UHGV virus genome: UHGV-1550212
DNA: 64,000 nucleotides
Strand: one strand, 5' to 3'
DNA from: a virus
The notes beneath the pieces were generated by a model that had not been told where the DNA came from, ran no database searches, and saw only the letters and a list, made by a program, of their open reading frames with translations. Both the position numbers and the translations under genes were made by a program. Positions 1 through 64,000 of this stretch are shown here, piece by piece. Within the stretch, counting starts at the first letter, position 1; the number at the start of each line of letters is the position of its first letter.

Positions 1-646
1 CAATTACATCGTGGCCAATACCTGACATGGGCTCTGGCTCAGGTTCCGGTTCAGGTTCCGGTTCAGGTTCCGGTTCAGGCTCCGGTTCAGGTTCCGGTTC
101 AGGTTCCGGTTCAGGTTCCGGTTCCGGTTCCGGTTCAGGTTCCGGTTCAGGTTCCGGCTTGGGCTTTGATGAATAGTTAAACATCTTGTGAATCCATTTG
201 CACCACCATTTGTGACATGCATGTGCGCCATCATGATAATACGCTTGCAGCTCCATTGGAATTGCATGATATGCTTTGTCATGTGACATACCTTTGAATA
301 TTCGCAAGTACACATAGCACAAGCAATATGCAATGTAGTACATAAGCGGTGATGCAAGCAGCCACCACCAGCTAAGCACATTGCATGCTGCAAGCACAAT
401 AAGTACAAGCAACGTCGCAAGTGTTACAAAGATGAATTGCTTTGCATGCACAGCTTCATGCTTCAAGGTCTCAGAGTATCTGCTAAGTGTGTCATCATAT
501 GACTTATCACTTCTTATGAAGCACATTGCACACAACGACATTGCATAATAATGTGAAAATGGAATGCATGGCTGGTCGATGACAAGCATTGGTCCAGCAA
601 ACCACAGTCGCCACTGAGATTTATTTGGCAGTGTTGCAGTTTTCAT
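1..646 (-). CDS. HExxH metallopeptidase-like membrane protein with C-terminal (Glu-Pro)n linker; partial, 3' end beyond window
   Basis: ATG at 646..644 (minus), frame open to position 1, so absent from ORF track. Translation [19 protein letters not shown]...[24 protein letters not shown] (HEAVH = HExxH, then hydrophobic segments), ending in ~20 EP dipeptides. Confidence 0.55.
31..158 (-). repeat. Tandem GGTTCC/GGTTCA hexamer array (~21 units) encoding alternating Glu-Pro
   Basis: Direct reading; period 6/12 nt. The track ORF 4..420 (NLNRNL...) is the wrong frame of this array. Confidence 0.9.
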
Positions 647-672
647 AAATGATGTTTATTGTTTGATGATGA

Positions 673-700
673 AGACTGAAGAGCCGAAGCTCTTCAGTCT
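673..700 (-). terminator. 12-bp perfect stem hairpin, UUCG tetraloop on sense strand, after sheath gene stop
   Basis: AGACTGAAGAGC-CGAA-GCTCTTCAGTCT on plus strand; no clear U-tract, so may be an RNA stability element rather than a terminator. Confidence 0.35.
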
Positions 701-709
701 GTCAATTTG

Positions 710-3547
710 CTACTCAGCAGATGCACCTTGCAGTGACAATGTTGTACGATGTACGCCAATTCGAATGCCTTGAGCATTGATGATTTCAGTGTCAAGTACA
801 ATGAATCCGCGAGCAATCGTTTCATCATCATTGTTGCTGCTATCGCAGACATTCGTGTACGAAACTGCGCCACCGGCTGCAACGATGCCATCCATGAAGT
901 TGTCTGCTTTTGTTTTGACCTGCAAACGAACATTTGCAGTGTTTCGTTTGTACTGAGCAGACTTCAGATATGGCTCAATGTTGTCAGCGACATAGATGAG
1001 CAACTCAAGATTTTCAATGTAGCTGAATGCGCTGGTGTAAGCTACTTGTGCAGAACGAGATGTCAGCATTGTGATGACGCCTTGGTCTGAACGAGCGAGC
1101 ATGTTCCAACCTGCAGGTTCAAGGTCATCCATATCAGACCCTTCACCTTGCGAGACAATCATGTCAATGTCGGTTACACCAACACCAGACAGTGGCCACT
1201 CATCACCAGCAACGACGTCAAAGACATGCTTGCCTGCTTCTGTATGCTTTCTCATGAAGACATTCGACAAGATACCTGTTGCAGGAATCGTCATATCATC
1301 AATGCCATCATTGTAGCGAACATTGGCTACATATGTGATGAACGGTGCGCCATCAGTTTGACCTGCGAAGCTGAACAACTTGCTGTATGGTTTATCGGTG
1401 TTACCACCTGCAGCACAGTACTTAGACTCAATTGGGTCACCTGCATTGTCCTTAAAGTACGGGTCAGTTGAGCGGAACAAGTCATACTTGGTTGGCAGAG
1501 CAGAGAATGCGATTGCACGTTTTGAATCATTGCAAATCTTTGCAAACTCGTACTTTTGATTTGCTGCAATGTATGTCTTGAATGGGTCAACTACATAACG
1601 CCATTGACATTGATTGTGGTCCATCAAGCTACGATAAACGCCGCCTGAAATGAGAGCTTGCAGTACTTCTGTCTGACGTGCAGATGTGCCATCAACAAAT
1701 TGAGTTGCACGAAGAGCTACACCATGTAGATATGCGCCCTTGAAGAACTTAACTTGGTCAACAAGCTTCGTCAATGACCAAACAGACGCCTGCGAGGCGT
1801 ACTTCATCATTGAGCCATCTGCAAGTTCAAATTCGCCTTCAGCACCTGCAGCTTTGTATGCCAATGCACCAGTGAATTGATATTCAATCAGCACTTTGTT
1901 TTCTGCAAATGCGTCGTAGACATTCTTCTTCTCAAGCGGCGACAAATCAGCTTCAGTGATTGTGATTGGCATACCGCCATACTTGAGTGGCTTGTCTAAT
2001 GGCAGGCCATTTGAATCATATTCAACAAGGTCACCGCCATATGAAATTGTCTCACCTGCAGCTCTTGCTTTACGAGCTTTCGTTGATGAAGTTTCTGCAT
2101 CTGCAGACTCTTCGCCGCCAATTATGACTGTTGAGCCTTGTGGATAGATGAAGTTGCCCTTTGCATCCTGAGGGAATGCTACCTTTGCACCTGATTCGTT
2201 AGTGTACATTGGAATGCCGCCTTCCTTGCCAATGACAGGAACTGCGCGATATTCAGCTACAACTGCGCGACTTGTACAACGTACTGGCGAGCCATCTGCA
2301 CCAATAAAGATGTCGCCAAGCGAAATTGGCAACACTGGTGCAACAAATGAAGTCTTTGAAGCTTCACCTGGCTGCACAAATGGAACCATCACATTAACAA
2401 ACTCAGATGACACGAAGTCCTTGAGCTGTTCTTTTGTGATTGCGACATCTGTTGCTGTTGGCGTGCAGTCAATCTTTTCAGGATTGATGTCAGTTGACGG
2501 ACGAGCCATGCCAAGATATTGATGCGTAGCATCATCAGCAAACAGTGGACCTGCAGCGTCATCTACAGAAATGTAGTTCGAACCAAAGATGTCCACTGCA
2601 CGTTGGAAACGAGCATCTTCGATATCATTCGAATTGTAGAACTCGTCAACCTTGTCAGGGTCAATCTTACACATGATACCCGTCGTGTCTGACACTGCAT
2701 TCACAGCAGTTTCCAATGACAACTTGTTACCATTGATATCAAGCAAGTCAGGAATCAATGAGCCAGATACACGACCCATGTAGCCAGATGCAGCAAGCTT
2801 TGACAATGCCTCAGGACCATACATGCCATCAACTTGTGCACGGATACCATCCTTTGTGAAGTACTTGCCATATACAGTCGAACCTGCAAGTGACTCATAG
2901 TTCGTCAGCTTTTCAGAGAAGAACCAAACGTCAACCATATAGTCTGACACAAGGTCATTGCAATTCACGCCAGGCACATACATTGATGGGAAGCGGTCTT
3001 GAACTGACTTGATATCATAATCATAGCCAGTCAATGTCGTCGGCGTAATGAAGATTGTTGCAGACTTGTTTGTAAGTGTTGAGAAGTTGAGCAGTTGTAC
3101 AGGGTCAGTGCCAACTGCATTGAGCAGATTCAATGGCTCAGCTTTCCAGAAGTTTGATGTATCATAGACATCCTTAAATGGAACGTCTACAGGCGAGCCA
3201 TCTTCTCCTGAGCTGTTTGCAGCAAAAGTCACTCGTGACAACACATCGCTATCATTGAATGAGCGCAAGTTCAACACAAGAATTGGGCTTGTTGCAAGCA
3301 TTTGCTCTGCAATGAGACCAGCGAAACAGCCGGCACGCTCCAAACGCTTGTCACGTTGACCGAAAATTTCATGCAGCTGGTCTGCATCTTCAACAAGCGC
3401 GGCGCGATTGACCGGACCGTTCTTCCACTGGCCAGGCAGCAATCGAAGTGTTTGAGCGGGCAGTGAGTCAAGGCGACTTGCGTCAATGAACAGACGATAT
3501 GTCCCGACTGACTTGAACCGTTCAAATAAAGAAGTGTTATTTGCCAT
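710..3547 (-). CDS. Tail sheath-like structural protein (T4 gp18-like), 945 aa
   Basis: ORF 710..3631 trimmed to ATG at 3547 (MANNTSLFERF; ATG at 3628 also possible). C-terminus ...YTNVCDSSNNDDETIARGFIVLDTEI resembles the conserved sheath C-terminus as recalled; large size, structural neighbourhood. Confidence 0.5.
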   Translation of the reverse strand: MANNTSLFERFKSVGTYRLFIDASRLDSLPAQTLRLLPGQWKNGPVNRAALVEDADQLHEIFGQRDKRLERAGCFAGLIAEQMLATSPILVLNLRSFNDSDVLSRVTFAANSSGEDGSPVDVPFKDVYDTSNFWKAEPLNLLNAVGTDPVQLLNFSTLTNKSATIFITPTTLTGYDYDIKSVQDRFPSMYVPGVNCNDLVSDYMVDVWFFSEKLTNYESLAGSTVYGKYFTKDGIRAQVDGMYGPEALSKLAASGYMGRVSGSLIPDLLDINGNKLSLETAVNAVSDTTGIMCKIDPDKVDEFYNSNDIEDARFQRAVDIFGSNYISVDDAAGPLFADDATHQYLGMARPSTDINPEKIDCTPTATDVAITKEQLKDFVSSEFVNVMVPFVQPGEASKTSFVAPVLPISLGDIFIGADGSPVRCTSRAVVAEYRAVPVIGKEGGIPMYTNESGAKVAFPQDAKGNFIYPQGSTVIIGGEESADAETSSTKARKARAAGETISYGGDLVEYDSNGLPLDKPLKYGGMPITITEADLSPLEKKNVYDAFAENKVLIEYQFTGALAYKAAGAEGEFELADGSMMKYASQASVWSLTKLVDQVKFFKGAYLHGVALRATQFVDGTSARQTEVLQALISGGVYRSLMDHNQCQWRYVVDPFKTYIAANQKYEFAKICNDSKRAIAFSALPTKYDLFRSTDPYFKDNAGDPIESKYCAAGGNTDKPYSKLFSFAGQTDGAPFITYVANVRYNDGIDDMTIPATGILSNVFMRKHTEAGKHVFDVVAGDEWPLSGVGVTDIDMIVSQGEGSDMDDLEPAGWNMLARSDQGVITMLTSRSAQVAYTSAFSYIENLELLIYVADNIEPYLKSAQYKRNTANVRLQVKTKADNFMDGIVAAGGAVSYTNVCDSSNNDDETIARGFIVLDTEIINAQGIRIGVHRTTLSLQGASAE

Positions 3548-3653
3548 GTTCGTTATCGTATTTGTTGTAAATTGTGAAATGTTGCTTTGTTTGATTATAA
3601 CTTGATATATGTATGTATATGATGACATCAAACATGTTGTTGACCAAAATCAA

Positions 3654-3681
3654 AAAGACCAGCTCAATTGAGCTGGTCTTT
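3654..3681 (-). terminator. Intrinsic terminator, 28-nt perfect palindrome
   Basis: AAAGACCAGCTCAATTGAGCTGGTCTTT; T-rich on sense strand downstream; lies between stop of 3705..7820 and start of sheath gene. Confidence 0.6.
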
Positions 3682-3704
3682 CAAATGCTGTTTAACTGTC
3701 ATCA

Positions 3705-6700
3705 TTAGCCACGAATCAAGTCAACCAAGCGTTGCTGTTCAGGAGTCAATGAAGACTTTCCGCTGCCATCAATGTTTTCGTTAACGAAACCGACTGGCTG
3801 CTTAGTCGAATATGACTTGATTGCAGCCCAGTTACGTGAACGATAGAATGCTGCGACATCTGACTCATTTACGAAAGTGCGAACTGCTGCCTGAGTAGCA
3901 ATCAATGACTTCTGTTCAGGAGTCAAGCTTTCATAAATGTACTTGTATGCTGTTGGCATATGCTTCAGATACAATGGTGTATGGTCAATTGGCTGCAGGT
4001 TCTCATCCAAGACTGCTACACCAGCAGCATCATAGCGAGTTGCAAGCTGCTTTGTTTGACGACGCAATGCAGCAATTTCATGCTTGATGCTTGTCAAGCA
4101 TTCATCAGTTGCTTGTGCGCCAAGATATGTGCGAAGCATATCAGACAGCATCTTCTGATTTGCATCGGTCAAATCACCTGCAACTTCAATGCCAGTCAGC
4201 TGGCCATCTTTGCTGATGACTACAGAAATTGTAGAACCGTCGCGTTCAACTGTGCGGAAGTCAAAGTCATCGTATGACTTATCCTTAAGGACAGCTTCAC
4301 GAATATTGTCATCTACGCCTTCATTGACCATGCTCATGCATTCCTCAACATCTACGTCAAGTCCAAGCTCTTCTGCAGTTTCAGCAATCTTTTCTGCAAG
4401 CTGAGCTTTATTCTCAACTTTGTCAAGGTCTGCTGCATCTGATACAGCATCGACAAGTTCATCTGCCTGTGCACGAGTAATCGTTGAAGCATCAACAAGG
4501 CCATCAATGATTTGCTCTACATCTGCAGGTGTCGGCTTGTTGTCTTCTGCTGCTTCATTGATAAACTTGGCAGTCTTTGGCTTGTAGCTAAGCTTGCCCT
4601 CATTGACCATCTCATCCTGCAATTGTGCAGCGATGTATGCAATTAGCAATGACTTGTTGGCTTCAAGTTCATCGACTGCTTCAGCAGACTTTTGAGCTTT
4701 GATGAGTTCATCGTAAGCTGCTGCAACTTTGTCATCCATCGTAGACTTGTCAGGGTCAATGTTTTTGATGCATGTCTTGACAATATCATCCTGATAGAAC
4801 TTGTCAATGATTGATTTGTCTGTGTCAGAGTATGTTGCATATAACTTGTCTGCGACAATTGATTCATTGACAATCTTGCCTGGCTCAGATGCAGGAACAA
4901 GAGTCCACTTACCATCAACTTCTGCAACAATGCCTGAAGTCGATTCGCCATAAGTGACTGTTAGACGAGTGCCTGCTTCATTGTTGTCAATTGTGTTGAC
5001 GACTGCTTCGAATTCATTACCATCAGCGTCATAGATTTTGATGCTGTCACCGACAGCAGCTTCATCTACTGGTGCTTCGAAGAACTCTTTGACAAAGTTC
5101 TGAACATCAACGGGCAGACTGTCATATGGCTGTGATGCATAGTACTCTGAGTCAGCATCAAGGTAATTCTTTGAAAGCAGCCAAGCTTTTCGAGTAGCAA
5201 CATCTGCAGCATTCCAAGCATCGACTGACTCATCGCAGTCATCGACAAGTGCAAGATACTCATGGTCTTTCTTGTCATCAAAACGAAGAGTAATCTTTTG
5301 TTCGGGCTTGCCAGCAGGCCAAACTTCGACTTCAATTTCTGTAGTGCCTGCAACATTTTTGACTGTGCCTACAACAATCTTGTCGCCTTTGTTGATGCCA
5401 TTAGACATGTCGTATGGTGCTTCAATAGATTCATCTGTCGACTGAGCTCGAATTGCTGCAGCAATAGCATTACGAGATTCATTGTCGAACATCTCCCATG
5501 TAGCATTCGCAGCATCTTCTACACCAATCTTGTCTTTGCCAACCTGCTCAATCAACTGATTGCGGTCAGCTACTGAAGCATTGTACCACCAGTCTGCAGC
5601 AGTGTCAGATGCTTCATTGACAAATGCATTGAGCAATGCAGTCTGAACGTTATCAGGCAACTTGTCAAAGTCAACAAGCTCTACGTCATCTGCAATATTT
5701 GCTTGCTTTGCTGTTGCTTTACGGCCATCTGCATCAGACTTATTCCAGTCATCAATGAATGCCTGTTCAGCAGCAGATTCATCAAGCGCTTTGACAGTTT
5801 CATATCGACCGTCATACAGCATGTACTTATCGCCTTCTTTGATGGCTACAGACTCCTTGCCATTGTACTTGAATGACACTTTGTCACCATTGAAGCCGGT
5901 CAATTCAGCTGTGATTTTATCGCCATTCTTGTCATACACTTCAACTGTCTGCTCTTCATCAATGTTCAAGTGCTTCTTGAGTGCATCTACAAGTTCTTTG
6001 CCAAGAGCGTCTTCATTGTCATGGGCTTGCTGGAAGCAATCTTCATCTGACTTGTCAGGCTGAACAGCTTTCAATGCTGTTGCCCGATTAAGCATTGACA
6101 TCGTGCCCCAGATTGACATGAAGCTTTTGCCCTCATTGTCTTGTGCTTCGGCTTCGTCAATTGCATCAATGTCTTTCTCAAGCATTGCATGATGAGCAAT
6201 GTCGATGCCAGACCATTTCGTCTTTGCATTATATGGCAAACCAATATGCTTCGACAAAATTGACTGACGTTGGTCATCTGTGAATGAATCCCAAGCTTCG
6301 CCAAGTGTTGCATGCTTTGCTTCATCAGCAGCAAATTCTGTTTCAATCTTAAGTTTGTGGTCCTTGTCAATCAGTTGCCACTTGGCATTTGGACGATAGA
6401 ACTCAGACAATGACAGCTTGTCAAGAATGACTTTGCGTTCGTCATCTGACAATTCGTCCCACTTGTTGTCAGCAGATTCATCGATGTTGACGAGTTCTTT
6501 CTCAATGAGATTCTTGTCAAGCATTGCATCAATGATTGGCTGCTGGGCTTCTGCTGGAATGTCTTTGAACGACTTAATTGCAATGACAGCGTCTTTGTCA
6601 TCAACTTTAGCAGCTTCAACAATTTCTGTCTTCACTTCATCAGTCAAAGCGCCCCAAGCAGCATCGAGATAATCAAAGTTGAGAGCTTCATCACATTCAA

Positions 6701-7820
6701 CAATGCCATACTGCTTTGCAATGTCATTGTGCTTGTCAAGATTGCTGTTGAGTTCAGCTTCAATTGCTGCTTTGATGTCATCAATTGACTTATCTTCAAC
6801 TTCAAGCTCAAGAGCTTTTGCAAGTTCAGTCAATGCTGCATCATCAAGCTTGCTAATGTCATAAGGCTTAGCATCTTCATTTGTGAAGTCAATGCCAAGC
6901 AAAGACATTGCTTGCTTCTTGTTTTCTTCTGAGAGTGCATCGAATGCAGTTGCAAGACCGACATCGGTGTAGTCGCACCCAACTTCGTCAAGTAATGCTT
7001 CGACTTTCTGGATGTTTTCTACGCCAACTTCGTTAGCATCAGCATTGTTGTATGCCTCAACAAAACGTGATTGGTTTGTCATGGTAGTGAAATCTTCTAT
7101 TGATTCGTTTATGAGTTGCTGTTTGAGTGCATCCAATGATGCTGAGCCAATCAATGCATCAGGGAATAGCTTCTGCAACATACCTGTACGTGCAAGCTCA
7201 ATCAATTGGAGCATCAATGAGTTTGGCGAGTCTTCGTCATCTACAGATTCACAAATGAGAGTGTCTTTTGATTCATTAACTGAACCGACAAGATTGAACT
7301 CTGCATTCGAAAAGCCTGGCTGTGCAACCAAATCAAATGTCACGATTTTGAGAAGCTGAACTCTGCCAGTAGTTGGATTGACTACGCCAAGGGCGCGACT
7401 TGAAATGAACAATGGCGAACCTGCTGTAACAATTGCCCATGCAATGCGACCTGCAGGCGTATCAAGAATTGTAATGTAGCCTTCAAAACGTCGTTTTTCA
7501 GGATTCCATTCAATACTGTCCAATCTGTGGCTTACGTTTCCATAACGTACAGTACGTCGCTTAACATGTTCAAGTTCGCCAAGAAGTCGCTTTGCTTTAA
7601 TTGCAGGTTGCAATGCCTGTACTTGAGCAAAGTAATTCTCAAAGTCATACGTGCGCCCATTTTCGTTTTTCTGGTCCATGTATGCATACACGCCAAAAAG
7701 ACGACCAAGTGCGCCGCTTGGCACATGAGAATCTTCTGCTTCAACTACAAACTGACAATCTGCGCGGCTTTCAAGCATAAGTGAGGCTTCCCTGCCTTTG
7801 TACTTATATGACTTTGCCAT
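3705..7820 (-). CDS. Prohead core protease-like N-terminal domain (T4 gp21-like, ~210 aa) fused to ~1160-aa highly acidic low-complexity region (scaffold/internal-protein-like)
   Basis: First ATG at 7820 (MAKSYKYK). N-terminus ...NGRTYDFENYF...LLGELEHV...GYITILDTPAGRIA...FISSRALG matches prohead protease motifs as recalled; remainder is Asp/Glu-rich throughout. Confidence 0.6.
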   Translation of the reverse strand: MAKSYKYKGREASLMLESRADCQFVVEAEDSHVPSGALGRLFGVYAYMDQKNENGRTYDFENYFAQVQALQPAIKAKRLLGELEHVKRRTVRYGNVSHRLDSIEWNPEKRRFEGYITILDTPAGRIAWAIVTAGSPLFISSRALGVVNPTTGRVQLLKIVTFDLVAQPGFSNAEFNLVGSVNESKDTLICESVDDEDSPNSLMLQLIELARTGMLQKLFPDALIGSASLDALKQQLINESIEDFTTMTNQSRFVEAYNNADANEVGVENIQKVEALLDEVGCDYTDVGLATAFDALSEENKKQAMSLLGIDFTNEDAKPYDISKLDDAALTELAKALELEVEDKSIDDIKAAIEAELNSNLDKHNDIAKQYGIVECDEALNFDYLDAAWGALTDEVKTEIVEAAKVDDKDAVIAIKSFKDIPAEAQQPIIDAMLDKNLIEKELVNIDESADNKWDELSDDERKVILDKLSLSEFYRPNAKWQLIDKDHKLKIETEFAADEAKHATLGEAWDSFTDDQRQSILSKHIGLPYNAKTKWSGIDIAHHAMLEKDIDAIDEAEAQDNEGKSFMSIWGTMSMLNRATALKAVQPDKSDEDCFQQAHDNEDALGKELVDALKKHLNIDEEQTVEVYDKNGDKITAELTGFNGDKVSFKYNGKESVAIKEGDKYMLYDGRYETVKALDESAAEQAFIDDWNKSDADGRKATAKQANIADDVELVDFDKLPDNVQTALLNAFVNEASDTAADWWYNASVADRNQLIEQVGKDKIGVEDAANATWEMFDNESRNAIAAAIRAQSTDESIEAPYDMSNGINKGDKIVVGTVKNVAGTTEIEVEVWPAGKPEQKITLRFDDKKDHEYLALVDDCDESVDAWNAADVATRKAWLLSKNYLDADSEYYASQPYDSLPVDVQNFVKEFFEAPVDEAAVGDSIKIYDADGNEFEAVVNTIDNNEAGTRLTVTYGESTSGIVAEVDGKWTLVPASEPGKIVNESIVADKLYATYSDTDKSIIDKFYQDDIVKTCIKNIDPDKSTMDDKVAAAYDELIKAQKSAEAVDELEANKSLLIAYIAAQLQDEMVNEGKLSYKPKTAKFINEAAEDNKPTPADVEQIIDGLVDASTITRAQADELVDAVSDAADLDKVENKAQLAEKIAETAEELGLDVDVEECMSMVNEGVDDNIREAVLKDKSYDDFDFRTVERDGSTISVVISKDGQLTGIEVAGDLTDANQKMLSDMLRTYLGAQATDECLTSIKHEIAALRRQTKQLATRYDAAGVAVLDENLQPIDHTPLYLKHMPTAYKYIYESLTPEQKSLIATQAAVRTFVNESDVAAFYRSRNWAAIKSYSTKQPVGFVNENIDGSGKSSLTPEQQRLVDLIRG

Positions 7821-7898
7821 ATTTGAATTGTGTTTGAAAGTTTGCAAATTTTTGTTGTTATTGATTATATATGCAAGGCAGACTTGTGTGTTGAAAAA

Positions 7899-7927
7899 TT
7901 GCAAAATTTCAGTTATGTGTACATAAC
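7899..7927. promoter_or_regulatory. Divergent intergenic region with TTGCAA box and inverted repeat GTTATGT-GT-ACATAAC
   Basis: Between minus gene start 7820 and plus RuvC-like start 7954; 7-bp arms around a TGTACA core at 7912-7927. Confidence 0.3.
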
Positions 7928-7953
7928 AAAACCATCCAAATCAATTCAATTAT

Positions 7954-8622
7954 ATGTCAACAAACAATCATGGCAAGCTCAGATTGCTTGAGCTCAAAGA
8001 AGCACAGCCATATGACACGCTCAAAATTGGCATTGACGTATCAGTAGATGCTACTGGCATGTGCATGATATTTGGCAAAACTGTTGCGCTGTTCAAATTT
8101 ACGCCGCACTTGCCACCAGAAGATGACAGTTCAGATGATGTGAATTTTGTGCAGTTCAACAAAATCTATCTGCAAACATCATCTTCTGCAAGAGAACGCT
8201 CAAAAATGCATACTCGACACACACTTGCAAACAAGATTGTTGACGCGATTGATATGTTCATGCAGGAAATTTGGCCGAATAGCCCAGCAAACATTCAAAT
8301 TGTTACAGAAGGGTCTGCATATGGCTATGCCGCACACAACTCTAACAGCTTGGTAGAACTTGCTGAATTTAGAAGCGTGATTTTAGAAAGAGTCTATCAT
8401 CGTTGGCCACTCGGCACGCATCTAAGTCTTGACGTTATTGCGCCAAAATCATTGAAGAAACATGCAACCGGTGACGGCAAAGCAGACAAACTAAAGATGA
8501 TTGAAGCTGCAATTGCTAAGTTGACACACATTCATTGGGCAGGCAAAATTGACGATGAATGCGATGCATTGCATCTTTGTCTGTATGAGCCATTAAGCAA
8601 TCCTGAACCACGACTTTGGTGA
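7954..8622 (+). CDS. RuvC-like Holliday junction resolvase
   Basis: LKIGIDVSVDATG (Asp motif I), IVTEGSAYGYA (catalytic Glu), DDECDALHLCLY (C-terminal Asp/His motif); 222 aa. Confidence 0.65.
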   Translation: MSTNNHGKLRLLELKEAQPYDTLKIGIDVSVDATGMCMIFGKTVALFKFTPHLPPEDDSSDDVNFVQFNKIYLQTSSSARERSKMHTRHTLANKIVDAIDMFMQEIWPNSPANIQIVTEGSAYGYAAHNSNSLVELAEFRSVILERVYHRWPLGTHLSLDVIAPKSLKKHATGDGKADKLKMIEAAIAKLTHIHWAGKIDDECDALHLCLYEPLSNPEPRLW

Positions 8623-8788
8623 CATTACATCGTACAACATAAGTTTCATTTCAAAAACTCAATTCATATGCAAATCCCTCGTAACTGGGGGTGGGGCACA
8701 ACAAGCCCTCCAAGTCAAAGACGGCGCATTTGACATCACTGTGCGCTTTACATGTGAAAGCTCTACAGCTGCACAATATAAGTACATC

Positions 8789-9049
8789 ATGGTGCACATT
8801 GATGGCTTACATGCAGCAGGTCAATATGCATATCTTGGCGTATCATTGTCACAGACAGGCGTCATATACCATGCAAAGTGGACATCTGGTTCTGGTACAG
8901 GACCTCAAGGCCCATTTAAGCCAGGCACAATTATCAGATTTGGCTTGCACAATTCAGTGTCATCAACTACAACGCCTCGTGCAATGCAAGCAATAGAAGT
9001 TGACGCAAAGCAATTTGGGCAAAATTATGCTATATTGTTTCAGCTGTAG
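8789..9049 (+). CDS. Hypothetical protein (86 aa)
   Basis: First in-frame ATG of track ORF 8741..9049 (GTG start); downstream of RuvC-like gene on same strand, followed by hairpin at 9094. Confidence 0.3.
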   Translation: MVHIDGLHAAGQYAYLGVSLSQTGVIYHAKWTSGSGTGPQGPFKPGTIIRFGLHNSVSSTTTPRAMQAIEVDAKQFGQNYAILFQL

Positions 9050-9093
9050 TATTGATTGCAATGGTATGCACTCGTTAACATAAGCATCAAAAA

Positions 9094-9120
9094 ACTCCGA
9101 CAGAATTGTTCTGTCGGAGT
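9094..9120. terminator. Bidirectional intrinsic terminator between convergent genes
   Basis: ACTCCGACAGAA-TTG-TTCTGTCGGAGT, 12-bp perfect stem, A-run upstream and T-rich downstream. Confidence 0.65.
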
Positions 9121-9167
9121 TTGCTGTTGTAAACAGCTGTCTTAATGTTTTGCAATCTATAGCAAAT

Positions 9168-10961
9168 TCAATTTTGTGTTGCAACGTCATCAGTCTTGTT
9201 ATCAACTGGCTCATCGTCGACATGTGTATCAACATCAATGCCAGAAGCTGCAGCAAGTGAAACATCATTAGCGACGCCTTGTTGTTCAAGTTGTTGTTGA
9301 GCTTGCTTTGTTTGAATTGCGACAAGTCTTGCAGCTTCCATTGCAAGCTTAAGATTCTCTTGAAGTTCGATATCAAGCTGTTCAGCATTAGCTTGCATGT
9401 CTTCTTTGCTTAAGCCAAGATACTTGTTGATAAGCCAATTGCTTGAGAAGAATGGGCGTTCAGTATCAGACATGTTAAGTGAACGAACAAGTGAACTGCG
9501 AATGTCTTCGATTGTATGAATACGCTTCTGAAGCAATGTGAGCTCCATTTGCGTCTGGAAATGATTGTATCTATTGAATTTGAGTTTTAGCGCATTCAAA
9601 ACTTCATTGTCGCCAATGTAGTTATTGTTTTTGATGCACATCAAAACATACACAGGCTTCAATATGATTGCAATGCCAAATCTACGCATCAAAGCTGAAA
9701 TAAAGATTGCAAAACGACGCTCATCACGCTGAATTGACTCTTCAGAAACATTCCACATGCCACCGCCATCATCGAATCTGCTTAGAGGCAGCTTTGACAG
9801 ACGTTGTAAGTTATTGCGGAAATATGTGACTGCTGAAGTATCAGATAAGTCAGGCATGCCTGTGCCAATTGTTTGAATGTTGGGTTTGCCTGCATTAGTG
9901 TCAGCCATCCAAAATTCGCTATTGAAAGGCACAGATGCTTCGCCATTAACTTGGAGTTCGCCGGTTTGATTGTCGAATTCAATTTTTTCGTGGTACTTAT
10001 TCATTGCTTTACGCAATGTTTCCTGTGCAGCAGCTTTCAGTTTACCGCCAGTAGGAATTGTGATAAGTGAACGAAAACGAGAAGCTGTCGTAGCATATGC
10101 AATGCGACTTCGCTCCAAAATCCTGAGCAAGTTGAATGCACGAACAAGACGCTCAAAATATGACATAGACCCAACCATGTCATCGTTCCACTGCAAATAT
10201 GCTACTTGCGAATCAAGCAAGTTGATTTTTTCTGAGTTGTTAGACACAAATGCTGGTGCTTTGACATCAAACATTGTATGTGTCTTGAACATATCTTGTT
10301 GAGACTTATCATACTGCCAGAAGAACATTTCACCCTTCTTCATAGGCGTCAATGCAAATGCATTCAACTTTTTGATGCCAACAATATCAGTCGGCTCATC
10401 TGCATTATCAAACACAATCTCATAGCCAAGTCTGCCTCGTACAAGATATTCACGCAACAATGCTCTAACATCTTGTTTGCGAGGTTCAGAGTTCAACCCA
10501 TTGAATGCATACATCAAATAGACTTGCTTGAATGCATCCATAAAGTCATCTTTGATTGTCTGCTTTGCTGTGTCGTCTATCTCAAGTTTATCGATGTCAC
10601 AAAAATCAGGCTCGCAAAAGAAATTACTATCGGAATTGAACACGATGCACTCATCAATCATGCGGTCAAGAATGTCGTCGAGTTCCGGTTCTGCACTTAA
10701 GATGTCATATTTTTTGGCTCGAAGATAACTTGTCAATCCAAAAAGATTCTTTTTAGGTGACTCTTTCTGATTGAACACGTCATCAGTAGACAACACAACA
10801 ACTTCTTGGTCATTGATGTTATGCTCACCTGTATATGCTGCTTTCTCCAAATCTGCATCAGACCCAGACTTGTGCACATTCAATTGCTGCAATGGACTGT
10901 CTTTCGGAATTGAGCGTAATGCATCAGTTCCCAGATATGTTCGTTTGGTCTTTTTAGCCAT
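9168..10961 (-). CDS. Portal-like protein (T4 gp20-like), 597 aa
   Basis: ATG at 10961; ...SEFWMADTNAGKP...YFRNNLQRLSKLPLSRFDD resembles portal core motif (VPLSRI region) as recalled. Confidence 0.55.
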   Translation of the reverse strand: MAKKTKRTYLGTDALRSIPKDSPLQQLNVHKSGSDADLEKAAYTGEHNINDQEVVVLSTDDVFNQKESPKKNLFGLTSYLRAKKYDILSAEPELDDILDRMIDECIVFNSDSNFFCEPDFCDIDKLEIDDTAKQTIKDDFMDAFKQVYLMYAFNGLNSEPRKQDVRALLREYLVRGRLGYEIVFDNADEPTDIVGIKKLNAFALTPMKKGEMFFWQYDKSQQDMFKTHTMFDVKAPAFVSNNSEKINLLDSQVAYLQWNDDMVGSMSYFERLVRAFNLLRILERSRIAYATTASRFRSLITIPTGGKLKAAAQETLRKAMNKYHEKIEFDNQTGELQVNGEASVPFNSEFWMADTNAGKPNIQTIGTGMPDLSDTSAVTYFRNNLQRLSKLPLSRFDDGGGMWNVSEESIQRDERRFAIFISALMRRFGIAIILKPVYVLMCIKNNNYIGDNEVLNALKLKFNRYNHFQTQMELTLLQKRIHTIEDIRSSLVRSLNMSDTERPFFSSNWLINKYLGLSKEDMQANAEQLDIELQENLKLAMEAARLVAIQTKQAQQQLEQQGVANDVSLAAASGIDVDTHVDDEPVDNKTDDVATQN

Positions 10962-10981
10962 TTTTGTATTGCTTTGAATAT

Positions 10982-12220
10982 CTATACACGTCTTGTCAAT
11001 TTGACATGACCGCAGTCATCTGCAAGCAGTTTAACATGACCGCAGTCATCTGCAAGCAGTTTAACATGACCGCAGTCATAAACTTTGACGAAGCCTGCAT
11101 CAATCATAGTTTGCTCATCATGATTGCAGTCAAGCACATGTGTATGAGTTTTCATATTGTACCAATGCAAGCCGATGTAAAAGTCAGTCTTGTGATATGC
11201 GTCAGTATATAATCGTGGGTCATCTATAGACAAATCAAGTTCGACGCAGTCAGCAGTCTGCAGTTGTTCTGTGTCAGTTAGCAATGATTTGACAAGCTTG
11301 ACTACAGCATCAAATGACATCCAATCAAATACAGTGATGCATCTATAGCCATGTTGCATAGCTGTGCAACATTTGTCAAAATGCGTAGTTGATGCAATTG
11401 GCTTGTTGACTGTAGAACGACCAGTAGCAAAATCAAATGCAAATGTGCTGTTATGCGTAAATGACGGATTGACATCAATTAGCAAATTGTCATATCGCAA
11501 ATCAAATGCGTAGCAATCTACGTCATGTTCATATTCAAAATCAACACCAGTATGCTCAAGTAGCATATCATGTAACAAGACGTTTGGCTTTGTAATGATT
11601 TTGCCATTTGCAAGTCTGCACTTCTGAGTTAAACAATGCCAAGGCACGCCATATCGTTCAAGTGTAGTGTTGCTAATCTTCTGCAAATTGCCAAAACCGC
11701 TGCCATAGCGTAATTGCTTTGTGACTGTTTGCTGTGCAACATTACCATTAGCATGACCAAACTTGTTGATGTTTGTTTGCTTGCGCTTAGCATTTGCAGT
11801 TGCAATATCAACAGATTCAAGTGACTCAAGAAATTTTGACATGTCGCCAAGCCCATTGCCATATAGTTGACGTTTAGTGTCAACAACTTTTGTCATGTTC
11901 CAGTGCTTGTAGCCATATCGAGCTTCTTTTGTCGCAAATGCTTTGTCATAGTTGCCAAAGCCTGCATGACCATATCGTTCAACTTTTGTTGCAGCAATTT
12001 TGTCTGAGACTTCTTTAAGCTGATGTTTGTATTCAACGCCAAACTTGCGCAAATTTGATATGCGAATGTTGAACACTCGTTTGACTTTTGTATGCGTAGA
12101 GCCTTTGTCAAGCTTTGCATATGGAATTTGTGCAAGTGCAGCGTCTCTTTCATCTTCAAGCTCTCTTATTCGAGCTTCAAGTGCATCACCAGCCAAAACT
12201 TCTATGCGTATAGTCTGCAT
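10982..12220 (-). CDS. Repeat/nuclease-like protein: coiled-coil N-terminus, 6-7 degenerate TK-x-(E/A)RYG repeats, C-terminal LLIDVNP..THNS domain; candidate free-standing homing endonuclease
   Basis: 412 aa; GDALEARIRELEDERD, repeated ...TKVERYG...TKEARYG...RQLYG...TLERYG; paralog of 16405..17604; C-terminal 30 aa is a triplicated decapeptide. Confidence 0.6.
   Translation of the reverse strand: MQTIRIEVLAGDALEARIRELEDERDAALAQIPYAKLDKGSTHTKVKRVFNIRISNLRKFGVEYKHQLKEVSDKIAATKVERYGHAGFGNYDKAFATKEARYGYKHWNMTKVVDTKRQLYGNGLGDMSKFLESLESVDIATANAKRKQTNINKFGHANGNVAQQTVTKQLRYGSGFGNLQKISNTTLERYGVPWHCLTQKCRLANGKIITKPNVLLHDMLLEHTGVDFEYEHDVDCYAFDLRYDNLLIDVNPSFTHNSTFAFDFATGRSTVNKPIASTTHFDKCCTAMQHGYRCITVFDWMSFDAVVKLVKSLLTDTEQLQTADCVELDLSIDDPRLYTDAYHKTDFYIGLHWYNMKTHTHVLDCNHDEQTMIDAGFVKVYDCGHVKLLADDCGHVKLLADDCGHVKLTRRV
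11004..11079 (-). repeat. Perfect 30-bp tandem repeat x2.5 at the 3' end of CDS 10982..12220
   Basis: Unit ACATGACCGCAGTCATCTGCAAGCAGTTTA; encodes DDCGHVKLLA x3; each unit carries inverted repeat ATGAC-CGCA-GTCAT. Confidence 0.9.
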
Positions 12221-12279
12221 TGCAATTTGTTGTCAAATCGCGAACTTCATATGTTGTCATTGACTCATTCATAGTCGCA

Positions 12280-13026
12280 TCAAATCATTCTGTTATCACT
12301 AACTGCAAAGTTGATATTGTTGTCTTTCAGATATTGCATGTATCGCTGAAAAATCTGGTCAGCTGTCAGTTTTTCATAATGATTCGATGGAATGAAGATT
12401 GCTTTAGACCAATCTTCATATTTGAACTCAATCAAGCCTGTCATTCGTGGTGGCAAATATGAACGAAATGCGAATGCTGCGCCATACTTTGTGACAAGTG
12501 AGCCAACTTGCTGCCATGTCATATGCACTGCAGTTTGTTCAGAACGATACATCTCGCCTTTGTATTTAGACGCAAATGCTTTGAAGACAGTCTCAATGAC
12601 AAGAAAACGAACTTCAAGAGGCAAGTGGTGCAAGTTTACACCCATGCTGACTACTGAGCCGTCCTTTGCAATATAATACGACAATGACAAAATTAACGGC
12701 GCGCAGTCGTACCAATCAAGTACATCTGCATGCTTTGGATTGTCATACACAAACATGTACAATTTCCCAGGTTCCATGTACTTTCTGCGAATCTGCACAT
12801 CAGGATTCGTAGCATATGATTTGAACCATGCAGCAGCTTCTCTACCACCGTTTGGCATTTTGTACCATGGATTGCTTCGAATTTCTTTGCCAAGGTCATA
12901 TTGACCGGACTTTACCAAACGATTGAATAATCGTTGTGCTGCAGTCAATATTGAACGTCCTACTGACTTCGCTTTGTCAATAAAAGACGTTTTTGCTTGT
13001 GTATCTAATGAATTAAACTTGGGCAT
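12280..13026 (-). CDS. Hypothetical protein (248 aa)
   Basis: Track ORF 12280..13041 trimmed to ATG (MPKFNSL). Confidence 0.6.
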   Translation of the reverse strand: MPKFNSLDTQAKTSFIDKAKSVGRSILTAAQRLFNRLVKSGQYDLGKEIRSNPWYKMPNGGREAAAWFKSYATNPDVQIRRKYMEPGKLYMFVYDNPKHADVLDWYDCAPLILSLSYYIAKDGSVVSMGVNLHHLPLEVRFLVIETVFKAFASKYKGEMYRSEQTAVHMTWQQVGSLVTKYGAAFAFRSYLPPRMTGLIEFKYEDWSKAIFIPSNHYEKLTADQIFQRYMQYLKDNNINFAVSDNRMI

Positions 13027-13044
13027 ATCTTTATGCAGCAATTA

Positions 13045-13191
13045 TTATCGTTTCGGCTTTGTGACTACATGCCAAGCATTGCATTCTTGACACCACACAG
13101 CTCTCTTTGCTTGTTTAGCGTTTAGCACTGCTTGCTTAGCTACTTCTGCATTTGCAGCAATCTTGTCATAGCATTTCTTTGAGCAACTCAT
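13045..13191 (-). CDS. Small Cys-rich protein (48 aa)
   Basis: Internal ATG of ORF 13045..13323 overlapping upstream stop as ATGA; MSCSKKCYDK...CQECNAWH. Confidence 0.4.
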   Translation of the reverse strand: MSCSKKCYDKIAANAEVAKQAVLNAKQAKRAVWCQECNAWHVVTKPKR

Positions 13192-13628
13192 TTGAAGAAT
13201 CGTTCTGTAATGATTTTGAACTTGATATTTTGTTGTTTGCAGTATGCAATGGTGGCATTCCACTTCGCAACATTTTTGCGATATGTTTCTTTCGCATAAT
13301 TTGATGCTGACCGACTTGGACATTGTGTTTCATGCCACGGTTTCACTTCAACGATATATGTAGAATCTGCAGTTTTGAACAAAAAGTCAGGCCAATATGT
13401 ATGAGTTACGCCATCAAGCTCATATACAATTGGCAGAGTCTCAGATGACCAAGCAAGCACTTTTGAACTCATGTCACAAAGCTTGCAAAATCTGAATTCA
13501 AGTGAACTGCGGTATATGATTGTCTTGTCTGTCGCATCTTTGCCTTTGTACTTATCTGGGTTCATACATCTGTAGTAGCCTTGCTTATACGGTCCAGATT
13601 TGTTTGGCTTAAGTTGCTTAATGTTCAT
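13188..13628 (-). CDS. PD-(D/E)xK-type nuclease-like protein
   Basis: ...YWPDFLFKTADSTYIVEVKPWHE (D...E-V-K motif); 146 aa. Confidence 0.5.
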   Translation of the reverse strand: MNIKQLKPNKSGPYKQGYYRCMNPDKYKGKDATDKTIIYRSSLEFRFCKLCDMSSKVLAWSSETLPIVYELDGVTHTYWPDFLFKTADSTYIVEVKPWHETQCPSRSASNYAKETYRKNVAKWNATIAYCKQQNIKFKIITERFFK

Positions 13629-13633
13629 TGCAG

Positions 13634-13879
13634 TCACTCATTGTCAGGTTTGACGTCTTTGCAGCCAAACTTATGAACAGCATATTCAAGACCAAGTCGT
13701 TGCAATTCTGCAAATGTCTTGTCTTGTATGTATTCCTTTGGAAATCTGCCATGCCATTTGCCTATTGTAGGCGCACATTCTGAACACATTCGAGGCTTAT
13801 TTTGTAAACGTGCAGACCAATAATAGCCAAGCGCAGTATTTTCAATTGCGCCACACTTTTCACATACAAATAAAGGCAT
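13634..13879 (-). CDS. Zinc-ribbon protein (81 aa)
   Basis: CEKC...CSEC paired Cys motifs. Confidence 0.5.
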   Translation of the reverse strand: MPLFVCEKCGAIENTALGYYWSARLQNKPRMCSECAPTIGKWHGRFPKEYIQDKTFAELQRLGLEYAVHKFGCKDVKPDNE

Positions 13880-13883
13880 GATG

Positions 13884-15263
13884 TCAACTGTTTACTTCCC
13901 ACATGTTATCAATATCAAGTACAGGCCACATTCTACGTTGAAGCTCAACTGTTTGTGACAGTTTGCCTGACTTTGTGTAGTTCCATTTCAATGCAGTGCT
14001 TATGTATTTGCCGCTCAATCGCAAGTTCTTTGCATTCTGAGATACGCTTGGCTGTCGCTTTGGCGAATCTGTTGCTTTCTCATCAGGTTTTGTTGGCTCT
14101 TCAAGCTTGTTCTTGATTGACCATATCTCAACGTTGAGTGTTTTGAATGCATATAGCTGGTTCAGTGTTCGTTGTAATGTGCACGACAAAATTACTCTAT
14201 CAAGCATGCCTTGAGACCAATCATACATTGCAGCAGCTTCATAAAAGTGCTCATGCACATTTGAGTGGTCTGGGTCTCGTTTAGCAAGTTGAATTGCAGT
14301 CTGCTCTGTGTAATCTGCAAAAGTGTCCCAAATCTTATCTGTAGATTCTTGTTTGATGACAGGCTGTGATGTTTGCGCGTATATGCTTTGTTCACCTAAA
14401 TTGTGCTGCATTGACACAACATTAACCGCTGATGGTCTGCGCATAGATGTTGAATTGTATGTCATGCCATATTTTGTGAATCTTGACATCCAATTTTCAC
14501 CATTGACATTGTTATTCAAGATGAGCTTTTGCGGCTTTGGTAATTCTTTGCCGTCAATGTTATCAATTGTTATTGTGTCATCAAGCGGAGTCTCTTCCAT
14601 TTCTGCAAACACATCAACAATCGTCAAACGATACCAAGGGTCAATGAATGCTTTGACAACTTTGTTTTTACCAAGCCACATATGTCGTAATACATGACGT
14701 TTAATGAAGCTTAGATATGTTTCATTGCATTGCAGCCATGTCATTTTGTCATCTGTGCCATCAATGTTTGTGACAAGTCCAAGACCTGTATCTTCGCAAA
14801 TCTTCTTTATGACATCAATGCTTGTCATGTCATCAAATGATTGAACCATTGTTTGCTTCAATGCATCATCGACAAACAAATGTGCAGAAATTCGAATGTT
14901 GCCATTGTCTTGTTCTGCATTATCAATCAAAAAGTCGGCTTTGATGACCTTAAATTCTGTGTCAGCAGTGTTGCCAATGTAAAGCGTTGCGATGTCATGC
15001 ACAAGCGGAAAGTCATTGAACATAAAGTTCGCATTGTCATTAAATGACAACTCAAACTGCGGCAAAAAATCTTTGCCATATGACAGCTCAAAGTACTGAA
15101 TTGACCCAAAGGGCACATTCGTGTTGCACACATACACAAGTGGCACAAGTTTACCTGCAGACTTCAGCACAGATTTTGTCGAGTCTTCATTGACAGGGTC
15201 ATAGTTGACCATTATGTCTCGCACTTCATCAATCAAAGTGCCCTTCAAAACTTCTTTGAGCAT
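13884..15263 (-). CDS. Hypothetical protein, probable virion/morphogenesis component (459 aa)
   Basis: Long ORF, ATG start, in structural gene run; no motif recognised. Confidence 0.6.
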   Translation of the reverse strand: MLKEVLKGTLIDEVRDIMVNYDPVNEDSTKSVLKSAGKLVPLVYVCNTNVPFGSIQYFELSYGKDFLPQFELSFNDNANFMFNDFPLVHDIATLYIGNTADTEFKVIKADFLIDNAEQDNGNIRISAHLFVDDALKQTMVQSFDDMTSIDVIKKICEDTGLGLVTNIDGTDDKMTWLQCNETYLSFIKRHVLRHMWLGKNKVVKAFIDPWYRLTIVDVFAEMEETPLDDTITIDNIDGKELPKPQKLILNNNVNGENWMSRFTKYGMTYNSTSMRRPSAVNVVSMQHNLGEQSIYAQTSQPVIKQESTDKIWDTFADYTEQTAIQLAKRDPDHSNVHEHFYEAAAMYDWSQGMLDRVILSCTLQRTLNQLYAFKTLNVEIWSIKNKLEEPTKPDEKATDSPKRQPSVSQNAKNLRLSGKYISTALKWNYTKSGKLSQTVELQRRMWPVLDIDNMWEVNS

Positions 15264-15264
15264 G

Positions 15265-15729
15265 TCAGAAGATGATTTTGCCTGCTTGCTGATTGATAAT
15301 TACATGTGATGTGCTTCGCCTGTTTGCGACAATTGATGCATTAGATGCTTGTGCTTCAACTTTGTCTGTTGTAGTTTTATTGACTGTCTGTGGAACTGTT
15401 TTTGCATCTGCATTCTGCTTGTATGTCAGCACTGTTATGGCATCATATACAGAAGTCTCAGGCACAAGCAAGATGTCATTAGGCTCAAAATCAAATGGGG
15501 ACTTGCGATTGTTGAATGTCATCAATTGCTCAATGCCGCGTTTATGCGCGTATACGTACTCAGATAAGCCAATAGGATTTGCTGCATACACAGGATGCAC
15601 AAGAGCAACACCGCCGACACCGACAGTGTCAAATTGTCTTGATTGCGTAGCTGTTATGGGTTCATCTGAGTGCAATGTAACATTGTCAAGCAATGGCATT
15701 GCAACATCATCATAATTATCTGTGACCAT
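15265..15729 (-). CDS. Hypothetical protein (154 aa)
   Basis: ATG start; start overlaps downstream gene stop. Confidence 0.6.
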   Translation of the reverse strand: MVTDNYDDVAMPLLDNVTLHSDEPITATQSRQFDTVGVGGVALVHPVYAANPIGLSEYVYAHKRGIEQLMTFNNRKSPFDFEPNDILLVPETSVYDAITVLTYKQNADAKTVPQTVNKTTTDKVEAQASNASIVANRRSTSHVIINQQAGKIIF

Positions 15730-15781
15730 GGTAGATGTGGTTTATGCTTATGAGATTGAGACATGAAATTGAACATCAATG

Positions 15782-16405
15782 TTATGCATTGGCAATTTCA
15801 GATGGCATTCTGAACTTGATGTCATTATACACAAATGTCAATGTGAATGTCATCACGTTCTGGTCTACACGAGTTTTGTCATATGTGAGTTCTGAAATTG
15901 CAGAAAACACGACATCAATGAAGTCGATGCCAAACAATGGTTTCTTTGCACCGCCATATGTCGCTACAAATCTGCAGGGCTGAAAGTAGATAGTTTCGCG
16001 TTTATCGTTAGCGTATCTGAACAAACTCTCTAAGCAACAAAAATAGCTTAAACCACCATTCGTCAATCTGCATGTCACCTGGATTCGCTTATCAAGTGCT
16101 TGATGAATTGTCTTGCTGCCCTTATGAAACTGTGTAATTGACTTCTTCATGCCACTGTCATCAAGAACTTTATTGACATTCTGAGTAACAATTGGCATCG
16201 ATATGCCCATCAATGACACAGACTGAATTGAATCATGCAACAAGTCATTGATGTCATAAATGATTTGTGTTGGTTGTTGCACAAACACTTTATTGTAAGT
16301 ATCAGCAATATCTTGCGGAATCAAATCAATTGGCAAGTCAAAGCGAAACTGGTCTGACCGTGTATCGAGAATGAGCATATTTTTGATAATTTGTTTATGT
16401 ACCAT
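15782..16405 (-). CDS. Hypothetical protein (207 aa)
   Basis: ATG at 16405 overlaps stop of upstream gene (TAATG). Confidence 0.6.
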   Translation of the reverse strand: MVHKQIIKNMLILDTRSDQFRFDLPIDLIPQDIADTYNKVFVQQPTQIIYDINDLLHDSIQSVSLMGISMPIVTQNVNKVLDDSGMKKSITQFHKGSKTIHQALDKRIQVTCRLTNGGLSYFCCLESLFRYANDKRETIYFQPCRFVATYGGAKKPLFGIDFIDVVFSAISELTYDKTRVDQNVMTFTLTFVYNDIKFRMPSEIANA

Positions 16406-17604
16406 TAACTGTCATACGACCAGTGACCACAGTCATACACTGGCACAAATCCAGTGTCAAGCATTTCTTGCTCAATAAAGCCATCATCAAGCAAATGTTC
16501 ACCTGACTTCGTATTGACCCAATGCTTCTTAATTGTGCATTCATCAACCACAAAGGGATTAAGTGCATTGTCAGTGCAATCAATGAACACATTATTCAAA
16601 TGCGCGTCAATGACATGCAGCACAATTTCTGGGTTGTGCCAATCAAATATCATAAGTGGCGTGTAGCCACATACAATTGCAAGTTGTTGCTTCCACCAAT
16701 GATAGTTTGGCTGTTTTGCTTCTGCGGCATTTCGTTTAAAGCCATACACGCTATTATGAGTATGCGTCGGGTTAACGTCAATTAGCAGATTGCCATAATA
16801 CAGGTCATATGATGTTATGCCAACATCATGTTCAAACTCAAAATGCACACCAAGATGTTCTTCAATGTATGATTGCCACCATCTGTTTGGCGCAGATATG
16901 ATTTGCCCATTTGCTTGCATACATTTATTTGTCATGCAAAACCATGGCACACCGTAACGTTCCATACAGGTTTTTGAAATTGCAGCAAGCCATTCATCTT
17001 TGTCTCTATGCGGCCATGCATAACCATAACGCAGACGACATGTTTGTTGAGCTTTAGCAACGATTGGCGCTAAACGTTCACCGTATATTTCACGTTTAGT
17101 TGCGATGGCTTTGCGTGGATTAGTCCATCCAGCATCACCCCATCGCTCAAGCTTCGTTTGCTGAGATTTTTCAACAATCAGTTCAAGATTCTCACCATAT
17201 TTTTGACGACGAGTTTGCATTGCTGCAACATAATCTGTAATGCATCTATGGCCATACAAACGTTCTTTTGTCGCACTATGTGCTTTATCGCCATATGAAC
17301 TGCCGTAGCGTGCAACTTTAGTGGCAATTGTTTGCTTGATGTTGCCTGCTTTAGAACCATAACGAGCTTCTTTAGTTGCTACGCATTTTTGTTTGACTTC
17401 TGCTCTGTTCCAATTATGCTCAACGCCATGTTTACGAAGATGGCCAATTTTCATGTTGTACACGTTTTTGATATGACCATGAGATGTCTTACGTGGTGCA
17501 TATCGTACAAATGGTGTTTCTGCAAGCAACTTATCTCGTTCAGCTTCAAGCTCTTTAATTCGAGCTTCAAGAGCTTCACCAGTCAAATGCTCTACATGTT
17601 TCAT
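16405..17604 (-). CDS. Repeat/nuclease-like protein, paralog of 10982..12220 (399 aa)
   Basis: GEALEARIKELEAERD; repeats ...TKEARYG...TKVARYG...KERLYG...REIYG...RLRYG...MERYG; C-terminus ...NLLIDVNPTHTHNS. Confidence 0.6.
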   Translation of the reverse strand: MKHVEHLTGEALEARIKELEAERDKLLAETPFVRYAPRKTSHGHIKNVYNMKIGHLRKHGVEHNWNRAEVKQKCVATKEARYGSKAGNIKQTIATKVARYGSSYGDKAHSATKERLYGHRCITDYVAAMQTRRQKYGENLELIVEKSQQTKLERWGDAGWTNPRKAIATKREIYGERLAPIVAKAQQTCRLRYGYAWPHRDKDEWLAAISKTCMERYGVPWFCMTNKCMQANGQIISAPNRWWQSYIEEHLGVHFEFEHDVGITSYDLYYGNLLIDVNPTHTHNSVYGFKRNAAEAKQPNYHWWKQQLAIVCGYTPLMIFDWHNPEIVLHVIDAHLNNVFIDCTDNALNPFVVDECTIKKHWVNTKSGEHLLDDGFIEQEMLDTGFVPVYDCGHWSYDS

Positions 17605-18101
17605 TCGTGTTTGCCAGTTTGAAATAACGAATCAATTGGGATGTGAATACCAGGTTTGGATTGAATGTTCCATCCGCGCGCCAAACCATTAAGTACGCAG
17701 CTCGTAAGGTAAGAAAACGCGTTTTGAGTTACTGTTGGGTCAAACATTTGCCACTTTGACGCCAAAATTAACATGGCTTCTGCTGCGACATCTGCTTGTA
17801 AGTCTTTGTCCCTGTAGTATAAACGTCTCTGCACATGTTTGATAAGCAACTCAAACATGTGTATAAGTTTATTTGACAGCTGTCCAGATACTTTGCATGC
17901 GCATATTTCTGCACAAAGTTCTTTGCTGTTGATGTAATAGTTTGATGGCTGACCTCGCTTCTTTGTGTTTGCAGCTTCTTCACGAAGTTGGTCTTCAAGT
18001 TGTGTCAACATGTCATCATCTGACACGTATTGAATATGCTTGTCTTCTGGTAGTTTAGATTCTATTGGTTGTAAGTTTTGCAGTGGCATAGCAGTGAGCA
18101 T
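17601..18101 (-). CDS. Late-transcription sigma factor-like protein (T4 gp55-like)
   Basis: ...SNYYINSKELCAEICACK...NAFSYLTSCVLNGLARGW resembles the gp55 pattern as recalled; start chosen at ATG 18101, downstream of promoter motif (alternatives 18140, 18089). Confidence 0.4.
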   Translation of the reverse strand: MLTAMPLQNLQPIESKLPEDKHIQYVSDDDMLTQLEDQLREEAANTKKRGQPSNYYINSKELCAEICACKVSGQLSNKLIHMFELLIKHVQRRLYYRDKDLQADVAAEAMLILASKWQMFDPTVTQNAFSYLTSCVLNGLARGWNIQSKPGIHIPIDSLFQTGKHE

Positions 18102-18117
18102 TAAAATTCCTATATAA

Positions 18118-18146
18118 ATTGTACAACGCTTTGTGCACATTTGCAA
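18118..18146 (-). promoter_or_regulatory. Sigma70-like promoter (sense: TTGCAA-N17-TACAAT)
   Basis: Direct reading; upstream of sigma-like gene. Confidence 0.45.
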
Positions 18147-18155
18147 TCATAAAAA

Positions 18156-18179
18156 AGCTCAGCCAATTACGGCTGAGCT
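18156..18179 (-). terminator. Intrinsic terminator after 18206..19495
   Basis: AGCTCAGCC-AATTAC-GGCTGAGCT; A5 on plus = U-tract on sense. Confidence 0.55.
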
Positions 18180-18205
18180 TTCATTGAGATGCGTCTTGTC
18201 TGCCA

Positions 18206-19495
18206 CTATTCTTTTGGCAGAAGTTCAGCAATGCGTGACTGCAATTGCTCTTTCTGCTTCAAGTAGCTATCAAGAATTTGCTGATGAGCTGCATAGCCCT
18301 CTGATGTCGGGTCCATGCTCTGCATTGTTACTTGAACTGCAGCAATGTCTGATTCAACATTATTGAGCACTGTTTGATATGCATCAACTTGTGCAGATGC
18401 ACGAATTGCAGCTTTCATTGCAGTATCATAATGTTCACGCCACATTGACTTGATGCATTCGATTTCTGGTGTGCTTACAGAAATTGACTGCAATGCTGCA
18501 ATGAGTGCAACAATGCCGCCATACACTGTAATGATGCCAGACTGAGTATCAAGCATATTGAAGTGATTGCCATCAACTGCATATACAATGATAGGCGCAG
18601 ATTGCAGCTTAACTGAATTGTCGAGAACTGCAAGCTTTGTGAACTGCTGTGCTACTGCAATGACTGCATTGCAAATTGCCTCTGCAGTCTCAAATTCGCC
18701 AGCAACTTGCATGCTAACTTGATTGAGTTGCATATAAGTCTTGACTTTCTCAGCGAATTCAAGTGCAGTCATAACTTGTGAATCAAGCTCAACTGCATCT
18801 TGGCCAACAATGCGAACATGGCCGACAATTGTGTCAGCAAAGAATGCTTCAGTCTTTGGACAATACTGAACAAGTGATATTGCATTCATCAATGCGATAG
18901 ATTCTGCTGATGGCTCAGATGTTGTAGCATACAGCAAATTGCCATCAGACACAGTGAACCACTTGCCAACTACAGGCAGACCCATGATGTCACCTGCAAT
19001 AATTGCAAGCACATGCTGGCAATCACCTGTAGCAATGATGTGTTCGGGATTTGCTGCGTAGTAGATGTCTTTTGCCTGCTTAATGAGCGACTTCACCTCA
19101 GGGTACATGTCATAATTGTCAAGCACGCCATCAACTGCAATTGCTCGAATGATTGGCTCATCAGTTGATGCAACATCTACTGCATCTTCGATTGCTGACG
19201 CAGCCCTTTGCATATTTGCAGAGCCATCACTCATCAAATCCTCCATGACAAGTGATGCTTTGAAGCCAAAGCCATCTGCACCAATTGCTGTTTTCTGTGA
19301 TTTTGCAAATGCGCGTACAGCAGCATCTTTGCTATTTGCGGCGCTTTCCAAAATCAATGCAGCTTTTCGAAGAGTCAGACCAGACTTTTTGATTTGTGCA
19401 AGTGACTCATTGACAAAGTTTGCACCGCCAAAAGTCAATGCTTTGATGCCTTTGATACCTTGAACAAATGCATCAACGTTTACAGTATGTTTCAT
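18206..19495 (-). CDS. Hypothetical structural protein (429 aa)
   Basis: ATG start; Ala/Val-rich; next to Ig-repeat protein gene. Confidence 0.6.
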   Translation of the reverse strand: MKHTVNVDAFVQGIKGIKALTFGGANFVNESLAQIKKSGLTLRKAALILESAANSKDAAVRAFAKSQKTAIGADGFGFKASLVMEDLMSDGSANMQRAASAIEDAVDVASTDEPIIRAIAVDGVLDNYDMYPEVKSLIKQAKDIYYAANPEHIIATGDCQHVLAIIAGDIMGLPVVGKWFTVSDGNLLYATTSEPSAESIALMNAISLVQYCPKTEAFFADTIVGHVRIVGQDAVELDSQVMTALEFAEKVKTYMQLNQVSMQVAGEFETAEAICNAVIAVAQQFTKLAVLDNSVKLQSAPIIVYAVDGNHFNMLDTQSGIITVYGGIVALIAALQSISVSTPEIECIKSMWREHYDTAMKAAIRASAQVDAYQTVLNNVESDIAAVQVTMQSMDPTSEGYAAHQQILDSYLKQKEQLQSRIAELLPKE

Positions 19496-19502
19496 AGTCT
19501 AC

Positions 19503-20993
19503 TTATGCCTTTTTAGATTTGCGCTTTGCGGCAACTACGACTTCTGCTACGATAGCTTCTACAGTAGCTTCAGTTACAACAGACTTGTCTGCAACTTTTA
19601 CAAGAGCTGCATGCAACTTGTAGTTGCCGACTTTGCTGAAAGTGCACTTGAATTCTGTTGTTGCGTTGTATTCTGCAGGTACTGCAAAACCACTGTCAGG
19701 ACCCCATACACCAGTGTCTTCAAATGTCCAAGACTGTCCTTGTGAATCTGTTGCAGCGAATGTCACATGACCATCTTCAGGTGCTTCTACAATTTCATAT
19801 TGCAGCTGAACGCCATCAACACCTGCTTTACCAACGACTTCAGTTGCAAGTGTTGCATTGATTGCAACTTCTGTTGTAGGCTGAATACTTGCAGGGACAT
19901 CTACAGAAATCTTGTATTCTGACACTTCAGGCTGAACTGGCTCAGCAACAACTACTGTAGACTCTGCTTCAACAACTACACTGTCATCAGCAACCTTGGC
20001 AAGAACTGCATGCAACTTGTATGCGCCTGCCTTGCTAAAGATTACAGTGAACTTTGTAGTTGCATTGTATTCTGCTGGAATGTCAAAGCCTACTGCAGGA
20101 CCCCAAGTTCCATTATCGACGAATGTGTATTCATTGCCAGTTGTGTCAGTAGCCTTGAATGTCACATGACCATCTTCAGGTGCTACGTCCACGCCATAAC
20201 GGAACTGAACTTTGTCAACGCCGACGTCGCCAACAGTCTTCGTTTTGAATGTTGCATCAAGCTCAACTTCAGTGTTTTCGATTATTGTTTCAGGTGCAGA
20301 CATTTCGAACTCGTACTCAGACACTGTTTGTGCAGCTTGTTCAAGTTTGATGTTCTTTGTCTTGTTTGAACTCATAGTCTCACGACCAGCATGGCTAATG
20401 TAGCCCTCTTTAGACACTTCCCATACAATTTCTTCGCCTGACAAAACAGTCAACGAATTGCGAACTTCGCCATTCATCTTGATAACTGCATCTGCAGGTT
20501 CTACATTAATTGTCAGTGTAGCTTTGCTAAGCTTAACAAGCTCCACTACTTGAATGACATCATGATTTGTGAGCGTGATTGTGCCCTCCTGAGATTCATA
20601 GCCCTCTTTCGACACTTCCCACTTAATTGGAATGCCTGCGGGCACATTCTCAAGCATCTTTGTAGCCTCACCATTGATTTCTACATGAGCATCTTCAGGC
20701 ACTGGCTGAATTGTGATGCTGAACTTGTCTTTACCAGGTTCAGGGTCTGGTCCGGGTCCTGGGTCATCACCAGTAATTGCAGGGATGATAGTGTTTTCGA
20801 TGACTTTCTGAGCTTCTGCAGTTGTGCCATAGAATTTGAGAGTTTTCTTGGCTTCTTCTACAGACATCTTCTCAAGATTATCTGCAAGATATGTCAGACC
20901 AGTGACTGCAGCAATTTTCTGCCGCATTTCTGGGCTAATGACTACACCAGTAGATTTGACTACTGGAGCAGCTTGTTTTTGTTTCTTTGCCAT
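19503..20993 (-). CDS. Ig-like/beta-sandwich repeat protein (Hoc-like decoration protein candidate)
   Basis: Trimmed to ATG 20993 (MAKKQKQ). Two pairs of internal repeats: ...KWEVSKEGY.. x2 and ..VSEY.....APEDGHVTF.ATD......VPAEYNATT.. x2. Confidence 0.55.
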   Translation of the reverse strand: MAKKQKQAAPVVKSTGVVISPEMRQKIAAVTGLTYLADNLEKMSVEEAKKTLKFYGTTAEAQKVIENTIIPAITGDDPGPGPDPEPGKDKFSITIQPVPEDAHVEINGEATKMLENVPAGIPIKWEVSKEGYESQEGTITLTNHDVIQVVELVKLSKATLTINVEPADAVIKMNGEVRNSLTVLSGEEIVWEVSKEGYISHAGRETMSSNKTKNIKLEQAAQTVSEYEFEMSAPETIIENTEVELDATFKTKTVGDVGVDKVQFRYGVDVAPEDGHVTFKATDTTGNEYTFVDNGTWGPAVGFDIPAEYNATTKFTVIFSKAGAYKLHAVLAKVADDSVVVEAESTVVVAEPVQPEVSEYKISVDVPASIQPTTEVAINATLATEVVGKAGVDGVQLQYEIVEAPEDGHVTFAATDSQGQSWTFEDTGVWGPDSGFAVPAEYNATTEFKCTFSKVGNYKLHAALVKVADKSVVTEATVEAIVAEVVVAAKRKSKKA

Positions 20994-21084
20994 AAGATAT
21001 TGTGAATTTGGTTGTTTATTCTTAACAAAATATGTACATACAGATGCAACAGATGATATGTCAGATACACAAAGCTGCATAAAA

Positions 21085-21122
21085 TGACCAGACTTGCAAA
21101 TAAATTTAAGCAAGTCTGGTCA
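21085..21122 (-). terminator. Intrinsic terminator after DNA polymerase C-terminal gene
   Basis: TGACCAGACTTGC / GCAAGTCTGGTCA, 13-bp stem, AT-rich loop, A4 on plus. Confidence 0.5.
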
Positions 21123-21137
21123 TCAGTTTTGATTGCA

Positions 21138-22430
21138 CTACAACAATGACGGCACTCGTTGAGTTTCAAGTGGGTCGCTGACATTGATGCCTGTGTATGC
21201 AACAAGTCGTTGTATTGGGCCAAGTACGAGTTTTTCGAACATGAGTCGTTTGTTCATTGGCGGCACATCTGGCATATACTTCGGTGTCGGCATTTCGCCT
21301 GGTGCAAAGCCAAATGCATCGCAATATTGACGAGAGCCAATTGGTATATTTGACAAATCTGACTTTGCTCTGTCAACAAAGTAGTAGAACACTCGACCGC
21401 CTTCAATCAATGGGTATCGTGTTTCCAATCCATGTGCTTTGACAAGACAGTTATGCCAACAACATGCTCTATATTGAGGCAGTACACCTTTTGCTAACTG
21501 CCATTCACCATCATAGCTTAGCACATAGTCATGATACTTGTTTGCATTGACATATGCACAAAGTTTCTCCAAGTCTTGCTCGGCTTCAAAGCGTTTCCAT
21601 AATTTCTGTATGAGCTTTGGATATGTCGCAGAAGTTAATTCGCCTCTGAACATTTTCTTGAATGCATAATCAAGCATTTGTCTAACAAGCATTGACGAGC
21701 CTGTTTGAATAAGTTCGATGCCTTTGCCTTGAATGTGCTCAGTAGGGTCTTCGAATACTCGACCATCTACATATATTTGAGCCTTTAAGTACTTTTTCTT
21801 TTGGGCAAATAATGCAGTGTCAGAAATCGTTTCGAGGTCAAATAGCAAAATTGAATTGCCGTGGCGTTTTGCGAGGTCTGCTGCATATGCACCATTGAAT
21901 AACTCTTCCATACGATATTTGAATATCGCAAGAATCAAGTCATACCAATTTTTGCCTATGTAGCCAATTGATTTGACAGTTGGCTCAAAGTGAATGTACA
22001 AAGAGTCTGTATCAATGTACAACACTTTGTCTTCATAAGGCTCTTGCTTTGGCGACACAGACAAATCAAAATTGCCCTTCAATTGTGGGTCATTACGCAG
22101 CTTTTCATGCAATTCATAATCACACCACCACTTATTGTTGAGATAGTCATTTGCTACTCGTTCACCAAAGTGAATGAAGTTGCGGCCTTCAGCAGTAATT
22201 GATTCTGCAACTGCCATATTAAAGAAGTGATAGAAACGATTGCTTGTAGCGCCATATATTGAGTTTCGACAACATTTTGCTGAGACTTGCAGTCCTGCAT
22301 GCTTTAGTGATTCTTGCATTGCAAAATCTCTCAATTCAAATAGACGTTCAGTAGACAACTGGCTTAAATCACCAGTCAAATCTACTCCATCTATTTCAAT
22401 TTTTGACATATCTATCTGAGCTTCTGCCAT
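21138..22430 (-). CDS. DNA polymerase family B, C-terminal fragment (motifs B and C)
   Basis: ...CCRNSIYGATS (KxxxNSxYG) and ...VLYIDTDSLYIHF (YxDTDS); 430 aa; own promoter upstream. Confidence 0.85.
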   Translation of the reverse strand: MAEAQIDMSKIEIDGVDLTGDLSQLSTERLFELRDFAMQESLKHAGLQVSAKCCRNSIYGATSNRFYHFFNMAVAESITAEGRNFIHFGERVANDYLNNKWWCDYELHEKLRNDPQLKGNFDLSVSPKQEPYEDKVLYIDTDSLYIHFEPTVKSIGYIGKNWYDLILAIFKYRMEELFNGAYAADLAKRHGNSILLFDLETISDTALFAQKKKYLKAQIYVDGRVFEDPTEHIQGKGIELIQTGSSMLVRQMLDYAFKKMFRGELTSATYPKLIQKLWKRFEAEQDLEKLCAYVNANKYHDYVLSYDGEWQLAKGVLPQYRACCWHNCLVKAHGLETRYPLIEGGRVFYYFVDRAKSDLSNIPIGSRQYCDAFGFAPGEMPTPKYMPDVPPMNKRLMFEKLVLGPIQRLVAYTGINVSDPLETQRVPSLL

Positions 22431-22451
22431 AAGTTGTTTATTTTTGATTAA

Positions 22452-22481
22452 ATTGTACTACACATGTTGCAATTTTTGCAA
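22452..22481 (-). promoter_or_regulatory. Sigma70-like promoter (TTGCAA-N18-TACAAT)
   Basis: Direct reading; upstream of polymerase C-terminal gene. Confidence 0.45.
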
Positions 22482-22499
22482 TACACATGTTAAACCAAA

Positions 22500-22528
22500 A
22501 TGCAGCAGCAGATGTTCTGCTGCTGCAT
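22500..22528 (-). terminator. Intrinsic terminator after 22572..23399
   Basis: ATGCAGCAGCAGA-TGT-TCTGCTGCTGCAT, 13-bp perfect stem, T-rich sense downstream. Confidence 0.6.
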
Positions 22529-22571
22529 CGGCAGGTATCTTCACAATTGTTTGAGTTGATTGCAATGCGAT

Positions 22572-23399
22572 TTAGAATGGCAGGTCGCCATCATCACCTA
22601 CAGCATCAAAATCAGCAGCAATGTCATATACCAACGTCATTGCGATTCGCAAATCACGTTTCTTAGATTTCAGACGCATGATGTCATGACCTGAATTGTT
22701 TGTGATGACTGAGCATTCAAACTCTTCATTGCCGTCGATGAATGACAGCATTGATTTGTGAATTGTGATTGGCGACAAATCTGACGGATATGACGAATCA
22801 ATCACATATTCAAAGTTGTTGTTCTTGGCAATTAGGCCTCGTTCAGTTGTGCGAATCTCAATGCCGGGCAGTTCCTTGTCACCTGTATTCAATGAGCCAT
22901 ACGATGACATGATGCCAAAGTGATTTGACGTCAAATCGAGCTTTCTCAGATTTGTTGTGCTATCAAACAGCATTGACATATCATTGTCAGACAGCTCAAA
23001 GTAGCCAAGTGATGGCATTGAACAAACCTGATTGATTTTGAGCTGATTGTTTGAGATTACAATGAGCTCTGCAATTGTATCTGTACCAATTTGTTTGACA
23101 TAGATTTCAATCATTGCATATGAGCCAAATGCAGCAAGTACTCGATTGTTGAATTGCGTGCCATTGTAAATAAGCGCCTTGACTGTGACATCTTTGAGTG
23201 TAGACTCATAATGTTCGCAAATGTCAAGCACATTAAGTGTCTGCGACTTTACAAAGCTACTATTGCCAGCATCAGTTCTGATTCGCTGGTCATTGAGTGA
23301 AAAGCTAAGCTTGCCATCGCATTTTAATGATGATGCAAACAATGCTCGCAGCATATCAATGTTTGCATTGCGTAACGTAATTTTGTTCAGATTTTCCAT
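22572..23399 (-). CDS. Hypothetical protein (275 aa); possible sliding clamp
   Basis: ATG start; acidic C-terminus; size and location between polymerase halves; clamp assignment weak. Confidence 0.5.
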   Translation of the reverse strand: MENLNKITLRNANIDMLRALFASSLKCDGKLSFSLNDQRIRTDAGNSSFVKSQTLNVLDICEHYESTLKDVTVKALIYNGTQFNNRVLAAFGSYAMIEIYVKQIGTDTIAELIVISNNQLKINQVCSMPSLGYFELSDNDMSMLFDSTTNLRKLDLTSNHFGIMSSYGSLNTGDKELPGIEIRTTERGLIAKNNNFEYVIDSSYPSDLSPITIHKSMLSFIDGNEEFECSVITNNSGHDIMRLKSKKRDLRIAMTLVYDIAADFDAVGDDGDLPF

Positions 23400-23433
23400 C
23401 TTGTATCTATGTTGTTGATTTTCAATTTAATAT

Positions 23434-23462
23434 ATTGAACAACATTTGTTGACATTTTGCAA
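23434..23462 (-). promoter_or_regulatory. Sigma70-like promoter (TTGCAA-N17-TTCAAT)
   Basis: Direct reading; upstream of 22572..23399. Confidence 0.4.
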
Positions 23463-23467
23463 CATTG

Positions 23468-23842
23468 TCATCGATTGTCGCCTGACCCATGCAATACACC
23501 TCGCAATTTTCGAGACTGCAGTTTCTGAATGTTAAGCTGACAAATGTCAGTTAAGCTGTAGCCCAAATCATGTGCAAGAGTTGCAGCATACCACATGACA
23601 TCGCTGAGCTCTTTTGCGATTTCCTTGCGAATGTCTTCATTATCAAAATCACCATTCTTGTCTCGAATGACTTTTTTGACTTTGTCTGCAACTTCGCCTG
23701 CTTCACCCGTTAAGCCAAGTGTTGGATAGATAATTGCAGCTGATTTAGGATATACTGCGCTATCAAGCGCAGCAGTCTGATATTCATCAATAGTTGAAAT
23801 CCAAGTGTGGTCGATTACGCCGTGTTCATCTCGTTTAAGCAT
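23468..23842 (-). CDS. MazG-like nucleoside triphosphate pyrophosphohydrolase
   Basis: ...LTGEAGEVADKVKK...ELSDVMWYAATLA (MazG EExxE/D-type motifs). Confidence 0.6.
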   Translation of the reverse strand: MLKRDEHGVIDHTWISTIDEYQTAALDSAVYPKSAAIIYPTLGLTGEAGEVADKVKKVIRDKNGDFDNEDIRKEIAKELSDVMWYAATLAHDLGYSLTDICQLNIQKLQSRKLRGVLHGSGDNR

Positions 23843-23843
23843 A

Positions 23844-24335
23844 TCATTTACGTTTTTGTTTGACTCTTAATCGTTTTTGCATAAATGCTCTTGTAGCTTC
23901 ACCAAAAGCCATCTCGTCTCGTTCGCCACCACAAAGCTTTGCAAGCTTATTGAATGTGTCTTGGTCAATCATTGTGTACGTTGAGTTGTTGACCACATGC
24001 AATGCAAACTGAATCAGCGGTGCGCCTGGCTGCAAGCAGAATGGCTCTTTACCTGCATTGTACACTGCAAGATGAATCTCGCCATGATAGTCTGAATCTA
24101 CAAACTCACTTGTTTTGATGATAAGATGATTTCGTGAAATGCCCGACTTATTGTAGGCAATCAATGCATGACCGGCAGGCACAAGTGCTTTGATGCCAGA
24201 TGGAATTGCAATGCCCTCACCAGGTTGCAGCATTGTTTGCACAAAATCATTGGGTATGCAAAAGTCCCATGCGCCAGATTCTGCTGTTGACTTAAAAGGA
24301 CTTTCTACATTTCTGCATTTTGCAAAGAATAACAT
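23844..24335 (-). CDS. dUTPase-family protein (dUTPase or dCTPase)
   Basis: ...FVDSDYHGEIHLAVYN (dUTPase motif III-like). Confidence 0.6.
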   Translation of the reverse strand: MLFFAKCRNVESPFKSTAESGAWDFCIPNDFVQTMLQPGEGIAIPSGIKALVPAGHALIAYNKSGISRNHLIIKTSEFVDSDYHGEIHLAVYNAGKEPFCLQPGAPLIQFALHVVNNSTYTMIDQDTFNKLAKLCGGERDEMAFGEATRAFMQKRLRVKQKRK

Positions 24336-24358
24336 ATTAAGTATGTGTTTGTATGTTG

Positions 24359-24703
24359 TTAGTACATTTCTCGTTTAACAAGAGCTTTGCGTTTTGAGCG
24401 TAGCCCTGCCCTATTACGTAATTCTACTGACCAATCACGAATCATTTGCCATGCAATCCCACCACGTTGAATACCACCGTGCTTGAACATTTCATTGCAA
24501 ATACCTTGAATAAACACCGCATCAGACTTTGTCAATGCGTCAACAATTTGACCATGGTTGTCTTCTGTCTTGACATCATTGCAAAGCTTAAGCTCATCTA
24601 CTGAAAGTTCGCCAAGCAGCTCATAGTAGTATATGAGAGCTTTGCGTGCGGCAATTGCTTTTCTTGAATTGCCAGAATAAGACAAAGTCACATGTTTGCT
24701 CAT
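24359..24703 (-). CDS. Hypothetical protein (114 aa)
   Basis: Trimmed to ATG 24703. Confidence 0.5.
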   Translation of the reverse strand: MSKHVTLSYSGNSRKAIAARKALIYYYELLGELSVDELKLCNDVKTEDNHGQIVDALTKSDAVFIQGICNEMFKHGGIQRGGIAWQMIRDWSVELRNRAGLRSKRKALVKREMY

Positions 24704-24723
24704 ATTCAATTATTGTTATGGTG

Positions 24724-26229
24724 TTACAATTTGATTGCGCCTCTACGAGCAAGCTCTTCTTCAATCAATCGAACATGATTGTTAGCATACCAAAATTGCA
24801 ATTTTTTGTGATAATTGCGAACGTTGCCAAGCTGTTCTTGAGTTTCTTTATACATTGAAGGCTCTCTGTTGTCATACAGACAATTGTTGACTGACACAAA
24901 GTAATTTGGGTCTGCTTTGTAATGCTCAATTTCATCAGGATTTGTTAAACGTCTAATAAAGTTGTCTGGTGAAATATTCGCCGAGCGCATACTTGACGGA
25001 TACAATGAGTTTGCGTCAACACAGACAACCATACGAGCCCAATGGTTAAATGGTTGCTTAACAAAGCCGCCCTCAAATGAATGTACTACATTCTCTGGGC
25101 CACCTTGAGCACATACAACTTTGCCGCCATATTTGTTGTATAAGTATGTCATCATGACGCCCTCAGATTGCTTAACTGGTCCTTGGCAGTGATTCATGTC
25201 AATATTTGTCATATTTGACAATGACATCACATTTGATATCAAGTCAGTTTTTGCAGCAATCATTGCATTGACCATAGTATCGACAGCATTGTATGCAATG
25301 AATGTGCATGGATGATACAAATACAGCTCTTTAAGTGTGCAATCATAGGGCAACTTACCTACGCCGAACATACGATGTGCAATGTAGTCAAGTCGCAATG
25401 ATTCCTTTTGCCACACTGAATAGTCGTATGTGTCCATGAGCTGCATGTAGTCATCAATGTACTTGTGATATGGCATACCATTGCCCCAGACAGTTCTGCC
25501 AACTGGAGATGCCAATGCTAAATCAATATTGTGCATTGCGCATCGATTTTTGACATAGATGTTATCGAAGTCATTGATGTTCCAGCCTGTCAATGCAGGA
25601 ATGTTTTTGAAGAGCTTAGTCACCCAAAAATGCAACAATTCATGCTCATTTGCATGTTGAAAAATTTTGACAGTTGGATGTTCTTTCAAATACGCAGCAA
25701 AGCAATGTTGACCCATATACTCTTGAATGATGCCATTGACAAACTCAAATGCATCATCCAATGTTGGGTTTTGTTTGCCGCAGCTTTTGCGCAAATCATC
25801 ATCATTCAACAAGTCAACAGTAGTCTGAATGACACAATTGCATTGTTCATCGCATGTACTTATTGCATTAATGGGCATTTCAGCTTTGTCAGGCTTTGGA
25901 AAGCCATTGCCAATTTCAGTCTCAATATCGTAAAAGTACAACTTTGGTCTACGATAAGCAAACAATTCAGCTTTGTCAGCTTCAGGCAATTCAAATAAGA
26001 ATTGCAGCAAGTCAAATTGATTGAATCGTTTTGCTGTGACTCGAGTCACTGGCAATTTACGCCAATCTTGAATATCTGCATATTGAGGCTCTACGTGGTC
26101 TGATATTTGCCACACTGGAAATTGATATGGCTGTTCACAGACTGGGTATGTTTTGATGTCAATGCCACCTTGCTCATTAACATATGAGACTTCAATGCCA
26201 TGTGACAAATATGCTACGTCAACAATCAT
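24724..26229 (-). CDS. DNA polymerase family B, N-terminal fragment (3'-5' exonuclease + motif A)
   Basis: FYDIETE (Exo I), NINDFD (Exo II), YNAVD (Exo III), VDANSLYPS (motif A); 501 aa. Confidence 0.85.
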   Translation of the reverse strand: MIVDVAYLSHGIEVSYVNEQGGIDIKTYPVCEQPYQFPVWQISDHVEPQYADIQDWRKLPVTRVTAKRFNQFDLLQFLFELPEADKAELFAYRRPKLYFYDIETEIGNGFPKPDKAEMPINAISTCDEQCNCVIQTTVDLLNDDDLRKSCGKQNPTLDDAFEFVNGIIQEYMGQHCFAAYLKEHPTVKIFQHANEHELLHFWVTKLFKNIPALTGWNINDFDNIYVKNRCAMHNIDLALASPVGRTVWGNGMPYHKYIDDYMQLMDTYDYSVWQKESLRLDYIAHRMFGVGKLPYDCTLKELYLYHPCTFIAYNAVDTMVNAMIAAKTDLISNVMSLSNMTNIDMNHCQGPVKQSEGVMMTYLYNKYGGKVVCAQGGPENVVHSFEGGFVKQPFNHWARMVVCVDANSLYPSSMRSANISPDNFIRRLTNPDEIEHYKADPNYFVSVNNCLYDNREPSMYKETQEQLGNVRNYHKKLQFWYANNHVRLIEEELARRGAIKL

Positions 26230-26244
26230 ATATCATTATCTTTT

Positions 26245-26655
26245 TTAGAATAGAGATATTGTACAACAATTTGATTCAGGTTGCCATTCTACAATATGCG
26301 CATCAAAGTGTTTGTTAAGCCAATGTGCAAGTATGTGTCTATGACAAAATGCAGATAGTCTGCACCAACATAACAATACAATGTCTCGTTCGCCTGCAAG
26401 AATCTTTATGCGATGCAGCATCAAACTTATCTGTGACAATGCAGCGTCAAGTTTTGCTGCATATTGCTCTGCATATTGTGCATTGTCAAGCAAGCCTGCT
26501 TTATGCAAACGAACAAGTGACATGTAATCAGGCATGACGTCAGTCCATGTAAAATCTGCTATGAAGCCCTTAGGCTTTGTTGCAGACACTTGAACAAGAA
26601 ATGCGTTATCAGGCAGATGCCTGCATGCATAATATGAAGTTAAGATTCTTGTCAT
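26245..26655 (-). CDS. DUF488-like protein
   Basis: ...DIVLLCWCRLSAFCHRHILAHWL resembles DUF488 signature as recalled. Confidence 0.4.
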   Translation of the reverse strand: MTRILTSYYACRHLPDNAFLVQVSATKPKGFIADFTWTDVMPDYMSLVRLHKAGLLDNAQYAEQYAAKLDAALSQISLMLHRIKILAGERDIVLLCWCRLSAFCHRHILAHWLNKHFDAHIVEWQPESNCCTISLF

Positions 26656-27575
26656 TCTACAATAATTGTTGCAAGTTTGTTAATTGGCTGTATGAACACA
26701 TCAAAACCCTTAACAGTGCCGAACGCGTTTCGTTTGACTGCATATAACATTGCAGTGTTCACATCATGCTTTGCATAACGAGTTTCAATGACTTGACTGA
26801 TGTAGCCTTTTGAGTCTCGAATGTATTCTATGCTTGTAGCAATTTTGTTTGCTTTGATAGAATTTACTGTTATCAATGCATCATTCTGACCATACGCATA
26901 TTGCATTGTTGCTGTAGATGGCTTTGCAGCATTTACACTTAACTGCTGAATGACTTGCATTTTGCGACCATGCGAATCATAGTAATATGTGAATGTGCAT
27001 GGAAACTTGCCAACCAAACTGTTCAAATGATGCAACTGCTCATAATGATAGCTGAACTGCACTACACTGCTATTAGATTCGCAAATGCTGCTTGGTCTAT
27101 AGTAGCCATTGAAGTACCCATACTGAATTGAGTATGTTTCAAAACGACCTCTACGATACAAACTCAACAAACTAAGCATATTCGTCGCTTCATCAATATG
27201 CAAGAACTTGATGTCTGCGCATGCATTGCTCTTGGCATAATCAGCTGCATTCCACTTATCAACGACTTTCCAAGAGTAGCATTTGATGCTTTGATTGCGC
27301 TCATTGACAAAGTGTATACCATTTGACTGCACCTTTACAATGTCATAGCAATTCAAATGCCCATTACTGTCAATGAATTTTTGCAGCCAATTTAAAGCCA
27401 TGATGTTTGTTGCAAATGTCTGTGCAAATGCAATTTGGCCATCTGCAAATGCTGCAGTGTATGTCTTGTTCTTATCGTAGATTGGCAATGTCGCATCTGC
27501 ATATGATGCTGCTACAAATGCATAGCCAATCACATTATTCTCAGAACTCAAATTAGAGTGTCTTAACTGTTCCAT
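26652..27575 (-). CDS. Hypothetical protein (307 aa)
   Basis: ATG start, ATGA overlap. Confidence 0.6.
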   Translation of the reverse strand: MEQLRHSNLSSENNVIGYAFVAASYADATLPIYDKNKTYTAAFADGQIAFAQTFATNIMALNWLQKFIDSNGHLNCYDIVKVQSNGIHFVNERNQSIKCYSWKVVDKWNAADYAKSNACADIKFLHIDEATNMLSLLSLYRRGRFETYSIQYGYFNGYYRPSSICESNSSVVQFSYHYEQLHHLNSLVGKFPCTFTYYYDSHGRKMQVIQQLSVNAAKPSTATMQYAYGQNDALITVNSIKANKIATSIEYIRDSKGYISQVIETRYAKHDVNTAMLYAVKRNAFGTVKGFDVFIQPINKLATIIVE

Positions 27576-27772
27576 GTGCCATTACGCTTACGACGTTCAA
27601 TTTCTGCTTCAACGTCATCAATGTCGTGATTTATTTGAGCAAGACGAATGTCATTGTCGTACTCTTTAAGCAATTGTTCAAACAAATCTTCTTTGAACTG
27701 CTTCAAACGTTCATTTGAAAATGCTCTTACATTCATATCAAAGTCTACAGTCTTTTTCAAGTTTCTTGTCAT
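27563..27772 (-). CDS. Hypothetical small charged protein (69 aa)
   Basis: ATG start. Confidence 0.4.
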   Translation of the reverse strand: MTRNLKKTVDFDMNVRAFSNERLKQFKEDLFEQLLKEYDNDIRLAQINHDIDDVEAEIERRKRNGTWNS

Positions 27773-28307
27773 TTATGACTGCATTCAACAAATAATTGAC
27801 ATGCTTACATGAATGACGATACATAAAGCCTGGGCAATCACAATATGCTTGCATTGATTCAGGATATAACACAAGTACATGTGAATTGCCTCGTGAGCCA
27901 AAGACCTTGTACTTGACTGGCGCTGTTGGCATGCCAATCAAATTGTTAATGTCTTGTGAATGCCTGATATTATGCAGTTGTTTAAGTGAAACCCAGTGTT
28001 CTGCGGCTTCAGTAGCAGACATCAAATCAATGCCAAATGCTTGTTTGTATTGTTGTTTGCAAAACAATTGCCATTTGTGTGCATATACAGAGTTCTTTTG
28101 CAGCATCTCTTTATGCAACAAATACTCTTCAATGTATCTTGGCTGCCAACGAGTTGACCATGACACAAATTCAGGCACAAACTGAATGTCTTCAAGAGTT
28201 GTGCCTGCTGGTACAGAATGCCAAGCATCACCTGTGCATGCATAAGTACCGGTCGTTGTTACAATTATTGCCGGATTACATTTGCCAATGATTTGAATCT
28301 TGTCCAT
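27738..28307 (-). CDS. SWIM zinc-finger protein
   Basis: ...YCDCPGFMYRHSCKHV (CxCxnCxH). Confidence 0.5.
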   Translation of the reverse strand: MDKIQIIGKCNPAIIVTTTGTYACTGDAWHSVPAGTTLEDIQFVPEFVSWSTRWQPRYIEEYLLHKEMLQKNSVYAHKWQLFCKQQYKQAFGIDLMSATEAAEHWVSLKQLHNIRHSQDINNLIGMPTAPVKYKVFGSRGNSHVLVLYPESMQAYCDCPGFMYRHSCKHVNYLLNAVINDKKLEKDCRL

Positions 28308-28350
28308 CTTATTTATGATTTGATGTCTTGTTATATTATTATATGTTGAT

Positions 28351-28379
28351 ATTGTACAACGCTAAGTGTCATTTTGCAC
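28351..28379 (-). promoter_or_regulatory. Sigma70-like promoter (GTGCAA-N17-TACAAT)
   Basis: Direct reading; upstream of 27738..28307. Confidence 0.45.
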
Positions 28380-28548
28380 TATCGCCGCCAATTTTTATTG
28401 ATGGCGTTGCAAACAATGCAAGCAAACACCAGCCACTTTTAGTAACTGCACAAGCAACTGCTATTGCAGCAAAGAAGCTTGCATAAATGATTGCTGCAGC
28501 AAGCCAACTTGTTTTATCGCTACATTTGTTGTTCGATGAGTTCTCCAT
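28369..28548 (-). CDS. Small hydrophobic protein (59 aa), not in ORF track
   Basis: ATG 28548; MENSSNNKCSDKTSWLAAAIIYASFFAAIAVACAV...; stop falls inside the -35 box of the promoter. Confidence 0.3.
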   Translation of the reverse strand: MENSSNNKCSDKTSWLAAAIIYASFFAAIAVACAVTKSGWCLLALFATPSIKIGGDSAK

Positions 28549-28771
28549 TGATAATGTCTTTTCTGATGTAAACGCCCTTTAATGTTGGATGCTGCTGTAC
28601 AAATGTCATGTGACCAATAACATGCACTTTGTGATTTTTGGGCAGTACAATGCCATACTCGAATATGGCATGAGTATCTGTAAATCGTAACAGTTTTACT
28701 GGAGATGTAACACAATTGACGAAGTATAGCTTGCCAACTTGCGCATCTGCTGCTTTGATTTTGTCTTTCAT
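28520..28771 (-). CDS. Hypothetical protein (83 aa)
   Basis: Internal ATG of ORF 28520..28810. Confidence 0.4.
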   Translation of the reverse strand: MKDKIKAADAQVGKLYFVNCVTSPVKLLRFTDTHAIFEYGIVLPKNHKVHVIGHMTFVQQHPTLKGVYIRKDIINGELIEQQM

Positions 28772-28773
28772 TG

Positions 28774-29052
28774 TTATGCAATTTGAGTGCTGGCGTATTT
28801 TACTAGCCAAGCGTACACGTCATAATGAAAAATCTTCACATAATGTGGCATGCTAAAGCATTCACCGCAGCTACAATGAGCGTCAATATTACCTGTAATG
28901 ACATTGTACGTCAGCCGAACAATTTCATATGACTCAGAACCCATTTGACAATGCTGCTTAATGTCAATTGTTCTGCCAAATCGCTTACGAAACCATATTA
29001 CAAGCTGAGCATACAACTCATCAACGTTTGATGTCATTGAGCAATCTTTCAT
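28774..29052 (-). CDS. Hypothetical Cys-containing protein (92 aa)
   Basis: ATG start; ...HCSCGEC... Confidence 0.45.
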   Translation of the reverse strand: MKDCSMTSNVDELYAQLVIWFRKRFGRTIDIKQHCQMGSESYEIVRLTYNVITGNIDAHCSCGECFSMPHYVKIFHYDVYAWLVKYASTQIA

Positions 29053-29524
29053 ATGCGCAAGGATATTCAGGATTTGTCAGTATATGTTTGATGAACTGTT
29101 TAAGCTGCATTTTGCTGTCGAATGCTTGAACTGCAGGCTTGCCAACAAATTTGAGATATTTAATTGCTTCTTTAGCAAATTTGCCTGCAGAATTGCTGTC
29201 AAGCATTATGTATGATGTCAGAGTATCAATCATAAAAATGCTTCGCCAACTTGGTGCGCCGCAAATGACTTCTACTGCATTTCTGTTAGGAATGCGTCGT
29301 ACACGCACATTAAGAATAGTCATCAAGTCATTCCAAGATGCATCTCTGCATGTACATGGCTGCAAGTTCCGCTGACGTGTCATATGACACCAATACAAAA
29401 TTGTGTTTGCAGGCAATTCTGCTCGTTCAGCTTTGCTAAGCTTATGGCCATCTGCTGCATAGACTGCTTGTCTGCTAATTTGAACAGAGCTAAGCTTGCC
29501 TCGTTTGTGCGTAACTGCTACCAT
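29021..29524 (-). CDS. Hypothetical protein (167 aa)
   Basis: ATG start. Confidence 0.5.
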   Translation of the reverse strand: MVAVTHKRGKLSSVQISRQAVYAADGHKLSKAERAELPANTILYWCHMTRQRNLQPCTCRDASWNDLMTILNVRVRRIPNRNAVEVICGAPSWRSIFMIDTLTSYIMLDSNSAGKFAKEAIKYLKFVGKPAVQAFDSKMQLKQFIKHILTNPEYPCAYERLLNDIKR

Positions 29525-29916
29525 GTCTTTGCGTAGTTAATGAGCTGCTTAATATCACAGAATACAGGATTGTCGTACGCAGACTTGTTGTAATCGAAGA
29601 TGACACAAATGTTGTTGCCAAGCAATCTGCAGTTGCCATAGATTTTTGCAATCTTTGTGTTACGTTTATTGTCAACGCAAATATTGATTGCTCGTACTTT
29701 CATGACATCAAGCCACTGACCAGTACATTCATTCTGAACTGCAGATGGTTCACAAGTTGGCAATGCAAGCACATATGTCTTACCACTGTCAAGTCGTTCA
29801 ATGACTTCACCATGATATTGAGGTTCAAGAATGTTGATGCCATTGACATCAGGATTTGCTGTTCGTAATGCAACTTTCAATTCTTCTGTAGTTGCGTTGT
29901 AATTTATTCTGTACAT
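29518..29916 (-). CDS. Hypothetical protein (132 aa)
   Basis: ATG start. Confidence 0.5.
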   Translation of the reverse strand: MYRINYNATTEELKVALRTANPDVNGINILEPQYHGEVIERLDSGKTYVLALPTCEPSAVQNECTGQWLDVMKVRAINICVDNKRNTKIAKIYGNCRLLGNNICVIFDYNKSAYDNPVFCDIKQLINYAKTW

Positions 29917-29931
29917 ATCTATTGATATTTG

Positions 29932-30168
29932 TTATTCGAAATCCGTGTCATCTGCATTTTCATTAGGGTCATAGATAAGCCATACAAATGCTGCACAGCC
30001 AAGTATGAATAAGCCTCCGCCAATGATTGTCGTAAAAACCGAACCAATCCAATGCTTCATAATATCACCGAGCGGATTCAATGTTTCATAGCCAATCATA
30101 AATGCGACAAATACAACTATTATTGCTGCTATTGCTTTGTTTGTGGTATTTCGTTTTATTGTTGCCAT
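29932..30168 (-). CDS. Small membrane protein (78 aa)
   Basis: Trimmed to ATG 30168 (MATIKRNTT...); two hydrophobic segments. Confidence 0.5.
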   Translation of the reverse strand: MATIKRNTTNKAIAAIIVVFVAFMIGYETLNPLGDIMKHWIGSVFTTIIGGGLFILGCAAFVWLIYDPNENADDTDFE

Positions 30169-30199
30169 TGTAGTAGAGGTTTGTTGTGTTCTGTATATT

Positions 30200-30221
30200 A
30201 TGTTCGAATATATGAGGACAT
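30200..30221 (-). promoter_or_regulatory. Leader palindrome ATGTTCGAATATATGAGGACAT (copy 1 of 3)
   Basis: Between promoter 30237..30265 and start codon 30168; near-identical copies at 47427 and 54380. Confidence 0.5.
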
Positions 30222-30236
30222 ATATTATATATAGAT

Positions 30237-30265
30237 ATATTACAACACGCAAATCATTTTTGCAC
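30237..30265 (-). promoter_or_regulatory. Sigma70-like promoter (GTGCAA-N17-TAATAT)
   Basis: Direct reading. Confidence 0.4.
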
Positions 30266-30291
30266 ACTTTTATAAACCAAATTTCACAAAA

Positions 30292-30597
30292 ATGCAAACA
30301 CAAGAAGTTTTAGATGCAATTGACATGTCGCAGTCAGCTCGCAATTATGCGCTTGGCACTGTATGCGATGCAGAAGAGCATGAAGATGCTGTTGAAGCAG
30401 TTATCGAAGATTACATGCAAGGCGCAAGAGAAATGTACGTCAAGCTGACTACATTTGTCAATGTTAATGATGCAGTGCCTGCAAACAACTACCCAGTCAT
30501 TGCAAAGCTTGCAAATGACTCATATGCAGTTGCAACGTTTGAAAATGACATGTGGTCTGTCGACAACGTAGTTGCATGGCGCAAGTTGCACATTTAA
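30292..30597 (+). CDS. Hypothetical acidic protein (101 aa)
   Basis: ATG start; one of only three plus-strand genes; convergent with 30660..33965. Confidence 0.5.
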   Translation: MQTQEVLDAIDMSQSARNYALGTVCDAEEHEDAVEAVIEDYMQGAREMYVKLTTFVNVNDAVPANNYPVIAKLANDSYAVATFENDMWSVDNVVAWRKLHI

Positions 30598-30615
30598 GCC
30601 CTACAGCACAAAAAA

Positions 30616-30636
30616 AGTCCGAGCATTGCTCGGACT
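30616..30636. terminator. Bidirectional intrinsic terminator
   Basis: A6-AGTCCGAGC-ATT-GCTCGGACT-T7. Confidence 0.75.
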
Positions 30637-30659
30637 TTTTTTGTTGTGCATTGATTGGC

Positions 30660-33600
30660 CTATCGAACAATCGATGTAATTGATGCTACTGGTATCGTAC
30701 CAATGATTGATGTAGTTGAGCGGAAGTCTGCATAGACTTTAATGTCAAATGTGAACTCCTTGCCACCAATGTAGCATATGAAATTCATTGTTTTTGTGTA
30801 TGACAGCTTATTTTGCTGAGCATTGCTATCAATATCAGATGAACCAACTGCATCAGTCATACGAGCTTGGAACAGCAATGGTATCAACAATGCATTATTT
30901 TCGCCAGGCTTAACTACATAAGCTGCAGAATCAGTGCTATTCGAAACTTGCATTTGATTGACTGCAGTTGGATTCAACAACAAGAATGCACCACGACTAT
31001 TTGCACCAACTGCATAGACATCATTGTCTGTGAATGCACATTTAGGTGCGTTTTCTGCAGTAAGTTCAAGTGGCAGAATCTGCTGATACTTTGATTTGAT
31101 GACAGAATTGAACTTAGCAAGCTCTGCAAATGCTGCAGTCAATGTTGCTTTTGTTTGTTCATTCTTATTTGCTGAGTATGCAATCCATGCTGGATGCTGA
31201 ACAGACATCAGATTGTATGCATCTGGTGATACTGTCGACTTCAATGCGATTGCTTCATAATCATCGCCATTCTTATGAACGAACTTGCGATTTGCTGCTT
31301 GTGCAGAAGTATCAATGTTTTGTGTTTCTACAGTAGACGATGATGGTGTTTCTGCAGCAACGTACAGCTTTTCTGTGCCTGCTACGTTTTTCAAGCCAGC
31401 ATACAATGTTTGACCCATGTATTGACGAGTGCCATACGGTGCTAAGATGTCATTGCTGTCATATGCATCGCTGTTAAGTACAACAGGTACGTCATAGACA
31501 TCTGCGAAATCTTGCAGCTTGTCTGTAATATGCTGTGACAAGTCGCCATGATATCGTGGGTACAATGAGATGTTTTCTGCACCAATGTTGTAGAACTTCA
31601 ACCAATATTGTCGAGTAAGCACTTTGCCATAGTTGTCTGCTGAAGTGATGTCAAACTTATCTGCATAAGTGCCTGCAAACAAAACATTGCTTGACCCATT
31701 CAGAATTTCTGTTTGATTGCCCTCATCATCTACAATTGCGACTCGAAGCATTGAGCCTTGATTCAAAATGATGTCTTTGAGCTGCGCAACTTCATTGCTA
31801 AGCGACAGTAGTTTTTCATATGTAGTCACTTTTGCAAGCTCTGATGTGAAGAAGCCTGATGCAATGTTTTGAGCATTGTGGGCGTAGTAGATGTTGTTTT
31901 CTGAGAATGCATCTGCAATATGCTTGATAAGTCCTTTGTTCTCAAGCATATTTTCAAGAGCCACATTTTGCTTATCAATTGCAAGTTCATCTTTAAGCGT
32001 GACGAACATTGCAGAAGCTGCAAGACTTTCTGGGAACTGAATGCTGACAATGTTTGACCACTCAGACTCATTGAGCACGTTTGGATAGCCTGCTTCACCA
32101 ATCGCCTTAACGCGGAACTGAACAATCTCATTAGCAGAAATTGGAATTTCAAGCTGATTGCATGAGATTGCGTCAATTGATTCTGAATTGATTGGCTCCC
32201 ATTGAATGCTACCATCGACAATGATTTTGCGACGAAGTGGCGTAAATACTTCATTCCATGTGCTAAATGCTGCTGTCGTAATTGTGCCTGCTGCATTTTC
32301 GATGTCAAATGTGTCTGCCTTTGCTACTGTGCCATTCAATGATGCATATCTGTACTGCACCTTGAATTGCACAATGTTTTGTGCTGCAGTAAACCTACTG
32401 ATTGCAGGGTCTTGTACCGGTAAGAAGCCTCGAACTCTGAACTTTGGATTGTACAATGCGTCATATGCAGCACCATTGATATTCAGCATCTCATCAATGA
32501 TATTTGTGAGTGTTTGCAGTCGTTCTGCTCTTTGCTGAGTCAATGTAACATATTGTGTAGATGCTTTTTGACGTTCAACGTCATTCTTGAAATTATTTGT
32601 ATTGAGCTTTGACATCACAGATGCGATATCAGAGTCAAGTACCGACATTTCTTGCTGAACTGCTCGTTTTTGATTGTACAATGACAAAATTCGAGATTTG
32701 TCAGTGTTGTCAATCAAATGCGTGTTAAGTTGAATGACTTTGAATGCTTCTGCTGACAATTGTAGACGATTTGGCTTAATTGCATATTGCGATGGCGCAA
32801 GCATATCAGTAGTCAATGCTGCAATATAAGCGCCAATTGATGCGTCGCCATGTGACAACATATACGAGTTTGCATTGACAAGCTCATTTGTTGCAGTACG
32901 AATTGTAAGTGTTGCAGTGTCAATCAAAACTGCTGGGCTGTACTGAGCTACTGTGTTGTATGCATCATGCACAGGCGACAAGAACAGCACGAATTTTTCA
33001 GAATGTCGAAGTGGCACTTCAACGACTTTTCTAACAACAGGCTCTACAAAGACGAGGTCAGTGACTTCTACATTCAATGCATTCAAGCCTGCAGTACGCT
33101 GCAGTATGCATGTTTGTGACAGTTTGTCAATTGAGACAATTTGCAGTAATACTGAACCAGTCGGGTCTGATAACGTGTCACCGACTTTCAATGTCAGTGA
33201 ACCGGCAGCCTTTGCGTCAATTGCATCATATACAATGCTGTCAAGTTTGACAGCGATTGTGCCATTGTTCGCATTTTGCTTCTTGAGAATTTTGAAGCTG
33301 CCACTTGATGCTGCTCGTCGTGGTCGCAAATTAACTGTGAAGTCTTCAAGAGTATAGTCATCATCAGTATGCCAGCCATGCGCATCAATTTCAGCAAGCA
33401 ATGCAGCATGGCTCATTTCAATGCCTGTTTGTGCCACAATTTGCTGCAATGCAGCAAACATGGCGTCTGAGCATATGTACTTTGTAACTTGACATTGTTT
33501 AAGATACGATGATGCTTGACCAGTCACATCAATTTGCACGTGCATACCAAGCGCTGTTGTGCGTTCAAGCATATCATTGCCAAGTGCGACAACATTGTTA

Positions 33601-33965
33601 TCTTCTGCTATCGTGCCTTGCAAAGTTTTCAAAGTCTCAGGCTGATTCAACAAGCTCATATGCACCATTGTACGCATATTGTTGTTTGCATCTACAAGTT
33701 GTGCATACAACTGCTCGCCATTATTTAAGCCTGTCAAGACTTTCATGTTTTGCTCAATGACAGCCATGCGACGTTGAATTGACGCAAAGCTTGGTACAGT
33801 AATGCTTGTTGTGCTGCCATCGTCATTTGTCAATGTTATTGTGACTGTATCTTCTGATGATGACACTGCAGCTTGCAGCACATCAAGGTATTGCAGACTA
33901 TTGTCATACAGTTGCTTAATGTCTGACAGCAATTGTTGCATTGCATTTGTTGAAACTTCTGACAT
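30660..33965 (-). CDS. Large virion protein (1101 aa), tail/baseplate candidate
   Basis: Trimmed to ATG 33965 (MSEVSTNAMQQ); size and neighbourhood only. Confidence 0.6.
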   Translation of the reverse strand: MSEVSTNAMQQLLSDIKQLYDNSLQYLDVLQAAVSSSEDTVTITLTNDDGSTTSITVPSFASIQRRMAVIEQNMKVLTGLNNGEQLYAQLVDANNNMRTMVHMSLLNQPETLKTLQGTIAEDNNVVALGNDMLERTTALGMHVQIDVTGQASSYLKQCQVTKYICSDAMFAALQQIVAQTGIEMSHAALLAEIDAHGWHTDDDYTLEDFTVNLRPRRAASSGSFKILKKQNANNGTIAVKLDSIVYDAIDAKAAGSLTLKVGDTLSDPTGSVLLQIVSIDKLSQTCILQRTAGLNALNVEVTDLVFVEPVVRKVVEVPLRHSEKFVLFLSPVHDAYNTVAQYSPAVLIDTATLTIRTATNELVNANSYMLSHGDASIGAYIAALTTDMLAPSQYAIKPNRLQLSAEAFKVIQLNTHLIDNTDKSRILSLYNQKRAVQQEMSVLDSDIASVMSKLNTNNFKNDVERQKASTQYVTLTQQRAERLQTLTNIIDEMLNINGAAYDALYNPKFRVRGFLPVQDPAISRFTAAQNIVQFKVQYRYASLNGTVAKADTFDIENAAGTITTAAFSTWNEVFTPLRRKIIVDGSIQWEPINSESIDAISCNQLEIPISANEIVQFRVKAIGEAGYPNVLNESEWSNIVSIQFPESLAASAMFVTLKDELAIDKQNVALENMLENKGLIKHIADAFSENNIYYAHNAQNIASGFFTSELAKVTTYEKLLSLSNEVAQLKDIILNQGSMLRVAIVDDEGNQTEILNGSSNVLFAGTYADKFDITSADNYGKVLTRQYWLKFYNIGAENISLYPRYHGDLSQHITDKLQDFADVYDVPVVLNSDAYDSNDILAPYGTRQYMGQTLYAGLKNVAGTEKLYVAAETPSSSTVETQNIDTSAQAANRKFVHKNGDDYEAIALKSTVSPDAYNLMSVQHPAWIAYSANKNEQTKATLTAAFAELAKFNSVIKSKYQQILPLELTAENAPKCAFTDNDVYAVGANSRGAFLLLNPTAVNQMQVSNSTDSAAYVVKPGENNALLIPLLFQARMTDAVGSSDIDSNAQQNKLSYTKTMNFICYIGGKEFTFDIKVYADFRSTTSIIGTIPVASITSIVR

Positions 33966-34001
33966 ATGCTTAAAATGTGGTGTTTGAATATGTACAAACA
34001 A

Positions 34002-34033
34002 AAAGACTGCTGCAAATTATTGCAGCAGTCTTT
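34002..34033 (-). terminator. Intrinsic terminator, 14-bp perfect stem
   Basis: AAAGACTGCTGCAA-ATTA-TTGCAGCAGTCTTT. Confidence 0.65.
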
Positions 34034-34051
34034 GATAATTGCTTGTTTATG

Positions 34052-34945
34052 CTATGTCAATGCAATAAAGACATCACCAGATTGCTCAGCCTCAAGCTCT
34101 TTTTCAACTGTCTGTTGCATTGTTTGACCTTTTGACGCAAGTCTATCAAAGTTAATGCGAACATTGCCGGGCAACTTGAAGTCATATGTGCCAATGATAT
34201 CTGCAAGTTCTTGCATGCATTGACCAGTGCAGTATCTCAAGAAACGTCTGTCTTCATACAATGACTGCAGTGGCACTCTTACCCAACACATCAACACCAA
34301 ATCAGACCCTTCATTGTCACCAAGAATGTTCAGCTTATGACTAAATCTGTTGAAGTTATACGTGATTGTTCGTTGCAAAATGCTTTCATACGTGCCAATT
34401 TCATACATTGTCACCCACAAGTCATCTGCAATTGATGCATTTTGAGAACCTGCAGGCCCAGCGTAGTTAAATGACACACCGTTTGCTTCACTGTAAAAGT
34501 TAATTGAGTTGCTAAGCAGTCGTTCAAGATAAAAGTTTGCACGACGCATTGACAGCTTATGCTGTGATTCAAGCAACTGCACATCTGATACAGCCCAGAT
34601 TTGTGGCGGCAATTTGACAATTTTGTTTGCACCATCAGTCATGTCAATATCGCGAACAACAAACCAGCGCTCTTCAAGAGCAGACTCAGAATGTTCAAAA
34701 AACCATTCTGCGCATGTTTCAATGATTTGCGGCATACGAGTCTTCGGAATTGCAAAGGGCAATGCACAGCCTCGTGTGACTTCTTGAACAAGTCGCTCAA
34801 TGAATCGCAAGTCTACACTGTAGTCGTATTTAGAATTGATATTTTCGACTTCAGGCTTATTGCACTCATTTGTTGTTGCGCCTTCGACTTTCCAAGAAGT
34901 TGCGCCGTCATTGATTGGTGGCGCTGGTTTACGTTGAACTTTCAT
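34052..34945 (-). CDS. Hypothetical protein (297 aa)
   Basis: ATG start. Confidence 0.6.
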   Translation of the reverse strand: MKVQRKPAPPINDGATSWKVEGATTNECNKPEVENINSKYDYSVDLRFIERLVQEVTRGCALPFAIPKTRMPQIIETCAEWFFEHSESALEERWFVVRDIDMTDGANKIVKLPPQIWAVSDVQLLESQHKLSMRRANFYLERLLSNSINFYSEANGVSFNYAGPAGSQNASIADDLWVTMYEIGTYESILQRTITYNFNRFSHKLNILGDNEGSDLVLMCWVRVPLQSLYEDRRFLRYCTGQCMQELADIIGTYDFKLPGNVRINFDRLASKGQTMQQTVEKELEAEQSGDVFIALT

Positions 34946-35003
34946 GCTTGATAACGTTGAACTTTCATGTGTCTTGTCTATGGTCTACGGTGTGTGAAAC
35001 ACT

Positions 35004-35561
35004 CTACGGTATGATGTTGAAATTGACTGCAAGCAACAATGATGTGACATCTTCGCCCAATGGAAATGAACCTGTAGTAAAACCAACTGTTTTTGTTTGT
35101 GTATATTGGCTGCTCAAATCGAAGTAGTATTGTGATGGCGACAATTCTGGTGTAGCATGCGGCTCAGTTTGACCATTTCGAACAACCATCAATCGTACTG
35201 GACCATTGAATGTTGCTTTATGATTCGGCAATGCAGAACCGTTGTAGTTAAGCGACATGTATTGCATCGTAATTCGAATCTGCTCAGCATATGATTTGCT
35301 AAGGTCAAGTTGCTGAGTGCCTTGAACACGTAGAATACTTGATTGTCCAGATGACTGCCAATTTGCATACACAGATTGCTCGTTGGTCGTTATGATGGCA
35401 TTGCCATCAATATCGAGTAGTTCAACAGTCATCTGACCTGTCAAGCTGATTCGATTGCCAAGATTGTTGCCTACTACTGCAATGCTAACTGAAACGGGCT
35501 TCAAAGACCCCCCCTGCGCCACATTTTGTGAACGATAGTGGTCTTGTGTAACTGTTGACAT
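35004..35561 (-). CDS. Hypothetical protein, tandem paralog A (185 aa)
   Basis: Trimmed to ATG 35561; MSTVTQDHYRSQNVAQGGSLKP; G7 tract at 35508-35514. Confidence 0.5.
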   Translation of the reverse strand: MSTVTQDHYRSQNVAQGGSLKPVSVSIAVVGNNLGNRISLTGQMTVELLDIDGNAIITTNEQSVYANWQSSGQSSILRVQGTQQLDLSKSYAEQIRITMQYMSLNYNGSALPNHKATFNGPVRLMVVRNGQTEPHATPELSPSQYYFDLSSQYTQTKTVGFTTGSFPLGEDVTSLLLAVNFNIIP

Positions 35562-35608
35562 ATCATAAAGTGTTTTGCGATGATGCAATCCACTTTATGA
35601 ATGCATCA

Positions 35609-35980
35609 TCAGTTAAATAATGTTTGAATTTTTATTGTAACGTCATTGCAGCCTTTTAGCAAGTCGACTTGAATCATATCGACAAATGCTGAACGATAAC
35701 TTAAACCATTGCTGTACTGAACGTAAAAGTACTTGATATGCTCCCAATCATTTACGCAAGCTTTCGTAAAGTTATCTGACAACTGAATGCTTGTTGCTGA
35801 TAGAGTCGTACATGCAACGTACGAATCAACAAATATATGCAAGTCATTTACATTGATGTAACCAACGACATCAAGTTGATTTGTAAACGTGCTCAGCGGC
35901 AATGTCAGTATGATGTGGCCTAACTTAACAGAGCCCCCCGCGTTTTGTGAACGATAGTGGTCTTGAGTAACGTGTGACAT
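35609..35980 (-). CDS. Hypothetical protein, tandem paralog B (123 aa)
   Basis: Trimmed to ATG 35980; MSHVTQDHYRSQNAGGSVKL; G6 tract at 35934-35939. Confidence 0.5.
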   Translation of the reverse strand: MSHVTQDHYRSQNAGGSVKLGHIILTLPLSTFTNQLDVVGYINVNDLHIFVDSYVACTTLSATSIQLSDNFTKACVNDWEHIKYFYVQYSNGLSYRSAFVDMIQVDLLKGCNDVTIKIQTLFN

Positions 35981-36011
35981 ACTGTAATGAAATTGTTTGT
36001 TTGAATATGTA

Positions 36012-36623
36012 TTATGGTGTAATAATCGGTCCACCGCCAGGCAAACTTGAACATGTTTGCATATATGTGTACAACAAGTTACCTGCATTTTGCATAATGT
36101 TTGCAAACATCAATGTGATGCCTCGCAAATCTGCTTCGCCTTCAAATGTGTTGATGAACGCTTGCTGTGCACATGCAAACATTACTGGCACAGTCGATGC
36201 ACTTGTCATTGCAATCACAGGACCGCCAGGCGACAAGGGCAACACTGGTGGCGATGCAGGCACAGTTAAGTTTGTTGGAATCCATGCTGCAACTGCTGCA
36301 GCATAAGGCTTAAAGCCATTGCCAAACTTTATTGCAATGTTCTTTGGGTCTGCTTCACCTTGAAACGTTTCTATAAGTGCTTGTCTGCCTGCTTCAAATA
36401 AAGATTGCTCAAGTGCAGCAGTTGGACCTGCAGTTATTGGACCGCCAACAGGCAATCCTGTGCAAGTTGCAATGTAGCTTGCTACGCCTGTTGCAAACAA
36501 TTGACTGAACTTGTTGGCAAACTTTGTCGCAATTTGTGGTCTATCATGCTCACCTTGAAAAGTTGCAGTATATGCTTGATATGCAATAGGCTGCACAGCA
36601 GCTTGCAATGTGGCACCTGGCAT
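36012..36623 (-). CDS. Protein with three ~65-aa tandem repeats
   Basis: Trimmed to ATG 36623; each repeat has F(Q/E)GE(H/A)D...KF(A/G)N.F...GGP. Confidence 0.5.
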   Translation of the reverse strand: MPGATLQAAVQPIAYQAYTATFQGEHDRPQIATKFANKFSQLFATGVASYIATCTGLPVGGPITAGPTAALEQSLFEAGRQALIETFQGEADPKNIAIKFGNGFKPYAAAVAAWIPTNLTVPASPPVLPLSPGGPVIAMTSASTVPVMFACAQQAFINTFEGEADLRGITLMFANIMQNAGNLLYTYMQTCSSLPGGGPIITP

Positions 36624-36624
36624 A

Positions 36625-36909
36625 TCAATCCAACAATTGAGCAGCAGCAATTGCGCCAAGTGCTGCAGATATAAATGATTGCACAATGTATGATAAACTC
36701 CAGCAACGTTCTATTGCATAGAGTTTTGACAAGCCACATGCAATGATATCAAGTGCGACTGCACACAATGTAACTGCAAGCAAATGTGTTCGCAATGGCA
36801 CTTCAATTGTGTCGTATGTCATTAGTGTTGTTGCAAATGCAATGAATGCGATTATTACGCAGTGCAGCAGTGCAAACATCAAGCGTTCAATGAAATGTTG
36901 ACTGTTCAT
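36625..36909 (-). CDS. Small multi-pass membrane protein (94 aa)
   Basis: ATG start; three hydrophobic segments. Confidence 0.5.
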   Translation of the reverse strand: MNSQHFIERLMFALLHCVIIAFIAFATTLMTYDTIEVPLRTHLLAVTLCAVALDIIACGLSKLYAIERCWSLSYIVQSFISAALGAIAAAQLLD

Positions 36910-36911
36910 AT

Positions 36912-37790
36912 TTAGTCTTGGCCTTTATCAATTGTTGCGATTTTTGATAGTGTCTCAGGCAAAAAGTCTGAGTCTTTTTTGTGTGTGTTGTTTGATGGTT
37001 GCTGCACTTTTGCAGGATATGTGCCAAATACAGGTGCAAGTGGGCTTGTGTATGGGTTGCTTTGCGCAGTTGTTTGCAATTGCTTCATGACTTTTGCAAG
37101 ATTGTCAACAACTTCTTTCACGTAATCAAGAACATTTTGATGCGCAGTTTTGTTGTCATCTCCAACTACACAAGGCTGTTCTGATTTATCTGTGCTGCCA
37201 AAGCTTAAGTGACCATCAGCAGTCATATGAATGACACCATTTTTGTCAGCGTCAGTAGTCATATGAATTGATTTATCCTTACGCAAATTGATGTCTGTGC
37301 CATTGTAGTAAATGTGCCAGCCTTGTTCAGGTGTCCACCATATGCCAAACTTACCCTCTGCACCATATCGTTCAGCGTCATCGTAGACAACAATCTTTGC
37401 TTTGGCGTTTTCATCACCAATGACATCTTTTACTATATCTGAGCGAGAATCAAGATGCATCCAAGTCATATTATAGACGCCTCGACTCAAATCAAGCATA
37501 ACCCAGTCACCCACAATTGGCGCATCATACATGTTCATCATGCTGCTATCTGCATAGCACCATGGCAGCTTGTCTGCAGCAATTTCATTGTCAGCAAATC
37601 GAGTAAAGCCGTCAATTTGACAGCGGATGCGACATTGCAACATGTCATCATCAACATCAACAACTTCACCAATAAGCTTAACTGGCATGCCCTCTGTCAA
37701 AGACCCAATTGATGATGCAGTTATTGATGCATTGTATGCTGATATCTTTTCAAACAGCTCTTCTTGAGTAACAAGCAACATATCAGACAT
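36912..37790 (-). CDS. Hypothetical virion protein (292 aa)
   Basis: ATG start; overlaps next gene stop. Confidence 0.6.
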   Translation of the reverse strand: MSDMLLVTQEELFEKISAYNASITASSIGSLTEGMPVKLIGEVVDVDDDMLQCRIRCQIDGFTRFADNEIAADKLPWCYADSSMMNMYDAPIVGDWVMLDLSRGVYNMTWMHLDSRSDIVKDVIGDENAKAKIVVYDDAERYGAEGKFGIWWTPEQGWHIYYNGTDINLRKDKSIHMTTDADKNGVIHMTADGHLSFGSTDKSEQPCVVGDDNKTAHQNVLDYVKEVVDNLAKVMKQLQTTAQSNPYTSPLAPVFGTYPAKVQQPSNNTHKKDSDFLPETLSKIATIDKGQD

Positions 37791-39220
37791 TACATTGAAT
37801 CTTCATACACATTGATACGACCAAGCTTTGGCGACTTTTCTTGGTCAGGCTCATACACAGGATTTGCAAGTGCTTTCTGTGATAAGCTGTCATCATATTT
37901 TGCTACTGCAGACCCTTTGAGCAATTGCTTTGCTCTTGAATATGCAAACTGTGGATTTGTCAATGCTGCAATTTCAACAGCATTCAAGCCATAGACATTG
38001 CCAACAGTCTTGCCAACAAGTATTCGACTTGCTTGCATATTAATTTCAGCCAACGCATTTGCTGCAGTTGACAATGCAAACTCTTTTGCATACTCAAGCG
38101 CTTCTTTAGCGGCTTTGTTGACTGCGTCTTTGAGTAGCTGTTTGACTGACTGGCCTTTCATTGTCGACACAACTTGCTGTGTAATCTTGCCATACTTGCT
38201 ATCTTTTGCAAGCTTGACAAATTGCTGGCCATATGTCTCTTTCTTTTTCTCAACTGTTTCTGATGTGTCAGTGTCACTAAGAATTTTTTGAGACTGCACT
38301 ACAAGACCCTTATGACTGTCTTTCATTGCTGCAAATGCAGACGAAATTGACAATGTGCCATATGACACTTTGATGTTGTTTGTCGCCATTGTAGGCTCAG
38401 CAGTGTTATCTATGTCTTGCACAAAGTTTGCACCAGAATCGGGCATAAATGCGCATTGACCAAAATTGAAGAGCACATACTGACCAGCGTTAATTACGAC
38501 TGCGATGTCATCTGGTCTTGCCATTTGAGTTGATGATGACACGCCTTCTATACGTGCTTGCTGAATTGCTTTGATGTCTTCACCGTAGTTTGCAACTTCT
38601 GTTCTCGTATCACCAAAACTGTGCTCTGACATACCAAGCATTTGCTCAACTTCATTGTCAAGTTTTAATGACTTGTCATCTGCAAGCTCTTCTTGGAATA
38701 TGCGAACTTCTGTTACATACACAAACATGTTGAAGCGTTGCAAGTTCAGTGGTAGCACATAGACCATGCGGTCGTAGTCATATAACACTTGCTTGAGCAG
38801 CGTGTTAATTGTCGCAAATCGCCAGTCAACGCTTTCTGTCACAGTAAGCCCAATGGTTTTGTCATTCAAAATGACTTCTTTCATTGTTCGCTTATACGCA
38901 TCAGCAAGCCCTTGAATGCCTGTAAAGCAATGAAACGCAGAGTCCTGAATTGCTTGCAGCATCTTTATGACAATTTCAAGCTGTGCATATCGCGTGTCAT
39001 CACCAATTCGCTTCAAATATGCCAATGCGCTGTTCTTAAACTTAGCATCTGCAAGTAAACCCATTTCAGAGTCAAAGTTAAAGAACACTCTAAATGTCAA
39101 ATACGTTGGGTCTTGATATGCATTGCACAACACACCATTTATGACCTCTGGGTCAAGTGACATGAATTGGTATACACCATTGAACATGTCTATGCGTGAA
39201 GTTGCGTGATTTGATGGCAT
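37790..39220 (-). CDS. Hypothetical protein (476 aa)
   Basis: ATG start. Confidence 0.6.
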   Translation of the reverse strand: MPSNHATSRIDMFNGVYQFMSLDPEVINGVLCNAYQDPTYLTFRVFFNFDSEMGLLADAKFKNSALAYLKRIGDDTRYAQLEIVIKMLQAIQDSAFHCFTGIQGLADAYKRTMKEVILNDKTIGLTVTESVDWRFATINTLLKQVLYDYDRMVYVLPLNLQRFNMFVYVTEVRIFQEELADDKSLKLDNEVEQMLGMSEHSFGDTRTEVANYGEDIKAIQQARIEGVSSSTQMARPDDIAVVINAGQYVLFNFGQCAFMPDSGANFVQDIDNTAEPTMATNNIKVSYGTLSISSAFAAMKDSHKGLVVQSQKILSDTDTSETVEKKKETYGQQFVKLAKDSKYGKITQQVVSTMKGQSVKQLLKDAVNKAAKEALEYAKEFALSTAANALAEINMQASRILVGKTVGNVYGLNAVEIAALTNPQFAYSRAKQLLKGSAVAKYDDSLSQKALANPVYEPDQEKSPKLGRINVYEDSM

Positions 39221-39282
39221 ATTGTGTGTAGTTTGCTTTCTTAATTTTTGGATATATACACATACTCAAACAGCACAAAAAA

Positions 39283-39310
39283 ACTTCGCATCAATAACTT
39301 GATGCGAAGT
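39283..39310 (-). terminator. Intrinsic terminator after 39328..40989
   Basis: ACTTCGCATCAA-TAAC-TTGATGCGAAGT, 12-bp stem; A6 on plus = U-tract on sense. Confidence 0.65.
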
Positions 39311-39327
39311 GTACTCAATACAATATG

Positions 39328-40989
39328 CTAACGACCGTAGCTGTATGCATTCGCCTTATCAGCATTTGCTTTGCGTGCATTGTTTCGTTGAGTTTGACTA
39401 CGAATTGCTTTCTTATTGCCAGACGCTTCAAGTGCAGTATTGTACTGCTTAACTGCTGCATTGAGCTCATTCACAAATTGCTGTGTATTGCATTGTTCAA
39501 GCAGCAGCATGTTAGATGTCAATTGAGCAGACTCAGTATTGTCATTGAGCTGCTCCAAATCACGACAATTGTAATATGTGGTGACGTCATCATCTGTAAT
39601 GCTGACACAAGTTGATGCAAATGCCACTGTAGGCTTAGCAATGTTGCATTCATATTCATAGTATTTGACGTCTTGATAGTCATATCCACCACTCAAGCGC
39701 TTAACTTTGACATTATTGCGAACTTTTTCTACTTTCTGAATGTTTGCTATCTGTGCAAGCTGTGCATACTTAGACGCATCAATGGTTGCAACTCCAAGCG
39801 ATTCAGATGCTTTAATGTCTTCAAGCAATTCATAAATTGCTGCAGCAATGTTTGACTTGATGCCTACATAATTTGCTGTTAGCTGCTGAGGCGTACGAGC
39901 TTGTTCAACAATCTTTACATTTTGACGAAGCTTAGCAAAGTTGTCAGTGCTTGTTAGCAATGCATTGTAGAGCAAAGTGTCATTTGCAGGCTCACCACCG
40001 TATTTGGCGCATAATGCATCATTAGGCTTGCCAAAAATGTCTTCAATGCGCTTTGCATAGATACCAGTTGGAATTCGTGCAACACTTCTGTTTGTCACAT
40101 AGATTTCATTACCAGCTTCATCACAAATTGCTAAATACTGGTTGTCTTCTGTGTACACTCTGTAAGTTTTGCCTTTGATGTTTTTGAGCTTGTATTTGCG
40201 ATTGCTATTGTCAAACCACACACTATCGCTTTTGATGACATTGCCATCGGTGTCATAGTTTGCAAACCACTGAAAAGTTTTAGAATTGAAACTCTTAGAC
40301 TGCACTGCATCGTTAGGTTCCCAAGTTGCATTTGGCAGCTGACGAGCATGCGTAGTCAATTCATATCGTCCATCGTCAGCATTCCATGTTTTTGTAATGA
40401 TATGCGCCTTTGTTTTGTCTGTCCATACAGTGCAAGTGCCATCAGATGTTCGCTCAGAATACATTTCACCAATAGGACTGATTTCCCAAAAGATGTCACC
40501 AGTTTTGCCAGCAGTCTGTACAAACTTGCGATTGTCTTCACCAGTGATTCTATCGATGCGACCAACAAGTTCATATTTGCTTACAGTGTATTCATAGCCA
40601 TTGTCGTCATATGCAATAGTGTGTTTGAGTCTGCACTGATATTTGCCATTGTCGGTATACAACTCCTGATAAACTTCACGGCCTTTGCTGTCATATGACC
40701 ACTTGCCTAACAGTTGACCAAGTGAATTGTATTCAAGCCAAGTGCCTGACTGCTTGCCATCATTGTCCCAAGTTCGAATCATAGCAAGTTGAGCGTTATC
40801 GAACCACTGTTCGTCTTTAATGACAACGCCTGCAGCATTCGTAGTAGTTCTACTACGCAAGCATTTGTCTACAAGACTTCCGTCTTTAAGTGTTTGCCAA
40901 TGCGTCGTCGTGACTTTTTGTGCGTCTGCGTTTACATGCATAAGCACACTTGCCGCTAATACAAGCAGCAACATTTTTAGTGTTTTCAT
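39328..40989 (-). CDS. Secreted protein with cleavable signal peptide and MORN/YwqK-like repeats (553 aa)
   Basis: MKTLKMLLLVLAASVLMHVNA-DAQ; ...GTWLEYNSLGQLLGKWSYDSKGREVYQELYTDNGKY. Confidence 0.65.
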   Translation of the reverse strand: MKTLKMLLLVLAASVLMHVNADAQKVTTTHWQTLKDGSLVDKCLRSRTTTNAAGVVIKDEQWFDNAQLAMIRTWDNDGKQSGTWLEYNSLGQLLGKWSYDSKGREVYQELYTDNGKYQCRLKHTIAYDDNGYEYTVSKYELVGRIDRITGEDNRKFVQTAGKTGDIFWEISPIGEMYSERTSDGTCTVWTDKTKAHIITKTWNADDGRYELTTHARQLPNATWEPNDAVQSKSFNSKTFQWFANYDTDGNVIKSDSVWFDNSNRKYKLKNIKGKTYRVYTEDNQYLAICDEAGNEIYVTNRSVARIPTGIYAKRIEDIFGKPNDALCAKYGGEPANDTLLYNALLTSTDNFAKLRQNVKIVEQARTPQQLTANYVGIKSNIAAAIYELLEDIKASESLGVATIDASKYAQLAQIANIQKVEKVRNNVKVKRLSGGYDYQDVKYYEYECNIAKPTVAFASTCVSITDDDVTTYYNCRDLEQLNDNTESAQLTSNMLLLEQCNTQQFVNELNAAVKQYNTALEASGNKKAIRSQTQRNNARKANADKANAYSYGR

Positions 40990-41296
40990 TGTTTGTTGTT
41001 ATTTGAGATGGTTTTGGACAATTAGCAAAGAATGGATTGCATTTGTAGTTGTTCAGTCGCAAATCATCATACTGTGACTTGTCAATGTATTGCACTGTGA
41101 CTTTGTTAAACGCTAGTTTAACGCCAAATCGAGCAGCACATTGACCATACAACATATAACGATAATTGACGTTCTTACGAGATATGCTGCTGTCCTTATT
41201 AAAGGCTATTTTTCGTGTGCTTATGTATGCAAATGTAACATCGCCATCAAGACATGTAAACTTGCGTGCATACACATATACTCGAACAGTTTTCAT
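40886..41296 (-). CDS. Hypothetical protein (136 aa), overlaps 5' end of 39328..40989
   Basis: Internal ATG of ORF 40886..41398; overlap of ~100 nt makes this uncertain. Confidence 0.3.
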   Translation of the reverse strand: MKTVRVYVYARKFTCLDGDVTFAYISTRKIAFNKDSSISRKNVNYRYMLYGQCAARFGVKLAFNKVTVQYIDKSQYDDLRLNNYKCNPFFANCPKPSQITTNNENTKNVAACISGKCAYACKRRRTKSHDDALANT

Positions 41297-41300
41297 AGCA

Positions 41301-42566
41301 TTACCGATATTTGATGTGCCATGGCCGCATAAATGCACATACATTGATGCGGTTTGCATACACATATCGAAGCATTGCAACTGCATTGCTGACATCACTT
41401 ACTGCAGCAGGTTCATAATTTGCATGCCCGCCAATCTTGGCATTCAAAGCATCACGAGTAACTGGCGTAAGACTGCCATTTCTGAGTTCAGGCCATAATT
41501 GTGCTGCAAGTGATGCATTGTTTACAATGGCTTGCTTATGAAAGATTGCGTTTTCTCGTGCGTTCTTTTTGCAATTTGACTGCCACATGCCATATACGAA
41601 GTATGGCTGATGCATAACCACACAATTGCCAGATAACTGCAAAATTGCATGTACAAAGTCGATTGCAGTATCTGCGTCAAGACCCTTTGTTTTGCAGTCA
41701 TTGTAGTCAATATTGTACAGCTTCAGCCACTCTGCATCGAACAACTCATACGGGTCATTGATGTAAATGTGCTTGAACCACAGCAGCTCTGCATCAGAAG
41801 ACATCACTGCAATATCTACTTGTGCAATACGCTGCCAGTCATTGTCAAATATGCTGCTTGGGATGTTGTCATGCTTTGCGCCACTGTAGCATGTCATTGC
41901 TGCTGTACAATGCAGCATTGGCCAAACTTGAAGTCGCTTGCAACATTCAGCAAAGACATCTGCACATGCATTGACATCAGCAAGAGCATCATGAGCGGAT
42001 TCAAAGTCATGACCAAACAAGCCTCGATATGCATCTACAAGTTTTGCAGACCCATTGCTCAAATGCTTTGCAAAGCCTTTGTACAGAAACTTCGTGTCAA
42101 TGACGGGGTATTGAGTCATAAAGTTTGCAGTTTTGCAACGCTGACATTCATAATCAAGAATCGTCAAGTCATACGGCGCATTGTGTGCAATGAGATGTGT
42201 TACGCCAAAACGTTCCAAGTCAAGTCTGAACTGGTCAAGCACTTTTTGCATGGGCTCTCCATGTTCATACAACTGCTCCATAGTATGACCATGCACAGCA
42301 AGAGCTTCTGCTGGCATATCATCAAAACTGCTGTTGAATCTGCCAAGTGGCATTACAAGCATGTTGTTTCGATGCAGTTCTATAATGTTGCCCGCATAGT
42401 CAAGTCTGAAGATTTTGTATGCAAGCTGAACTACAAATGACATCTCTCGCAAGTCAATGACATCTTGCTTGTGATAATAGTCAACTGCTAAGCCTGTTGA
42501 CTCAGTATCTATGCATGCGCATATCAGCTCTGTGATATGCTCTTTACTTTTATTGATATGTTCCAT
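41301..42566 (-). CDS. DnaQ-like 3'-5' exonuclease (DEDDh) with C-terminal extension
   Basis: ACIDTESTGL (Exo I), IAHNAPYDL (Exo II), HDALADV (Exo III). Confidence 0.7.
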   Translation of the reverse strand: MEHINKSKEHITELICACIDTESTGLAVDYYHKQDVIDLREMSFVVQLAYKIFRLDYAGNIIELHRNNMLVMPLGRFNSSFDDMPAEALAVHGHTMEQLYEHGEPMQKVLDQFRLDLERFGVTHLIAHNAPYDLTILDYECQRCKTANFMTQYPVIDTKFLYKGFAKHLSNGSAKLVDAYRGLFGHDFESAHDALADVNACADVFAECCKRLQVWPMLHCTAAMTCYSGAKHDNIPSSIFDNDWQRIAQVDIAVMSSDAELLWFKHIYINDPYELFDAEWLKLYNIDYNDCKTKGLDADTAIDFVHAILQLSGNCVVMHQPYFVYGMWQSNCKKNARENAIFHKQAIVNNASLAAQLWPELRNGSLTPVTRDALNAKIGGHANYEPAAVSDVSNAVAMLRYVYANRINVCAFMRPWHIKYR

Positions 42567-42568
42567 GC

Positions 42569-43198
42569 TTATGAGATTTTTTCTGCAATCAAGCCAGATG
42601 TAAAATCAGGATGGAACTGCAGAGGCCCATTATCAATGACATTGATTTCAATATGGTTGCCATCGATGTCTATGACAGATGCTTTGTCAAAGCCTACAGG
42701 GCTATTGTAGATGTATGCAGTGCCTGATTTGTCAATGACAATGTCACCATGAACAAAGTACTCACGTTCAGTTACTGCAAAGCCTCCGCAAGTTGCAGCA
42801 TTGTTTGAATCTTGTTCGACATCGTAGTCAGCTTTCAATGCTTGTGCAAGTATAATGACATTTTTGTTGTACTTTCTGCGGCCAATAGGTGTGTCAATCA
42901 TATTGATGAGCGACACAATCTTATCTTGCGGCGACATGTTCATAGCAGCATATTGCAATGCAGACACATAATACAACAATGTTTCAGTGCCATCATTGTC
43001 AATGCGAATTTGACAAATATCGCCAATTGCGATGTCATCAATATTGATGCAGACAACATGTTTAACATTGAATGTTTCATTACGATGCATTGACTTGACT
43101 ACAATTTTCGTAATTACATTGTCATAATCTCTTTCGATATGTGCTACTGTACAAATGTACATATCGTCATGCTCTGTAAAGCGATATTGTTTACTCAT
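42569..43198 (-). CDS. Hypothetical protein (209 aa)
   Basis: Trimmed to ATG 43198. Confidence 0.5.
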   Translation of the reverse strand: MSKQYRFTEHDDMYICTVAHIERDYDNVITKIVVKSMHRNETFNVKHVVCINIDDIAIGDICQIRIDNDGTETLLYYVSALQYAAMNMSPQDKIVSLINMIDTPIGRRKYNKNVIILAQALKADYDVEQDSNNAATCGGFAVTEREYFVHGDIVIDKSGTAYIYNSPVGFDKASVIDIDGNHIEINVIDNGPLQFHPDFTSGLIAEKIS

Positions 43199-43412
43199 AT
43201 GTGTAAGTGTGAAGTTGTTCAAAAACGTCTTCAATCAAGTTTGTTTCAAATGCAAACTCATTTTTTGATATGCAAGTGACCATATAAATGCCATCAATGT
43301 TTACGATGCTGCAATCATGACCATCTGGACTAAATTTTCTGTCTTTGTACAGAATTTCAGCCATGATGAGTCGTTGATTAAGCATAAGTGGATTGCTATA
43401 GAATCGTTTCAT
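43191..43412 (-). CDS. Hypothetical protein (73 aa)
   Basis: ATG start. Confidence 0.4.
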   Translation of the reverse strand: MKRFYSNPLMLNQRLIMAEILYKDRKFSPDGHDCSIVNIDGIYMVTCISKNEFAFETNLIEDVFEQLHTYTYE

Positions 43413-43416
43413 ATCA

Positions 43417-43638
43417 TTAAGCTTCTTTGAAATTCAAGCAATTATTGAACCAGAGTTCTTCTGAAATCGTAAGCTCCAATTCAAAGCAGTTATTCTTGAT
43501 GAAGTCGGTCGGGTCATAATTGAAATACACATATTCACCTGAATAGTGAAAAGGCTGTTCCATAGCAATCAATGCGAACATTAAACGGTCAATGTCCTTT
43601 TTATTGCCGTATGCTACGTAAACTTTAATCTGTTTCAT
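43417..43638 (-). CDS. Hypothetical protein (73 aa)
   Basis: ATG start; AAACCTCTACAAC leader. Confidence 0.45.
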   Translation of the reverse strand: MKQIKVYVAYGNKKDIDRLMFALIAMEQPFHYSGEYVYFNYDPTDFIKNNCFELELTISEELWFNNCLNFKEA

Positions 43639-43668
43639 TGTTGTAGAGGTTTTATATTATATATTAAT

Positions 43669-43697
43669 ATATTACAACATTTGTTGTCAATTTGCAC
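43669..43697 (-). promoter_or_regulatory. Sigma70-like promoter (GTGCAA-N17-TAATAT)
   Basis: Direct reading. Confidence 0.4.
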
Positions 43698-43738
43698 AAT
43701 TGTTGTTAACAAAATGCATTACATTGACAAAAAAATAA

Positions 43739-43763
43739 AGGCTCAGTTTGTATAACTGAGCCT
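43739..43763 (-). terminator. Intrinsic terminator after thymidylate synthase gene
   Basis: AGGCTCAGTT-TGTAT-AACTGAGCCT; A-rich on plus. Confidence 0.6.
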
Positions 43764-43783
43764 CTTGAAATGACACGAACTTA

Positions 43784-44842
43784 TTACTGCTTCAAGCCTG
43801 TGAACAGTTCATACTTGAATGCAGGCCCTGCTGTGTAAGCCTCAAAGTAGAAGTCACCAATATTGATGCTTGCAATAGCGTCATCGACAGCTTTCTTGTA
43901 GCCTACACGTTCAATTGTCTGCTTATCGCATTTACGCCAATATGTGCTGTGCATCATAAGCGTGGGTGATGCAGCATAGTCTACTGCAAGCTGTTGTTTT
44001 GCAGTGTCAATGTGATGTTCATAGATGTGCACATCATTGCCAGTCCAAATGAACTCTCTTGCCACACAGTTAGTCAATGTTGCAACAATATGTGTAAGCA
44101 ATGCATATGATGCGATATTGATGGGCACACCAAGACACATGTCACAGCTACGCTGAGTAAGCGCACAGTCAAGCCACATGCTTGGTACTTGAGCAGAATC
44201 AAGGCATTCTGCAGAACCATCATGCACAAGCATGCTATCATTAGCAATCTGAATTCGTTCTTCAAGAGTCATTGGCTGACAATTGAACTGAAACAGCATA
44301 TGACATGGCGGCAATGCCATCTGAGACATTTGCGCAGGATTCCATGCAGACACGACTTTGTAGCGGCCAGTTGGATTGATGACAATGTCTTTAATGCAAG
44401 TTGCAAGTTGGTCAAATCCACTGTCATTGAAGTTGCGCCACTGATACCCATAGATAGGTCCGCAATCACCATACTCAGGTTTGCTGAATTTTGTGTTGTG
44501 CAGTTCTGTGCACCAAGTGTCAAAGTCGACATCTTCACCTGGATGCAGCTTTTGCCAATGACGATATGCATCCTGATGCCAGAACTTTGTAATGCCAAGC
44601 GTGTCAAGCGTTTTGACATTAGTGTCACCTGACATAAACCACAGAAGTTCTCCAATGACGCCTTTGACAAACATTCTCTTGGATGTCAACAGTGGAAAGC
44701 CTTTACGCAAATCAAATCGCATTGATTCTACAAACAATGACTTTGTGCGAGGCATGTTTTCACGAGCAGGTTCCTTAAATCTGCCATGCTCAATAACATT
44801 ATTAAGTACTCTCAAGTACTCAGTGTCGTGTTTGATATTCAT
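43784..44842 (-). CDS. thyA: Thymidylate synthase (ThyA family) with an internal insertion
   Basis: FPLLTSKRMFVKGVIGELLWFMSG, GPIYGYQWRNF, ALPPCHMLFQF, QRSCDMCLGVPINIASYALL; Asn at the pyrimidine-specificity position. Confidence 0.8.
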   Translation of the reverse strand: MNIKHDTEYLRVLNNVIEHGRFKEPARENMPRTKSLFVESMRFDLRKGFPLLTSKRMFVKGVIGELLWFMSGDTNVKTLDTLGITKFWHQDAYRHWQKLHPGEDVDFDTWCTELHNTKFSKPEYGDCGPIYGYQWRNFNDSGFDQLATCIKDIVINPTGRYKVVSAWNPAQMSQMALPPCHMLFQFNCQPMTLEERIQIANDSMLVHDGSAECLDSAQVPSMWLDCALTQRSCDMCLGVPINIASYALLTHIVATLTNCVAREFIWTGNDVHIYEHHIDTAKQQLAVDYAASPTLMMHSTYWRKCDKQTIERVGYKKAVDDAIASINIGDFYFEAYTAGPAFKYELFTGLKQ

Positions 44843-45464
44843 GAATGGGATGTTTATGAGTGTCTAATGATATGTCTGAGAATTCATATGCATACTTTGA
44901 TATTGCAACACCATTTGCGTCTTCAAATGCTTCTGTAAAGTTGCTGTCAATCCATCGTTTGACAGACTTAACTCCGCCTAAATGACATGCTGCAAGCAAT
45001 GATGCTTCGGTTATTATAAATGCGCTATCATTGTATGTCGCTTTACGCCCAATTGCGTCATAGCAATTGTAGTGCTGCAGCAATTCTTGTTGACGTTCAA
45101 GTAGCATATGCTGTGCCGCAATCTGCTTTGTAGAATCTTTGGCAATTTCTTGCAGTGACCAAGTCAATCCTTTGTATCGTACCAAGTCATCATGAGCAAT
45201 CTTTGTTAGCTGCCATCGCCCTGTTGCGCCAAATCGATTTGTGATATGCCAACGATTACGAGATTCAAGATAGCCCAGCTTGTCTAAGTATTCTGCAAAG
45301 CTGCAAGTTTCTGGTTCAGTGACGTCTAACAAGACGTGTACATTTGACAAATTTGCGACTGGCGCATATGTGACATGTTTTGTTGCAGTGCAATCACATA
45401 ATGTCGGCCATGCAATGATAAAAGCAACACCAATTTTGATGAGCGATTCACATAATCTTATCAT
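44820..45464 (-). CDS. SLT-domain lytic transglycosylase-like protein
   Basis: Trimmed to ATG 45464; ...YLESRNRWHITNRFGATGRWQL (E-S...GAxGxxQ pattern); hydrophobic N-terminus. Confidence 0.4.
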   Translation of the reverse strand: MIRLCESLIKIGVAFIIAWPTLCDCTATKHVTYAPVANLSNVHVLLDVTEPETCSFAEYLDKLGYLESRNRWHITNRFGATGRWQLTKIAHDDLVRYKGLTWSLQEIAKDSTKQIAAQHMLLERQQELLQHYNCYDAIGRKATYNDSAFIITEASLLAACHLGGVKSVKRWIDSNFTEAFEDANGVAISKYAYEFSDISLDTHKHPIHEYQTRH

Positions 45465-45529
45465 TTGTTTGAAATTAGTGAAGAGCACTTGCAGGCAGCT
45501 CAATCTCCTGACAGTACACTGTCATGCAA

Positions 45530-47407
45530 TCAAAAGCCTGCAAAGAAATCAGCATCAGCAGCATCTTGCTGAGGTGTCGACTCTTGTTCAATCACAAATC
45601 GACTGTGCAACTTTTGATTATGTTTTATGTATGGCATAATGCGCCGGATTGATTCGTCAATGACAAATGTTTCACACCAGTCATTTGCATGTCGAATGCC
45701 TCGACCAACTGACTGTACGAAGCTTTGATAGCACTTGTTGCGATACCAGCTTTCGTGATTTGCAGCCTTTGTTTTTACTACGATATCACCAAGTGACTGC
45801 CAAGGTAATTTTGCAACAATTTGACATCTACAACGATTGTCTGGTAAGTCAACGCCTTCAGTAATGCTAAAGCCTACAAGTACGTAGTTAGTGCCATCAG
45901 CAAGCATTGCAAGTTTATTTTGTTTGTCTTCAGCATTGACATATGTCAGCATTCTGCGTTTGTGCTTGCTGTTGTTGATGATATAGTTTGCAATGTCTCG
46001 TGTTGATGTGTGTATGATACAGTTGCAGTCATGTGTATCAAGAATGCTGTCAATCTTCTCAACAAGTCGAGGCATATTTGCTGCTTTATTCTTGTAGCTC
46101 AATGACAACGCAGGTTTGCACAGTACAATGGGCGATTTGCTAAAATCCCAATCAGGCTCCATGTAGAATGCTACATAGTTTTTGATGCCATTGAGCGTAG
46201 CAAATGTATCAATGTCACCAATTGTCGCTGACATCCACAATTGTGCATGCGTAGCATCACTATGATGCACCAGTGTATTTGCAAGAAGCTCATCATTGAC
46301 ACATTTGAATTGCAAGCTGTTTGTTGCAGCATCAAGTACTACAAGCATGTCACCAGGTGATTGTTCAGTTGCATCAAGCATTGTAATGATTGAATATGAC
46401 AACGTATCACAGCTGGCAACAAAGCGAATGAACGCTTTCTCAAATTGACCAAGCATTTTGCCTGAATCCTGAAGTTCACGTAGCTTTTCATATGCAGTAT
46501 GCAAAAAGTCTACAAGTTCTGACAACTGCTGTGCAAGCACTCTTGCTTCTGCTCGCATTGTTGCAATGTCATATTGTGTTGTTGCAAGCTTAATGACTGC
46601 TTTGACTTGTGCAAACACATTGTTGCGAAGTTCTACATATTTGTTCTGATTTTCAAGAGTCATGATACCTGCAATCAGTGACTCGGCCTTTGTGCAATTC
46701 TGAATGAATCGAGGACCAATTGACGTGTCAAGAAAGCCTGACAAAATGTCATCAATCTTATGGCACTCATCGAATATCGTCAATTCACGAGGCCCAAACA
46801 AGTTTTTGACGCAATTAACTTGTATCAACCAGTACGCATAGTTAAGCACTGTGCAATTTGCTGCGGCAGCCTTTTGACGAGTCTGCAAATATGCGCATTT
46901 AGGTCCACATGGCAATGCAAGAGCTTTCTTTGATGACAACCCGTCTTGTTGGCATTTGCCCATACTGAATGGCAGACCATTGACATGACAAATGTAATTG
47001 TCTCGACCTTTGAGCATTACACAACTTCTGAATGCTGAAGTAGTTGTGTCTGCTTTAGCATTGTTGTCGTACAAATATTGTTGAATGAACTTGTCATACT
47101 GGTCTTGCAGCAGTTTATCAGAAGTCAGCACATACGACTTGAAGAATGTTGCGCAAAACATCGCAACCACAGATTTTCCCGTTCCAGTCGCTCCCTGCAA
47201 TATGACATGTTGCCCATTTGCAATTGCTCGAATAATGTCGATGATTAGATGACGCTGAGTTGCATCAAAACGCGCTTGGTCCCACTTGCATGTCTTTGAT
47301 TGCGCAAGATATGCTGAGAATTTATCAATATGTGCTACAATAAGCTCATCAAGTTCTTGCTGAGATTGCTCTTCTGTCTTATGTTCTGCTGGTGTTAGTC
47401 TACCCAT
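45530..47407 (-). CDS. Superfamily-2 DEAH helicase with Fe-S cluster cysteines (DinG/XPD-like)
   Basis: ILQGATGTGKS (Walker A), IFDECHKIDD (DExH), Cys cluster ...SCVMLK..YICHV..KCQ...PCGPKC. Confidence 0.7.
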   Translation of the reverse strand: MGRLTPAEHKTEEQSQQELDELIVAHIDKFSAYLAQSKTCKWDQARFDATQRHLIIDIIRAIANGQHVILQGATGTGKSVVAMFCATFFKSYVLTSDKLLQDQYDKFIQQYLYDNNAKADTTTSAFRSCVMLKGRDNYICHVNGLPFSMGKCQQDGLSSKKALALPCGPKCAYLQTRQKAAAANCTVLNYAYWLIQVNCVKNLFGPRELTIFDECHKIDDILSGFLDTSIGPRFIQNCTKAESLIAGIMTLENQNKYVELRNNVFAQVKAVIKLATTQYDIATMRAEARVLAQQLSELVDFLHTAYEKLRELQDSGKMLGQFEKAFIRFVASCDTLSYSIITMLDATEQSPGDMLVVLDAATNSLQFKCVNDELLANTLVHHSDATHAQLWMSATIGDIDTFATLNGIKNYVAFYMEPDWDFSKSPIVLCKPALSLSYKNKAANMPRLVEKIDSILDTHDCNCIIHTSTRDIANYIINNSKHKRRMLTYVNAEDKQNKLAMLADGTNYVLVGFSITEGVDLPDNRCRCQIVAKLPWQSLGDIVVKTKAANHESWYRNKCYQSFVQSVGRGIRHANDWCETFVIDESIRRIMPYIKHNQKLHSRFVIEQESTPQQDAADADFFAGF

Positions 47408-47448
47408 TCTAAATGAGATTTAGATTATGTTCGAATATATGAGAACAT
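47408..47448 (-). promoter_or_regulatory. Leader element: inverted repeat TCTAAAT-GAG-ATTTAGA plus palindrome ATGTTCGAATATATGAGAACAT (copy 2)
   Basis: Immediately upstream of helicase ATG; near-identical to 54361..54402. Confidence 0.5.
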
Positions 47449-47465
47449 ATATTATTTGTAAAAAT

Positions 47466-47494
47466 ATAATACTACAATCAGCATACATTTGCAC
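47466..47494 (-). promoter_or_regulatory. Sigma70-like promoter (GTGCAA-N17-TATTAT)
   Basis: Direct reading. Confidence 0.4.
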
Positions 47495-47499
47495 TTTGA

Positions 47500-47529
47500 C
47501 ATAACTGATTGATACTCAATCAGTTATGA
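47500..47529. promoter_or_regulatory. 13-bp perfect inverted repeat CATAACTGATTGA-TACT-TCAATCAGTTATG upstream of helicase promoter
   Basis: Direct reading; two CTGTCAGCTGTC direct repeats follow at 47586 and 47625. Confidence 0.4.
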
Positions 47530-47649
47530 GTTTATAAAAGTTTTCAAAAGTAGGGTGTTGTTGTTTGAGTAGAGTGTTGCTGATTCTGTCAGCTGTCTTG
47601 TTTGCGTTATCGATTGCTTGCAAACTGTCAGCTGTCATAGAACATCACA

Positions 47650-47685
47650 AAAGCAAGCAGACTACAATTGCAGTCTGCTTGCTTT
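47650..47685 (-). terminator. Intrinsic terminator after 47706..48062
   Basis: AGCAAGCAGACT-loop-AGTCTGCTTGCT, 14-bp stem. Confidence 0.55.
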
Positions 47686-47705
47686 GACATAGTTGTAATG
47701 TGAGT

Positions 47706-48062
47706 CTACTTGCGCATAAACAATGCAGCAAGCCAATTCACTGGCTTGTCAATAAGCTGCTTCCACATAGTCCAATTGTACATGCCATGCGCAAACATTG
47801 TAAGAGCAAACAACAGCATGCACATTGATACAAGCCAATCAGCAAATGGCATATTGCCCCATCGAATGTACTCGAAAATGCCAACTTTAACAAGCTGAGC
47901 AAACAAAATGAGCATTACAGCCATTGCAAGTCGCATCCAGACTACATATTGCTGAGTCTTATCTACAAACTTTGCAATCAATGCTGGCACAAAGTACATA
48001 ATGTACGCAAACAGCAACAAGCAAAAGCCTGCATACAGCAGATTAGAAATAAAAGCTCCCAT
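47706..48062 (-). CDS. Multi-pass membrane protein (118 aa)
   Basis: ATG start; hydrophobic throughout. Confidence 0.55.
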   Translation of the reverse strand: MGAFISNLLYAGFCLLLFAYIMYFVPALIAKFVDKTQQYVVWMRLAMAVMLILFAQLVKVGIFEYIRWGNMPFADWLVSMCMLLFALTMFAHGMYNWTMWKQLIDKPVNWLAALFMRK

Positions 48063-48065
48063 ATT

Positions 48066-48947
48066 TTATCGTTTGAATTTGATGAAGTGTTCAGCATCAA
48101 GGCCCTCAAATATGTACGGGTCAAGAGTTTCCCAGAAGTTTGAGTATGTCGTTGTCTTTGCAATACTTGTCTGCTTTGACAAGTTCATGTTTGGATAGCC
48201 AAGCATTGCATAGTGTCGCTCATATATGTGCATTGACGTTGCATTATGCATATAAGCGCCAAGCTTAAGACCAAGTTCATTTGCGACAAGTTCTTGCAAC
48301 AAAGTGAATGCAAACTGGTCGTTACAGAAGCCCCAAATGACATCATTGCTTCGCATATATGTTGTCAAGTACAGCTTATCACCACGAACATTGAAAACAA
48401 GATTCAATGTGCACGGCATATCTTTGCCAGTGTAGTTTGCATATTGCGGCTCATAAATGCTAATAACTGCTCGTCTTGTGCATTCATGATTTCGCAAACG
48501 TTCAATGACATCTGCAATCTGCTTGTGCCAAATTGCGCCATACTGTGAATTGACATTGACGCCATCATCACTGAACTGCTTCCAACGAGGCAAATAACGT
48601 TCAATGCATTCAACTGCAGGATTGGCTGTCATATACCATGCAAATTCTGCAGCAGCATTGAGCTTTTTCCATGGTCGTACATCAATCTTGATTTGTCGCT
48701 GTGAAGGGTCCTGAATAACTACAGACACATTCAGCAATTCTTTTGTTCGAGTCACTGTTTGTGCATTGTTGCCCTTTGATTCTACAAACTCACCTCTACA
48801 ATGAAGTTCATACAAAATTGAGCGAAATGCTTCTGTTGCAGTGTTTTCAACGATTGTCGTCTGTTGATAGCATAAATTTGACGACAATGCTTCAGCATCA
48901 TTGTACTTTATGCTGTCATTGTCATAAGGTGAATTTTTTGTGTGCAT
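48066..48947 (-). CDS. dCMP hydroxymethylase-like ThyA-fold enzyme (T4 gp42-like)
   Basis: ...DMPCTLNLVF, YMRSNDVIWGFCNDQFAF, SMHIYERHY; Asp at the position where thymidylate synthases have Asn. Start at 48947 chosen; ATG at 49088 also possible (would overlap HAD gene). Confidence 0.65.
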   Translation of the reverse strand: MHTKNSPYDNDSIKYNDAEALSSNLCYQQTTIVENTATEAFRSILYELHCRGEFVESKGNNAQTVTRTKELLNVSVVIQDPSQRQIKIDVRPWKKLNAAAEFAWYMTANPAVECIERYLPRWKQFSDDGVNVNSQYGAIWHKQIADVIERLRNHECTRRAVISIYEPQYANYTGKDMPCTLNLVFNVRGDKLYLTTYMRSNDVIWGFCNDQFAFTLLQELVANELGLKLGAYMHNATSMHIYERHYAMLGYPNMNLSKQTSIAKTTTYSNFWETLDPYIFEGLDAEHFIKFKR

Positions 48948-48972
48948 ATTTTGGGATGTTTGTTTTTTATTA

Positions 48973-50067
48973 TCATACAACGATAGTATCTCGTTTGCAA
49001 TCTGTTTTGTCAAATATTGAACAACAATACGATGCAGATTGTTCTTTGATTTCAAGAGCTTCATCATTATCAAGTGATGAAATGCCATCTATGTATGCTT
49101 TTGCATTGCCAGCAATGTCATCATTTGTTAACAACGCTGCACGACGTTCAGTGCCAAAGAAGCCAAAGCACAATTGATGTTGCAGTGCTTCACGAGAAGT
49201 CTTGTCATCAAACTCTGATTTCATGTGTTGCATAAATTCGACAATATCATCAATGTCGCATTGAGTAAAGTCAATGCACAATTTATGCATGTACTTGAAT
49301 CGTTTGTAGTCTGTTGCAAGAATTTCTGGGTGCACAATGAACAACGTCTTTTTGCTGTCTATTGGATTTGCAATGACTGATGCTTGAACATAATCGACAA
49401 GCATACCAGATTCACGAAGTTGCTCAATTGTTTTGCCAAACACATGCCCAAGCGTGTCATCAAACCACTTCAAGTATGCTTCACTGTCTTCATCTTTTGA
49501 CGCGCCAACAATGTAAATCTCATTGACTCCAAGTGCTTTGAGACGAGTATCAGACAACATAGTATTCAATTGATGCTGCACGTACAGCATTGGGCTGCTA
49601 TGCAAAACCGTTTTAACAATCTCACAAGCAATGTCCATATATGCATAGTCAAGCTTTGCAGATTTTGACACATACACTGCACGTTGCTGCAATGGCTCAA
49701 TTGCCGAGCATGTAGTTACAAAGTTGCCAACACATTCTGCTACTGCAATGTCATGCAAGTCATCTGCAATGTACACAATACTTGACAAGTCATCAAATGT
49801 TTGAACAAGTTGCTGAAGCTTTGTTTTGTAATTGCAGAGCATCAATGACTTGATGTTGCAATTACTTAGCATTGTCTTGATGAGTCGTTGACCTGCTTCA
49901 GTGCTGTCACCAGAAATGACATGCACATCGCAGTCAAACCAGTTCAGCATGTCAATTGCATGCCGAACACCATATTGCATTTGTTTTGCAAACTTACCAG
50001 ATTCATTGAACAGCATTTCACCTGACATAATGCCGTCAAAGTCACATACGATTTGAAGTCTGTCCAT
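48973..50067 (-). CDS. HAD-superfamily phosphatase domain protein with C-terminal domain
   Basis: VCDFDGIM (motif I DxDG), VHVISGDS, IADDLHD. Confidence 0.55.
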   Translation of the reverse strand: MDRLQIVCDFDGIMSGEMLFNESGKFAKQMQYGVRHAIDMLNWFDCDVHVISGDSTEAGQRLIKTMLSNCNIKSLMLCNYKTKLQQLVQTFDDLSSIVYIADDLHDIAVAECVGNFVTTCSAIEPLQQRAVYVSKSAKLDYAYMDIACEIVKTVLHSSPMLYVQHQLNTMLSDTRLKALGVNEIYIVGASKDEDSEAYLKWFDDTLGHVFGKTIEQLRESGMLVDYVQASVIANPIDSKKTLFIVHPEILATDYKRFKYMHKLCIDFTQCDIDDIVEFMQHMKSEFDDKTSREALQHQLCFGFFGTERRAALLTNDDIAGNAKAYIDGISSLDNDEALEIKEQSASYCCSIFDKTDCKRDTIVV

Positions 50068-50071
50068 GCTG

Positions 50072-50404
50072 CTACAATTTTGAAGTTAAGTCAATTCGAA
50101 TTTTGTCTGCATTGCTTTGGTCTACAAATCTGTCATCAAAGAAACATTCAACTACGACAAGCTTCTTTGAATTCACAAATTCAATTAGCGATTTTTGCAT
50201 TGCATCAAGCTGTTTCATGCATTTGCAAAAACTGCTGTATGACATGATTTGCTTTGGTGACATATCAAATGCATCCGCAATTCGCTGATGAGCAATCTTT
50301 TTTGATGTTGCAATAATGACATCTGCTTTGTTATCATTTGCATGATTGCCAAATATCGCAATATGATAAACTTTCATTGTATGAGTGATTTTACTGTTAT
50401 ACAT
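50072..50404 (-). CDS. Hypothetical protein (110 aa)
   Basis: ATG start. Confidence 0.5.
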   Translation of the reverse strand: MYNSKITHTMKVYHIAIFGNHANDNKADVIIATSKKIAHQRIADAFDMSPKQIMSYSSFCKCMKQLDAMQKSLIEFVNSKKLVVVECFFDDRFVDQSNADKIRIDLTSKL

Positions 50405-50431
50405 TTATGTTATATATGCACATTGTGCCAG

Positions 50432-53400
50432 TTAACAAATTGATGATGTGCCATCAGTGTTTGCTACAACTGTCAATGCGCTATCAAACTCATCTTGCTG
50501 TAACACATGGTCAACTATGAGTGTTTTGCGAATTGCAGAAAGCTTAGTAAGCAACTGCATCAACACTTGCTGATAATTGATGGTGTTGACGTCATGCTCA
50601 GCGCCAACAATCTGCCCGTTGCTAAGCTTGCCGCTAATTTCATCAATGAGCAAGATGTTGCCAACTTTGTTTAAGCGTTGAGTCAAAATGAGATGCACGA
50701 TTGCAAGACCTGCGAAAGTCCCTTCCATACCAGACATTTGACTTACACTTCGAATTGACTTCGAGCCCATCAAGTCAATCATCTTTAGCACATTGTTGTC
50801 ATTGATGTCAAAGAACACTCGGTAGTTCAATGAATCAAGCAAATCATTGAGCTGTGCATTCAGTGATGTTGCAATTGCTGCAAAGACATATGAAACTAAG
50901 CCTCGTTTGCTTGTGCACTGCTTATATGCATTGTACACCAAGTTTGCAATGTTCCACTTTTTCGAAGCTTGCAAATCTTTCTTGAGAGCTTCAATTCGCA
51001 CATTGTTTGCTGACAAGTCTGCTTGCATTGTTGCAATTTCTGCATTGATGCTTAGCAGTTTTGAGTTTGCTTCAGTTTCATGCTGCTTAGCATCATCAAT
51101 GTCGACTTGCAATGCAGCGTTTGCCACAATATGCTGCTGAGTTTGCTGTGCATGTTCAAGTGCAAATGCTGCAGCAGTCTTGTCAATCTCAAGTTGTTTA
51201 AGAGTAGACTCATATGATGCTTTCTTATCATATTCTGCTTGAGCAATTTCAAGTTCAGCATTTATTGCAGCCAGTTCTGATTCTACTGCAGATTTTGATT
51301 GCAATACATCTTGCTTTGCTTGTTCAGCTTTACGTTTGATGTCTGCAAGTTGATTTGTGATATCTGCAATTTGCGTTTTGACTGCTTCAACTTCAAGCAA
51401 TGTTGCTGCAGTAGCCATTGGCTGTGCAATGAATGCATCCAAGTCTCTTTGCGCATTGACTACAGTTCTTTGCAAGTCATTAAGCTTTTCTGCATGCATA
51501 TCATATGCAGCTTTATGTGCTGTATTCAGTGCAGCAATTATTGCATTTGAATCTGTGACATCAATGATTGCTGCTTGCAATTGCTCAATCTCATACTTCA
51601 AATTGCCAATTTTGACAACATTCTCATTGAATTGCTCTGTCTTTTGCGCGTATTCTTGACGCAACTTAGCAAGCTCAGTTGACAACCACAGCTTGTATGC
51701 TTGCCCTGTGCCAGATGTCAAATCATTTGTGCACACAGGACATTTATCATTTTCAAGTTGCTTTTGCTTGTCTATAACATTGTCGATGTTTGTTTTTGCA
51801 GCAGATACTTCTGTTCTAAGTGCATTTTGAACAGTGTTGATGTCTTCAATTTGCTTTTGCAAAGCATCTATTTTTGCCCGAGTGTCTGCATTATATGACT
51901 TGCCAAGATTTACCAGCACAGAATCAATGCGCTGCTTTGCTGCATCATATGCAAGCTTTGATTCATCAAGCTTTGTTCTGTACAATGATTCTGCATGCGC
52001 AACTTCTTTCTGCACTTTTGCAGATAGCTCATTCTGTTTTGTAAGCAGCTCAGCATATGTATTGTGCAGCTGTGAGCCAGATGCTATGACATTTGTGTAT
52101 GCTGCATTAGCTTCATTGTCAATATTAGTGAGTTGTTGCTCAATCTGCGCTTTTACTGTTTGCAATTTAGACATGTCTTGCAATGCAAGTGCAGCAATGT
52201 CAAGCTCAACTTTGCGAATCTTTGCAACGATGCTATCGACATTTGCTGTTGCATCTTCTACAGTTAAAATATCTGCAGGAATTTGATGCAGTCTTTTTGA
52301 GAGCTCTTCTACTTTTGCACGTGCTTTTGTAAGTTTTGCAGACCATTCCCTTTGATTATCTTGTCGTAACTGCAAAGAGTCATTGAGTTCATTGCAAGTT
52401 GTATTGAGAGACTCAAGTTCTGCTTTTATTGCGACATCAGTCAATGCGGGCTTACTAAGGCCATCAAACAATGCGGCCTTTGCAGCATCATTAGAATTGC
52501 CCAGTTGCACGAATGTGTTGATGCCAAGAGTATCAAGCAACCAGTCATTCAATGAATTTGAATCCATTGCAATGATTTGGTCAAGTAATGTCTGATTGAT
52601 GCAGACATATCGCGACAATTCCCAGATAGAACCAAAGATTGCGTATAGCGTGTCTTTGATTTCATGCTGTGGCACTACGTAGTCATCTGACAATCTTACA
52701 AGCTGCACAGTCTCATTGACTGCTGACACGTTATCTCGCCATGAGCCATCTGCATTTATTCGAGAGCCCCGTTTGAATCTACGTTCAAGTGTTCGAGTTA
52801 ATTTGTAGTGAACATTTTGACCAGCTACTACATGTACAAATACACAAGATGCTTCAAGCTTATCATATGACTCATTGTCAATCAATTTGTCATTGAAGTA
52901 TGTCAAAGCGTTCTGCTTTGTTGCTGCAGAAGACTGTCCAGCGTCAATAAAGCCAGTCAGCAGCCATTTAATGAGTCTGAAGATTGTTGTTTTGCCATTG
53001 CCGTTGTTGCCTCTAACTTGTGTAAGCTGTGCAAGATTGTCAAAGCTGACATCGACATCTTTCAATGCCATGAACTGATTTGCTTTGACATTTTGAATGA
53101 CGTATTTTGCAACTTCAGTGTCAAAAGACAATTTATCAATTTGCTCATCAATCAATGACTTGAACATGTCAACAAACTGCTGAGCGTCTTCAGTAGCAAC
53201 TATAGCATTGCGTTCAATGTACGCATTGACCCAGTCAAGTGCAGCATCTTTAAGCCATTCAGCAGTTTGAACTTTTTGCAGCAAATTGTCGCCATTTGCA
53301 TCTACAGCATTGATTGAATCAATGACAGCAGAATCATACAGAATGTCAATTGCGGCAACAACGTATGAACTTACAAGATTCTGTGCAATGCGCTCAACAA

Positions 53401-54358
53401 TGCCAGACAGTTCGGGCTTTGTGACCTTTGACTTGATTTTGATTTTGTTGATGCGACCAGGATTGATGAGTGCAATCTTATCTGTTTTGATGTCATTGTC
53501 AATTGTGATTGTATGATAATGCACAAGCTGCTCAAGCGAATGCCACTCTACTACAATTCGCTTGTTGTCAATATCGATGTCAAGCAAGTTGTAGCCATGT
53601 TCTGCAGTGCCCTGTTGCGTTGCAGTGTCATTCAACAAATAGTCGCCTTCACCAAAATCTCTGACAATTGGCGAGCCGCAGTATGTCAATGTCTTGGTGC
53701 CAGAAGTCCATATTGCATGTTTGTGAATATCACCCATTGCAACAAAGTTGCTGTGAAACTGTGTTGCATCTATACGACTGTCATTGTCACCACGAACAAT
53801 GCAGTCATCAAAGTTGACGCAATTCTTTACAGGGTCATGGAACAGCTCAATAACACACATTGATGACAATGCAGCAATCTGCGATTCGTCAAGTGATGCC
53901 CAAGGCGAATATGTGCCACCAGACCACTTCTCATTTTGAGCCCATACTGCAGCAGCAAAACCAGGTGCAAGCAGTTCAACTCTTGAACTGTTGATATACT
54001 TGATTCGCTTGTCATCAATTGCAGTTACAAGCTTGTCAATGCTATCTGTCCACTGCATTTGTGAACCATCACCAGCATCAAATGTGTTATCACGTTGCTT
54101 CAAATCATGATTGCCAGCAGTAATGACAATTTGAAGCTTGTCATTGACTTCAAGCATGCCTTTGAGCAGCTTAACAAACAGCGACTCTTCAAGTGAATTG
54201 CTGTTCCACTGCTCAAACACATCGCCAACAATAAACACAAACTCAACCGACTTTGCTTTGTCAATTAGTTGTTTGTTGATGTGCTCATATTCTACGAAAC
54301 GTCGTAAATGCCCTTGTCGAACATTATATTGAATGTCTGCTATGTGAAGTGCTTTCAT
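50432..54358 (-). CDS. Mre11/SbcD nuclease fused to Rad50/SbcC ATPase in one 1308-aa polypeptide
   Basis: N-terminus HIADIQYN, FIVGDVFE, ITAGNHD, GDIHKH (calcineurin-like phosphoesterase); then VRGNNGNGKTTIF (Walker A), long coiled coil with CPVC hook, ILLIDEISG (Walker B), TLIVDHV. Confidence 0.8.
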   Translation of the reverse strand: MKALHIADIQYNVRQGHLRRFVEYEHINKQLIDKAKSVEFVFIVGDVFEQWNSNSLEESLFVKLLKGMLEVNDKLQIVITAGNHDLKQRDNTFDAGDGSQMQWTDSIDKLVTAIDDKRIKYINSSRVELLAPGFAAAVWAQNEKWSGGTYSPWASLDESQIAALSSMCVIELFHDPVKNCVNFDDCIVRGDNDSRIDATQFHSNFVAMGDIHKHAIWTSGTKTLTYCGSPIVRDFGEGDYLLNDTATQQGTAEHGYNLLDIDIDNKRIVVEWHSLEQLVHYHTITIDNDIKTDKIALINPGRINKIKIKSKVTKPELSGIVERIAQNLVSSYVVAAIDILYDSAVIDSINAVDANGDNLLQKVQTAEWLKDAALDWVNAYIERNAIVATEDAQQFVDMFKSLIDEQIDKLSFDTEVAKYVIQNVKANQFMALKDVDVSFDNLAQLTQVRGNNGNGKTTIFRLIKWLLTGFIDAGQSSAATKQNALTYFNDKLIDNESYDKLEASCVFVHVVAGQNVHYKLTRTLERRFKRGSRINADGSWRDNVSAVNETVQLVRLSDDYVVPQHEIKDTLYAIFGSIWELSRYVCINQTLLDQIIAMDSNSLNDWLLDTLGINTFVQLGNSNDAAKAALFDGLSKPALTDVAIKAELESLNTTCNELNDSLQLRQDNQREWSAKLTKARAKVEELSKRLHQIPADILTVEDATANVDSIVAKIRKVELDIAALALQDMSKLQTVKAQIEQQLTNIDNEANAAYTNVIASGSQLHNTYAELLTKQNELSAKVQKEVAHAESLYRTKLDESKLAYDAAKQRIDSVLVNLGKSYNADTRAKIDALQKQIEDINTVQNALRTEVSAAKTNIDNVIDKQKQLENDKCPVCTNDLTSGTGQAYKLWLSTELAKLRQEYAQKTEQFNENVVKIGNLKYEIEQLQAAIIDVTDSNAIIAALNTAHKAAYDMHAEKLNDLQRTVVNAQRDLDAFIAQPMATAATLLEVEAVKTQIADITNQLADIKRKAEQAKQDVLQSKSAVESELAAINAELEIAQAEYDKKASYESTLKQLEIDKTAAAFALEHAQQTQQHIVANAALQVDIDDAKQHETEANSKLLSINAEIATMQADLSANNVRIEALKKDLQASKKWNIANLVYNAYKQCTSKRGLVSYVFAAIATSLNAQLNDLLDSLNYRVFFDINDNNVLKMIDLMGSKSIRSVSQMSGMEGTFAGLAIVHLILTQRLNKVGNILLIDEISGKLSNGQIVGAEHDVNTINYQQVLMQLLTKLSAIRKTLIVDHVLQQDEFDSALTVVANTDGTSSIC

Positions 54359-54360
54359 AT

Positions 54361-54402
54361 TCTAAATGAGATTTAGATTATGTTCGAAATATATGAGAAC
54401 AT
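54361..54402 (-). promoter_or_regulatory. Leader element (copy 3): TCTAAATGAGATTTAGA + ATGTTCGAAATATATGAGAACAT
   Basis: Immediately upstream of Mre11-Rad50 ATG. Confidence 0.5.
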
Positions 54403-54417
54403 ATATTATATGTTGAT

Positions 54418-54446
54418 ATTGTACAACATATGTTATCATTTTGCAA
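54418..54446 (-). promoter_or_regulatory. Sigma70-like promoter (TTGCAA-N17-TACAAT)
   Basis: Direct reading. Confidence 0.45.
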
Positions 54447-54783
54447 GCATTTTGATGATTGCATCTATCACAGTTTCACTGAGCAAGTAGTAGACAACGC
54501 TTATCAGCAATGATATCAGTACTGCAGCTGTGATAAATTGCAACGCATTCACAATTGCACGCACAAATGTTATCTGCGTGTTGTATGCAAGCACTATGCA
54601 GCATAGCACAATAATGACACACCAGACTACAATTGCATATGCAGGCATCAATGAATTTGTCCATATGCAGTACAATACAGTAATTAGCATCAAAAATGCT
54701 ATTGCTCTGATAACTGACACAATGATGTCTATGTAAGGCTTCATTGCACGCAAATGAACTCTTGGTTTATGTTGCTTCATCAT
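54436..54783 (-). CDS. Multi-pass membrane protein (115 aa)
   Basis: ATG start; hydrophobic. Confidence 0.55.
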   Translation of the reverse strand: MMKQHKPRVHLRAMKPYIDIIVSVIRAIAFLMLITVLYCIWTNSLMPAYAIVVWCVIIVLCCIVLAYNTQITFVRAIVNALQFITAAVLISLLISVVYYLLSETVIDAIIKMLAK

Positions 54784-56012
54784 GACTTTATGTACAATTC
54801 TGCAAGTTGTCTGGTGTACAGTCGTGGATTATGATATGCTTTCCAATACGCAGTAGACTTTATTGCAGCAAGAATTTCATCATAATGTTTGACTGCTTCT
54901 GCTACAACTTCATCAAGCACGCTCAAATCTTCTACACTGACAAGCAACCATTTTTCTACAATATCAATGAACTCCTGATTGCAATTGAAGCCATACTTGT
55001 AGTTGCAAGTATCAAGTACAAGTGGAATGCAATCATTTGTCAATGCTTCAAAAAATCTACGAAGACTGAAACAATTCTCATCATATGATGGAATGCTCAA
55101 TGTAAACTTGGCAGTCTTGATGAGTTGCAAATACTCTTCGTATGGAATCAGAGGACCATTGTGCTTCCATTGATTATTGTGTCGTCTTGTCGTGTACTTG
55201 AACAAAAACTTTGAATTGTCAAGTTCACAAAGATGGTCCATGCGTAAAATGTAGTTATAGCGGTCTCTTCTGTCAGGCCAACTGTCAGTCATCGCAAACA
55301 CAAAGTCTCTTTGCTTGTCACATTTTGCTGACATACCTCTATGCTGACACATGCAATACCAATATTGCTGCGATGGGCTGAACTCAAACTTTGAATGATG
55401 CTCACTTCCATCTTTGCATTGCTGAACATAAATGTTGTCAGGCACAAAGTGAAAATAAAAGTGTCGAATTTGCAAGTCATTGATGTAGTCAAGCTTATGC
55501 TGCAATGGGTCTTCACAGAAATTGTAACACTGAATATGCTTTGCTGCTGCGTACTCAGCAACTATGAACGTGCACATCCATTGCAATGCAATATCTTCAC
55601 TCTTCAAAAAGTTTACAAGCGGCTCATTTGGATGCGCTTTGCATTCATTGAACATTTTGTACCACTTGCATTGCTCCATATCGTACTTTGATACTGTATT
55701 GCCATTAAAGAACGACACAGTGTCAATTTTGAATGCATCAAGTTGTTTATGCACAATGTCAAGTGCTTGTGCGTATGTGATTGTCTCATCAGACATTATC
55801 TGCGCAAACTTGATTGGATGCGCATGCAAATTTGCGATAGTGTCTGCCGACATTTTACGCTGTGTGTGATAATCGACATACAAAAACTGACACTTGTCTG
55901 TAAGCAATTCAAGCATTGCTACAGATTTCCATCGAATTGCTTGAAAGAAATTGAAGTGTGCAGTTTGAAAGATGAGATGCGTAGGTTTATCAGAATGAGT
56001 CAAAGTTTGCAT
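54780..56012 (-). CDS. Glycosyltransferase-like protein (GT-B type), cassette 1
   Basis: C-terminal ...IPSYDENCFSLRRFFEALTNDCIPLV (E...EA..x.P motif); paralog of 59060..60616. Confidence 0.45.
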   Translation of the reverse strand: MQTLTHSDKPTHLIFQTAHFNFFQAIRWKSVAMLELLTDKCQFLYVDYHTQRKMSADTIANLHAHPIKFAQIMSDETITYAQALDIVHKQLDAFKIDTVSFFNGNTVSKYDMEQCKWYKMFNECKAHPNEPLVNFLKSEDIALQWMCTFIVAEYAAAKHIQCYNFCEDPLQHKLDYINDLQIRHFYFHFVPDNIYVQQCKDGSEHHSKFEFSPSQQYWYCMCQHRGMSAKCDKQRDFVFAMTDSWPDRRDRYNYILRMDHLCELDNSKFLFKYTTRRHNNQWKHNGPLIPYEEYLQLIKTAKFTLSIPSYDENCFSLRRFFEALTNDCIPLVLDTCNYKYGFNCNQEFIDIVEKWLLVSVEDLSVLDEVVAEAVKHYDEILAAIKSTAYWKAYHNPRLYTRQLAELYIKS

Positions 56013-57175
56013 GGACAAATGTCGCAGTTATGTTGATGTTTGTGTTTATTTATGAAGTCATATGTCACTGCAAAAAAGTGCTTTGCAATGTCATATCGAG
56101 TTTTCAAATATGCTGCTTGGCGTTCACAAAACGCTGCATAAATGTCTGGGTGTCGTTTGAATGCAGCAATGCGTTGCTGTACTTGTTCTGCAGAATGTAC
56201 ATATGACACTTTGCTCAAATATGCATCATCTGCAAATAATCGTCTGTCTTTGTCAACTGCGCAATCAACAAAAGTTGCAATTCGTGCAACAATGGCTTCA
56301 CCAACACGATTTGGCATCAACCCATATTGCTCATATTGTTGGTCACCGATAGCAATGTGCGCTGCTGCATATGACATTGCATATGGCACACTATAAAATG
56401 GCACACTAAAATCAAATGAGCAATTTGACTGTAGTAGTTGCGTTTGTGCATCAGACAATCTACTTGTCAAGTTGCCTGTATGTTTGTGCTCACCAAGAAA
56501 ACTTGAGCGACAACCTGAATCTACATAGTATCGAATGACTTTGTTTATGCGACTGTCAGATAGCATATGCCAATCTCTTGTAGCATATATCAAGTCTACT
56601 GTTTTTGCACCAATATGACGAGGCTCTATCGCAACATTGCTGTATGTTGGCAGCATGAACAATGGCAGCCATTTGACATTGTTGAACACTGAATGTTCAT
56701 TTGACAAATTCATGCACTGGCTAAGTTCAAGTACTGGCTCATCATACACGCCATGCAGTTCAACTCTGCCTGCATGCACAAAGTTGACACGCTTAAATGG
56801 AAATCGCATATCAGTGCAAACCGTCATTCTTGCTGCAGTAGACATTCGCCACATAGCATGCAGCTTAACAACTGCTTCGGCTTGAGGTCGAGGCAGCATA
56901 TTTAGCAAATCAATCCAGCCACCCCACAAAATCCAAACATCATTTGAACAGATGTTGAATTGCAAACTCAATATGTCTTCTACTGTTGCAGCAATGATGT
57001 CATGCCCATTGATGCTTGCAAGGTGCTTTCGTTGATTTGCAATAAGAATGACTTGACTGAACGGAGACTCTGGAAATGACACAAGCGCCTTTGCAAACAA
57101 CACGGGTTCTTGTGATACCAAGTTGTTTGAGTATGGGTCGATTATGCAATCAAGCTTGTGTATGAAAAGTCTCAT
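56000..57175 (-). CDS. Possible DNA glycosyltransferase, cassette 1 partner
   Basis: ...ILWGGWID...TVCTDMRFPF; paralog of 60613..61779; resemblance to T4 beta-glucosyltransferase is from memory and weak. Confidence 0.4.
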   Translation of the reverse strand: MRLFIHKLDCIIDPYSNNLVSQEPVLFAKALVSFPESPFSQVILIANQRKHLASINGHDIIAATVEDILSLQFNICSNDVWILWGGWIDLLNMLPRPQAEAVVKLHAMWRMSTAARMTVCTDMRFPFKRVNFVHAGRVELHGVYDEPVLELSQCMNLSNEHSVFNNVKWLPLFMLPTYSNVAIEPRHIGAKTVDLIYATRDWHMLSDSRINKVIRYYVDSGCRSSFLGEHKHTGNLTSRLSDAQTQLLQSNCSFDFSVPFYSVPYAMSYAAAHIAIGDQQYEQYGLMPNRVGEAIVARIATFVDCAVDKDRRLFADDAYLSKVSYVHSAEQVQQRIAAFKRHPDIYAAFCERQAAYLKTRYDIAKHFFAVTYDFINKHKHQHNCDICPCKL

Positions 57176-57906
57176 TTTGCAGACGATTCAAAAAATTTGT
57201 AGACATCACAGTTAGCAATGTGGTCATTCCAAGCATCTTCAGAGTCTGCAACAAAGCCACAATGACAGCGTTTTGGCTGCCAAACTGGTTCAACTACTGC
57301 AGGCATTGCTTCTTCAATAGTGTTTGCAGGTTCATTATCTGCTGGCAATACTTCAACGTCTTCAACTTGTGCTGCATCTTGTTGTGCACGCTGCTCAATG
57401 ACATTGCCCTCAAAGTCAAACTGAATGCCAGCTTGTTCTGCTTTTGTACGATTGTTACGAGCTACGAACAAATACGCAAAGATGAATTCGACAAGCGCTA
57501 TGGCAAGTGACTTCAGTGCATTGACAAGAAGCATGATGCCCGTTGACAAGTGGCCGTCAAAGCTCAAAAATACGAACACGCATGTAAAGCATGACATAAA
57601 CACTGCAATCAGTGGAATGTTCTTGTATTTTGGCAACAAATCAGAGTTGACTGATGTAAGCAACACAACGAATTGATAACCTATTGCAAGCCAATAGTCG
57701 CCAAACACTGCATAGATATGCGTAGTGATGCCAATAAGAAATGTGATAGTCACAATCATAATGAGCAACACACTTGTCAGAAAGTCTGCAATAGAATTGC
57801 TGAGCTTGTCATACCAGTGTTTGTTGACAATTGATGTGTTGGCTACGCGCACTTTACTAAGTGCATCTATGCCGCTTTTGATATTTGATTGTGCTTTCAT
57901 ACACAT
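57172..57906 (-). CDS. Multi-pass membrane protein with C-terminal Cys/His cluster (244 aa)
   Basis: Hydrophobic N-terminal half; C-terminus ...RCHCGF...HIANCD. Confidence 0.6.
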   Translation of the reverse strand: MCMKAQSNIKSGIDALSKVRVANTSIVNKHWYDKLSNSIADFLTSVLLIMIVTITFLIGITTHIYAVFGDYWLAIGYQFVVLLTSVNSDLLPKYKNIPLIAVFMSCFTCVFVFLSFDGHLSTGIMLLVNALKSLAIALVEFIFAYLFVARNNRTKAEQAGIQFDFEGNVIEQRAQQDAAQVEDVEVLPADNEPANTIEEAMPAVVEPVWQPKRCHCGFVADSEDAWNDHIANCDVYKFFESSAK

Positions 57907-57912
57907 ATAATG

Positions 57913-58050
57913 TTATATCATATCTACACACAAAGCAAATGCTACTGCAAGTGCAGCCATAATTGCATATACGACTATCGATGCAATATAATCTGATTCA
58001 GGATTCCACTTATCAGGTGTGTTAAGCTTGTGATACTTGTCTCGTCTCAT
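57913..58050 (-). CDS. Small tail-anchored membrane peptide (45 aa), not in ORF track
   Basis: MRRDKYHKLNTPDKWNPESDYIASIVVYAIMAALAVAFALCVDMI; 7 nt upstream of next gene; preceded by terminator hairpin. Confidence 0.3.
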   Translation of the reverse strand: MRRDKYHKLNTPDKWNPESDYIASIVVYAIMAALAVAFALCVDMI

Positions 58051-58065
58051 CTTGAGTCAAAAAAT

Positions 58066-58109
58066 GATGGCTGCTGCTACATTTTGTGAAATCATGTGCA
58101 GCAGCCATC
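58066..58109 (-). terminator. Strong hairpin with U6 tract (terminator or attenuator)
   Basis: GATGGCTGCTGCTACAT-loop-ATGTGCAGCAGCCATC with one bulge; A6 on plus at 58059-58064. Confidence 0.55.
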
Positions 58110-58164
58110 TGGCAGGTTTCTTGCTTTGTAAAGCTTGGATAGAGGATGGATTTTATATGTTGAT

Positions 58165-58193
58165 ATTGTACAACATGCAAAATGCATTTGCAT
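58165..58193 (-). promoter_or_regulatory. Sigma70-like promoter (ATGCAA-N17-TACAAT)
   Basis: Direct reading; proximal of a tandem pair. Confidence 0.4.
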
Positions 58194-58211
58194 TTTGATA
58201 CAACATGCATT

Positions 58212-58240
58212 TTGATACAACATATATTGTCATTTTGCAC
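58212..58240 (-). promoter_or_regulatory. Sigma70-like promoter (GTGCAA-N17-TATCAA)
   Basis: Direct reading; distal of tandem pair. Confidence 0.35.
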
Positions 58241-58445
58241 AGTCTGAGGCAATCAAATCTTTGTCAAAGCATTCATCTATAATGTCTTCAATAAGATACG
58301 CTTCGACATTGTTAAGCTTCAAGATATCTACGAGTTTTGCTTTGATATCGCAAGCTAATGCAGATTCAACTGTATGCAATATGACTGATGATGCGACATG
58401 CTTGTCTGTCATCATTTGTAATTGCTGTGGTGTTACTCTACTCAT
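58230..58445 (-). CDS. Hypothetical protein (71 aa)
   Basis: ATG start, ATGA overlap with kinase gene. Confidence 0.45.
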   Translation of the reverse strand: MSRVTPQQLQMMTDKHVASSVILHTVESALACDIKAKLVDILKLNNVEAYLIEDIIDECFDKDLIASDCAK

Positions 58446-59014
58446 GCGCCAAGTTCAGCTAAGCATTTTAGCACATTGTCTTGCAGACTTACATTGTTGT
58501 CGATTTCGACAATATGCAATGGTGAGTTCTTTCGCCACTCATCATATGCAGCAATCATTTTATTGCGTTTGTTGACATCAATGTTGACATCGCCACAAAA
58601 GTTATCAACAAAATCTGGTGCAACATCACGCTTGCATAAGAACACTATATGCGGCAATGTTGCAAGCTTCTTTTCATATGCTTCAAAGAATGCTTGATGC
58701 TTATCAGTGTGCAACTCTTTGTAAAGCGTTGTGTTAAAGATTTGATGTGTGATGAACGAACGGTCACACAAAAATGTTGCTTTGCCAAAGCCTTTAGAGT
58801 CATTTCCAATGAACTCTAAGAAGAAGCGCCAATCATAAAAGAACGCTTCATTGAGGTCCCAAGGTTCGGGCATTGGGTCATCACCTGACTCATGCTGTTG
58901 CCACCAAGAACGAGATGTTCGTTTGCAATTGATAAACCATGGGCGCCACTTCATCAATTCATTGATGAGTGTTGTTTTGCCTGAAGCTTCTACACCTTCA
59001 AATATCGCTATCAT
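58442..59014 (-). CDS. P-loop nucleotide kinase (thymidylate kinase-like)
   Basis: IAIFEGVEASGKTTLI (Walker A). Confidence 0.65.
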   Translation of the reverse strand: MIAIFEGVEASGKTTLINELMKWRPWFINCKRTSRSWWQQHESGDDPMPEPWDLNEAFFYDWRFFLEFIGNDSKGFGKATFLCDRSFITHQIFNTTLYKELHTDKHQAFFEAYEKKLATLPHIVFLCKRDVAPDFVDNFCGDVNIDVNKRNKMIAAYDEWRKNSPLHIVEIDNNVSLQDNVLKCLAELGA

Positions 59015-59039
59015 TGTGTATTATGTTTGATTTTTGATT

Positions 59040-59068
59040 ACAGTACAACGTAGTTATGCTCATTGCAC
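59040..59068 (-). promoter_or_regulatory. Weak sigma70-like promoter (GTGCAA-N17-TACTGT)
   Basis: Direct reading. Confidence 0.3.
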
Positions 59069-60616
59069 TTCTACGAATGGCTCTTTCAACACAAAGCTGT
59101 CACCATTGCAACATGCGGCTGAGCCATCGTCTGCATCAAGTGCACATGACATATCAGACTTGCAGAACTTGCAATATAAACATGACCATGCATGACTCAT
59201 GAAGTTGTTTGCTTCACAAATTGCGCAACGCTCATGCATAAGTGCATTGTCGCAATTATCACAAGACTTCTTGATTGGCACAGTTTTGTTGATGTATGCA
59301 AGATGCAATGCAATATCATACACAAAGTCACCCGTATATTGCTGAATGAAATCAGTATGCCACAACTCTTTTAACAATTGTGCATGTCTATATGGCTGAA
59401 CAATGTCTTCAAGATGCTGCAAGTCATCATCGCTAACCATGAGCTTCTTAATGACAAATTGTTTGAACTGTGGCCATCTGTCAAACATATAGAGTTTGCA
59501 TGAGTTGTGCACAAGTGGAACACAGCCAAGCACAATGCTTTCACAGAATCTACGCAAACTAAAACAGTTTGCATCATATGACGGCACAATCAATGTGAAT
59601 CTGCTATGCTTGATGAGTTCAAGGTATGTGTCATATGGCAGTAGCTTATCTGACAATTGCTGTTGTTGTTTGTCTCTGCTGAAAAATCTGAACACAATAC
59701 CCTTGTCAATTGCATCTTGATTGTGCAGATGCATGAGTTTGTTGATGAGTTCTGTGCGTTCAGTTTTGTCTCGCCAAGTATTCGTCAATGCAAATGCAAA
59801 ATTCAGTCGCTTGTCATCAAACGTCGCTTCAATATCATTCCAAGTTTTGTCATGCAAATACCAGTATTGCTGTGATGGGCACCATCCATAATATGCAATA
59901 GCATCTTGTTCTGCTGTAACGTCATACACATATGCAGAATTGTATTCAAGGCCAAGCCTTTTGACGTTGTTGCAGTCATGAAAGTACCAATGCTGCACTT
60001 TGAATATCTTTGATGCACTGAATGCGCTTTCATATGGCCCTGAATAGCGATAGTCAATGTAATTGAGCTTGTGCTGCAATGGGTCTTCGACAAAGTTGTT
60101 TATGACTGTGCCTTGTTGTTTGCCCTTAGTCTTGCGAGCATTCAATGCAACATTGTATTGCATGATGACTGACAGCATCTCATACACTACATACATGAGT
60201 GCTTTGTAGACTGAGCCTGCTGCGTCAATTAGTGGCAAATCACGTTTGACTGATGTAGCGCCAAATGTCTTGCAATATGCAGAAAATGTGTCAAGTTCTG
60301 CTTGCTGAAATGAATTGCATGCACCATTGAATATGTTGAATGTTGCAATGTAGCTCATATTGCAAGATGTCATTGACATATCAAGACGCTTCATAATGTC
60401 GACAATGCGACATTGAGCAAAATCTGACACATCAACATATTTGACATGATGGCCTGATGTAGTCAAGCCATCTGCGACATCTTTCATCTGTGGCACAAAG
60501 CCTACAACAATGAATAAGTCATCTTTGTTTGCTCGTTCAAACATTGCTGCACTTTTCCAAGTCAATGAATTGAAAAAGTCTATGTAGCCAGTTTGAGTGA
60601 TTATATGCGTTCTCAT
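59060..60616 (-). CDS. Glycosyltransferase-like protein (GT-B type), cassette 2
   Basis: ...VPSYDANCFSLRRFCESIVLGCVPLV; N-terminus also parallels 54780..56012. Confidence 0.45.
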   Translation of the reverse strand: MRTHIITQTGYIDFFNSLTWKSAAMFERANKDDLFIVVGFVPQMKDVADGLTTSGHHVKYVDVSDFAQCRIVDIMKRLDMSMTSCNMSYIATFNIFNGACNSFQQAELDTFSAYCKTFGATSVKRDLPLIDAAGSVYKALMYVVYEMLSVIMQYNVALNARKTKGKQQGTVINNFVEDPLQHKLNYIDYRYSGPYESAFSASKIFKVQHWYFHDCNNVKRLGLEYNSAYVYDVTAEQDAIAYYGWCPSQQYWYLHDKTWNDIEATFDDKRLNFAFALTNTWRDKTERTELINKLMHLHNQDAIDKGIVFRFFSRDKQQQQLSDKLLPYDTYLELIKHSRFTLIVPSYDANCFSLRRFCESIVLGCVPLVHNSCKLYMFDRWPQFKQFVIKKLMVSDDDLQHLEDIVQPYRHAQLLKELWHTDFIQQYTGDFVYDIALHLAYINKTVPIKKSCDNCDNALMHERCAICEANNFMSHAWSCLYCKFCKSDMSCALDADDGSAACCNGDSFVLKEPFVEVQ

Positions 60617-61779
60617 GATTTGAATGTTTGTTCAAGAATTGTATAGCACTGTGCAATCATTGTTGCAAGAGCTTTTTGCTGAAGCTGTTTGCAATTTGAA
60701 GATATTGTGTATTGCTGACGCTCAGTTGTAGTACTGCTTAATGTCGCAAATTGCAGGTACTCATCTTCTGACATGATATCAGCAAACAATGCAGACAATT
60801 CATAATCTACAATGACATTTGAGCAGTTTGCAAGTACGCCTTCAACCCATCGATTTGGCAACAAACATGCTTGCACATACAATGAATCGCCGACTACAAG
60901 ATTGCACATTGACTGCGACATTACATACGTCATCATGTCATATGGCACTTTGTACTTAAGTGTGAAGTTTTGTGCTGCTGACTTAATTGCTTGCAGAATT
61001 GTGTCATCAAGATATGATGTTATAAGGCAAGTATTGTATGCCTGCATAATGTAACGCTCAATCACGCTTCTACGATACTCGTCAAGATATGTGAAACCTG
61101 CACAACTTGCACAACATGCATATTGCTGCTTTATGTCAGCAAAGCTACACACATGCGCTTCAATTGCATTTTGCATTGTTGCTTGTCGTTTGAGCAATCT
61201 TGGCTCTTTAATGCATTGAAGCTTCAATGCATTGACTGCTGCAATGATTTGCAATGGCACAAACACGCATTGAGACTCATCAAGCCAAGCATACTTGAGA
61301 TTTTTATGTTGACACAGATGCGTAATGTTGTCTTTTTGTGATTCTAAGTACTCTTTGTAATTATGCAATCGCTTTGTCAATGTGCACTCTTTGTCAAAAT
61401 CAAATCGCAAATCAGTTGTTAGTGTAAATTTGCGAACATTTGACAAGCACCATGCTTTGAATGCATTCCACAGAACATCTTGCTGAAATTCTGAACAATG
61501 TTCAAGAGCAGCCTTTGAGCCCTGCCAGAATATTGCGCAATCATCTGATTTTGCACACTTCAGCATATCTTGCCATGCATGTATGCTATTGATGATATGC
61601 ACTTTATTATGCACAAGCTCATTAAGTGTTGCATGCTTGTTCTCAGGGTCGCCAAACACGTATACTGTATCAAACATTGTTTGAACAAACCCTGCAAATG
61701 CAATGGGTTCTGTATGTTTAAGATGCTGTATGTCTGAACGCACACATGTGTCAAATTTCAAAATGAAGAGTTTGCTCAT
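60613..61779 (-). CDS. Possible DNA glycosyltransferase, cassette 2 partner
   Basis: ...IFWQGSKAA...TLTTDLRFDF; paralog of 56000..57175. Confidence 0.4.
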   Translation of the reverse strand: MSKLFILKFDTCVRSDIQHLKHTEPIAFAGFVQTMFDTVYVFGDPENKHATLNELVHNKVHIINSIHAWQDMLKCAKSDDCAIFWQGSKAALEHCSEFQQDVLWNAFKAWCLSNVRKFTLTTDLRFDFDKECTLTKRLHNYKEYLESQKDNITHLCQHKNLKYAWLDESQCVFVPLQIIAAVNALKLQCIKEPRLLKRQATMQNAIEAHVCSFADIKQQYACCASCAGFTYLDEYRRSVIERYIMQAYNTCLITSYLDDTILQAIKSAAQNFTLKYKVPYDMMTYVMSQSMCNLVVGDSLYVQACLLPNRWVEGVLANCSNVIVDYELSALFADIMSEDEYLQFATLSSTTTERQQYTISSNCKQLQQKALATMIAQCYTILEQTFKS

Positions 61780-62416
61780 ATGCTTTGCAATTATCTATTA
61801 CATGTTGATATTGTACTTCATCTATGATGTGATTTGCAATGACACCATATGACGTGTCATACATTGGCATCTTCTCATATGACAATGCTGCGTCAAGATT
61901 GCATATCACATAATTGCAATGCACAATGTCATCTACATTGTCACTAACTGCTACGATATTGACGCAATTTGCAAGAAATGCATCATCAAAGTCTACTTGA
62001 TTGCATGCAACCTCATAATCTGCAGCACTTCTTGGGTACCAATATAACTCAATGCCGGCACTACTAAGTAGTCGCAAGCCATCTATGTGATGATACAAGT
62101 CAACAAAATGCACTTGCTTAACGCCTGCTTGCAAAATAAGCTTTGCGCAATCAATGCATGGACTATATGTTACATATAGCACTGCGTCATTTGCAGTCGC
62201 ATTGCCATATTTGCACAGCTTCATCAATGCATTTGATTCTGCATGCAAAACTTCTTTGTTGGTTTTGATGCCTGCTGATGTTGCATGTTCACAACAATTT
62301 GACATGCCAGTTGGCATGCCATTGTAGCCATCTGAAATTATGCAGCCATCTTTTACAAGCAATGCGCCGACTTTTGCTCGCTGAGCATGTGAATTTAATG
62401 ACCAGAGCTCAGCCAT
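61751..62416 (-). CDS. dCMP deaminase
   Basis: HAESNAL (H-A-E zinc motif), SPCIDCAKLI (PCxxC); start chosen at MAELW (62416), ATG at 62476 also in frame. Confidence 0.75.
   Translation of the reverse strand: MAELWSLNSHAQRAKVGALLVKDGCIISDGYNGMPTGMSNCCEHATSAGIKTNKEVLHAESNALMKLCKYGNATANDAVLYVTYSPCIDCAKLILQAGVKQVHFVDLYHHIDGLRLLSSAGIELYWYPRSAADYEVACNQVDFDDAFLANCVNIVAVSDNVDDIVHCNYVICNLDAALSYEKMPMYDTSYGVIANHIIDEVQYQHVIDNCKAYEQTLHFEI
61810..61839 (-). promoter_or_regulatory. Sigma70-like promoter (TTGCAA-N18-TACAAT) inside 3' end of deaminase gene
   Basis: Direct reading. Confidence 0.4.
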
Positions 62417-62480
62417 TTTAAGATATATGAGATTTCGTTGAAACCACTTTGTTTCAGACCAAGTTAGCCATTTCATATGC

Positions 62481-63863
62481 TTATAGTGAATTTATGATTT
62501 TGCTGAAGTCTGTTACAATGTTTGAATGCAACTCAATGAGATAGTTGTCTTGCAATGTCATAAGCTCATCAAGTTCATCTACACTTAATGACTTGAAGAC
62601 TTCTGCACAATGCTTGGCATTTTTGATGTGTGCGACTTTATGATACTTGATAAAGTCAGGACACACACAATTATTCACGTACATACAAGGCAAGCCTGCA
62701 AGCATTGATTCAGTTGCTCTGAATGTAATTGCGTTGCATTGTTTCATATTCTCTTCACACACAATGTATGCAAAATCGAACTGTGACAAGTATGTTAACA
62801 TGTCAAAATACTTGATTGTGCCATCATAGACATGTGGCATATCAATGTCAATATTGCCGACAACATGAGTTTCGATGTCTGCGCAGCCAAGCAAATCAAT
62901 GACTTCTTGTTTGCGTTCAGCACACATGTCATTCCAAGCCACCATCGGCATTGCAGTAGTCAACTTGCCTGATTGCAATTTTGCTAAACGTTTTTCATTA
63001 TGTGATGCATACAATGGAATGCCTTCAAGTCTTGCATGCTGAATTGCGTTGACATTGATTTCTGTCAACATTGACAACGCATTATGTATGTTCTGCGCTT
63101 GTGTGACAACTGTCATCTTTTTGCAGTGCAATCTAAAGTTTGCAATGTGTGGCACGAGTCGTAAATCATACCATAGCCATACAATGTCGCCCTTCCATGA
63201 TTCAATGAGCTGCTTGTGCTGTTTGTAGATGACTGACTGACTCATCGAGTCATTCATTGCTGAGCATACAATGTACAACACACCATATTTGTCAATTGAG
63301 TGCTGCACATAGTCAGCTGAGCAGCATAGCACATCTTTGTCGAAAAGTTTTGGGTCATGCACTTCTGCATCATCTACAATAAGATGCGCCTTGTATTGAT
63401 GCCGCTTTGTTACATCAATGATGCGAGCAATTGCGAAACATTCTCTGCTTTGAATGTCTGTCTTGTCTTGTCGCAGCTGGTCTTGTGTTCGTACTGGATA
63501 CGCAGGTTTCAGTATTACAGGCACAAAATGTGTTTTTGCAGAATATGGTGCATCTACTGCAGCAAACTCCGCGTTGCATCGTTGTGAATGCAGATGTCGT
63601 GCATATGATTGCAACAATTCATGAATCATTGCAATATACTCTTCCAATTCAAACAGCTCGTGTTCAGTTGCGTTTGTTATGTCAACTACGACAGTTTGTC
63701 GCACAATTGGATACACACAAATAACGTAATCATTATATGGCAGTGGAATGCCTATAAATGTTGAGCATCTGTTTCGAAGCCATGCAATGCAATCAACATC
63801 AAACACAATTTCATATTGCTGCTGCAAAGCATTTAATTGCGCTATAATCAAATCATTGTGCAT
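62481..63863 (-). CDS. Glycosyltransferase-like protein (GT-B type), 460 aa
   Basis: ...ITFRATESMLAGLPCMYV (E...G.P motif). Confidence 0.4.
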   Translation of the reverse strand: MHNDLIIAQLNALQQQYEIVFDVDCIAWLRNRCSTFIGIPLPYNDYVICVYPIVRQTVVVDITNATEHELFELEEYIAMIHELLQSYARHLHSQRCNAEFAAVDAPYSAKTHFVPVILKPAYPVRTQDQLRQDKTDIQSRECFAIARIIDVTKRHQYKAHLIVDDAEVHDPKLFDKDVLCCSADYVQHSIDKYGVLYIVCSAMNDSMSQSVIYKQHKQLIESWKGDIVWLWYDLRLVPHIANFRLHCKKMTVVTQAQNIHNALSMLTEINVNAIQHARLEGIPLYASHNEKRLAKLQSGKLTTAMPMVAWNDMCAERKQEVIDLLGCADIETHVVGNIDIDMPHVYDGTIKYFDMLTYLSQFDFAYIVCEENMKQCNAITFRATESMLAGLPCMYVNNCVCPDFIKYHKVAHIKNAKHCAEVFKSLSVDELDELMTLQDNYLIELHSNIVTDFSKIINSL

Positions 63864-63892
63864 GTTCGTATTGTTTTATCATATATGAATAT

Positions 63893-63921
63893 ATTGTACA
63901 ACATGTATTGAGCTTTTGCAC
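63893..63921 (-). promoter_or_regulatory. Sigma70-like promoter (GTGCAA-N17-TACAAT), proximal
   Basis: Direct reading. Confidence 0.45.
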
Positions 63922-63945
63922 AACACTTGTTGTTAAAATATCGTC

Positions 63946-63974
63946 ATTGTACAACATAAAGTGCATACTTGCAC
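63946..63974 (-). promoter_or_regulatory. Sigma70-like promoter (GTGCAA-N17-TACAAT), distal
   Basis: Direct reading. Confidence 0.45.
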
Positions 63975-64000
63975 TTTGTGTTGCTAAAAATATCGTTATT

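Follow-up and report, generated by a model that had tools for sequence, protein, structure and literature searches.

A perfect 30-nt repeat upstream of a phage portal gene as a probable coding minisatellite of a mobile homing-endonuclease-like gene

Directly upstream of the portal gene of an uncultured phage, a nuclease-like gene ends in a perfect 30-nt tandem repeat, each unit of which carries an inverted repeat. Does this array serve the portal gene or the packaging of the DNA, or does it belong to the gene in which it lies? It was analysed in a stretch of 64,000 nt (UHGV virus genome UHGV-1550212), which is called the window throughout. The phage is a T4-distant myovirus of ~175 kb, whose closest cultured portal match is 33% identical. 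Neither blastn in distant mode with window positions 9000-13000 nor tblastn with the protein of the nuclease gene gave a match in 50,697 phage records.

An earlier note on this DNA had described a 30-bp sequence repeated 2.5 times without mismatch, which is confirmed by a mismatch-free period-30 run of 76 nt, corresponding to 2.53 copies (Table 1). TRF extends the array to 11000-11079 with 2.7 copies and 98% matches. Two instances of the full 30-mer are present in the window and none in 100 dinucleotide-preserving shuffles. The inverted repeat ATGAC-CGCA-GTCAT (plus strand), which the note had assigned to each unit, is indeed present in all three copies. The array also lies where it had been placed, at the C-terminus of a repeat/nuclease-like gene just upstream of the portal gene: the minus-strand ORF ends in it, and the portal ATG at 10961 is found 20 nt past the stop codon. 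On the gene strand, the array reads (T/G)ATGACTGCGGTCATGTTAAACTGCTTGCA, repeated, and its period equals 10 codons in frame. It codes for (Y)DCGHVKLLA-DDCGHVKLLA-DDCGH within the tail peptide YDCGHVKLLA-DDCGHVKLLA-DDCGHVKLTRRV, after which the gene stops. Here, one detail has to be corrected, since DCGHVKL is coded three times and the exact ten residues DDCGHVKLLA, for which three copies had been claimed, only once. Parsed by unit, the tail is YDCGH[VKLLADDCGH][VKLLADDCGH]VKLTRRV; the 10-codon unit [V/A]KLLADDCGH thus directly follows the His codon that closes the YDCGH motif, which is invariant in the family.

Table 1. Positions of the array, the gene that carries it and the neighbouring features in the window.
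Feature	Position	Strand	Basis
T4-like portal gene (gp20 family), directly downstream	9168..10961	-	ORF call and homology
74 nt comprising the last unit's end, last DCGH, VKLTRRV tail with stop, 20-nt spacer and first portal codons; 100% identical to L024 remnant 4937-5010	10952..11025	-	
Putative homing-endonuclease-like gene, 412 aa	10982..12220	-	ORF call, homologues, profiles, predicted structure
Perfect tandem array, 30-nt unit x 2.53	11004..11079	-	direct repeat-run measurement and TRF
Two extra 30-nt units (GACTGCGGTCATGTTAAACTGCTTGCAGAT x2)	11018..11077	-	60-nt indel against L001 (zero extra units); placement ambiguous inside the repeat
14-nt quasi-palindrome ATGACTGCGGTCAT, proximal copy, coding YDCGH	11066..11079	-	sequence and family alignment
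14-nt quasi-palindrome, other copies	11036-11049 and 11006-11019		sequence
Leader and first codons of nuclease gene, also kept in the L024 remnant (4849-4919)	12203..12275	-	sequence comparison
gp2-like DNA end protector gene, directly upstream	12280..13041	-	PF26869 Phage_T4_gp2 in syntenic L001
Second paralogue of the nuclease family, 36% identical, ending YDCGHWSYDS, no extra unit	16405..17604	-	sequence comparison

The protein that carries the array has a coiled coil at its N-terminal end, RYG repeats (DUF7487-like), a putative Vsr-like nuclease domain and, at the C-terminus, a small domain that ends in the YDCGH hairpin. A search yielded thirty homologues, the best with an E-value of 1e-252. 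Its DUF7487 score of 24.8 bits lies below the gathering cut-off of 27 bits, which several homologues exceed (e.g., P0029 with 147 bits and P0003 with 30.7 bits); a literature search on DUF7487 found no papers. On sequence level, no Pfam nuclease family matched the window protein significantly, NCBIfam returned nothing for either of the two window paralogues, and the PHROG 'homing endonuclease' matches were weak (E about 4e-4). In the AlphaFold2 model (pLDDT 88.7), the C-terminal region was matched by Foldseek to the catalytic domain of I-Bth0305I (3r3p) with a probability of 0.99 and a TM of 0.71 (target-normalised), at a weak E of 0.058. The family alignment contains a motif (E/D)-(I/V)-N-P-x2-T-H-N, seen as LIEINPTxTHNS in the alignment and as DVNPSFTHNS in the window protein. 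The spacing of the EDxHD catalytic motif is absent from this alignment, and kinship to the EDxHD family is therefore limited to the fold level. Residues Y381, D382, C383 and G384 are invariant in the family alignment, Cys383 being invariant among the 16 sequences of alignment A1 and conserved to at least 90% among the 31 of A3. The model is confident through the strand HVKLLA (residues 385-390), which is predicted as the last beta-strand and paired with FVKVY, and falls to a mean pLDDT below 50 at roughly residues 395-412. Beyond YDCGH, the family shows hypervariable tails (C, AR, AKS, AVQN, WSYDS, ALLKKIEK and others).

The locus itself is variable as well. In the more distant relative L025, gp2 adjoins portal without any nuclease gene between them. 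The ~94% identical genome L024 has retained only a deleted remnant of the nuclease gene, next to a different nuclease gene at the same gp2-portal locus. This remnant starts inside a unit, whose final part it retains as TTGCAGAT-GACTGCGG, and a unit-bearing allele is therefore older than the deletion in L024. Elsewhere, a site filled by a nuclease family member in L007 is empty at ~24720 of the window, a site empty in L026 is filled in L002, L003, L022 and L028, and one relative harbors at least six nuclease paralogues. Members of the family hence display presence/absence polymorphism at precise intergenic sites in otherwise collinear genomes. Judged from these comparisons and from the modelled fold, the gene inserted between the gp2-like and portal genes appears to behave as one of the homing-endonuclease-like, free-standing type.

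Among alleles that are 92-96% identical, the number of extra units is 0 (most alleles), 1 or 2 (window). Between the window and the syntenic L001, whose proteins share about 93-94% amino acid identity, the difference at the array amounts to exactly 60 nt. In the 90% cluster, of which 15 members are listed, 13 end in YDCGHVKLTRRV, P0043 has a single extra unit, and P0031, the window protein, has two; the units of P0043 and P0053 are known from protein sequence alone. Copy number does not follow allele similarity, and nearly all of the 705 nuclease-family members are without extra units. A comparison of copy number in relatives, as proposed in the earlier note, thus revealed variation, as was also the case at two other loci, and the note's reading of perfect identity as a sign of recent expansion stands, because the units are perfect and yet 92-96% identical alleles contain 0 or 1 of them compared to 2 here. 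High-identity head-to-tail units, a length that is a multiple of three within a homologue-supported ORF and a varying copy number are the properties of a coding minisatellite. A simple duplication of the L001-type sequence is ruled out, since the spacer TAAACTGCTTGCAGAT is missing from the zero-extra-unit allele. The few alleles compared at DNA level would be consistent both with units gained by conversion and with an ancestral state that had them and lost them repeatedly. IMG/VR contained no exact match to AAACTGCTTGCAGATGAYTGCGG, and a scan of JGI metagenomes for AAACTGCTTGCAGATGAYTG gave 8 chance matches in unrelated contexts, of which 0 continue with TGCGGNCAT and 0 lie in homologues.

The same 30-nt module recurs at the identical position in two further lineages of paralogous nucleases, which occupy two additional loci of this phage group. 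L002 and L003, which share 33-34% amino acid identity with the window protein, end in YDCGH[AKLLADDCGH]C, and 28/30 nucleotides of their unit are identical to the window's. Within Y381-H395, identical residues share the codon in 13/14 cases compared to 52% in the gene body, a difference that is only moderately significant (hand binomial p about 0.0015). At the third locus, L031 differs from its allele L004 by two inserted units; between these units, 6/6 differences are non-synonymous, including the Gly of the turn. That the phage group is the same follows from the neighbouring sigma-factor gene (97%) and the flanks (92-95%), which are identical to this extent to the window's IMG/VR relative. 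At the sigma-factor locus, arrays are the majority state. Furthermore, a diverged unit (AKQLTDDCSH or AKQLIDDCNH) has been kept in frame in two lineages, and extra DCGH units are found only in this phage group.

The ends of these genes may point to the site of exchange. In L022 (...GACTGCGGA/CATTGTTAA), L003 and L028, the flank is the same, and the sole difference is the way in which the end of the gene joins it. In L003, the distal copy has GGA as in the L022 end and the proximal copy GGT, while in L028 the flank is read in another frame, resulting in a frame-shifted tail. The 3' ends of the nuclease genes meet their flanks at the YDCGH-coding quasi-palindrome, the same spot that is the module site in three paralogous lineages. 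The earlier suggestion of a recombination signal is right in this sense only, namely that the motif is both the gene-end/flank junction and the module site. A hairpin conserved as DNA is ruled out by the YDCGH codons of the paralogues, all of which vary (TAC/TAT, GAT/GAC, TGT/TGC, GGA/GGT, CAC/CAT). Since one module occupies the homologous codon of at least three paralogues, transfer between paralogues via a conserved coding motif of 12-16 nt is suggested.

The array is therefore best explained, and probably correctly so, as an in-frame coding minisatellite that ends a mobile homing-endonuclease-like gene, was spread by gene conversion between paralogues, expanded by slippage and is tolerated in a hypervariable tail. 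Mechanistically, the YDCGH-coding quasi-palindrome (ATGACTGCGGTCAT[GT]), which is common to the paralogues and flanks every unit, may provide the microhomology by which short-patch gene conversion or template switching would move the module from one paralogue to another. The same sequence would represent hairpin-capable direct repeats for replication slippage or unequal recombination, adding or deleting units, and the two perfectly identical units of the window would then be the latest duplication. The extra units would lengthen the C-terminal tail and appear to be tolerated and close to neutral, because this tail is hypervariable across the family and of low confidence in the model. A more far-reaching version, to which we give a slim probability, regards the 30-nt module as a self-propagating micro-cassette: being flanked by a 14-mer common to all paralogues, it could copy itself into any of them, and the 14-mer might be recognised or nicked by the Vsr-like nuclease, with the arrays as repair scars.

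Against these readings, a role outside the gene has to be weighed. The array could be a cis-acting element for the portal gene, in which the three quasi-palindromes pair into a long helix with a role in stabilising or processing the transcript, or else bind a regulator. About 45 nt separate its end from the portal ATG. The 74 nt that extend from the boundary of the last unit into the beginning of the portal gene are 100% conserved in both relatives examined. The array is also predicted to fold into a strong local RNA structure some 20-30 nt ahead of the portal start (RNA MFE of -59.7 kcal/mol vs. -41.8 in shuffles, z = -5.2; DNA folding z = -4.5). However, such a fold arises automatically when a quasi-palindrome is repeated. 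It is gone in the single-copy allele (z = -0.78), whose portal and upstream sequence are the same, the portal start region is unpaired in the predicted structure, and the hairpin-forming codons vary among paralogues. Most alleles and L024 are without the array and yet identical from the last DCGH through the portal start, and L025 has its portal gene without the nuclease gene upstream. This speaks against the protein-binding or regulatory array for the portal gene considered in the earlier note. Its form as an RNA or transcription element fares no better: neither a terminator-like site (G+C-rich hairpin plus U-run) nor a sigma-70-type promoter was found within the array, Rfam gave no match to it at E up to 1, and a T4-type late promoter in or near it is ruled out, as TATAAATA is absent from the entire window. 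A cis element is thus very improbable. The same low probability is assigned to a recognition site, which might serve packaging (pac) or be the sequence that the Vsr-like nuclease itself cleaves, the array then consisting of repair scars. Such a site would fit the position of the array next to head genes, the gene-to-flank junctions at the motif and the 14-nt quasi-palindrome in the unit, since the specificity of I-Bth0305I, a Vsr-like homing endonuclease, is described as highest for a 14-bp pseudopalindrome (PMC3239194). On the contrary, the empty sites (window ~24720 and L026) bear no similarity to the motif, and it would be self-destructive for the nuclease to have its target inside its own gene and the paralogous ones. 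An essential pac site would be expected to be conserved in close relatives, but most of these are without the extra units and L025 is without the whole gene, which argues against the packaging signal proposed earlier. Overall, the array would be dispensable for both portal expression and packaging.

Two further explanations concern the units themselves. They might be a selected protein module, a DCGH turn plus beta-strand or a Cys-x-His ligand pair, the copy number of which tunes dimerisation, stability, metal binding or specificity. Vsr has a structural zinc, and the conservation of Cys383, the modelled pairing of the first HVKLLA, the invariably in-frame and intact units and their recurrence in three paralogous lineages are all in line with this idea. 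The retention of the diverged unit in two lineages and the predominance of arrays at the sigma-factor locus indicate that extra Cys/His-bearing units may have some selective value. Nevertheless, extra units are missing from the majority of window-lineage alleles and from nearly all members of the family, tails after YDCGH can be as short as one residue, L028 tolerates a frame-shifted tail, the differences between the L031 units extend to the turn Gly, and the extra units have a pLDDT below 50. Selection on the module is accordingly improbable, though with a small probability that exceeds that of the other alternatives. An assembly artefact, i.e., a spurious expansion of a short repeat, is unlikely as the source of the array and is given the least weight, close to none. 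Perfect tandem repeats are prone to mis-assembly, and the separately deposited ENA scaffold L027, 100% identical over 4,239 nt including the array, possibly stems from the same sample, so that both three-copy contigs may have one origin. But with 76-80 nt the array is shorter than a typical read, the two deposited assemblies agree, and the allele with one extra unit as well as the arrays at two other loci come from independent samples and assemblies.

With the coding minisatellite as the preferred reading, the array resembles other in-frame VNTRs, which arise by slipped-strand mispairing and unequal recombination, in its head-to-tail units of a multiple of three within an ORF, the copy-number difference between near-identical genomes, the identity of the newest copies and the direct repeats flanking the units. 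In contrast to these, the unit is not limited to one gene but present at the homologous codon of at least three paralogues. Among nucleases, the modelled C-terminal region finds its best meaningful structural counterpart in the catalytic domain of I-Bth0305I, of the EDxHD family, and as described in PMC3239194 this enzyme is likewise multidomain and phage-borne with a separate N-terminal putative DNA-binding region. In that description it is intron-encoded with the family motif E-D-x-H-D, whereas the window gene is free-standing and intergenic, and its family, a nuclease by predicted fold, has the motif given above. The free-standing homing endonuclease genes of T4-like and other phages (Seg/Mob type), and the nuclease genes at boundaries of genetic exchange described by Barth, Dunham and Seed 2023 (PMC10055350), are similar in being multi-copy selfish nuclease genes that lie precisely between essential structural genes. 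Presence/absence and replacement polymorphism between near-identical genomes, repetitive DNA-binding modules and mosaicism between paralogues are further shared features. The fold predicted for the window protein differs, being none of GIY-YIG, HNH or T5orf172. A 3'-terminal coding minisatellite common to paralogues, as in the window group, was not found described in the parts of PMC3239194 and PMC10055350 that were available. Finally, the Pfam DUF7487 proteins, some of which carry a fused Mom-like (PF25680) domain, have a [VI]YDCG beta-hairpin at their C-terminal end, and the C-terminal hairpin G[FY]VxVYDCG[HQ] is common to the window family and its longer Mom-domain relatives. The window protein differs from these by the extra DCGH units and by having no full Mom-like domain, with its DUF7487 score below the cut-off.

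The conspicuous perfect repeat would thus reflect ordinary repeat dynamics in a selfish gene, which leaves no need to follow it up as a signal for regulation or packaging. If the micro-cassette reading were true, the arrays would record a nuclease-on-nuclease conflict of competing selfish genes within one phage population. The locus offers a natural example of how homing-endonuclease-like genes turn over at the gp2-portal junction and two other sites in one phage group, of a 12-16 nt conserved coding motif acting as a recombination junction between paralogues, and of a 10-codon module that has probably spread into at least three of them. It may therefore be of use for studying how mobile nuclease genes recombine and how far their C-termini tolerate change.

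The period-30 array at the 3' end of the homing-endonuclease-like gene extends over 76 nt (2.53 copies) without a mismatch. It is called by TRF at 11000-11079 with 2.7 copies and 98% matches, and its 30-mer occurs twice in the window in comparison to no occurrence in 100 dinucleotide-preserving shuffles. The perfect 30-bp repeat described in the earlier note is thereby borne out, as is its position at the C-terminus of a nuclease-like gene upstream of the portal gene. In gene-strand orientation, the 3' end reads GTT TAT GAC TGC GGT CAT, twice GTT AAA CTG CTT GCA GAT GAC TGC GGT CAT and finally GTC AAA TTG ACA AGA CGT GTA TAG, so that the protein ends in VYDCGH[VKLLADDCGH][VKLLADDCGH]VKLTRRV. 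Here, the decapeptide DDCGHVKLLA had been said to be coded three times; DCGHVKL is indeed present three times, the exact decapeptide once. Every copy contains the inverted repeat ATGAC-CGCA-GTCAT (plus strand), and the three-copy state is reproduced exactly in a second deposited scaffold (L027). The array is classed as a coding minisatellite carried by a free-standing homing-endonuclease-like gene.

Features of the window: the array, neighbouring genes and other tandem repeats
Feature	Position	Strand	Remarks
Tandem repeat	39-157		12-nt unit TCAGGTTCCGGT, 9.9 copies, 96% matches
Very acidic ORF	3705-7904	minus	1,399 aa; same strand as the portal gene and downstream of it
RuvC-like gene	between acidic ORF and portal gene	plus
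T4-like portal gene	9168-10961	minus	ATG at 10961; stop of the nuclease-like ORF 20 nt before it
Nuclease-like gene	10982-12220	minus	412 aa
Period-30 array	11004-11079		3' end of the nuclease-like ORF
gp2-like DNA end protector gene	12280-13041		just upstream of the nuclease-like gene
gp4-like head-closure gene	13188-13637	minus	PHROG 218; also TnsA-like endonuclease N-terminal domain match, E = 1e-17
Second paralogue of the nuclease family	16405-17604	minus	399 aa, 36% identical; among structural genes, 3' end abuts next gene; ends in YDCGHWSYDS without extra unit
Tandem repeat	28288-28345		27-nt unit, 2.1 copies, 81% matches
Tandem repeat	58189-58223		17-nt unit, 2.1 copies, perfect

Almost all ORFs of at least 180 aa in the window lie on the minus strand, its head genes are T4-like, and the relatives encode their own sigma-70-like factor. 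Translated on the minus strand, which holds most genes, the repeat at 39-157 gives a long stretch of (PE)n; one plus-strand frame gives (GS)n. No ORF of at least 180 aa over it is listed, in a listing that leaves out ORFs open at the left edge of the window.

The copy number, which the earlier note proposed to compare among relatives, is not invariant. Within the 90% cluster of P0001, to which the window protein (P0031) belongs, 13 of the 15 members listed lack extra units, compared with one unit in P0043 and two in the window protein. The window protein shares 95.6% identity with its closest zero-unit alleles and 92.8% with the one-unit allele; therefore, the number of units does not parallel overall allele similarity. 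The syntenic zero-unit allele L001 (~93-94% amino acid identity to the window protein) differs by exactly 60 nt at the array and ends in YDCGHVKLTRRV and the stop.

The window protein consists of an N-terminal coiled-coil-like segment, about six K-x3-T-K-x2-RYG modules and a C-terminal region of ~220 residues. The modules match DUF7487 below threshold (24.8 bits vs. a 27-bit cut-off) and, weakly, PHROG 'homing endonuclease' entries. The C-terminal region was modelled with AlphaFold2 using an alignment of 31 sequences (mean pLDDT 88.7). The best meaningful PDB match of this model is 3r3p, the catalytic domain of the Vsr-like homing endonuclease I-Bth0305I (probability 0.99, target-normalised TM 0.71, weak E = 0.058); the other is the endonuclease-like protein ngo0050 (3hrl). 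The E-D-x-H-D motif of the I-Bth0305I family was not found in the family alignment, where LIEINPTxTHNS is the conserved stretch. Hence, what is claimed is a predicted similarity to the nuclease fold of I-Bth0305I (PMC3239194), and not family membership. Y381, D382, C383 and G384 are invariant in a 16-sequence family alignment, and the final beta-hairpin of the model is formed by FVKVY (377-381) and HVKLLA (385-390).

Filled and empty sites at three places indicate that the gene is mobile, in a phage that is uncultured and whose portal is at most 33% identical to that of any cultured phage (best, Chryseobacterium phage MA9V-2). The IMG/VR contig UViG_3300045988_149023 (175.6 kb, ~94% DNA identity to the window) harbors at least six paralogues. 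An intergenic site at window ~24720 is empty, and at precisely this point a 1.2 kb paralogue (L007, 3001-4200) is inserted in the ~94% IMG/VR relative. The site upstream of the phage sigma-factor gene is empty in the ~94% relative (L026) and filled with divergent nuclease alleles in L002, L003, L022 and L028, an allelic series of four filled states from the same phage group (sigma-factor gene 97%, flanks 92-96% identical). The gp2 and portal genes are adjacent in L025, a more distant phage (portal 59% identical), while in the ~94% relative L024 their junction holds a different 372-aa gene (3737-4855), with a weak TnsA-like/endonuclease I-like C-terminus and an N-terminal Cys cluster, and a deleted remnant of the window-type gene (4849-5010). 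The 5' part of the remnant (4849-4919, leader and first codons) matches window 12275-12203, its last 74 nt (4937-5010) are 100% identical to window 11025-10952, and ~1.18 kb are deleted internally. These 74 nt start with TTGCAGAT-GACTGCGG, with which a unit ends; hence, an allele with units was present before the deletion took place. At a third locus, L031 (3001-4182) and its allele L004 (3001-4128) are 57% identical overall, with strongly different N-terminal halves and nearly identical C-terminal ~100 residues, a mosaic that indicates recombination between paralogues inside the gene. Insertion beside essential genes, replacement, remnants and mosaic paralogues have likewise been reported for phage homing endonuclease genes (PMC10055350).

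A phmmer search against 1.84 billion representatives revealed 705 relatives, among which extra units are limited to this phage group; outside of it, [VI]YDCG is followed by a short and highly variable tail. The one slightly unusual feature is the spread of a single 10-codon module to an equivalent codon position in at least three paralogues. The window protein and that of L003 are ~34% identical overall, and their unit DNA is identical at 28 of 30 positions. For identical residues within Y381-H395, 13 of 14 codons are shared vs. 52% in the gene body (p ~0.0015, binomial, hand-calculated from those counts). Such local identity in DNA points to exchange between paralogues and not to old vertical descent.

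C-terminal ends before the stop (units in square brackets) and gene-to-flank junctions (slash)
Allele	Locus	C-terminal end	Junction
P0010 (L022)	sigma-factor	YDCGHC	...GACTGCGGA/CATTGTTAA
P0009 / P0012 (L002 / L003)	sigma-factor	YDCGH[AKLLADDCGH]C	L003: ...GGTCATG-CTAAACTGCTTGCAGAT-GACTGCGGA/CATTGTTAA
P0053	sigma-factor	YDCGH[AKLLADDCGH][AKLLADDCAH]C
P0046 / P0047	sigma-factor	YDCGH[AKQLTDDCSH][AKLLADDCGH]C
L028	sigma-factor	ALLTKCS, flank read in another frame	...GGTCATG/CATTGTTAACAAAATGTTCATAA
L004	third	YDCGHAR
L031, allele of L004	third	YDCGH[AKQLIDDCNH][AKLLAYDCGH]AR

A simple duplication of the zero-unit sequence was ruled out as origin of the array, since the zero-unit allele lacks the spacer TAAACTGCTTGCAGAT. 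A YDCGH-coding quasi-palindrome of 12-16 nt flanks every unit; it is common to many paralogues with varying synonymous codons, and the junctions at the sigma-factor locus lie exactly at this element. There, the flank provides the last codons of the nuclease alleles, which read HC or ALLTKCS depending on the frame. In L003, the proximal copy has GGT and the distal copy GGA, as at the L022 end; in L031, the Tyr codon found in the resident YDCGHAR end is preserved in the distal copy. The unit would have been installed by motif-seeded recombination or template switching between paralogues, and units would then have been gained or lost by slippage or unequal exchange between the flanking direct repeats, which are able to form single-strand hairpins (DNA z = -4.5). 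The two identical units of the window would represent the latest duplication.

The earlier note also considered a regulatory element for the portal gene and a packaging signal. The array RNA folds strongly (z = -5.2; -59.7 kcal/mol vs. -41.8 in shuffled sequences), owing to pairing between copies 1 and 3 and to self-folding of copy 2. The single-copy allele (L001) lacks this structure (z = -0.78) and yet agrees fully with the window from its last DCGH copy onwards into the portal gene, which argues against portal regulation by the array. The hairpin-forming codons differ among paralogues. No terminator-like or sigma-70-like sites were found within the array, an Rfam search of it gave no match, the whole 64,000-nt window contains no T4 late-promoter consensus TATAAATA, and the empty sites (window ~24720, L026) do not resemble the motif. 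A packaging (pac) signal is improbable, since an essential site of this kind would be expected in most close relatives, which lack the array. As a separate observation, a stretch of 74 nt (10952-11025), which reaches from upstream of the portal gene into its start, is 100% identical between the window and L024, and the part from ~11018, the last DCGH copy, to the portal start is identical in L001 too, with surrounding DNA 91-95% identical; this conservation may reflect either an upstream control region belonging to the portal gene or recent exchange.

A functional role of the added Cys-x-His pairs or beta-strands appears improbable. The tail after YDCGH varies from one to ~11 residues among the paralogues of this phage group, L028 carries a frame-shifted version, the two L031 units differ by six changes, each of them non-synonymous, which also affect the Gly of the turn, and mean pLDDT is below 50 over roughly residues 395-412 of the model, which comprise the remaining part of the extra units plus the tail. 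This points to a weakly constrained tail, in which the extra units are regarded as tolerated and nearly neutral.

Follow-up and report, generated by a model that had tools for sequence, protein, structure and literature searches.

Two small cysteine-rich genes at the junctions of a predicted T4-type head-completion nuclease in a T4-related virus genome

We analysed a 64,000-nucleotide stretch of UHGV virus genome UHGV-1550212 (the window) and found that the genes at and next to positions 13045-13879 very probably represent a standard gp4/gp2 head-completion pair with two independent accessory insertions at the junctions of gp4. The original prediction had read this interval as a compact three-gene unit that might be mobile or DNA-processing. 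The interval is not a mobile element, and the apparent three-gene "cassette" arose by coincidence, from two small genes inserted at junctions between core genes. We refer to the 81-aa protein as ORF-A, to the 146-aa nuclease as ORF-B or gp4, and to the 48-aa protein as ORF-C (Table 1). Homology, catalytic residues, synteny, the insertion pattern and purifying selection come from the data presented here; the nuclease activity and the head-completion role come from the T4 literature.

Table 1. Genes in and around the interval, ordered by position in the window
Feature	Coordinates	Strand	Support
T4-type portal protein	9168..10961	minus	PHROG 213 portal, 5e-54
DUF7487/homing-endonuclease-like gene between gp2 and portal	10982..12220	minus	Pfam DUF7487; PHROG homing-endonuclease families
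gp2-type DNA end protector, 248 aa from ATG at 13026	12280..13026	minus	PHROG 429, 4e-29
ORF-C, 48-aa four-cysteine mini-protein (CxxxC...CxxC)	13045..13191	minus	Clade-restricted ORFan
ORF-B, predicted gp4-type head-completion nuclease, 146 aa from ATG	13188..13628	minus	PHROG 218; PF08722
ORF-A, 81-aa predicted zinc-ribbon protein (CxxC...CxxC)	13634..13879	minus	phrog_11861 profile; family alignment
459-aa virion-module (hub-like) protein	13884..15263	minus	phrog_35886, 2e-34
Second DUF7487 homing-endonuclease-like ORF	16405..17604		

All three predicted open reading frames (ORFs) are present on the minus strand, and they do lie between virion genes, with the 459-aa protein upstream and gp2 and the portal gene downstream. 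The cysteine patterns also agree with those first described, being C6-x2-C9...C32-x2-C35 in ORF-A (CxxC-22-CxxC) and C3-x3-C7...C34-x2-C37 in ORF-C (CxxxC-26-CxxC). That two cysteine-rich ORFs flank one gene may point to a functional tie with gp4 or gp2. The ATGA-coupled starts that had been proposed for this run were borne out at one junction only. The gp4 stop and the ORF-C start share ATGA at 13188-13191, and translation of ORF-C is probably coupled to gp4 through this overlap, whereas 5 nt separate the ORF-A stop (13634-13636) from the gp4 ATG downstream of it, and a GTGA overlap arises there only if an alternative GTG start at 13637, giving a 149-aa protein, is the one used. The stop of the 459-aa gene is 4 nt upstream of the ORF-A start. 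A 92-aa alternative ORF in the ORF-C frame (13045..13323) was dropped, since it runs into gp4 and has no conserved counterpart in the close relative L003.

The central protein matched the Pfam TnsA-like_N endonuclease domain PF08722 at 9.4e-18 (65 bits, cutoff 26.5), confirming the PD-(D/E)xK call, and PHROG 218 "head closure" at 1.5e-36, with residues 14-145 aligned to profile positions 3-141 of 148. By tblastn it matched 2447 phage records, 2431 of them with at least 80% of the query covered; these included T4-like phages of Escherichia, Synechococcus, Klebsiella, Vibrio and Acinetobacter, among others. Among the top 30 matches listed, the annotation was gp4, head completion or head closure, and the highest identity to cultured phages was 44%, to cyanophages. 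We aligned nine gp4 sequences, including metagenomic relatives, cyanophage S-ShM2 gp4 and T4 gp4. Residues E44, D81, E94 and K96 were invariant and form the E...D...ExK set of PD-(D/E)xK nucleases. The pN/pS ratio of gp4 was 0.04-0.09 (pairwise Nei-Gojobori). Direct sequence matches to Tn7 TnsA and T7 endonuclease I were weak (PDB entries 2pfj and 30jv at E about 0.2-0.3; Pfam PF05367 at 0.004). The T4 protein also goes by the names gp50 and gp65.

These matches agree with earlier descriptions of the family. The gp4 proteins were predicted to be PD-(D/E)XK nucleases whose closest folds are TnsA and T7 endonuclease I (PMC1189080), and the T4-like core genome includes gp2 and gp4 (PMC2993671). 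Iyer et al. described group-2 jumbo phages as characterised by the pairing of a TnsA-like "head completion protein" with a "DNA end protector" (PMC7824862), and that paper, citing Benler et al. 2020, gives the DNase activity of T4 gp4 as required for head-tail joining. We identify the 146-aa protein as the T4 gp4 orthologue and as a predicted T4-type head-completion nuclease, its activity and role being transferred from T4. The nuclease is thus known in kind, and the protein here is a new, divergent member. The nuclease lies in a deeply conserved block, and the central protein matches a known virion assembly factor (PHROG 218 "head closure"), the outcome that the original prediction had named as its own refutation. 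The suggestion of DNA processing survives in a narrow sense, in that gp4-type nucleases act on packaged DNA in head completion (PMC7824862, citing Benler et al. 2020).

The surrounding genes form a conserved morphogenesis block. The gp2 products of relatives carry PF26869 (Phage_T4_gp2), and gp2 of the window matched T4 gene 2 by tblastn at 1e-13; its central part is mosaic among close relatives, with 73% identity to L003 and 99% to L008. The portal proteins of relatives carry PF07230 (Portal_T4). The 459-aa protein, encoded directly upstream of gp4 in all relatives lacking ORF-A, can be aligned over 97% of its length, at 25% identity, with the N-terminal portion of an 822-aa protein of Chryseobacterium phage MA9V-2, which carries CHAP and Phage_lysozyme domains at its C-terminus. 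Among cultured phages, the nearest homologues of the 459-aa protein come from jumbo phages of Chryseobacterium, Tenacibaculum, Flavobacterium and Sphingomonas, and sequence and profile searches of the PDB gave no match. The lysozyme fusion of the MA9V-2 homologue suggests that it is probably a baseplate or tail-hub component. In MA9V-2 the order is the 822-aa protein, a "head completion protein", a 268-aa hypothetical protein, a "DNA end protector" and a capsid assembly gene. The block of hub-like protein, gp4, gp2 and portal is retained in the relatives L010, L012, L014 and L015, and in MA9V-2 with one extra gene. A megablast of positions 12000-16500 against 50,697 phage records returned no match and hence no close cultured relative.

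Comparison across relatives separated the nuclease from its small neighbours. The order 459-aa protein, ORF-A, gp4, ORF-C, gp2 is shared by four close genomes (the window, L003, L008 and L026), with a nucleotide identity of roughly 91-96% as measured for L003, a 175.5-kb IMG/VR contig. Intermediate relatives (L010/L011, L012/L013, L014/L015 and L016) were picked through gp4 homologues of 57-72% identity. There, gp4 starts 1-9 nt after the stop of the hub-like gene and is followed by gp2 either directly or past a non-coding spacer of 30-134 nt. Searching the L010-L016 loci by tblastn with ORF-A and ORF-C found nothing, and the same loci yielded gp4, gp2, the 459-aa protein and the portal. In L016, whose gp4 is 72% and gp2 88% identical to those of the window, the gp4 stop and the gp2 start overlap as ATGA (...TTCTTCAAATGA...), and the same junction sequence starts ORF-C in the window. 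The absence of both ORFs from the intermediate relatives, together with this shared junction, indicates that ORF-A and ORF-C are separate recent insertions, confined to the clade of the window, at the two junctions of gp4. The nuclease holds the same position in 10/10 related loci, always beside gp2 or other morphogenesis genes; variation is confined to the DUF7487 genes and the small ORFs on either side of gp4. Presence and absence therefore contradict a mobile three-gene unit: the nuclease is a core gene, kept where the small ORFs are absent.

Taken together, the interval very probably belongs to the late morphogenesis operon of a T4-related myovirus of roughly 175 kb, whose nearest cultured relatives are phages of Bacteroidota. 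By orthology with T4, gp4 would be a small non-specific PD-(D/E)xK DNase (TnsA-N/T7 endonuclease I-like) that acts after packaging, and its action on the packaged DNA would make filled heads competent to join tails. The product of gp2, encoded just downstream, would cap the packaged DNA ends alongside gp4. ORF-A and ORF-C would be small accessory genes, independently inserted and outside the conserved head-completion machine, and, to judge by how the genes are ordered and spaced, transcribed along with the late genes. Both proteins are probably zinc-binding, as their cysteine arrangement suggests, and their most likely role is that of dispensable accessories that bind nucleic acid or protein and take no part in head completion.

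We weighed this reading against the alternative that the zinc-binding mini-proteins serve this lineage as cofactors or regulators of head completion, so that the four genes form one functional unit. The small proteins might then restrain the gp4 DNase while DNA is still being packaged, or join gp2 in binding DNA ends or the portal. The insertions flank gp4 exactly, ORF-C is ATGA-coupled to it, and both small ORFs are under purifying selection within the clade, all of which would fit such a unit. However, the relatives that lack both ORFs encode gp4 proteins 57-72% and gp2 proteins 49-88% identical to those of the window, and because genomes with such similar gp4 and gp2 do without the small ORFs, head completion does not need them. 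The gp4/gp2 junction also hosts unrelated insertions elsewhere, such as the 268-aa gene of MA9V-2, and ORF-A carries a 1-nt deletion (frameshift) in L008, which may reflect true inactivation or a mistake in the assembly. We consider the cofactor explanation unlikely.

The family to which ORF-A belongs bears on the same question. ORF-A matched the uncharacterised phrog_11861 at 7.4e-11, and 46 phage records, mostly of Vibrio, Klebsiella and Salmonella siphoviruses, contain weak homologues (30-52% identity). An alignment of 20 sequences defined an N-terminal core of ~55 aa (MPLFVCExCGAIENTA..YW..CSEC.P..GKWHGRFPKE) in which C6, C9, C32, C35, W42, H43 and F46 are invariant, as are the motifs AIENT and GKWHGRF. 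A HMMER search of all 1.84 billion cluster representatives (clusters at 50% identity) gave 661 clusters at E<=1e-10 and, at the looser E<=1e-3, 1168; almost all are 50-190 aa long. The ten longest members had no informative fused domain; they showed basic or low-complexity tails and, in one case, a tandem duplication. The AlphaFold2 (AF2) models of ORF-A (pLDDT 82) and ORF-C place beta-hairpins at the cysteine knuckles, and the cysteine spacing fits a zinc ribbon; Pfam zinc-ribbon matches for both proteins all fell below threshold. Foldseek comparison of the ORF-A model with the PDB gave no match at E<1, comparison with BFVD returned only uncharacterised viral members of the family, and a profile search of PDB sequences gave insignificant matches only (bL31, E 0.19).

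Family members occur in small-gene runs near HAD_SAK_2 and terminase genes, between the neck and tail-completion genes of Raoultella phage RP180, in a small-gene island of a Klebsiella phage and in the tail module of Vibrio phage 1.017.O. In Yersinia phage fHe-Yen8-01 the homologue is annotated as a "particle associated protein" within a run of such proteins; a literature search on this phage found no paper. Further contexts were accessory clusters and a contig with ABC-transporter neighbours that is possibly cellular. The presence of homologues among neck, tail or late genes in unrelated phages would suit a virion-related role better than a generic accessory one. The RP180 and 1.017.O locations and the particle-associated annotation count in favour of the cofactor explanation, yet the family is mostly found in contexts without a gp4-like nuclease: in those examined elsewhere, no gene was annotated as, or matched, a gp4-type or TnsA-like nuclease. 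The phrog_11861 family thus appears promiscuous, landing in many genomic contexts with no constant neighbours. That its members are virion-associated or late-acting proteins (packaged with DNA ends or acting on them, for example) or counter-defence proteins, with ORF-A and ORF-C recruited to the gp4/gp2 step, seems to us a doubtful proposition.

ORF-C has a narrower distribution. Among 5.8 billion proteins it was found as a single 90% cluster, its own, and tblastn against phages gave no match at E<=1. Its AF2 model (pLDDT 72) comprises two short helices and a beta-hairpin and found no fold match in the PDB; Pfam and NCBIfam matches were below threshold. It is conserved in L003, L008 and L026, and appears to be a young, clade-restricted ORFan inserted at the gp4/gp2 junction.

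The small ORFs could instead be non-genic, one or both being non-coding spacers that are open by accident. At 48 and 81 aa they are short, ORF-C has no homologue outside the clade, the ORF-A frame is broken in L008, and neither ORF is preceded by a Shine-Dalgarno-like sequence. This last feature carries little weight against them, since its lack is general for the genes of the window. The substitution pattern, by contrast, is that of coding sequence, with pN/pS of 0.14 for ORF-A and 0.06-0.17 for ORF-C (pairwise Nei-Gojobori) and binomial P values against neutrality of 8e-5 to 9e-4 in the informative pairs; a fourth pair, ORF-C of the window versus L003, has only 5 differences (P = 0.059). Variable sites concentrate at the third codon position (21/30 in ORF-A; 9/13 in ORF-C, with none at position 2). 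The ORF-C frame is the only one open in all three genomes checked, and an independent gene caller called both small ORFs in L008 and L026. For ORF-A, the 661 family clusters at E<=1e-10 with invariant Cys, Trp and His residues argue in the same direction. These results indicate that both small ORFs are real genes under purifying selection, and we regard a non-genic origin as very unlikely.

Searches for traces of mobility in the interval were negative. The TnsA comparison recovered the N-terminal domain only; the protein ends at 146 aa, its neighbours are phage morphogenesis genes, and it scored 20.5 bits against the NCBIfam TnsA_like cutoff of 110. No recognised homing-endonuclease catalytic family was matched in the three ORFs by Pfam or PHROG, paralogues of the three were not found within the window, and flanking repeats were limited to short matches of a kind often due to chance. 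GC content is 0.38-0.43 throughout, with no composition shift. PADLOC defence and anti-defence models matched none of seven proteins at E<=0.01, and Rfam gave no match in 10500-18500 at E<=0.1. Promoter-like sites numbered 6 against 11.2 expected from shuffling, terminator counts were likewise not above the shuffled expectation, and no copy of the T4 late promoter TATAAATA occurs anywhere in the window.

The mobile-type elements nearby are the two DUF7487 ORFs, which lie outside 13045-13879. The product of the one between gp2 and the portal matched DUF7487 at 2.4e-5, its 24.8 bits falling short of the gathering score of 27. This gene is absent from L010, L012 and L014 and is replaced in L003 by a different gene of 372 aa; both DUF7487 genes are missing in intermediate relatives. 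A mobile nuclease cassette in the interval itself, be it what remains of a TnsA-type transposon or a free-standing homing endonuclease partnered by zinc-finger DNA-binding proteins, would accord with the TnsA-like N-terminal domain of gp4, with the DUF7487 genes close by and with a weak gp4/TnsA-like domain in the L003 372-aa gene, but is extremely unlikely given that the nuclease is constant in position in every relative and its flanks vary (the opposite of the pattern of a mobile nuclease), that it is orthologous to a core gene matched in 2447 phage records, that the TnsA C-terminal domain, TnsB and other transposition partners are absent, that GIY-YIG, HNH and LAGLIDADG matches are lacking, and that there are no terminal repeats or duplications above chance-like short matches and no GC anomaly.

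Relabelling these genes as the gp4/gp2 pair of a divergent T4-related phage averts a false "mobile element" annotation. The locus also provides a clean natural case of small genes entering core-gene junctions, with relatives that show the states before and after, and it marks the gp4/gp2 junction as an insertion hotspot. The zinc-ribbon family involved, with at least 1168 clusters at 50% identity, recurs in the late modules of unrelated phages.

Among known systems, T4 is the closest counterpart. The gp4 proteins are of similar size (146 aa here and 150 aa in T4), each a single domain, share the E...D...ExK catalytic set and are encoded next to gp2 among morphogenesis genes; they differ in sequence, T4 gp4 being about 33-35% identical to the protein here. 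For gp2, the partner lies downstream and the order is gp4 then gp2 in both, with a PHROG 429 profile match of 4e-29. In the clade of the window, however, gp2 is not contiguous with gp4, while gene 4 of T4 directly adjoins gene 2: a 48-aa ORF separates the two here and an 81-aa ORF precedes gp4, and T4 and the intermediate relatives lack both. Tn7 TnsA and T7 endonuclease I have the PD-(D/E)xK catalytic core in common with gp4, but gp4 lacks the TnsA C-terminal domain, the TnsB/TnsC partners and transposon ends, and its context is not that of a Holliday-junction resolvase. ORF-A has the core of the phrog_11861 family, including the four cysteines, W42, H43, F46 and GKWHGRF; its C-terminal tail is clade-specific, and its position beside a gp4-type nuclease sets it apart from the other family contexts examined. 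Unlike free-standing homing endonucleases, ORF-A and ORF-C carry no nuclease or homing motifs. Their placement resembles the periphery of T4-like genomes, where clade-specific genes sit exactly at core-gene junctions, with DUF7487 homing-endonuclease-like genes at the neighbouring junctions.

Short direct repeats crowd the spacer between gp4, which encodes the head-completion nuclease, and gp2, the DNA end protector gene, in the intermediate relatives L010, L012 and L014 (Table), and in the Chryseobacterium phage MA9V-2 the same position is occupied by a 268-aa gene. The gp4–gp2 junction looks like a hotspot for insertion and duplication. Among close relatives of the window, gp2 itself is uneven: the window copy (12280..13026) is 99% identical to that of L008 and just 73% identical to that of L003. 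These differences are clustered in the central part of the gene, and the adjacent genes are 95–99% identical. Such a mosaic gp2 fits a recombination or gene-conversion tract beside a variable slot for homing endonuclease genes (HEGs).

Two DUF7487/HEG-like genes lie in the window, each placed where two core genes meet. They are paralogues sharing ~36% identity, and neither is present in the intermediate relatives L010, L012 and L014. The 3′ end of the 412-aa gene (10982..11100) encodes about three tandem copies of the 10-aa repeat DCGHVKLLAD. Since its homologue in L008 is 392 aa long, the copy number of this repeat appears to differ between the two phages. In L003, the slot between gp2 and the portal gene is filled by another gene, whose C-terminus matched PF08722 weakly (9e-5) and was 28% identical by tblastn to the gp4-type nuclease of the window. 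Given this gp4/TnsA-like domain and the presence of a similar gene in L014 and L015, HEG-like genes of this phage group seem to reuse gp4-like nuclease domains.

Features of the window and of related contigs
Feature	Sequence	Position	Strand	Remarks
gp4 3′ end in three copies (AATTCTTTAGCATATGA)	L012	6450..6530		gp4–gp2 spacer
gp4 3′ end in duplicate, plus CTCTAAACTTTGATTTTA doublet	L014	6450..6630		gp4–gp2 spacer
TCTGGCAAAA repeated	L010	6470..6600		gp4–gp2 spacer
DUF7487/homing-endonuclease-like gene, 412 aa	Window	10982..12220	-	Junction gp2/portal
DUF7487/homing-endonuclease-like gene, 399 aa	Window	16405..17604	-	Junction gp55-like sigma factor/207-aa protein
372-aa gene, different from the HEG-like gene in this slot of the window	L003	7343..8461		gp2/portal slot; weak C-terminal gp4/TnsA-like nuclease domain
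372-aa gene similar to that of L003	L014	about 9456..10574		After portal; also in L015
Family-B DNA polymerase, split in two ORFs (501 aa + 430 aa)	Window	21138..22430 and 24724..26229	-	
Very large ORF, 1399 aa	Window	3705..7904	-	Prohead maturation protease domain at the N-terminus (PHROG 207, 4e-32)
HAD_SAK_2/ORF-A family locus	L004	4333..4806		
HAD_SAK_2/ORF-A family locus	L006	4513..5004		

ORF-A, the 81-aa zinc-ribbon gene, is frameshifted in L008 by a 1-nt deletion at about 5112 (codons 39–40). L008 is a Logan assembly of run ERR13912692; the frameshift may reflect a true pseudogene or an assembly error. In two unrelated contigs, a HAD_SAK_2 (PF18143) gene lies one or two genes upstream of an ORF-A family member, which could be a recurring association or merely phage kinship. 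Elsewhere in the window, ~2.3 kb with other ORFs separates the two parts of the family-B DNA polymerase. In relatives, the counterparts of the very large ORF yield products of 1360–1621 aa, with faint Peptidase_S77/S80 matches.

The window encodes a gp55-like late sigma factor (17601..18146), yet the T4 late-promoter consensus TATAAATA was not found anywhere in its 64 kb. Inspection by eye of gene starts across 9000..17700 likewise found no Shine-Dalgarno-like motif before any of them. Together with the affinities of the conserved 459-aa protein encoded upstream of gp4, which lie with phages of Chryseobacterium, Tenacibaculum and Flavobacterium, the absence of both signals points to a Bacteroidota host.

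Follow-up and report, generated by a model that had tools for sequence, protein, structure and literature searches.

The gene analyzed here lies in a 64-kb stretch of viral DNA (the window) from a distant T4-like phage, whose portal protein shares 33% identity with the portals of Chryseobacterium phage MA9V-2 and Sphingomonas phage PAU. The gene, which we call copy A, is free-standing: it lies outside any intron and between two conserved phage genes, one for a gp55-like late sigma factor and one for a 198-aa protein of unassigned function (Table 1). An Rfam search of positions 9000..23000 detected no intron or other Rfam family near copy A. The open reading frame (ORF) listed for the downstream gene is 207 aa long because it begins at an ATG farther upstream, one not used as a start in relatives. 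Copy A starts with an ATG that overlaps the stop codon of the upstream gene in the form ATGA, and because of this overlap it would be co-transcribed, and probably translationally coupled, with the gp55-like gene. A sequence-only reading of the window had described copy A as a nuclease-like gene of 399 aa with two recognizable motifs and six repeats. The ORF is as described, and both motifs are in place, GEALEARIKELEAERD at aa 9-24 and NLLIDVNPTHTHNS at aa 272-285. The repeats were undercounted, since we find nine units in copy A.

Table 1. Features of the copy A locus and of related sites, in window coordinates.
Feature	Position	Strand	Basis or remark
Probable Hef-like homing endonuclease gene, copy A, intact, 399 aa	16405..17604	-	ORF; DUF7487; family-invariant residues all present; dN/dS
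N-terminal helix, codons 9-31 of copy A (GEALEARIKELEAERDKLLAETP)	17512..17580	-	conserved across the family in amino acids and nucleotides
Repeat region of copy A, aa 50-219, nine T-K-x-x-R-Y-G-type units (DUF7487)	16948..17457	-	
Vsr-like nuclease domain of copy A, aa 220-335	16600..16947	-	conserved N240, D267, D276, N278, H283, N284, H302, K305
Short C-terminal tail of copy A, aa 336-399 (HW..K...H ... VYDCGH)	16408..16599	-	
Upstream flank, late sigma factor gene, T4 gp55-like, 162 aa	17601..18089	-	phrog_234 'late sigma transcription factor', E 1.7e-7; weak Sigma70_r2
Downstream flank, conserved 198-aa gene, function unassigned	15782..16378	-	
Putative mobile cassette at site A: copy A, last ~10 nt of upstream gene, first ~12 nt of downstream gene	about 16367..17610	-	inferred
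Paralog, copy B, 412 aa, site B between gp2-like DNA end protector gene and portal gene	10982..12220	-	
Tandem repeat, 30-nt x 2.7, encoding extra DCGHVKLLAD decapeptides at the C-terminus of copy B	11000..11079	-	
Empty site E, between 275-aa gene and polymerase part of split DNA polymerase B	22431..22571		filled in L020 and L021

Copy A shares its architecture with a second gene in the window, copy B: an N-terminal helix is followed by about nine x-R-Y-G units, which correspond to the Pfam family DUF7487, and by a C-terminal nuclease domain. The units of copy A, of the form x-[Y/W/H]-G, fall at aa 58, 81, 99, 116, 135, 154, 173, 192, and 216, a spacing of 17-24 aa, with a strict RYG in four of the nine. 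Scored against DUF7487, copy A reaches 39.9 bits, above the gathering threshold of 27 bits, and copy B, with 24.8 bits, stays under it; typical homologs score 85-242 bits. An AF2 model of copy A has low overall confidence (mean pLDDT 62), with values of 70-95 in the N-terminal helix and nuclease core and above 90 for a helix spanning aa 9-29, and it renders the repeats as helical hairpins at low confidence. We presume that the repeat region is an extended DNA-binding module. It is also the most variable part of the protein among copy A orthologs. Specifically, a blastn comparison of the window with relative L008 gave no match across 16959..17513, and among close relatives a 57-nt indel corresponds to one repeat, which is deleted in the window relative to L005, L009, and L010. 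The short tail is what remains of a larger C-terminal domain that long Hef-like proteins have. From the HN motif to YDCG there are 104-122 aa in the subfamily represented in the window versus 216-248 aa in long members, so that about 110-130 aa of the domain typical of long Hef-like proteins are gone.

The affiliation of copy A emerged from profile comparisons. A word-indexed search of 5.8 billion proteins returned only 13 close relatives, and a profile of those 13 had 9141 matches among 1.84 billion representative proteins at E ≤ 1e-3, including 313 at E ≤ 1e-30. The distant matches, 320-900 aa long, have strong DUF7487 arrays and, after these, the same nuclease core, Y-D-[LF]...h-h-I-E-[IV]-[ND]-P-x-x-[TS]-H-N ... 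Y-H-x-x-K ... G-Y-R-C-I-x-I-[FW]-D-W. Annotated phages were reached only with a typical long family member as the query: the long member P0039 matched 410 phage records annotated as "homing endonuclease," "Hef," or "endonuclease domain-containing protein." With the locus itself (megablast) or the 399-aa protein (tblastn), a search of 50,697 phage records returned nothing, and scans of sequence collections with the gp55-like protein for additional loci recovered nothing beyond the same IMG/VR contig or a truncated one. In PHROGs, copy A matched no family and copy B had only weak "homing endonuclease" matches. In a profile alignment with hhalign, the family profile matched the Hef of Campylobacter phage IBB35 (AEF56745) at 96% probability (E 3.7e-9) over 271 columns that include both the repeats and the nuclease; pairwise BLASTP to the same protein was barely significant. 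The IBB35 protein is a stand-in in this comparison, its annotators having noted its similarity to the Hef of phage U5. The Hef of U5, a T4-related phage, cleaves nrdB and is a free-standing homing endonuclease (PMC2988022), and Taylor et al. placed Hef-type enzymes in the Vsr-like family (PMC3239194).

The nuclease domain of copy A has a Vsr-like fold. Neither the copy A protein, the family profile, nor a profile of 34 nuclease domain sequences had a relevant match among PDB chains at E ≤ 10, and the link to I-Bth0305I and Vsr is therefore one of fold. Alignment by hhalign to the I-Bth0305I fragment (3r3p) was weak (18% probability), short of significant sequence similarity to the EDxHD family that this enzyme typifies. 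We paired residues by motif and hhalign anchor, without superposed coordinates, using the 3r3p sequence and Vsr numbering checked on 1cw0. The I-Bth0305I motif I-E-V-N-G-V-Y-W-H lines up with I-D-V-N-P-T-H-T-H of copy A. In this pairing, residues E25, D51, F62, H64, H69, and D97 of Vsr correspond to E170, D196, E206, N208, H213, and D222 of I-Bth0305I and to N240, D267, D276, N278, H283, and H302 of copy A, respectively; the pairing of D222 with H302 is anchored on a G-Y-R strand that hhalign also aligned. The EDxHD composite (E170, D196, N208, H213, and D222 in I-Bth0305I) is matched by D267, N278, and H283 and departed from at the other two of its five positions. Among the catalytic residues of Vsr (E25, D51, H64, H69, and D97), only the equivalents of D51 and H69 are kept, which places copy A outside the Vsr family itself. 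Yet 34 diverse homologs without exception share N240, D267, N278, H283, N284, and H302, K305 is present in at least 90% of them, and Y-H-x-x-K also occurs in the annotated Hef of IBB35. Because N240, H302, and K305 are conserved across homologs and the YH..K motif recurs in an annotated Hef, the substitutions at N240 and H302 are features of the family and not signs of decay. Catalysis by copy A is assumed from this conservation, in the place of a canonical site.

A Vsr-like fold could also belong to an immobile enzyme, either a Vsr-type repair nickase or another DNA repair or processing enzyme acting on the phage's own DNA. We find this scarcely credible for copy A. Vsr (PDB 1CW0) is a mismatch-specific nickase of very-short-patch repair that is not mobile and has no repeat array, and its E25, H64, and D97 are N, N, and H in copy A. 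No sequence match to Vsr was found (hhalign aligned 15 columns at 2% probability), and neither the long N-terminal repeat array nor the profile match to Hef fits such a role. Furthermore, copy A is dispensable in at least 12 related contigs, and there are several diverged paralogs per genome.

We instead put the probability at about 0.8 that copy A is a free-standing Hef-like homing endonuclease gene, with a nuclease domain of the Vsr fold as in I-Bth0305I and with cleavage and homing as its expected activities. Copies A and B are accordingly new members of the known Hef-like free-standing homing endonucleases, in a subfamily with a reduced C-terminus. In the Dickeya phage LIMEstone1, free-standing Hef-like genes adjoin structural genes (PMC3296691). 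The Hef of U5, the LIMEstone1 genes F-LimIII/VII/VIII/X, and the "Hef" of Campylobacter phages CP220/IBB35 resemble copy A in being free-standing between conserved genes of T4-related phages, often beside structural genes (PMC3296691; PMC2988022). Hef-like proteins also share with copy A a T-K-L-E-R-Y-G array, a subsequent Vsr-like nuclease (I-E-x-(D/N)-x4-H, Y-H-x-x-K), and an end in ...YDCG. The window subfamily differs from them in lacking the C-terminal domain of about 110-130 aa (ARKC...HLQG...GGASKLF...), in having a lineage-specific N-terminal helix, and in its core, which reads I-[DE]-[IV]-N-P-x-x-T-H-N instead of I-E-Y-D-G-x-x-x-H. I-Bth0305I (PDB 3R3P), the EDxHD prototype, is a more distant comparison: it resides in a group I intron of recA, whereas copy A is free-standing and has no intron; it has two NUMOD/HTH motifs, whereas copy A has nine DUF7487 repeats; and its E170 and D222 face N240 and H302, with no match at the sequence level. 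The Seg (GIY-YIG) and Mob (HNH) enzymes of T4 have the same lifestyle, with intergenic insertion, presence/absence, rival nuclease genes at one site, and co-conversion of flanks (PMC2988022), but their catalytic folds are unrelated to the nuclease of copy A.

The sequence-only reading had also proposed that the two genes are diverged paralogs, a claim that would fall if they proved unrelated on formal alignment. BLASTP aligned them over their full length at 36% identity (E 1e-75), which is not chance, and they are true and old paralogs. As had been stated, copy A lacks the C-terminal decapeptides of copy B; the 30-nt tandem repeat that encodes these is absent from the copy B orthologs P0013 and L008_B and is specific to the window genome. 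A six-frame HMM search of the window with the family profile found exactly two copies, A and B. A weak tblastn match at 54257..54346 was spurious as a third copy and lies inside a 1308-aa SbcC/gp46-like ORF. Across the phage group, family members occupy at least five intergenic sites, and all have one lineage-specific N-terminal motif. The earlier suggestion that a nuclease-like gene had spread as a selfish element or through family expansion is supported, with the fold search and profile match pointing to a Hef-like (Vsr-like) enzyme; in this case selfish spread does not compete with family expansion as an explanation. One proposed check, target-site similarity between the flanks, was neutral: similarity between sites A and B did not rise above shuffled controls, which leaves the reading intact, the two proteins being highly diverged in their DNA-binding regions.

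Comparison among relatives revealed that copy A is polymorphic in presence and absence at the same site, so that a second proposed check, the search for empty sites, came out in favor. Relatives L005-L010, at 90-97% nucleotide identity, carry copy A. Site A is empty in ten contigs of one close relative (L020-L029; 94% identity in the gp55-like protein) and in two of a more distant relative (L011 and L019; 71-72% identity in that protein). Over these contigs of relatives, at least 12 in number, the empty site has a spacer of 50-51 nt versus 1215-1306 nt when filled, and its allele reads GGCAAGCATGATTGA, spacer, ATGCTTGTACTTGAC. The genome of L020, which is without the gene, matches the window as far as 17601 and picks up again at 16383, break points that identify the indel as the gene itself. 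The presence of copy A is also linked to substitutions at the junctions. The sigma factor gene ends in AAACACGAATGA in all seven carrier loci and in AAGCATGATTGA in all seven compared loci without copy A, and between these two sets the linked substitutions lie at 17610, 17607, and 17604 on one side and at 16372, 16370, and 16367 on the other, the latter being nt 7, 9, and 12 of the downstream gene. Whether the genome is close or distant, these substitutions stay within 10-12 nt of both junctions, and past them haplotypes stop tracking the split between carriers and noncarriers. From the linked substitutions we infer a mobile cassette somewhat larger than the gene (Table 1). This pattern points to a homing target at the junction of the gp55-like and 198-aa genes, with the 3' end of the gp55-like gene as the candidate target region.

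The other sites occupied by the family show turnover of the same kind. Copy B is present in most relatives examined, and in L009 and L010 site B, whose flanks are 95% identical, is taken by an unrelated 372-aa gene encoding a TnsA-like PD-(D/E)xK domain. In the window, a 149-aa TnsA-like ORF at 13188..13637 was considered as a homing endonuclease and rejected, as it is a conserved T4 gp4-like head completion protein. At site C, between the terminase gene and a gene for a 340-aa protein, the occupants P0004, P0008, P0009, or P0010 are 35-64% identical to one another, while the neighboring terminases are 94-99% and the 340-aa proteins 98-99% identical. Site D adjoins a clamp-loader-like AAA gene and is occupied by P0007. 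Site E, empty in the window, holds a family member of 319-320 aa in L020 and L021.

The sequences carry marks of both selection and movement. Comparisons with orthologs give copy A a dN/dS of 0.07-0.08 and copy B one of 0.16-0.20, values from which we conclude that the proteins are maintained and working. For copy A, dS between the window and L009 is 0.054, compared with 0.13-0.28 in the flanking genes; between the window and L005 or L010 it is 0.49-0.51, which exceeds the flanks. With dS below the flanks in one comparison and above them in the others, copy A has a history discordant with that of its neighbor genes, and the low value against L009 indicates recent transfer. These data bear on whether copy A is a decaying remnant, a former homing endonuclease gene whose enzyme is no longer active. 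The reduced C-terminal domain and the noncanonical site, with two EDxHD positions substituted, could be taken in that sense, as could the repeat deleted relative to L005, L009, and L010 and the copy A of L009, in which a CAG to TAG nonsense mutation falls directly before the invariant Y-H. Against this stand the intact ORF of the window and its low dN/dS, the conservation of N240, H302, and K305 with the YH..K shared with annotated Hef, and the recent transfer, and we regard inactivity as highly improbable.

Low dN/dS in both proteins, the retention of copy B by most relatives, and the coupling of copy A expression to a late sigma factor gene are also what one would expect of a domesticated nuclease that benefits the phage by cutting the DNA of competing related phages (marker exclusion), of the host, or of satellites, its presence and absence reflecting the flux of accessory genes. 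Published accounts describe free-standing homing endonucleases that can give phages advantages (PMC13096335; PMC2988022). Such a benefit is compatible with homing, however, since marker exclusion relies on the same biochemistry, and the gene-sized indel, junction-linked substitutions, nonsense allele in L009, and swap for an unrelated nuclease are typical of the life cycle of a homing endonuclease. As an explanation in its own right, domestication seems unlikely.

As a homing endonuclease, copy A would be expected to act as follows. Its protein would bind a long DNA site via the roughly nine helical T-K-x-x-R-Y-G repeats and dimerize via the N-terminal helix, the nuclease domain, or both, as in I-Bth0305I. 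In a co-infecting relative, it would make a site-specific double-strand cut in the allele without the gene, near the junction of the gp55-like and 198-aa genes. Repair of the cut genome by recombination with the carrier would then copy the gene there together with a few nucleotides of flank, the carrier itself presumably being protected by the junction-proximal substitutions together with disruption of the site. In this group of phages, family members have spread to at least five intergenic sites, and their cores would be exchanged by recombination inside conserved ORF ends, ~90 nt at the 5' side and ~75 nt at the 3' side.

The possibility of core exchange stems from the distribution of conservation. 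The first ~30 codons are near-invariant across members that are only 32-43% identical overall. For example, copy A and loci L001-L003 share 85% nucleotide identity over 105 nt at the 5' end, and the protein there, P0004, is only 42% identical. Identity of synonymous codons is likewise in excess at the 5' end, with a mean observed minus expected value of 0.23 versus 0.05 elsewhere (Mann-Whitney p = 0.0026, with shared ancestry left uncorrected). RNA structure was considered as a cause of this nucleotide conservation and gained no support, the only candidate being a 9-bp hairpin that lacks covariation and is disrupted in some sequences. Between phages, the homology at site C extends from the flank into the ORF for its first 91-181 nt and returns ~75 nt ahead of the stop codon; at site A, homology between the window and L008 is lost at about nt 91 of the ORF and starts again after the repeat region. 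In P0010 and P0011 the N-terminal segment is duplicated, which looks like a recombination scar. On these grounds we infer that family cores are swapped by recombination inside the conserved ends. More tentatively, and with considerable doubt, the ends could be portable homology arms: the first ~90 nt, which code for the invariant ALEARIKELEAERD helix, together with the last ~75 nt, are conserved in nucleotides among paralogs at five or more loci, and homologous recombination within them would shuffle specificity and nuclease cores between sites and phages. The N-terminal helix of copy A is proposed as both a dimerization helix and a 5' recombination "handle," and the last ~25 codons as the 3' "handle." The ends may be selected as handles, or they may be kept for protein function alone.

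Copy A is a well-documented but ordinary mobile element. Our analysis gives a function to two genes that had no annotation, in a phage without a close relative among the sequenced phage genomes searched, and it connects Pfam DUF7487 with the DNA-binding arrays of Hef-like homing endonucleases. One phage group displays most stages of the homing endonuclease life cycle, including empty sites, intact copies, a nonsense allele, replacement by an unrelated nuclease, and core swapping, and its empty-site sequences offer a concrete substrate for cleavage assays. If the ends of the ORF do act as homology arms, they would amount to a built-in cassette exchange that retargets a homing endonuclease family, which is not simple site-by-site homing. 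More generally, the Hef-like family is large, with more than 9000 representative proteins, and biochemically almost uncharacterized. Its long modular repeat arrays could serve as programmable DNA binders, should a code that relates repeats to bases exist.

Family members lying between the terminase gene and the 340-aa gene (site C) are only 35 to 64% identical to one another, though the terminases of the phages that carry them are 94 to 99% identical. Homology between these phages extends into the first 91 to 181 nt of the ORF and returns about 75 nt ahead of the stop. Because homology is present at both ends of the ORF and lost between them, we conclude that the core alone was exchanged. Furthermore, the N-terminal segment of two family proteins (P0010 and P0011) is present in duplicate, which looks like a recombination scar.

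Coordinates of the features in the window and in loci of related phages (L-numbers)
Feature	Position	Strand	Remark
Ortholog of copy A	L009:11992-13248		IMG/VR contig UViG_3300045988_149023
Unrelated 372-aa ORF at paralog B site	L009:17556-18674, L010:14067-15185		Equivalent of window 10982..12220
Site C occupants (terminase / 340-aa gene)	L001:10001-11275, L013:2771-4210, L014:4425-5882, L016:6001-7308
149-aa ORF	window 13188..13637	(-)	TnsA-like N-terminal endonuclease domain, phrog_218
Counterparts of variable spot at window 15746..15777	L008:3237-3485, L011:1249-1563
Split DNA polymerase B, whole region	window 21138..26229	(-)
Exonuclease part, 501 aa	window 24724..26229	(-)
Polymerase part, 430 aa	window 21138..22430	(-)

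Near-identical alleles of copy A, the window's 399-aa Hef-like gene, differ in repeat count. When window 17262..17276 was compared with L005, L009, and L010, the window's copy proved to be one repeat unit of 19 aa shorter (57 nt; IRQTNMERYGYPQGPVDVQC); its closest orthologs all have this unit. In the L009 ortholog, one change converts codon 317 from CAG to TAG, truncating the protein ahead of the invariant Y-H..K motif; either the allele is decaying or the stop is an artefact of assembly. A 234-aa fragment from the P0004 protein cluster is likewise encoded on this contig.

Typical Hef-like proteins (P0025, P0034, P0039, P0056, and P0149) carry an extra C-terminal domain of ~120 aa, which the window's subfamily lacks. 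Its motif in these long members is ARKC..HLQG..MTFG..ELLR.C..GGASKLF..SYCD, and its Pfam matches to the Mom family are weak (E 0.005-0.009).

Between the two parts of DNA polymerase B are four genes: a 116-aa ORF, dUTPase, MazG, and a 275-aa ORF. Directly upstream of the polymerase part, L020 and L021 have a Hef-like gene (319-320 aa), and the same spot in the window (22431..22571) is empty. A further variable spot is the intergenic stretch that separates the 198-aa gene from the 154-aa gene: every alignment to the window breaks there, and relatives have an extra ORF of 82 or 104 aa.

Despite its strong endonuclease domain (Pfam E 1e-17), the 149-aa ORF was rejected as a mobile nuclease: it matches phrog_218 "head closure" with E 1.6e-36 and encodes the conserved T4 gp4-like head completion protein. 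The 372-aa ORF combines basic helical repeats with a TnsA-like/gp4-like PD-(D/E)xK domain and matches phrog_15427 "endonuclease" (E 7e-10). This ORF probably represents another free-standing homing endonuclease, a rival for the same gp2/portal site.

Follow-up and report, generated by a model that had tools for sequence, protein, structure and literature searches.

A divergent gp55-family sigma factor gene behind a host-type promoter in the virion module of an uncultured T4-like gut phage

Organization of the locus

The window analysed here is the whole 64,000-nucleotide stretch (64 kb) of the virus genome UHGV-1550212, from an uncultured T4-like phage of the human gut. On its minus strand, an open reading frame of 166 amino acids runs from an ATG at 18101 to a TGA at 17601–17603 (window coordinates) and encodes a small sigma factor. 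The features of the locus are as follows.

17601–18101, minus strand: coding sequence of the gp55-family sigma factor, 166 amino acids plus stop codon
18108–18111, minus strand: ribosome-binding site AGGA, 6 nt 5' of the ATG, read directly from the sequence
18118–18146, minus strand: host sigma-70-type promoter of the sigma gene, with -35 TTGCAA at 18141–18146, a 17-nt spacer and -10 TACAAT at 18118–18123
18153–18182, minus strand: intrinsic terminator with a 13-bp stem, a 4-nt loop and a U run (-21.9 kcal/mol)
16405–17604, minus strand: 399-amino-acid DUF7487 gene (Pfam DUF7487 at E = 5.9e-10)

A longer reading frame that starts with TTG and extends up to 18146 was rejected; it would overlap the promoter, and the gene calls of related contigs give 166 amino acids instead.

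The head-fibre gene and a 429-amino-acid gene lie upstream of the sigma gene, and the repeat-rich DUF7487 gene lies downstream of it, followed by a tail-tube-like gene and other genes of the virion module. The ATG of the DUF7487 gene overlaps the stop codon of the sigma gene (ATGA), and the whole DUF7487 gene stands in place of a spacer of about 50 nt between the sigma gene and a 198-amino-acid gene. None of five related contigs (L001–L004, with 95% sigma identity, and L006, with 71%) has a DUF7487 gene at the sigma-adjacent site. The original prediction had put the sigma gene between a repeat/nuclease-like gene and structural genes; the setting is as described, and the repeat gene turns out to be a strain-specific mobile insertion. 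Paralogues of the DUF7487 gene are present elsewhere in the genome. The source phage also encodes a gp23-like capsid protein, a T4-type portal, gp2 and a prohead protease. Two contigs of a single gut metagenome, 128.6 and 44.7 kb long, carry parts of it, and no near-identical DNA match was found in the phage collection searched. Neither Rfam families nor tRNAs were found in the window.

The terminator hairpin is far more stable than those of shuffled sequences (-21.9 against -8.6 ± 2.4 kcal/mol; z = -5.6), and none of 200 shuffles was as stable. It lies past the stop codon (18206–18208) of the 429-amino-acid gene, and no convincing terminator was found after the sigma gene. The gene had been predicted to possess its own promoter and terminator; the terminator is real and, as the text of that prediction itself has it, belongs to the upstream gene: it closes the upstream late operon of the head-fibre and 429-amino-acid genes, not the sigma gene. 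A hairpin occurs at the equivalent position in three related contigs (L001, L006 and L007), and the order terminator, promoter, sigma gene is retained in relatives with 95, 71 and 39% protein identity. In one close relative the promoter-like sequence is present as three copies in tandem.

Membership of the gp55 family and fold of the protein

The 166-amino-acid protein matches the 'late sigma transcription factor' family phrog_234 at E = 1.9e-7, and so do all 73 of the 73 aligned members of its own family. The profile built from these 73 sequences picked out T4 gp55 (7D7C_F) at E = 1e-12 and, ranking behind it, further structures of sigma region 2, and hhalign of the profile against T4 gp55 gave 97.6% probability (E = 3e-12). 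The gp55-like identity proposed earlier from the sequence thus withstood formal search, and the protein is a real but divergent member of the gp55 family. How divergent it is can be seen from single-sequence comparisons: BLASTP aligns the protein only weakly to T4 gp55, with 19% identity and E = 0.004, and a single-sequence search of the PDB returned no sigma factors, only chance matches (mS25, PDE6), so that the family profile was needed. A word-indexed protein search found just two close homologues; the wider family required an exhaustive search of cluster representatives, which gave 592 at E ≤ 1e-3, mostly of 110–130 amino acids. The best matches in cultured phages, at 28–37% identity, are in Chryseobacterium phages MA9V-1/2, Sphingomonas phage PAU, Tenacibaculum phage PTm1, Prevotella phage Lak and Pseudomonas phage PA5oct.

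The protein shares the helical region-2 fold of ECF/group-4 sigma factors and of sigma-70, with scores below the curated cut-offs both for PF04542 (Sigma70_r2; E = 0.005, 17.1 bits against 24) and for TIGR02937 (E = 0.011, 15.3 bits against 42.9). Sigma70_r2 is its sole sigma-related Pfam trace, and neither Pfam nor NCBIfam gave a match to region 4. Since the protein has no region 4, recognition of a -35 element by it is impossible.

The AF2 model is all-helical (pLDDT 87.9), and its best PDB match is T4 gp55, with an rmsd of 1.7 Å over 99 columns at probability 1.00; the Foldseek E-value of this match is only 0.04 and its TM-score, normalised to the target, is 0.63. Sigma region-2 domains again rank next. 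Three parts of the protein can be distinguished.

17946–18101, minus strand: N-terminal extension, amino acids 1–52; family matches begin at about residue 53
17658–17945, minus strand: sigma region-2 homology core, amino acids 53–148, corresponding to about residues 7–114 of T4 gp55
17604–17657, minus strand: short C-terminal tail, amino acids 149–166, with HIPIDSLFQ

The N-terminal extension is restricted to a small sub-clade (P0001–P0003); in the model its residues 1–27 are of low confidence and residues 28–48 form a charged helix. The N-terminal end of the core falls at T4 residue 5 or 7, depending on which of two alignments is used. Conserved residues of the core are Y56, R93, D104, F120, N127, Y131 and T133.

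Functional residues of T4 gp55 were taken from PMC7892883, mapped by pairwise alignment and counted in 153 family sequences. Residues of the T4 promoter pocket are retained (R57 as R93, F86 as F120, Y97 as Y131 and T99 as T133), with V90 standing for L54. Two contacts to the clamp helices of RNA polymerase are likewise retained, namely E70 as D104 (D in 147 and E in 6 of the 153 sequences) and D74 as E108, and a third, E77, is changed to L111. T4 H95 is replaced by F129, a phenylalanine being present in 150 of the 153 members, and T4 N13 corresponds to S59, with N in close relatives. The pockets for the flipped -12 and -8 bases are conserved and that for the -9 base is altered.

The C-terminal part differs most from T4. 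Beyond the counterpart of T4 K111 the protein has just 21 more residues; T4 R114 aligns to S148, with K149 next to it. Neither the alignment nor the AF2 model of the 166-amino-acid protein showed a match to the T4 helix-loop-helix (long helix 4 plus helix 5, with R114), and the model places a single short helix of lower confidence at 156–163 in the tail. Because the protein ends about 21 residues past helix 4, T4 helix 5, conserved segment 3 (141–156), the divergent linker and the C-terminal clamp motif have no clear counterparts in it.

The tail sequence HIPIDSLFQ recurs unchanged in both close homologues, P0001 and P0002. Its longer form, HIPIDSLFQTGKHE, resembles the T4 end PSLDFLYEAND, and the relatives of the sub-clade end in ISLDTFINNDTDQVE and HISIDALFANEDKSDY. 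Bacterial clamp-binding motifs have the form QL[SD]LF, to which the xDSLF of the tail bears a faint, candidate likeness. The reading as a clear clamp-binding motif was nevertheless downgraded on comparison of 153 tails: the motif follows helix 4 closely and at constant spacing, where the profile puts the family's 'SISLD' on T4 YSYFVH, the start of helix 5, and a different sub-clade that is closer to T4 has a T4-like extended helix 4 with 'NPSFTY' at the tail position. For these two reasons we regard the tail as ambiguous; it may be either a truncated helix 5 of the helix-loop-helix or a clamp-binding-like motif.

Host-type promoter sites and candidate late boxes

The promoter of the sigma gene has its TTGCAA and TACAAT hexamers exactly where they had been predicted, and a conserved GTTG lies within it at 18124–18127. 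Together with 12 almost identical sites in the same orientation it makes up a class of 13, of the form TGCAAA-N14-GTTGTACAATAT; the full motif of about 30 nt, TGCAA(A)-N13/14-GTTGTACAAT(AT), is on the gene strand at all 13. The minus strand carries seven exact copies of the 10-mer of the motif and the plus strand none. When one mismatch is allowed, the 10-mer has 26 matches compared with 9.6 ± 3.0 expected, a number that none of 100 shuffles reached. Sites of this class other than that of the sigma gene include the following.

22452–22481, minus strand: promoter-class site TTGCAA-18-TACAAT, after a 14-bp terminator and before the polymerase part of DNA polymerase B
26258–26286, minus strand: promoter-class site before the exonuclease part of DNA polymerase B
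54418–54446, minus strand: promoter-class site before a 1308-amino-acid SbcD-SbcC-like gene
63893–63974, minus strand: two tandem promoter-class sites before a 460-amino-acid gene

The annotated genes behind such sites act in replication (DNA polymerase), recombination (SbcCD-like) and nucleotide metabolism, and no recognised virion gene directly follows any of the sites that have an annotated downstream gene. This distribution fits expression ahead of the late genes. The promoter had been called early-type, a description to which the 12 further copies, which precede replication-type genes where the downstream gene is annotated, lend support, with the qualification that early and middle classes are indistinguishable from sequence alone.

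The T4 late box TATAAATA has no exact match in the 64 kb, and allowing one mismatch reveals no enrichment in front of virion genes, with 17 matches on the gene strand and 25 on the opposite one. A search of the upstream regions of 16 virion-module genes for enriched k-mers gave de novo seeds of the types GTATATAT and TACATATA, and a candidate box of the TACATAT type precedes several virion genes, that of the major capsid protein among them.

16390–16403, minus strand: candidate late-type box GGTACATAAACAAA, 25 nt 5' of the ATG (16378) of the 198-amino-acid tail-tube-like gene
33988–33994, minus strand: candidate late box TACATAT, 29 nt 5' of a 1101-amino-acid virion-module gene and directly past a terminator
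21030–21036, minus strand: candidate late box TACATAT, 43 nt 5' of the head-fibre gene
3607–3613, minus strand: candidate late box TACATAT(ATC), 66 nt 5' of a 945-amino-acid gene and past a terminator

At the box position before the 198-amino-acid gene, relatives have ATACATATATCAAA (L001) and CTATATATAACA (L006). The strand-specific count of TACATAT, a box that is short, AT-rich and picked after inspection of the data, is weak-to-moderate evidence that it serves as a late box. Upstream of the structural genes, where a search for a distinct late motif had been suggested as a check, the T4 form is absent and the TACATAT type is a candidate. A 14-nt weight matrix built from nine sites was discarded, as it was unspecific beyond its training sites and one site was mis-registered.

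Proposed role and comparison with known sigma factors

Both T4 gp55 (PDB 7D7C/7D7D, chain F) and the present protein have a sigma fold made of region 2 only, with no region 4. They share the N-terminal motif Y(x)3N(x)EL (T4 Y10), a basic residue at R57, the acidic contacts E70/D74 and the pocket residues F86/Y97/T99. The two phages likewise have in common the T4-type portal, gp2, the prohead protease and the gp23-like capsid. Both sigma genes appear to be under a pre-late promoter; T4 gp55 is classed among the middle products in one account (PMC6024815). On the other hand, the identity is only about 19%, the present protein has a 52-amino-acid N-terminal extension and carries the substitutions H95 to F, N13 to S, L83 to W and W23 to C, and the T4 late box TATAAATA is not in this window. 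The gene is inside the virion module, whereas that of T4 is in the replication/early region.

A second likeness is to the 'minimal' sigma factors of the group-2 (T4-superfamily) jumbo phages (Iyer et al. 2021, PMC7824862; phrog_234), which are also small and single-domain. The phages of this group, with a family-B DNA polymerase, a UvsW-type helicase and a gp23-type capsid, all encode sigma factors, some of them minimal (PMC7824862). Within that group the N-terminal extension is confined to the sub-clade P0001–P0003, and the source phage here is uncultured. No biochemically characterised member of the minimal clade was found in the literature searched. The gene does not define a new kind of system; it adds one more ordinary member to a known family, of a sort that T4-like phages are expected to carry.

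We consider it highly probable that the gene encodes a divergent late sigma factor of the gp55 family, which is expressed from its own transcription unit ahead of the late genes and redirects the host polymerase to the virion genes. The host primary sigma factor would read the sigma-gene promoter and thereby bring about its expression before late gene activity is required, and the terminator would insulate this promoter from late transcription of the upstream head genes. The region-2-only sigma would then dock on the clamp helices of the host core RNA polymerase, read a short element akin to a -10 box in the promoters of late (virion) genes, and direct the polymerase to the surrounding virion genes, probably through the AT-rich TAyATAT-type box and not through TATAAATA.

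A sliding clamp and a gp33-like co-activator may take part, as in T4. By PHROGs and Pfam, no gp33, gp45 clamp or gp44/62 clamp loader was found among the scanned proteins of the window and the upstream 10-kb flank (L009), nor were gp33, gp45 or a clamp loader in the precomputed Pfam list of the downstream flank (L008); the search covered about 84 kb in total. Phage Mu, in which MuC and the host beta clamp are involved (PMC12867686), offers an analogy of clamp-coupled late transcription only, as MuC is not a sigma factor.

A more far-reaching reading, which we put forward as speculative, is that the protein belongs to a large uncharacterised 'mini-gp55' clade, the 592 representatives found here, in which helix 5, segment 3 and the linker have been lost, the hydrophobic-acidic motif has been joined directly to helix 4 and the -9 pocket has been remodelled (F for H95, S/N at N13). 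Such factors might use a TAyATAT-type box, which differs from TATAAATA at -9, and might either dispense with a clamp or contact one, that of the phage or the host beta clamp, in an arrangement unlike that of the T4 activation complex.

It is unlikely that the protein is instead a gp55-like sigma factor for a middle or other non-late class of genes, or a specificity subunit that acts independently of clamp and co-activator. Such a role would agree with a tail of only 21 residues past helix 4, which has neither a T4-type linker nor a separate acidic-hydrophobic terminus, with the failure to find gp45 and gp33 in the 84 kb, and with the basal transcription that T4 gp55 still supports when its C-terminal region is removed (PMC7892883). 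However, all characterised family members are late factors (PMC2988020), the gene is inside the virion module, the partners may lie in the remaining third or more of the genome, and HIPIDSLFQ is similar to the T4 clamp-binding motif SLDFLY.

Very improbable is a decoy that occupies the clamp helices of the host polymerase and shuts off host sigma-dependent transcription, with no promoter recognition of its own. The protein consists of little more than the region-2 core, the part that binds the clamp helices, and its acidic contact residues are conserved, as a decoy would have it; but R93, F120, Y131 and T133 of the base-flipping pockets for the -10-like element, which a pure decoy would not need, are conserved in at least 150 family representatives. 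That the promoter and terminator fit their consensus merely by chance, with the gene co-transcribed with its neighbours, is scarcely credible: generic sigma-70 sites do occur at chance level in a sequence so rich in A and T (60 found, with shuffles giving 56.7 ± 5.8), but the co-orientation of the 13 motif copies, the confinement of the exact 10-mer to the gene strand (seven against none), the hairpin z-score of -5.6 and the retention of the arrangement in divergent relatives despite sequence change and the three tandem promoter-like copies in one close relative all speak against it.

The assignment of a late sigma factor of the gp55 family gives a functional annotation to a gene of an uncultured human-gut T4-like phage, and lets two kinds of promoter be mapped provisionally in that phage, namely the 13 host-type sites and the candidate late box. 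In sequence databases, minimal versions of gp55 far outnumber the T4 form, the sole basis of all mechanistic work, and they are without parts that are important in T4: helix 5 of the helix-loop-helix, the linker and the clamp-binding tail. Helix 5, segment 3 and the linker all matter for the activity of T4 gp55 (PMC7892883). If the minimal forms function without those parts, a question larger than this locus alone can answer, the sliding-clamp model of late-gene activation may not generalise across the family.

Relationship of the sigma protein to T4 gp55

The original prediction had taken the 166-aa product of the gene at 17601..18101 for a gp55-like late sigma factor, and our profile searches agree. 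The protein matches phrog_234, the PHROGs family 'late sigma transcription factor', at E 1.9e-7; Pfam Sigma70_r2 and TIGR02937 gave below-threshold matches only. A word-indexed protein search returned just two close homologues (P0001 and P0002), and an exhaustive search yielded 592 cluster representatives at E <= 1e-3; the majority are 110-130 aa long and span query residues ~53-162. All 73 aligned family members match phrog_234, and the profile of these 73 sequences finds T4 gp55 (7D7C chain F) at E 1e-12, ahead of bacterial sigma region-2 structures. Comparison with T4 gp55 by hhalign gave 97.6% probability, and direct identity is ~19%. The AlphaFold2 model built from the alignment has a mean pLDDT of 87.9; in the PDB it resembles gp55 most closely (rmsd 1.7 Å over 99 columns, probability 1.00, E 0.04), and numerous sigma domain-2 structures come next. 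Additional matches to HNH or endonuclease VII families were seen in eight of the 73 aligned proteins, and to a Lar-like family in seven, which may reflect true fusions or gene-calling artefacts; longer family members extend N-terminally of the sigma core, and these domains probably lie in that extra part.

Cryo-EM of the T4 late complex showed that N13, L54, R57, F86, H95, Y97 and T99 form pockets for the flipped -12, -9 and -8 bases, and that E70, D74 and E77 touch the polymerase clamp helices (PMC7892883). The corresponding residues were mapped from a pairwise alignment to T4 gp55 and counted over 153 family sequences.

Counterparts of T4 gp55 functional residues in the window protein
N13: S59; N in the close homologues P0001 and P0002
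L54: V90
R57: R93; K or R in 112/153
E70: D104; D in 147/153, E in the other 6
D74: E108
E77: L111
F86: F120; F or Y in 150/153
H95: F129; F in 150/153
Y97: Y131; aromatic in 151/153
T99: T133; T or S in 152/153

Judged by the residues kept and changed, the pockets for -12 and -8 look intact, as does the surface that binds polymerase, and the -9 pocket differs. The rival explanation that the protein is a pure polymerase-binding decoy is disfavoured by this pattern.

The gp55-like sigma protein differs from its T4 counterpart at both ends. Unlike T4 gp55 and most family members, it has a 52-residue N-terminal extension, in which residues 28-48 are modelled confidently as a charged helix. Beyond the equivalent of T4 K111 there are 21 residues, compared with 74 in T4, and nothing clearly corresponds to T4's HLH helix 5, conserved 'segment 3' (141-156), divergent linker or separate hydrophobic-acidic clamp-binding terminus (PMC7892883, PMC2988020). 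The short tail contains HIPIDSLFQ, which is invariant in P0001 and P0002. This may be a clamp-binding motif; the tail shows likeness to T4 PSLDFLYEAND, and ISLDTFINNDTDQVE or HISIDALFANEDKSDY closes the protein in sub-clade relatives. It may also be a remnant of helix 5: its spacing from helix 4 is short and constant, a sub-clade closer to T4 has 'GLNPSFTYQ' at its position followed by long acidic tails, and the family tail motif is aligned by profile to T4 YSYFVH, which lies where helix 5 begins. In T4, gp55 deprived of its clamp-binding motif still supports activation, though more weakly, and the motif of gp33 is essential (PMC7892883). Elsewhere in the window, a 275-aa protein (22572..23399) ends in DDGDLPF, similar to the bacterial SSB C-terminal tail, a UvsW-like helicase (45530..47407) in DADFFAGF, and the polymerase in QRVPSLL; these ends may be protein-recruitment tails.

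Transcription unit and promoter of the sigma gene

Features of the sigma locus and DUF7487 genes
18153..18182, minus: terminator hairpin, 13-bp stem then U run
18118..18146, minus: promoter TTGCAA-17 nt-TACAAT, 5' of the sigma gene
6 nt 5' of the sigma ATG, minus: AGGA
17601..18101, minus: sigma ORF, ATG at 18101 to TGA at 17601..17603, 166 aa
16405..17604, minus: 399-aa DUF7487 gene; its ATG overlaps the sigma stop codon (ATGA) and its TAA overlaps an ATG of the next ORF
10982..12220: DUF7487 gene
L008 (downstream flank of the same phage) 14486-15877 and 18029-19090: DUF7487 genes; other positions in the related contigs L001 and L002

The promoter and hairpin lie exactly where they had been predicted. 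The hairpin starts 24 nt past the stop codon of the upstream 429-aa gene, and its folding energy is -21.9 kcal/mol, compared with -8.6 +/- 2.4 in shuffled sequences (z = -5.6); 3' of the sigma gene no convincing terminator was found. A longer, TTG-started ORF extending to 18146 would cover the promoter, and is unused in the gene calls of related contigs, where the product is likewise 166 aa. The order terminator hairpin, promoter-like AT-rich stretch, sigma gene is common to three sets of relatives: gut-metagenome contigs with a 95% identical sigma protein (the L001 set, with the promoter unit triplicated in L001 itself), L006 (71% identity; promoter TTGCAT-17-TACTTT) and L007 (39% identity). 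Since this order is conserved although the intergenic sequence itself is not, the comparison argues that the sigma gene is maintained as a unit transcribed on its own and shielded from the late head operon 5' of it.

A generic sigma-70 scan found 60 sites, against 56.7 in shuffled sequence, and by this chance-level result alone the sigma promoter is without meaning. Yet the promoter belongs to a group of 13 sites that share ~30 nt, TGCAA(A)-N13/14-GTTGTACAAT(AT), all in gene orientation. The minus strand has seven exact copies of a 10-mer of the motif and the plus strand none, and one mismatch gives 26 matches where 9.6 +/- 3.0 are expected. Two of the other 12 sites precede the two halves of a split family-B DNA polymerase; the rest of the downstream genes include those for the 275-aa protein with the SSB-like tail, a fused SbcD-SbcC-like nuclease, and thymidylate-kinase-like, other nucleotide-metabolism or modification, and small unknown proteins. 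None of the 12 is followed by a recognised virion gene, and the predicted 'early-type' label is therefore reasonable. The sigma promoter can reasonably be regarded as pre-late and read by host sigma, early and middle not being separable from sequence. Beyond the window, the motif also recurs in the flank, ahead of a 340-aa gene and a DUF7487 gene.

The polymerase halves (exonuclease part 24724..26229, 501 aa; polymerase part 21138..22430, 430 aa) lie 2.3 kb apart, each with a separate copy of the conserved promoter. Between them are dUTPase, MazG, a 116-aa protein and the 275-aa protein, and relatives have an extra DUF7487 gene in this gap. All but one or two window genes are on the minus strand, where replication-type and virion-type modules alternate with terminator-plus-promoter junctions between them (e.g. 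22499..22529 plus 22452..22481). T4 differs in having the majority of its late genes on the other strand.

DUF7487 genes and a candidate late box

The 399-aa DUF7487 gene is missing at its site in four close contigs (95% sigma identity) and one of 71% identity, all of which have instead ~50 nt with a candidate late box between the sigma gene and a 198-aa gene. The family comprises at least four genes of 31-40% identity with repeated K/R-x-x-YG units, at intergenic sites whose positions differ between closely related phage strains. Given this absence and these scattered, strain-variable paralogues, the 399-aa gene behaves like a free-standing homing-type mobile gene, a putative nuclease gene inserted here and sharing the sigma promoter. 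At 11011..11100 (minus), just 5' of the portal gene, a 30-nt tandem repeat in two exact copies plus a partial one gives a 412-aa DUF7487 protein three C-terminal VKLLADDCGH units.

The T4 late box TATAAATA is absent from the window, and variants with one mismatch show no enrichment. Inspection by eye and k-mer enrichment of 16 virion-module upstream regions pointed to a recurring candidate, a TGTAyATAT(w)yCAAA-like box 13-66 nt 5' of start codons, preceding the 945-aa, 1371-aa (prohead-protease-containing), portal, head-fibre, 1101-aa, 476-aa and other genes. A weight matrix built from these sites is not specific beyond its own training set. More telling, in our judgement, is the strand-specific 7-mer TACATAT, found 12 times on the gene strand of the window plus a 9.3 kb flank. 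Five of these 12, and none of eight reverse-complement occurrences, lie 10-75 nt 5' of a start codon, a zone occupying 6% of the sequence (binomial estimate ~5e-4, for a motif chosen after looking). Beyond both window and training set, the box precedes a gp23-like major capsid gene, and outside the window a related TATATATC precedes a 576-aa gene. Also beyond the training set, the spacer between the sigma and 198-aa genes keeps ATACATATATCAA in L001 and CTATATATAACA in L006, in otherwise diverged relatives. If aligned with T4 TATAAAT, TAyATAT would differ at -9, the base read by two pocket residues that are changed here.

Genome context and place in the gp55 family

Parts of this phage are on 128.6-kb and 44.7-kb scaffolds of one gut metagenome, so that only part of the genome is in view. 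No gp45-like clamp, clamp loader or gp33 was found among the scanned proteins of the window and upstream 10-kb flank, or in the precomputed Pfam list for the downstream flank; the upstream flank encodes a gp32-like SSB. By analogy, we infer that there may be a clamp-coupled step.

Several other features were recognised. The minus strand carries three copies of a conserved 5' leader, AATATATGTyCTCATATATTCGAACATAAT (~54359..54412, ~47408..47458 and ~30166..30231); two copies, at the SbcCD-like and helicase genes, run on into CTAAATCTCATTTAGA directly 5' of AUG. It folds into a small hairpin or two, with z of -3.8 and -3.1 in the two long copies; the second hairpin adjoins the start codon. The leader has no Rfam match and may be a translational operator. 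A cluster (43784..44842, 48066..49088, 54780..57175, 59060..60616 and 61751..62476) of two thymidylate-synthase-like, one dCMP deaminase, two GT47-like glycosyltransferase and one beta-glucosyltransferase-like genes suggests DNA base hypermodification. A CCTGAACCGGAA-type tandem repeat (window 1..420 and L008:12839-13793) corresponds to a run of N in a related scaffold, so it is probably length-variable and assembly-breaking.

Gene 55 belongs to the T4-family core gene set (PMC2988020), and such sigma factors, including 'minimal' ones, are described as universal, with gp33 orthologues, in large phages of the T4 superfamily ('group 2') (PMC7824862). T4 gp55 too is a middle-class product (PMC6024815). 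With both family and expression logic known from the literature, the sigma gene of this uncultured gut phage adds a new and divergent representative to an established family, and its expression arrangement mirrors known logic; the overall interpretation first proposed is supported. Of wider interest, the very common minimal forms of gp55 would have to work without HLH helix 5 and a linker-tethered clamp-binding tail.
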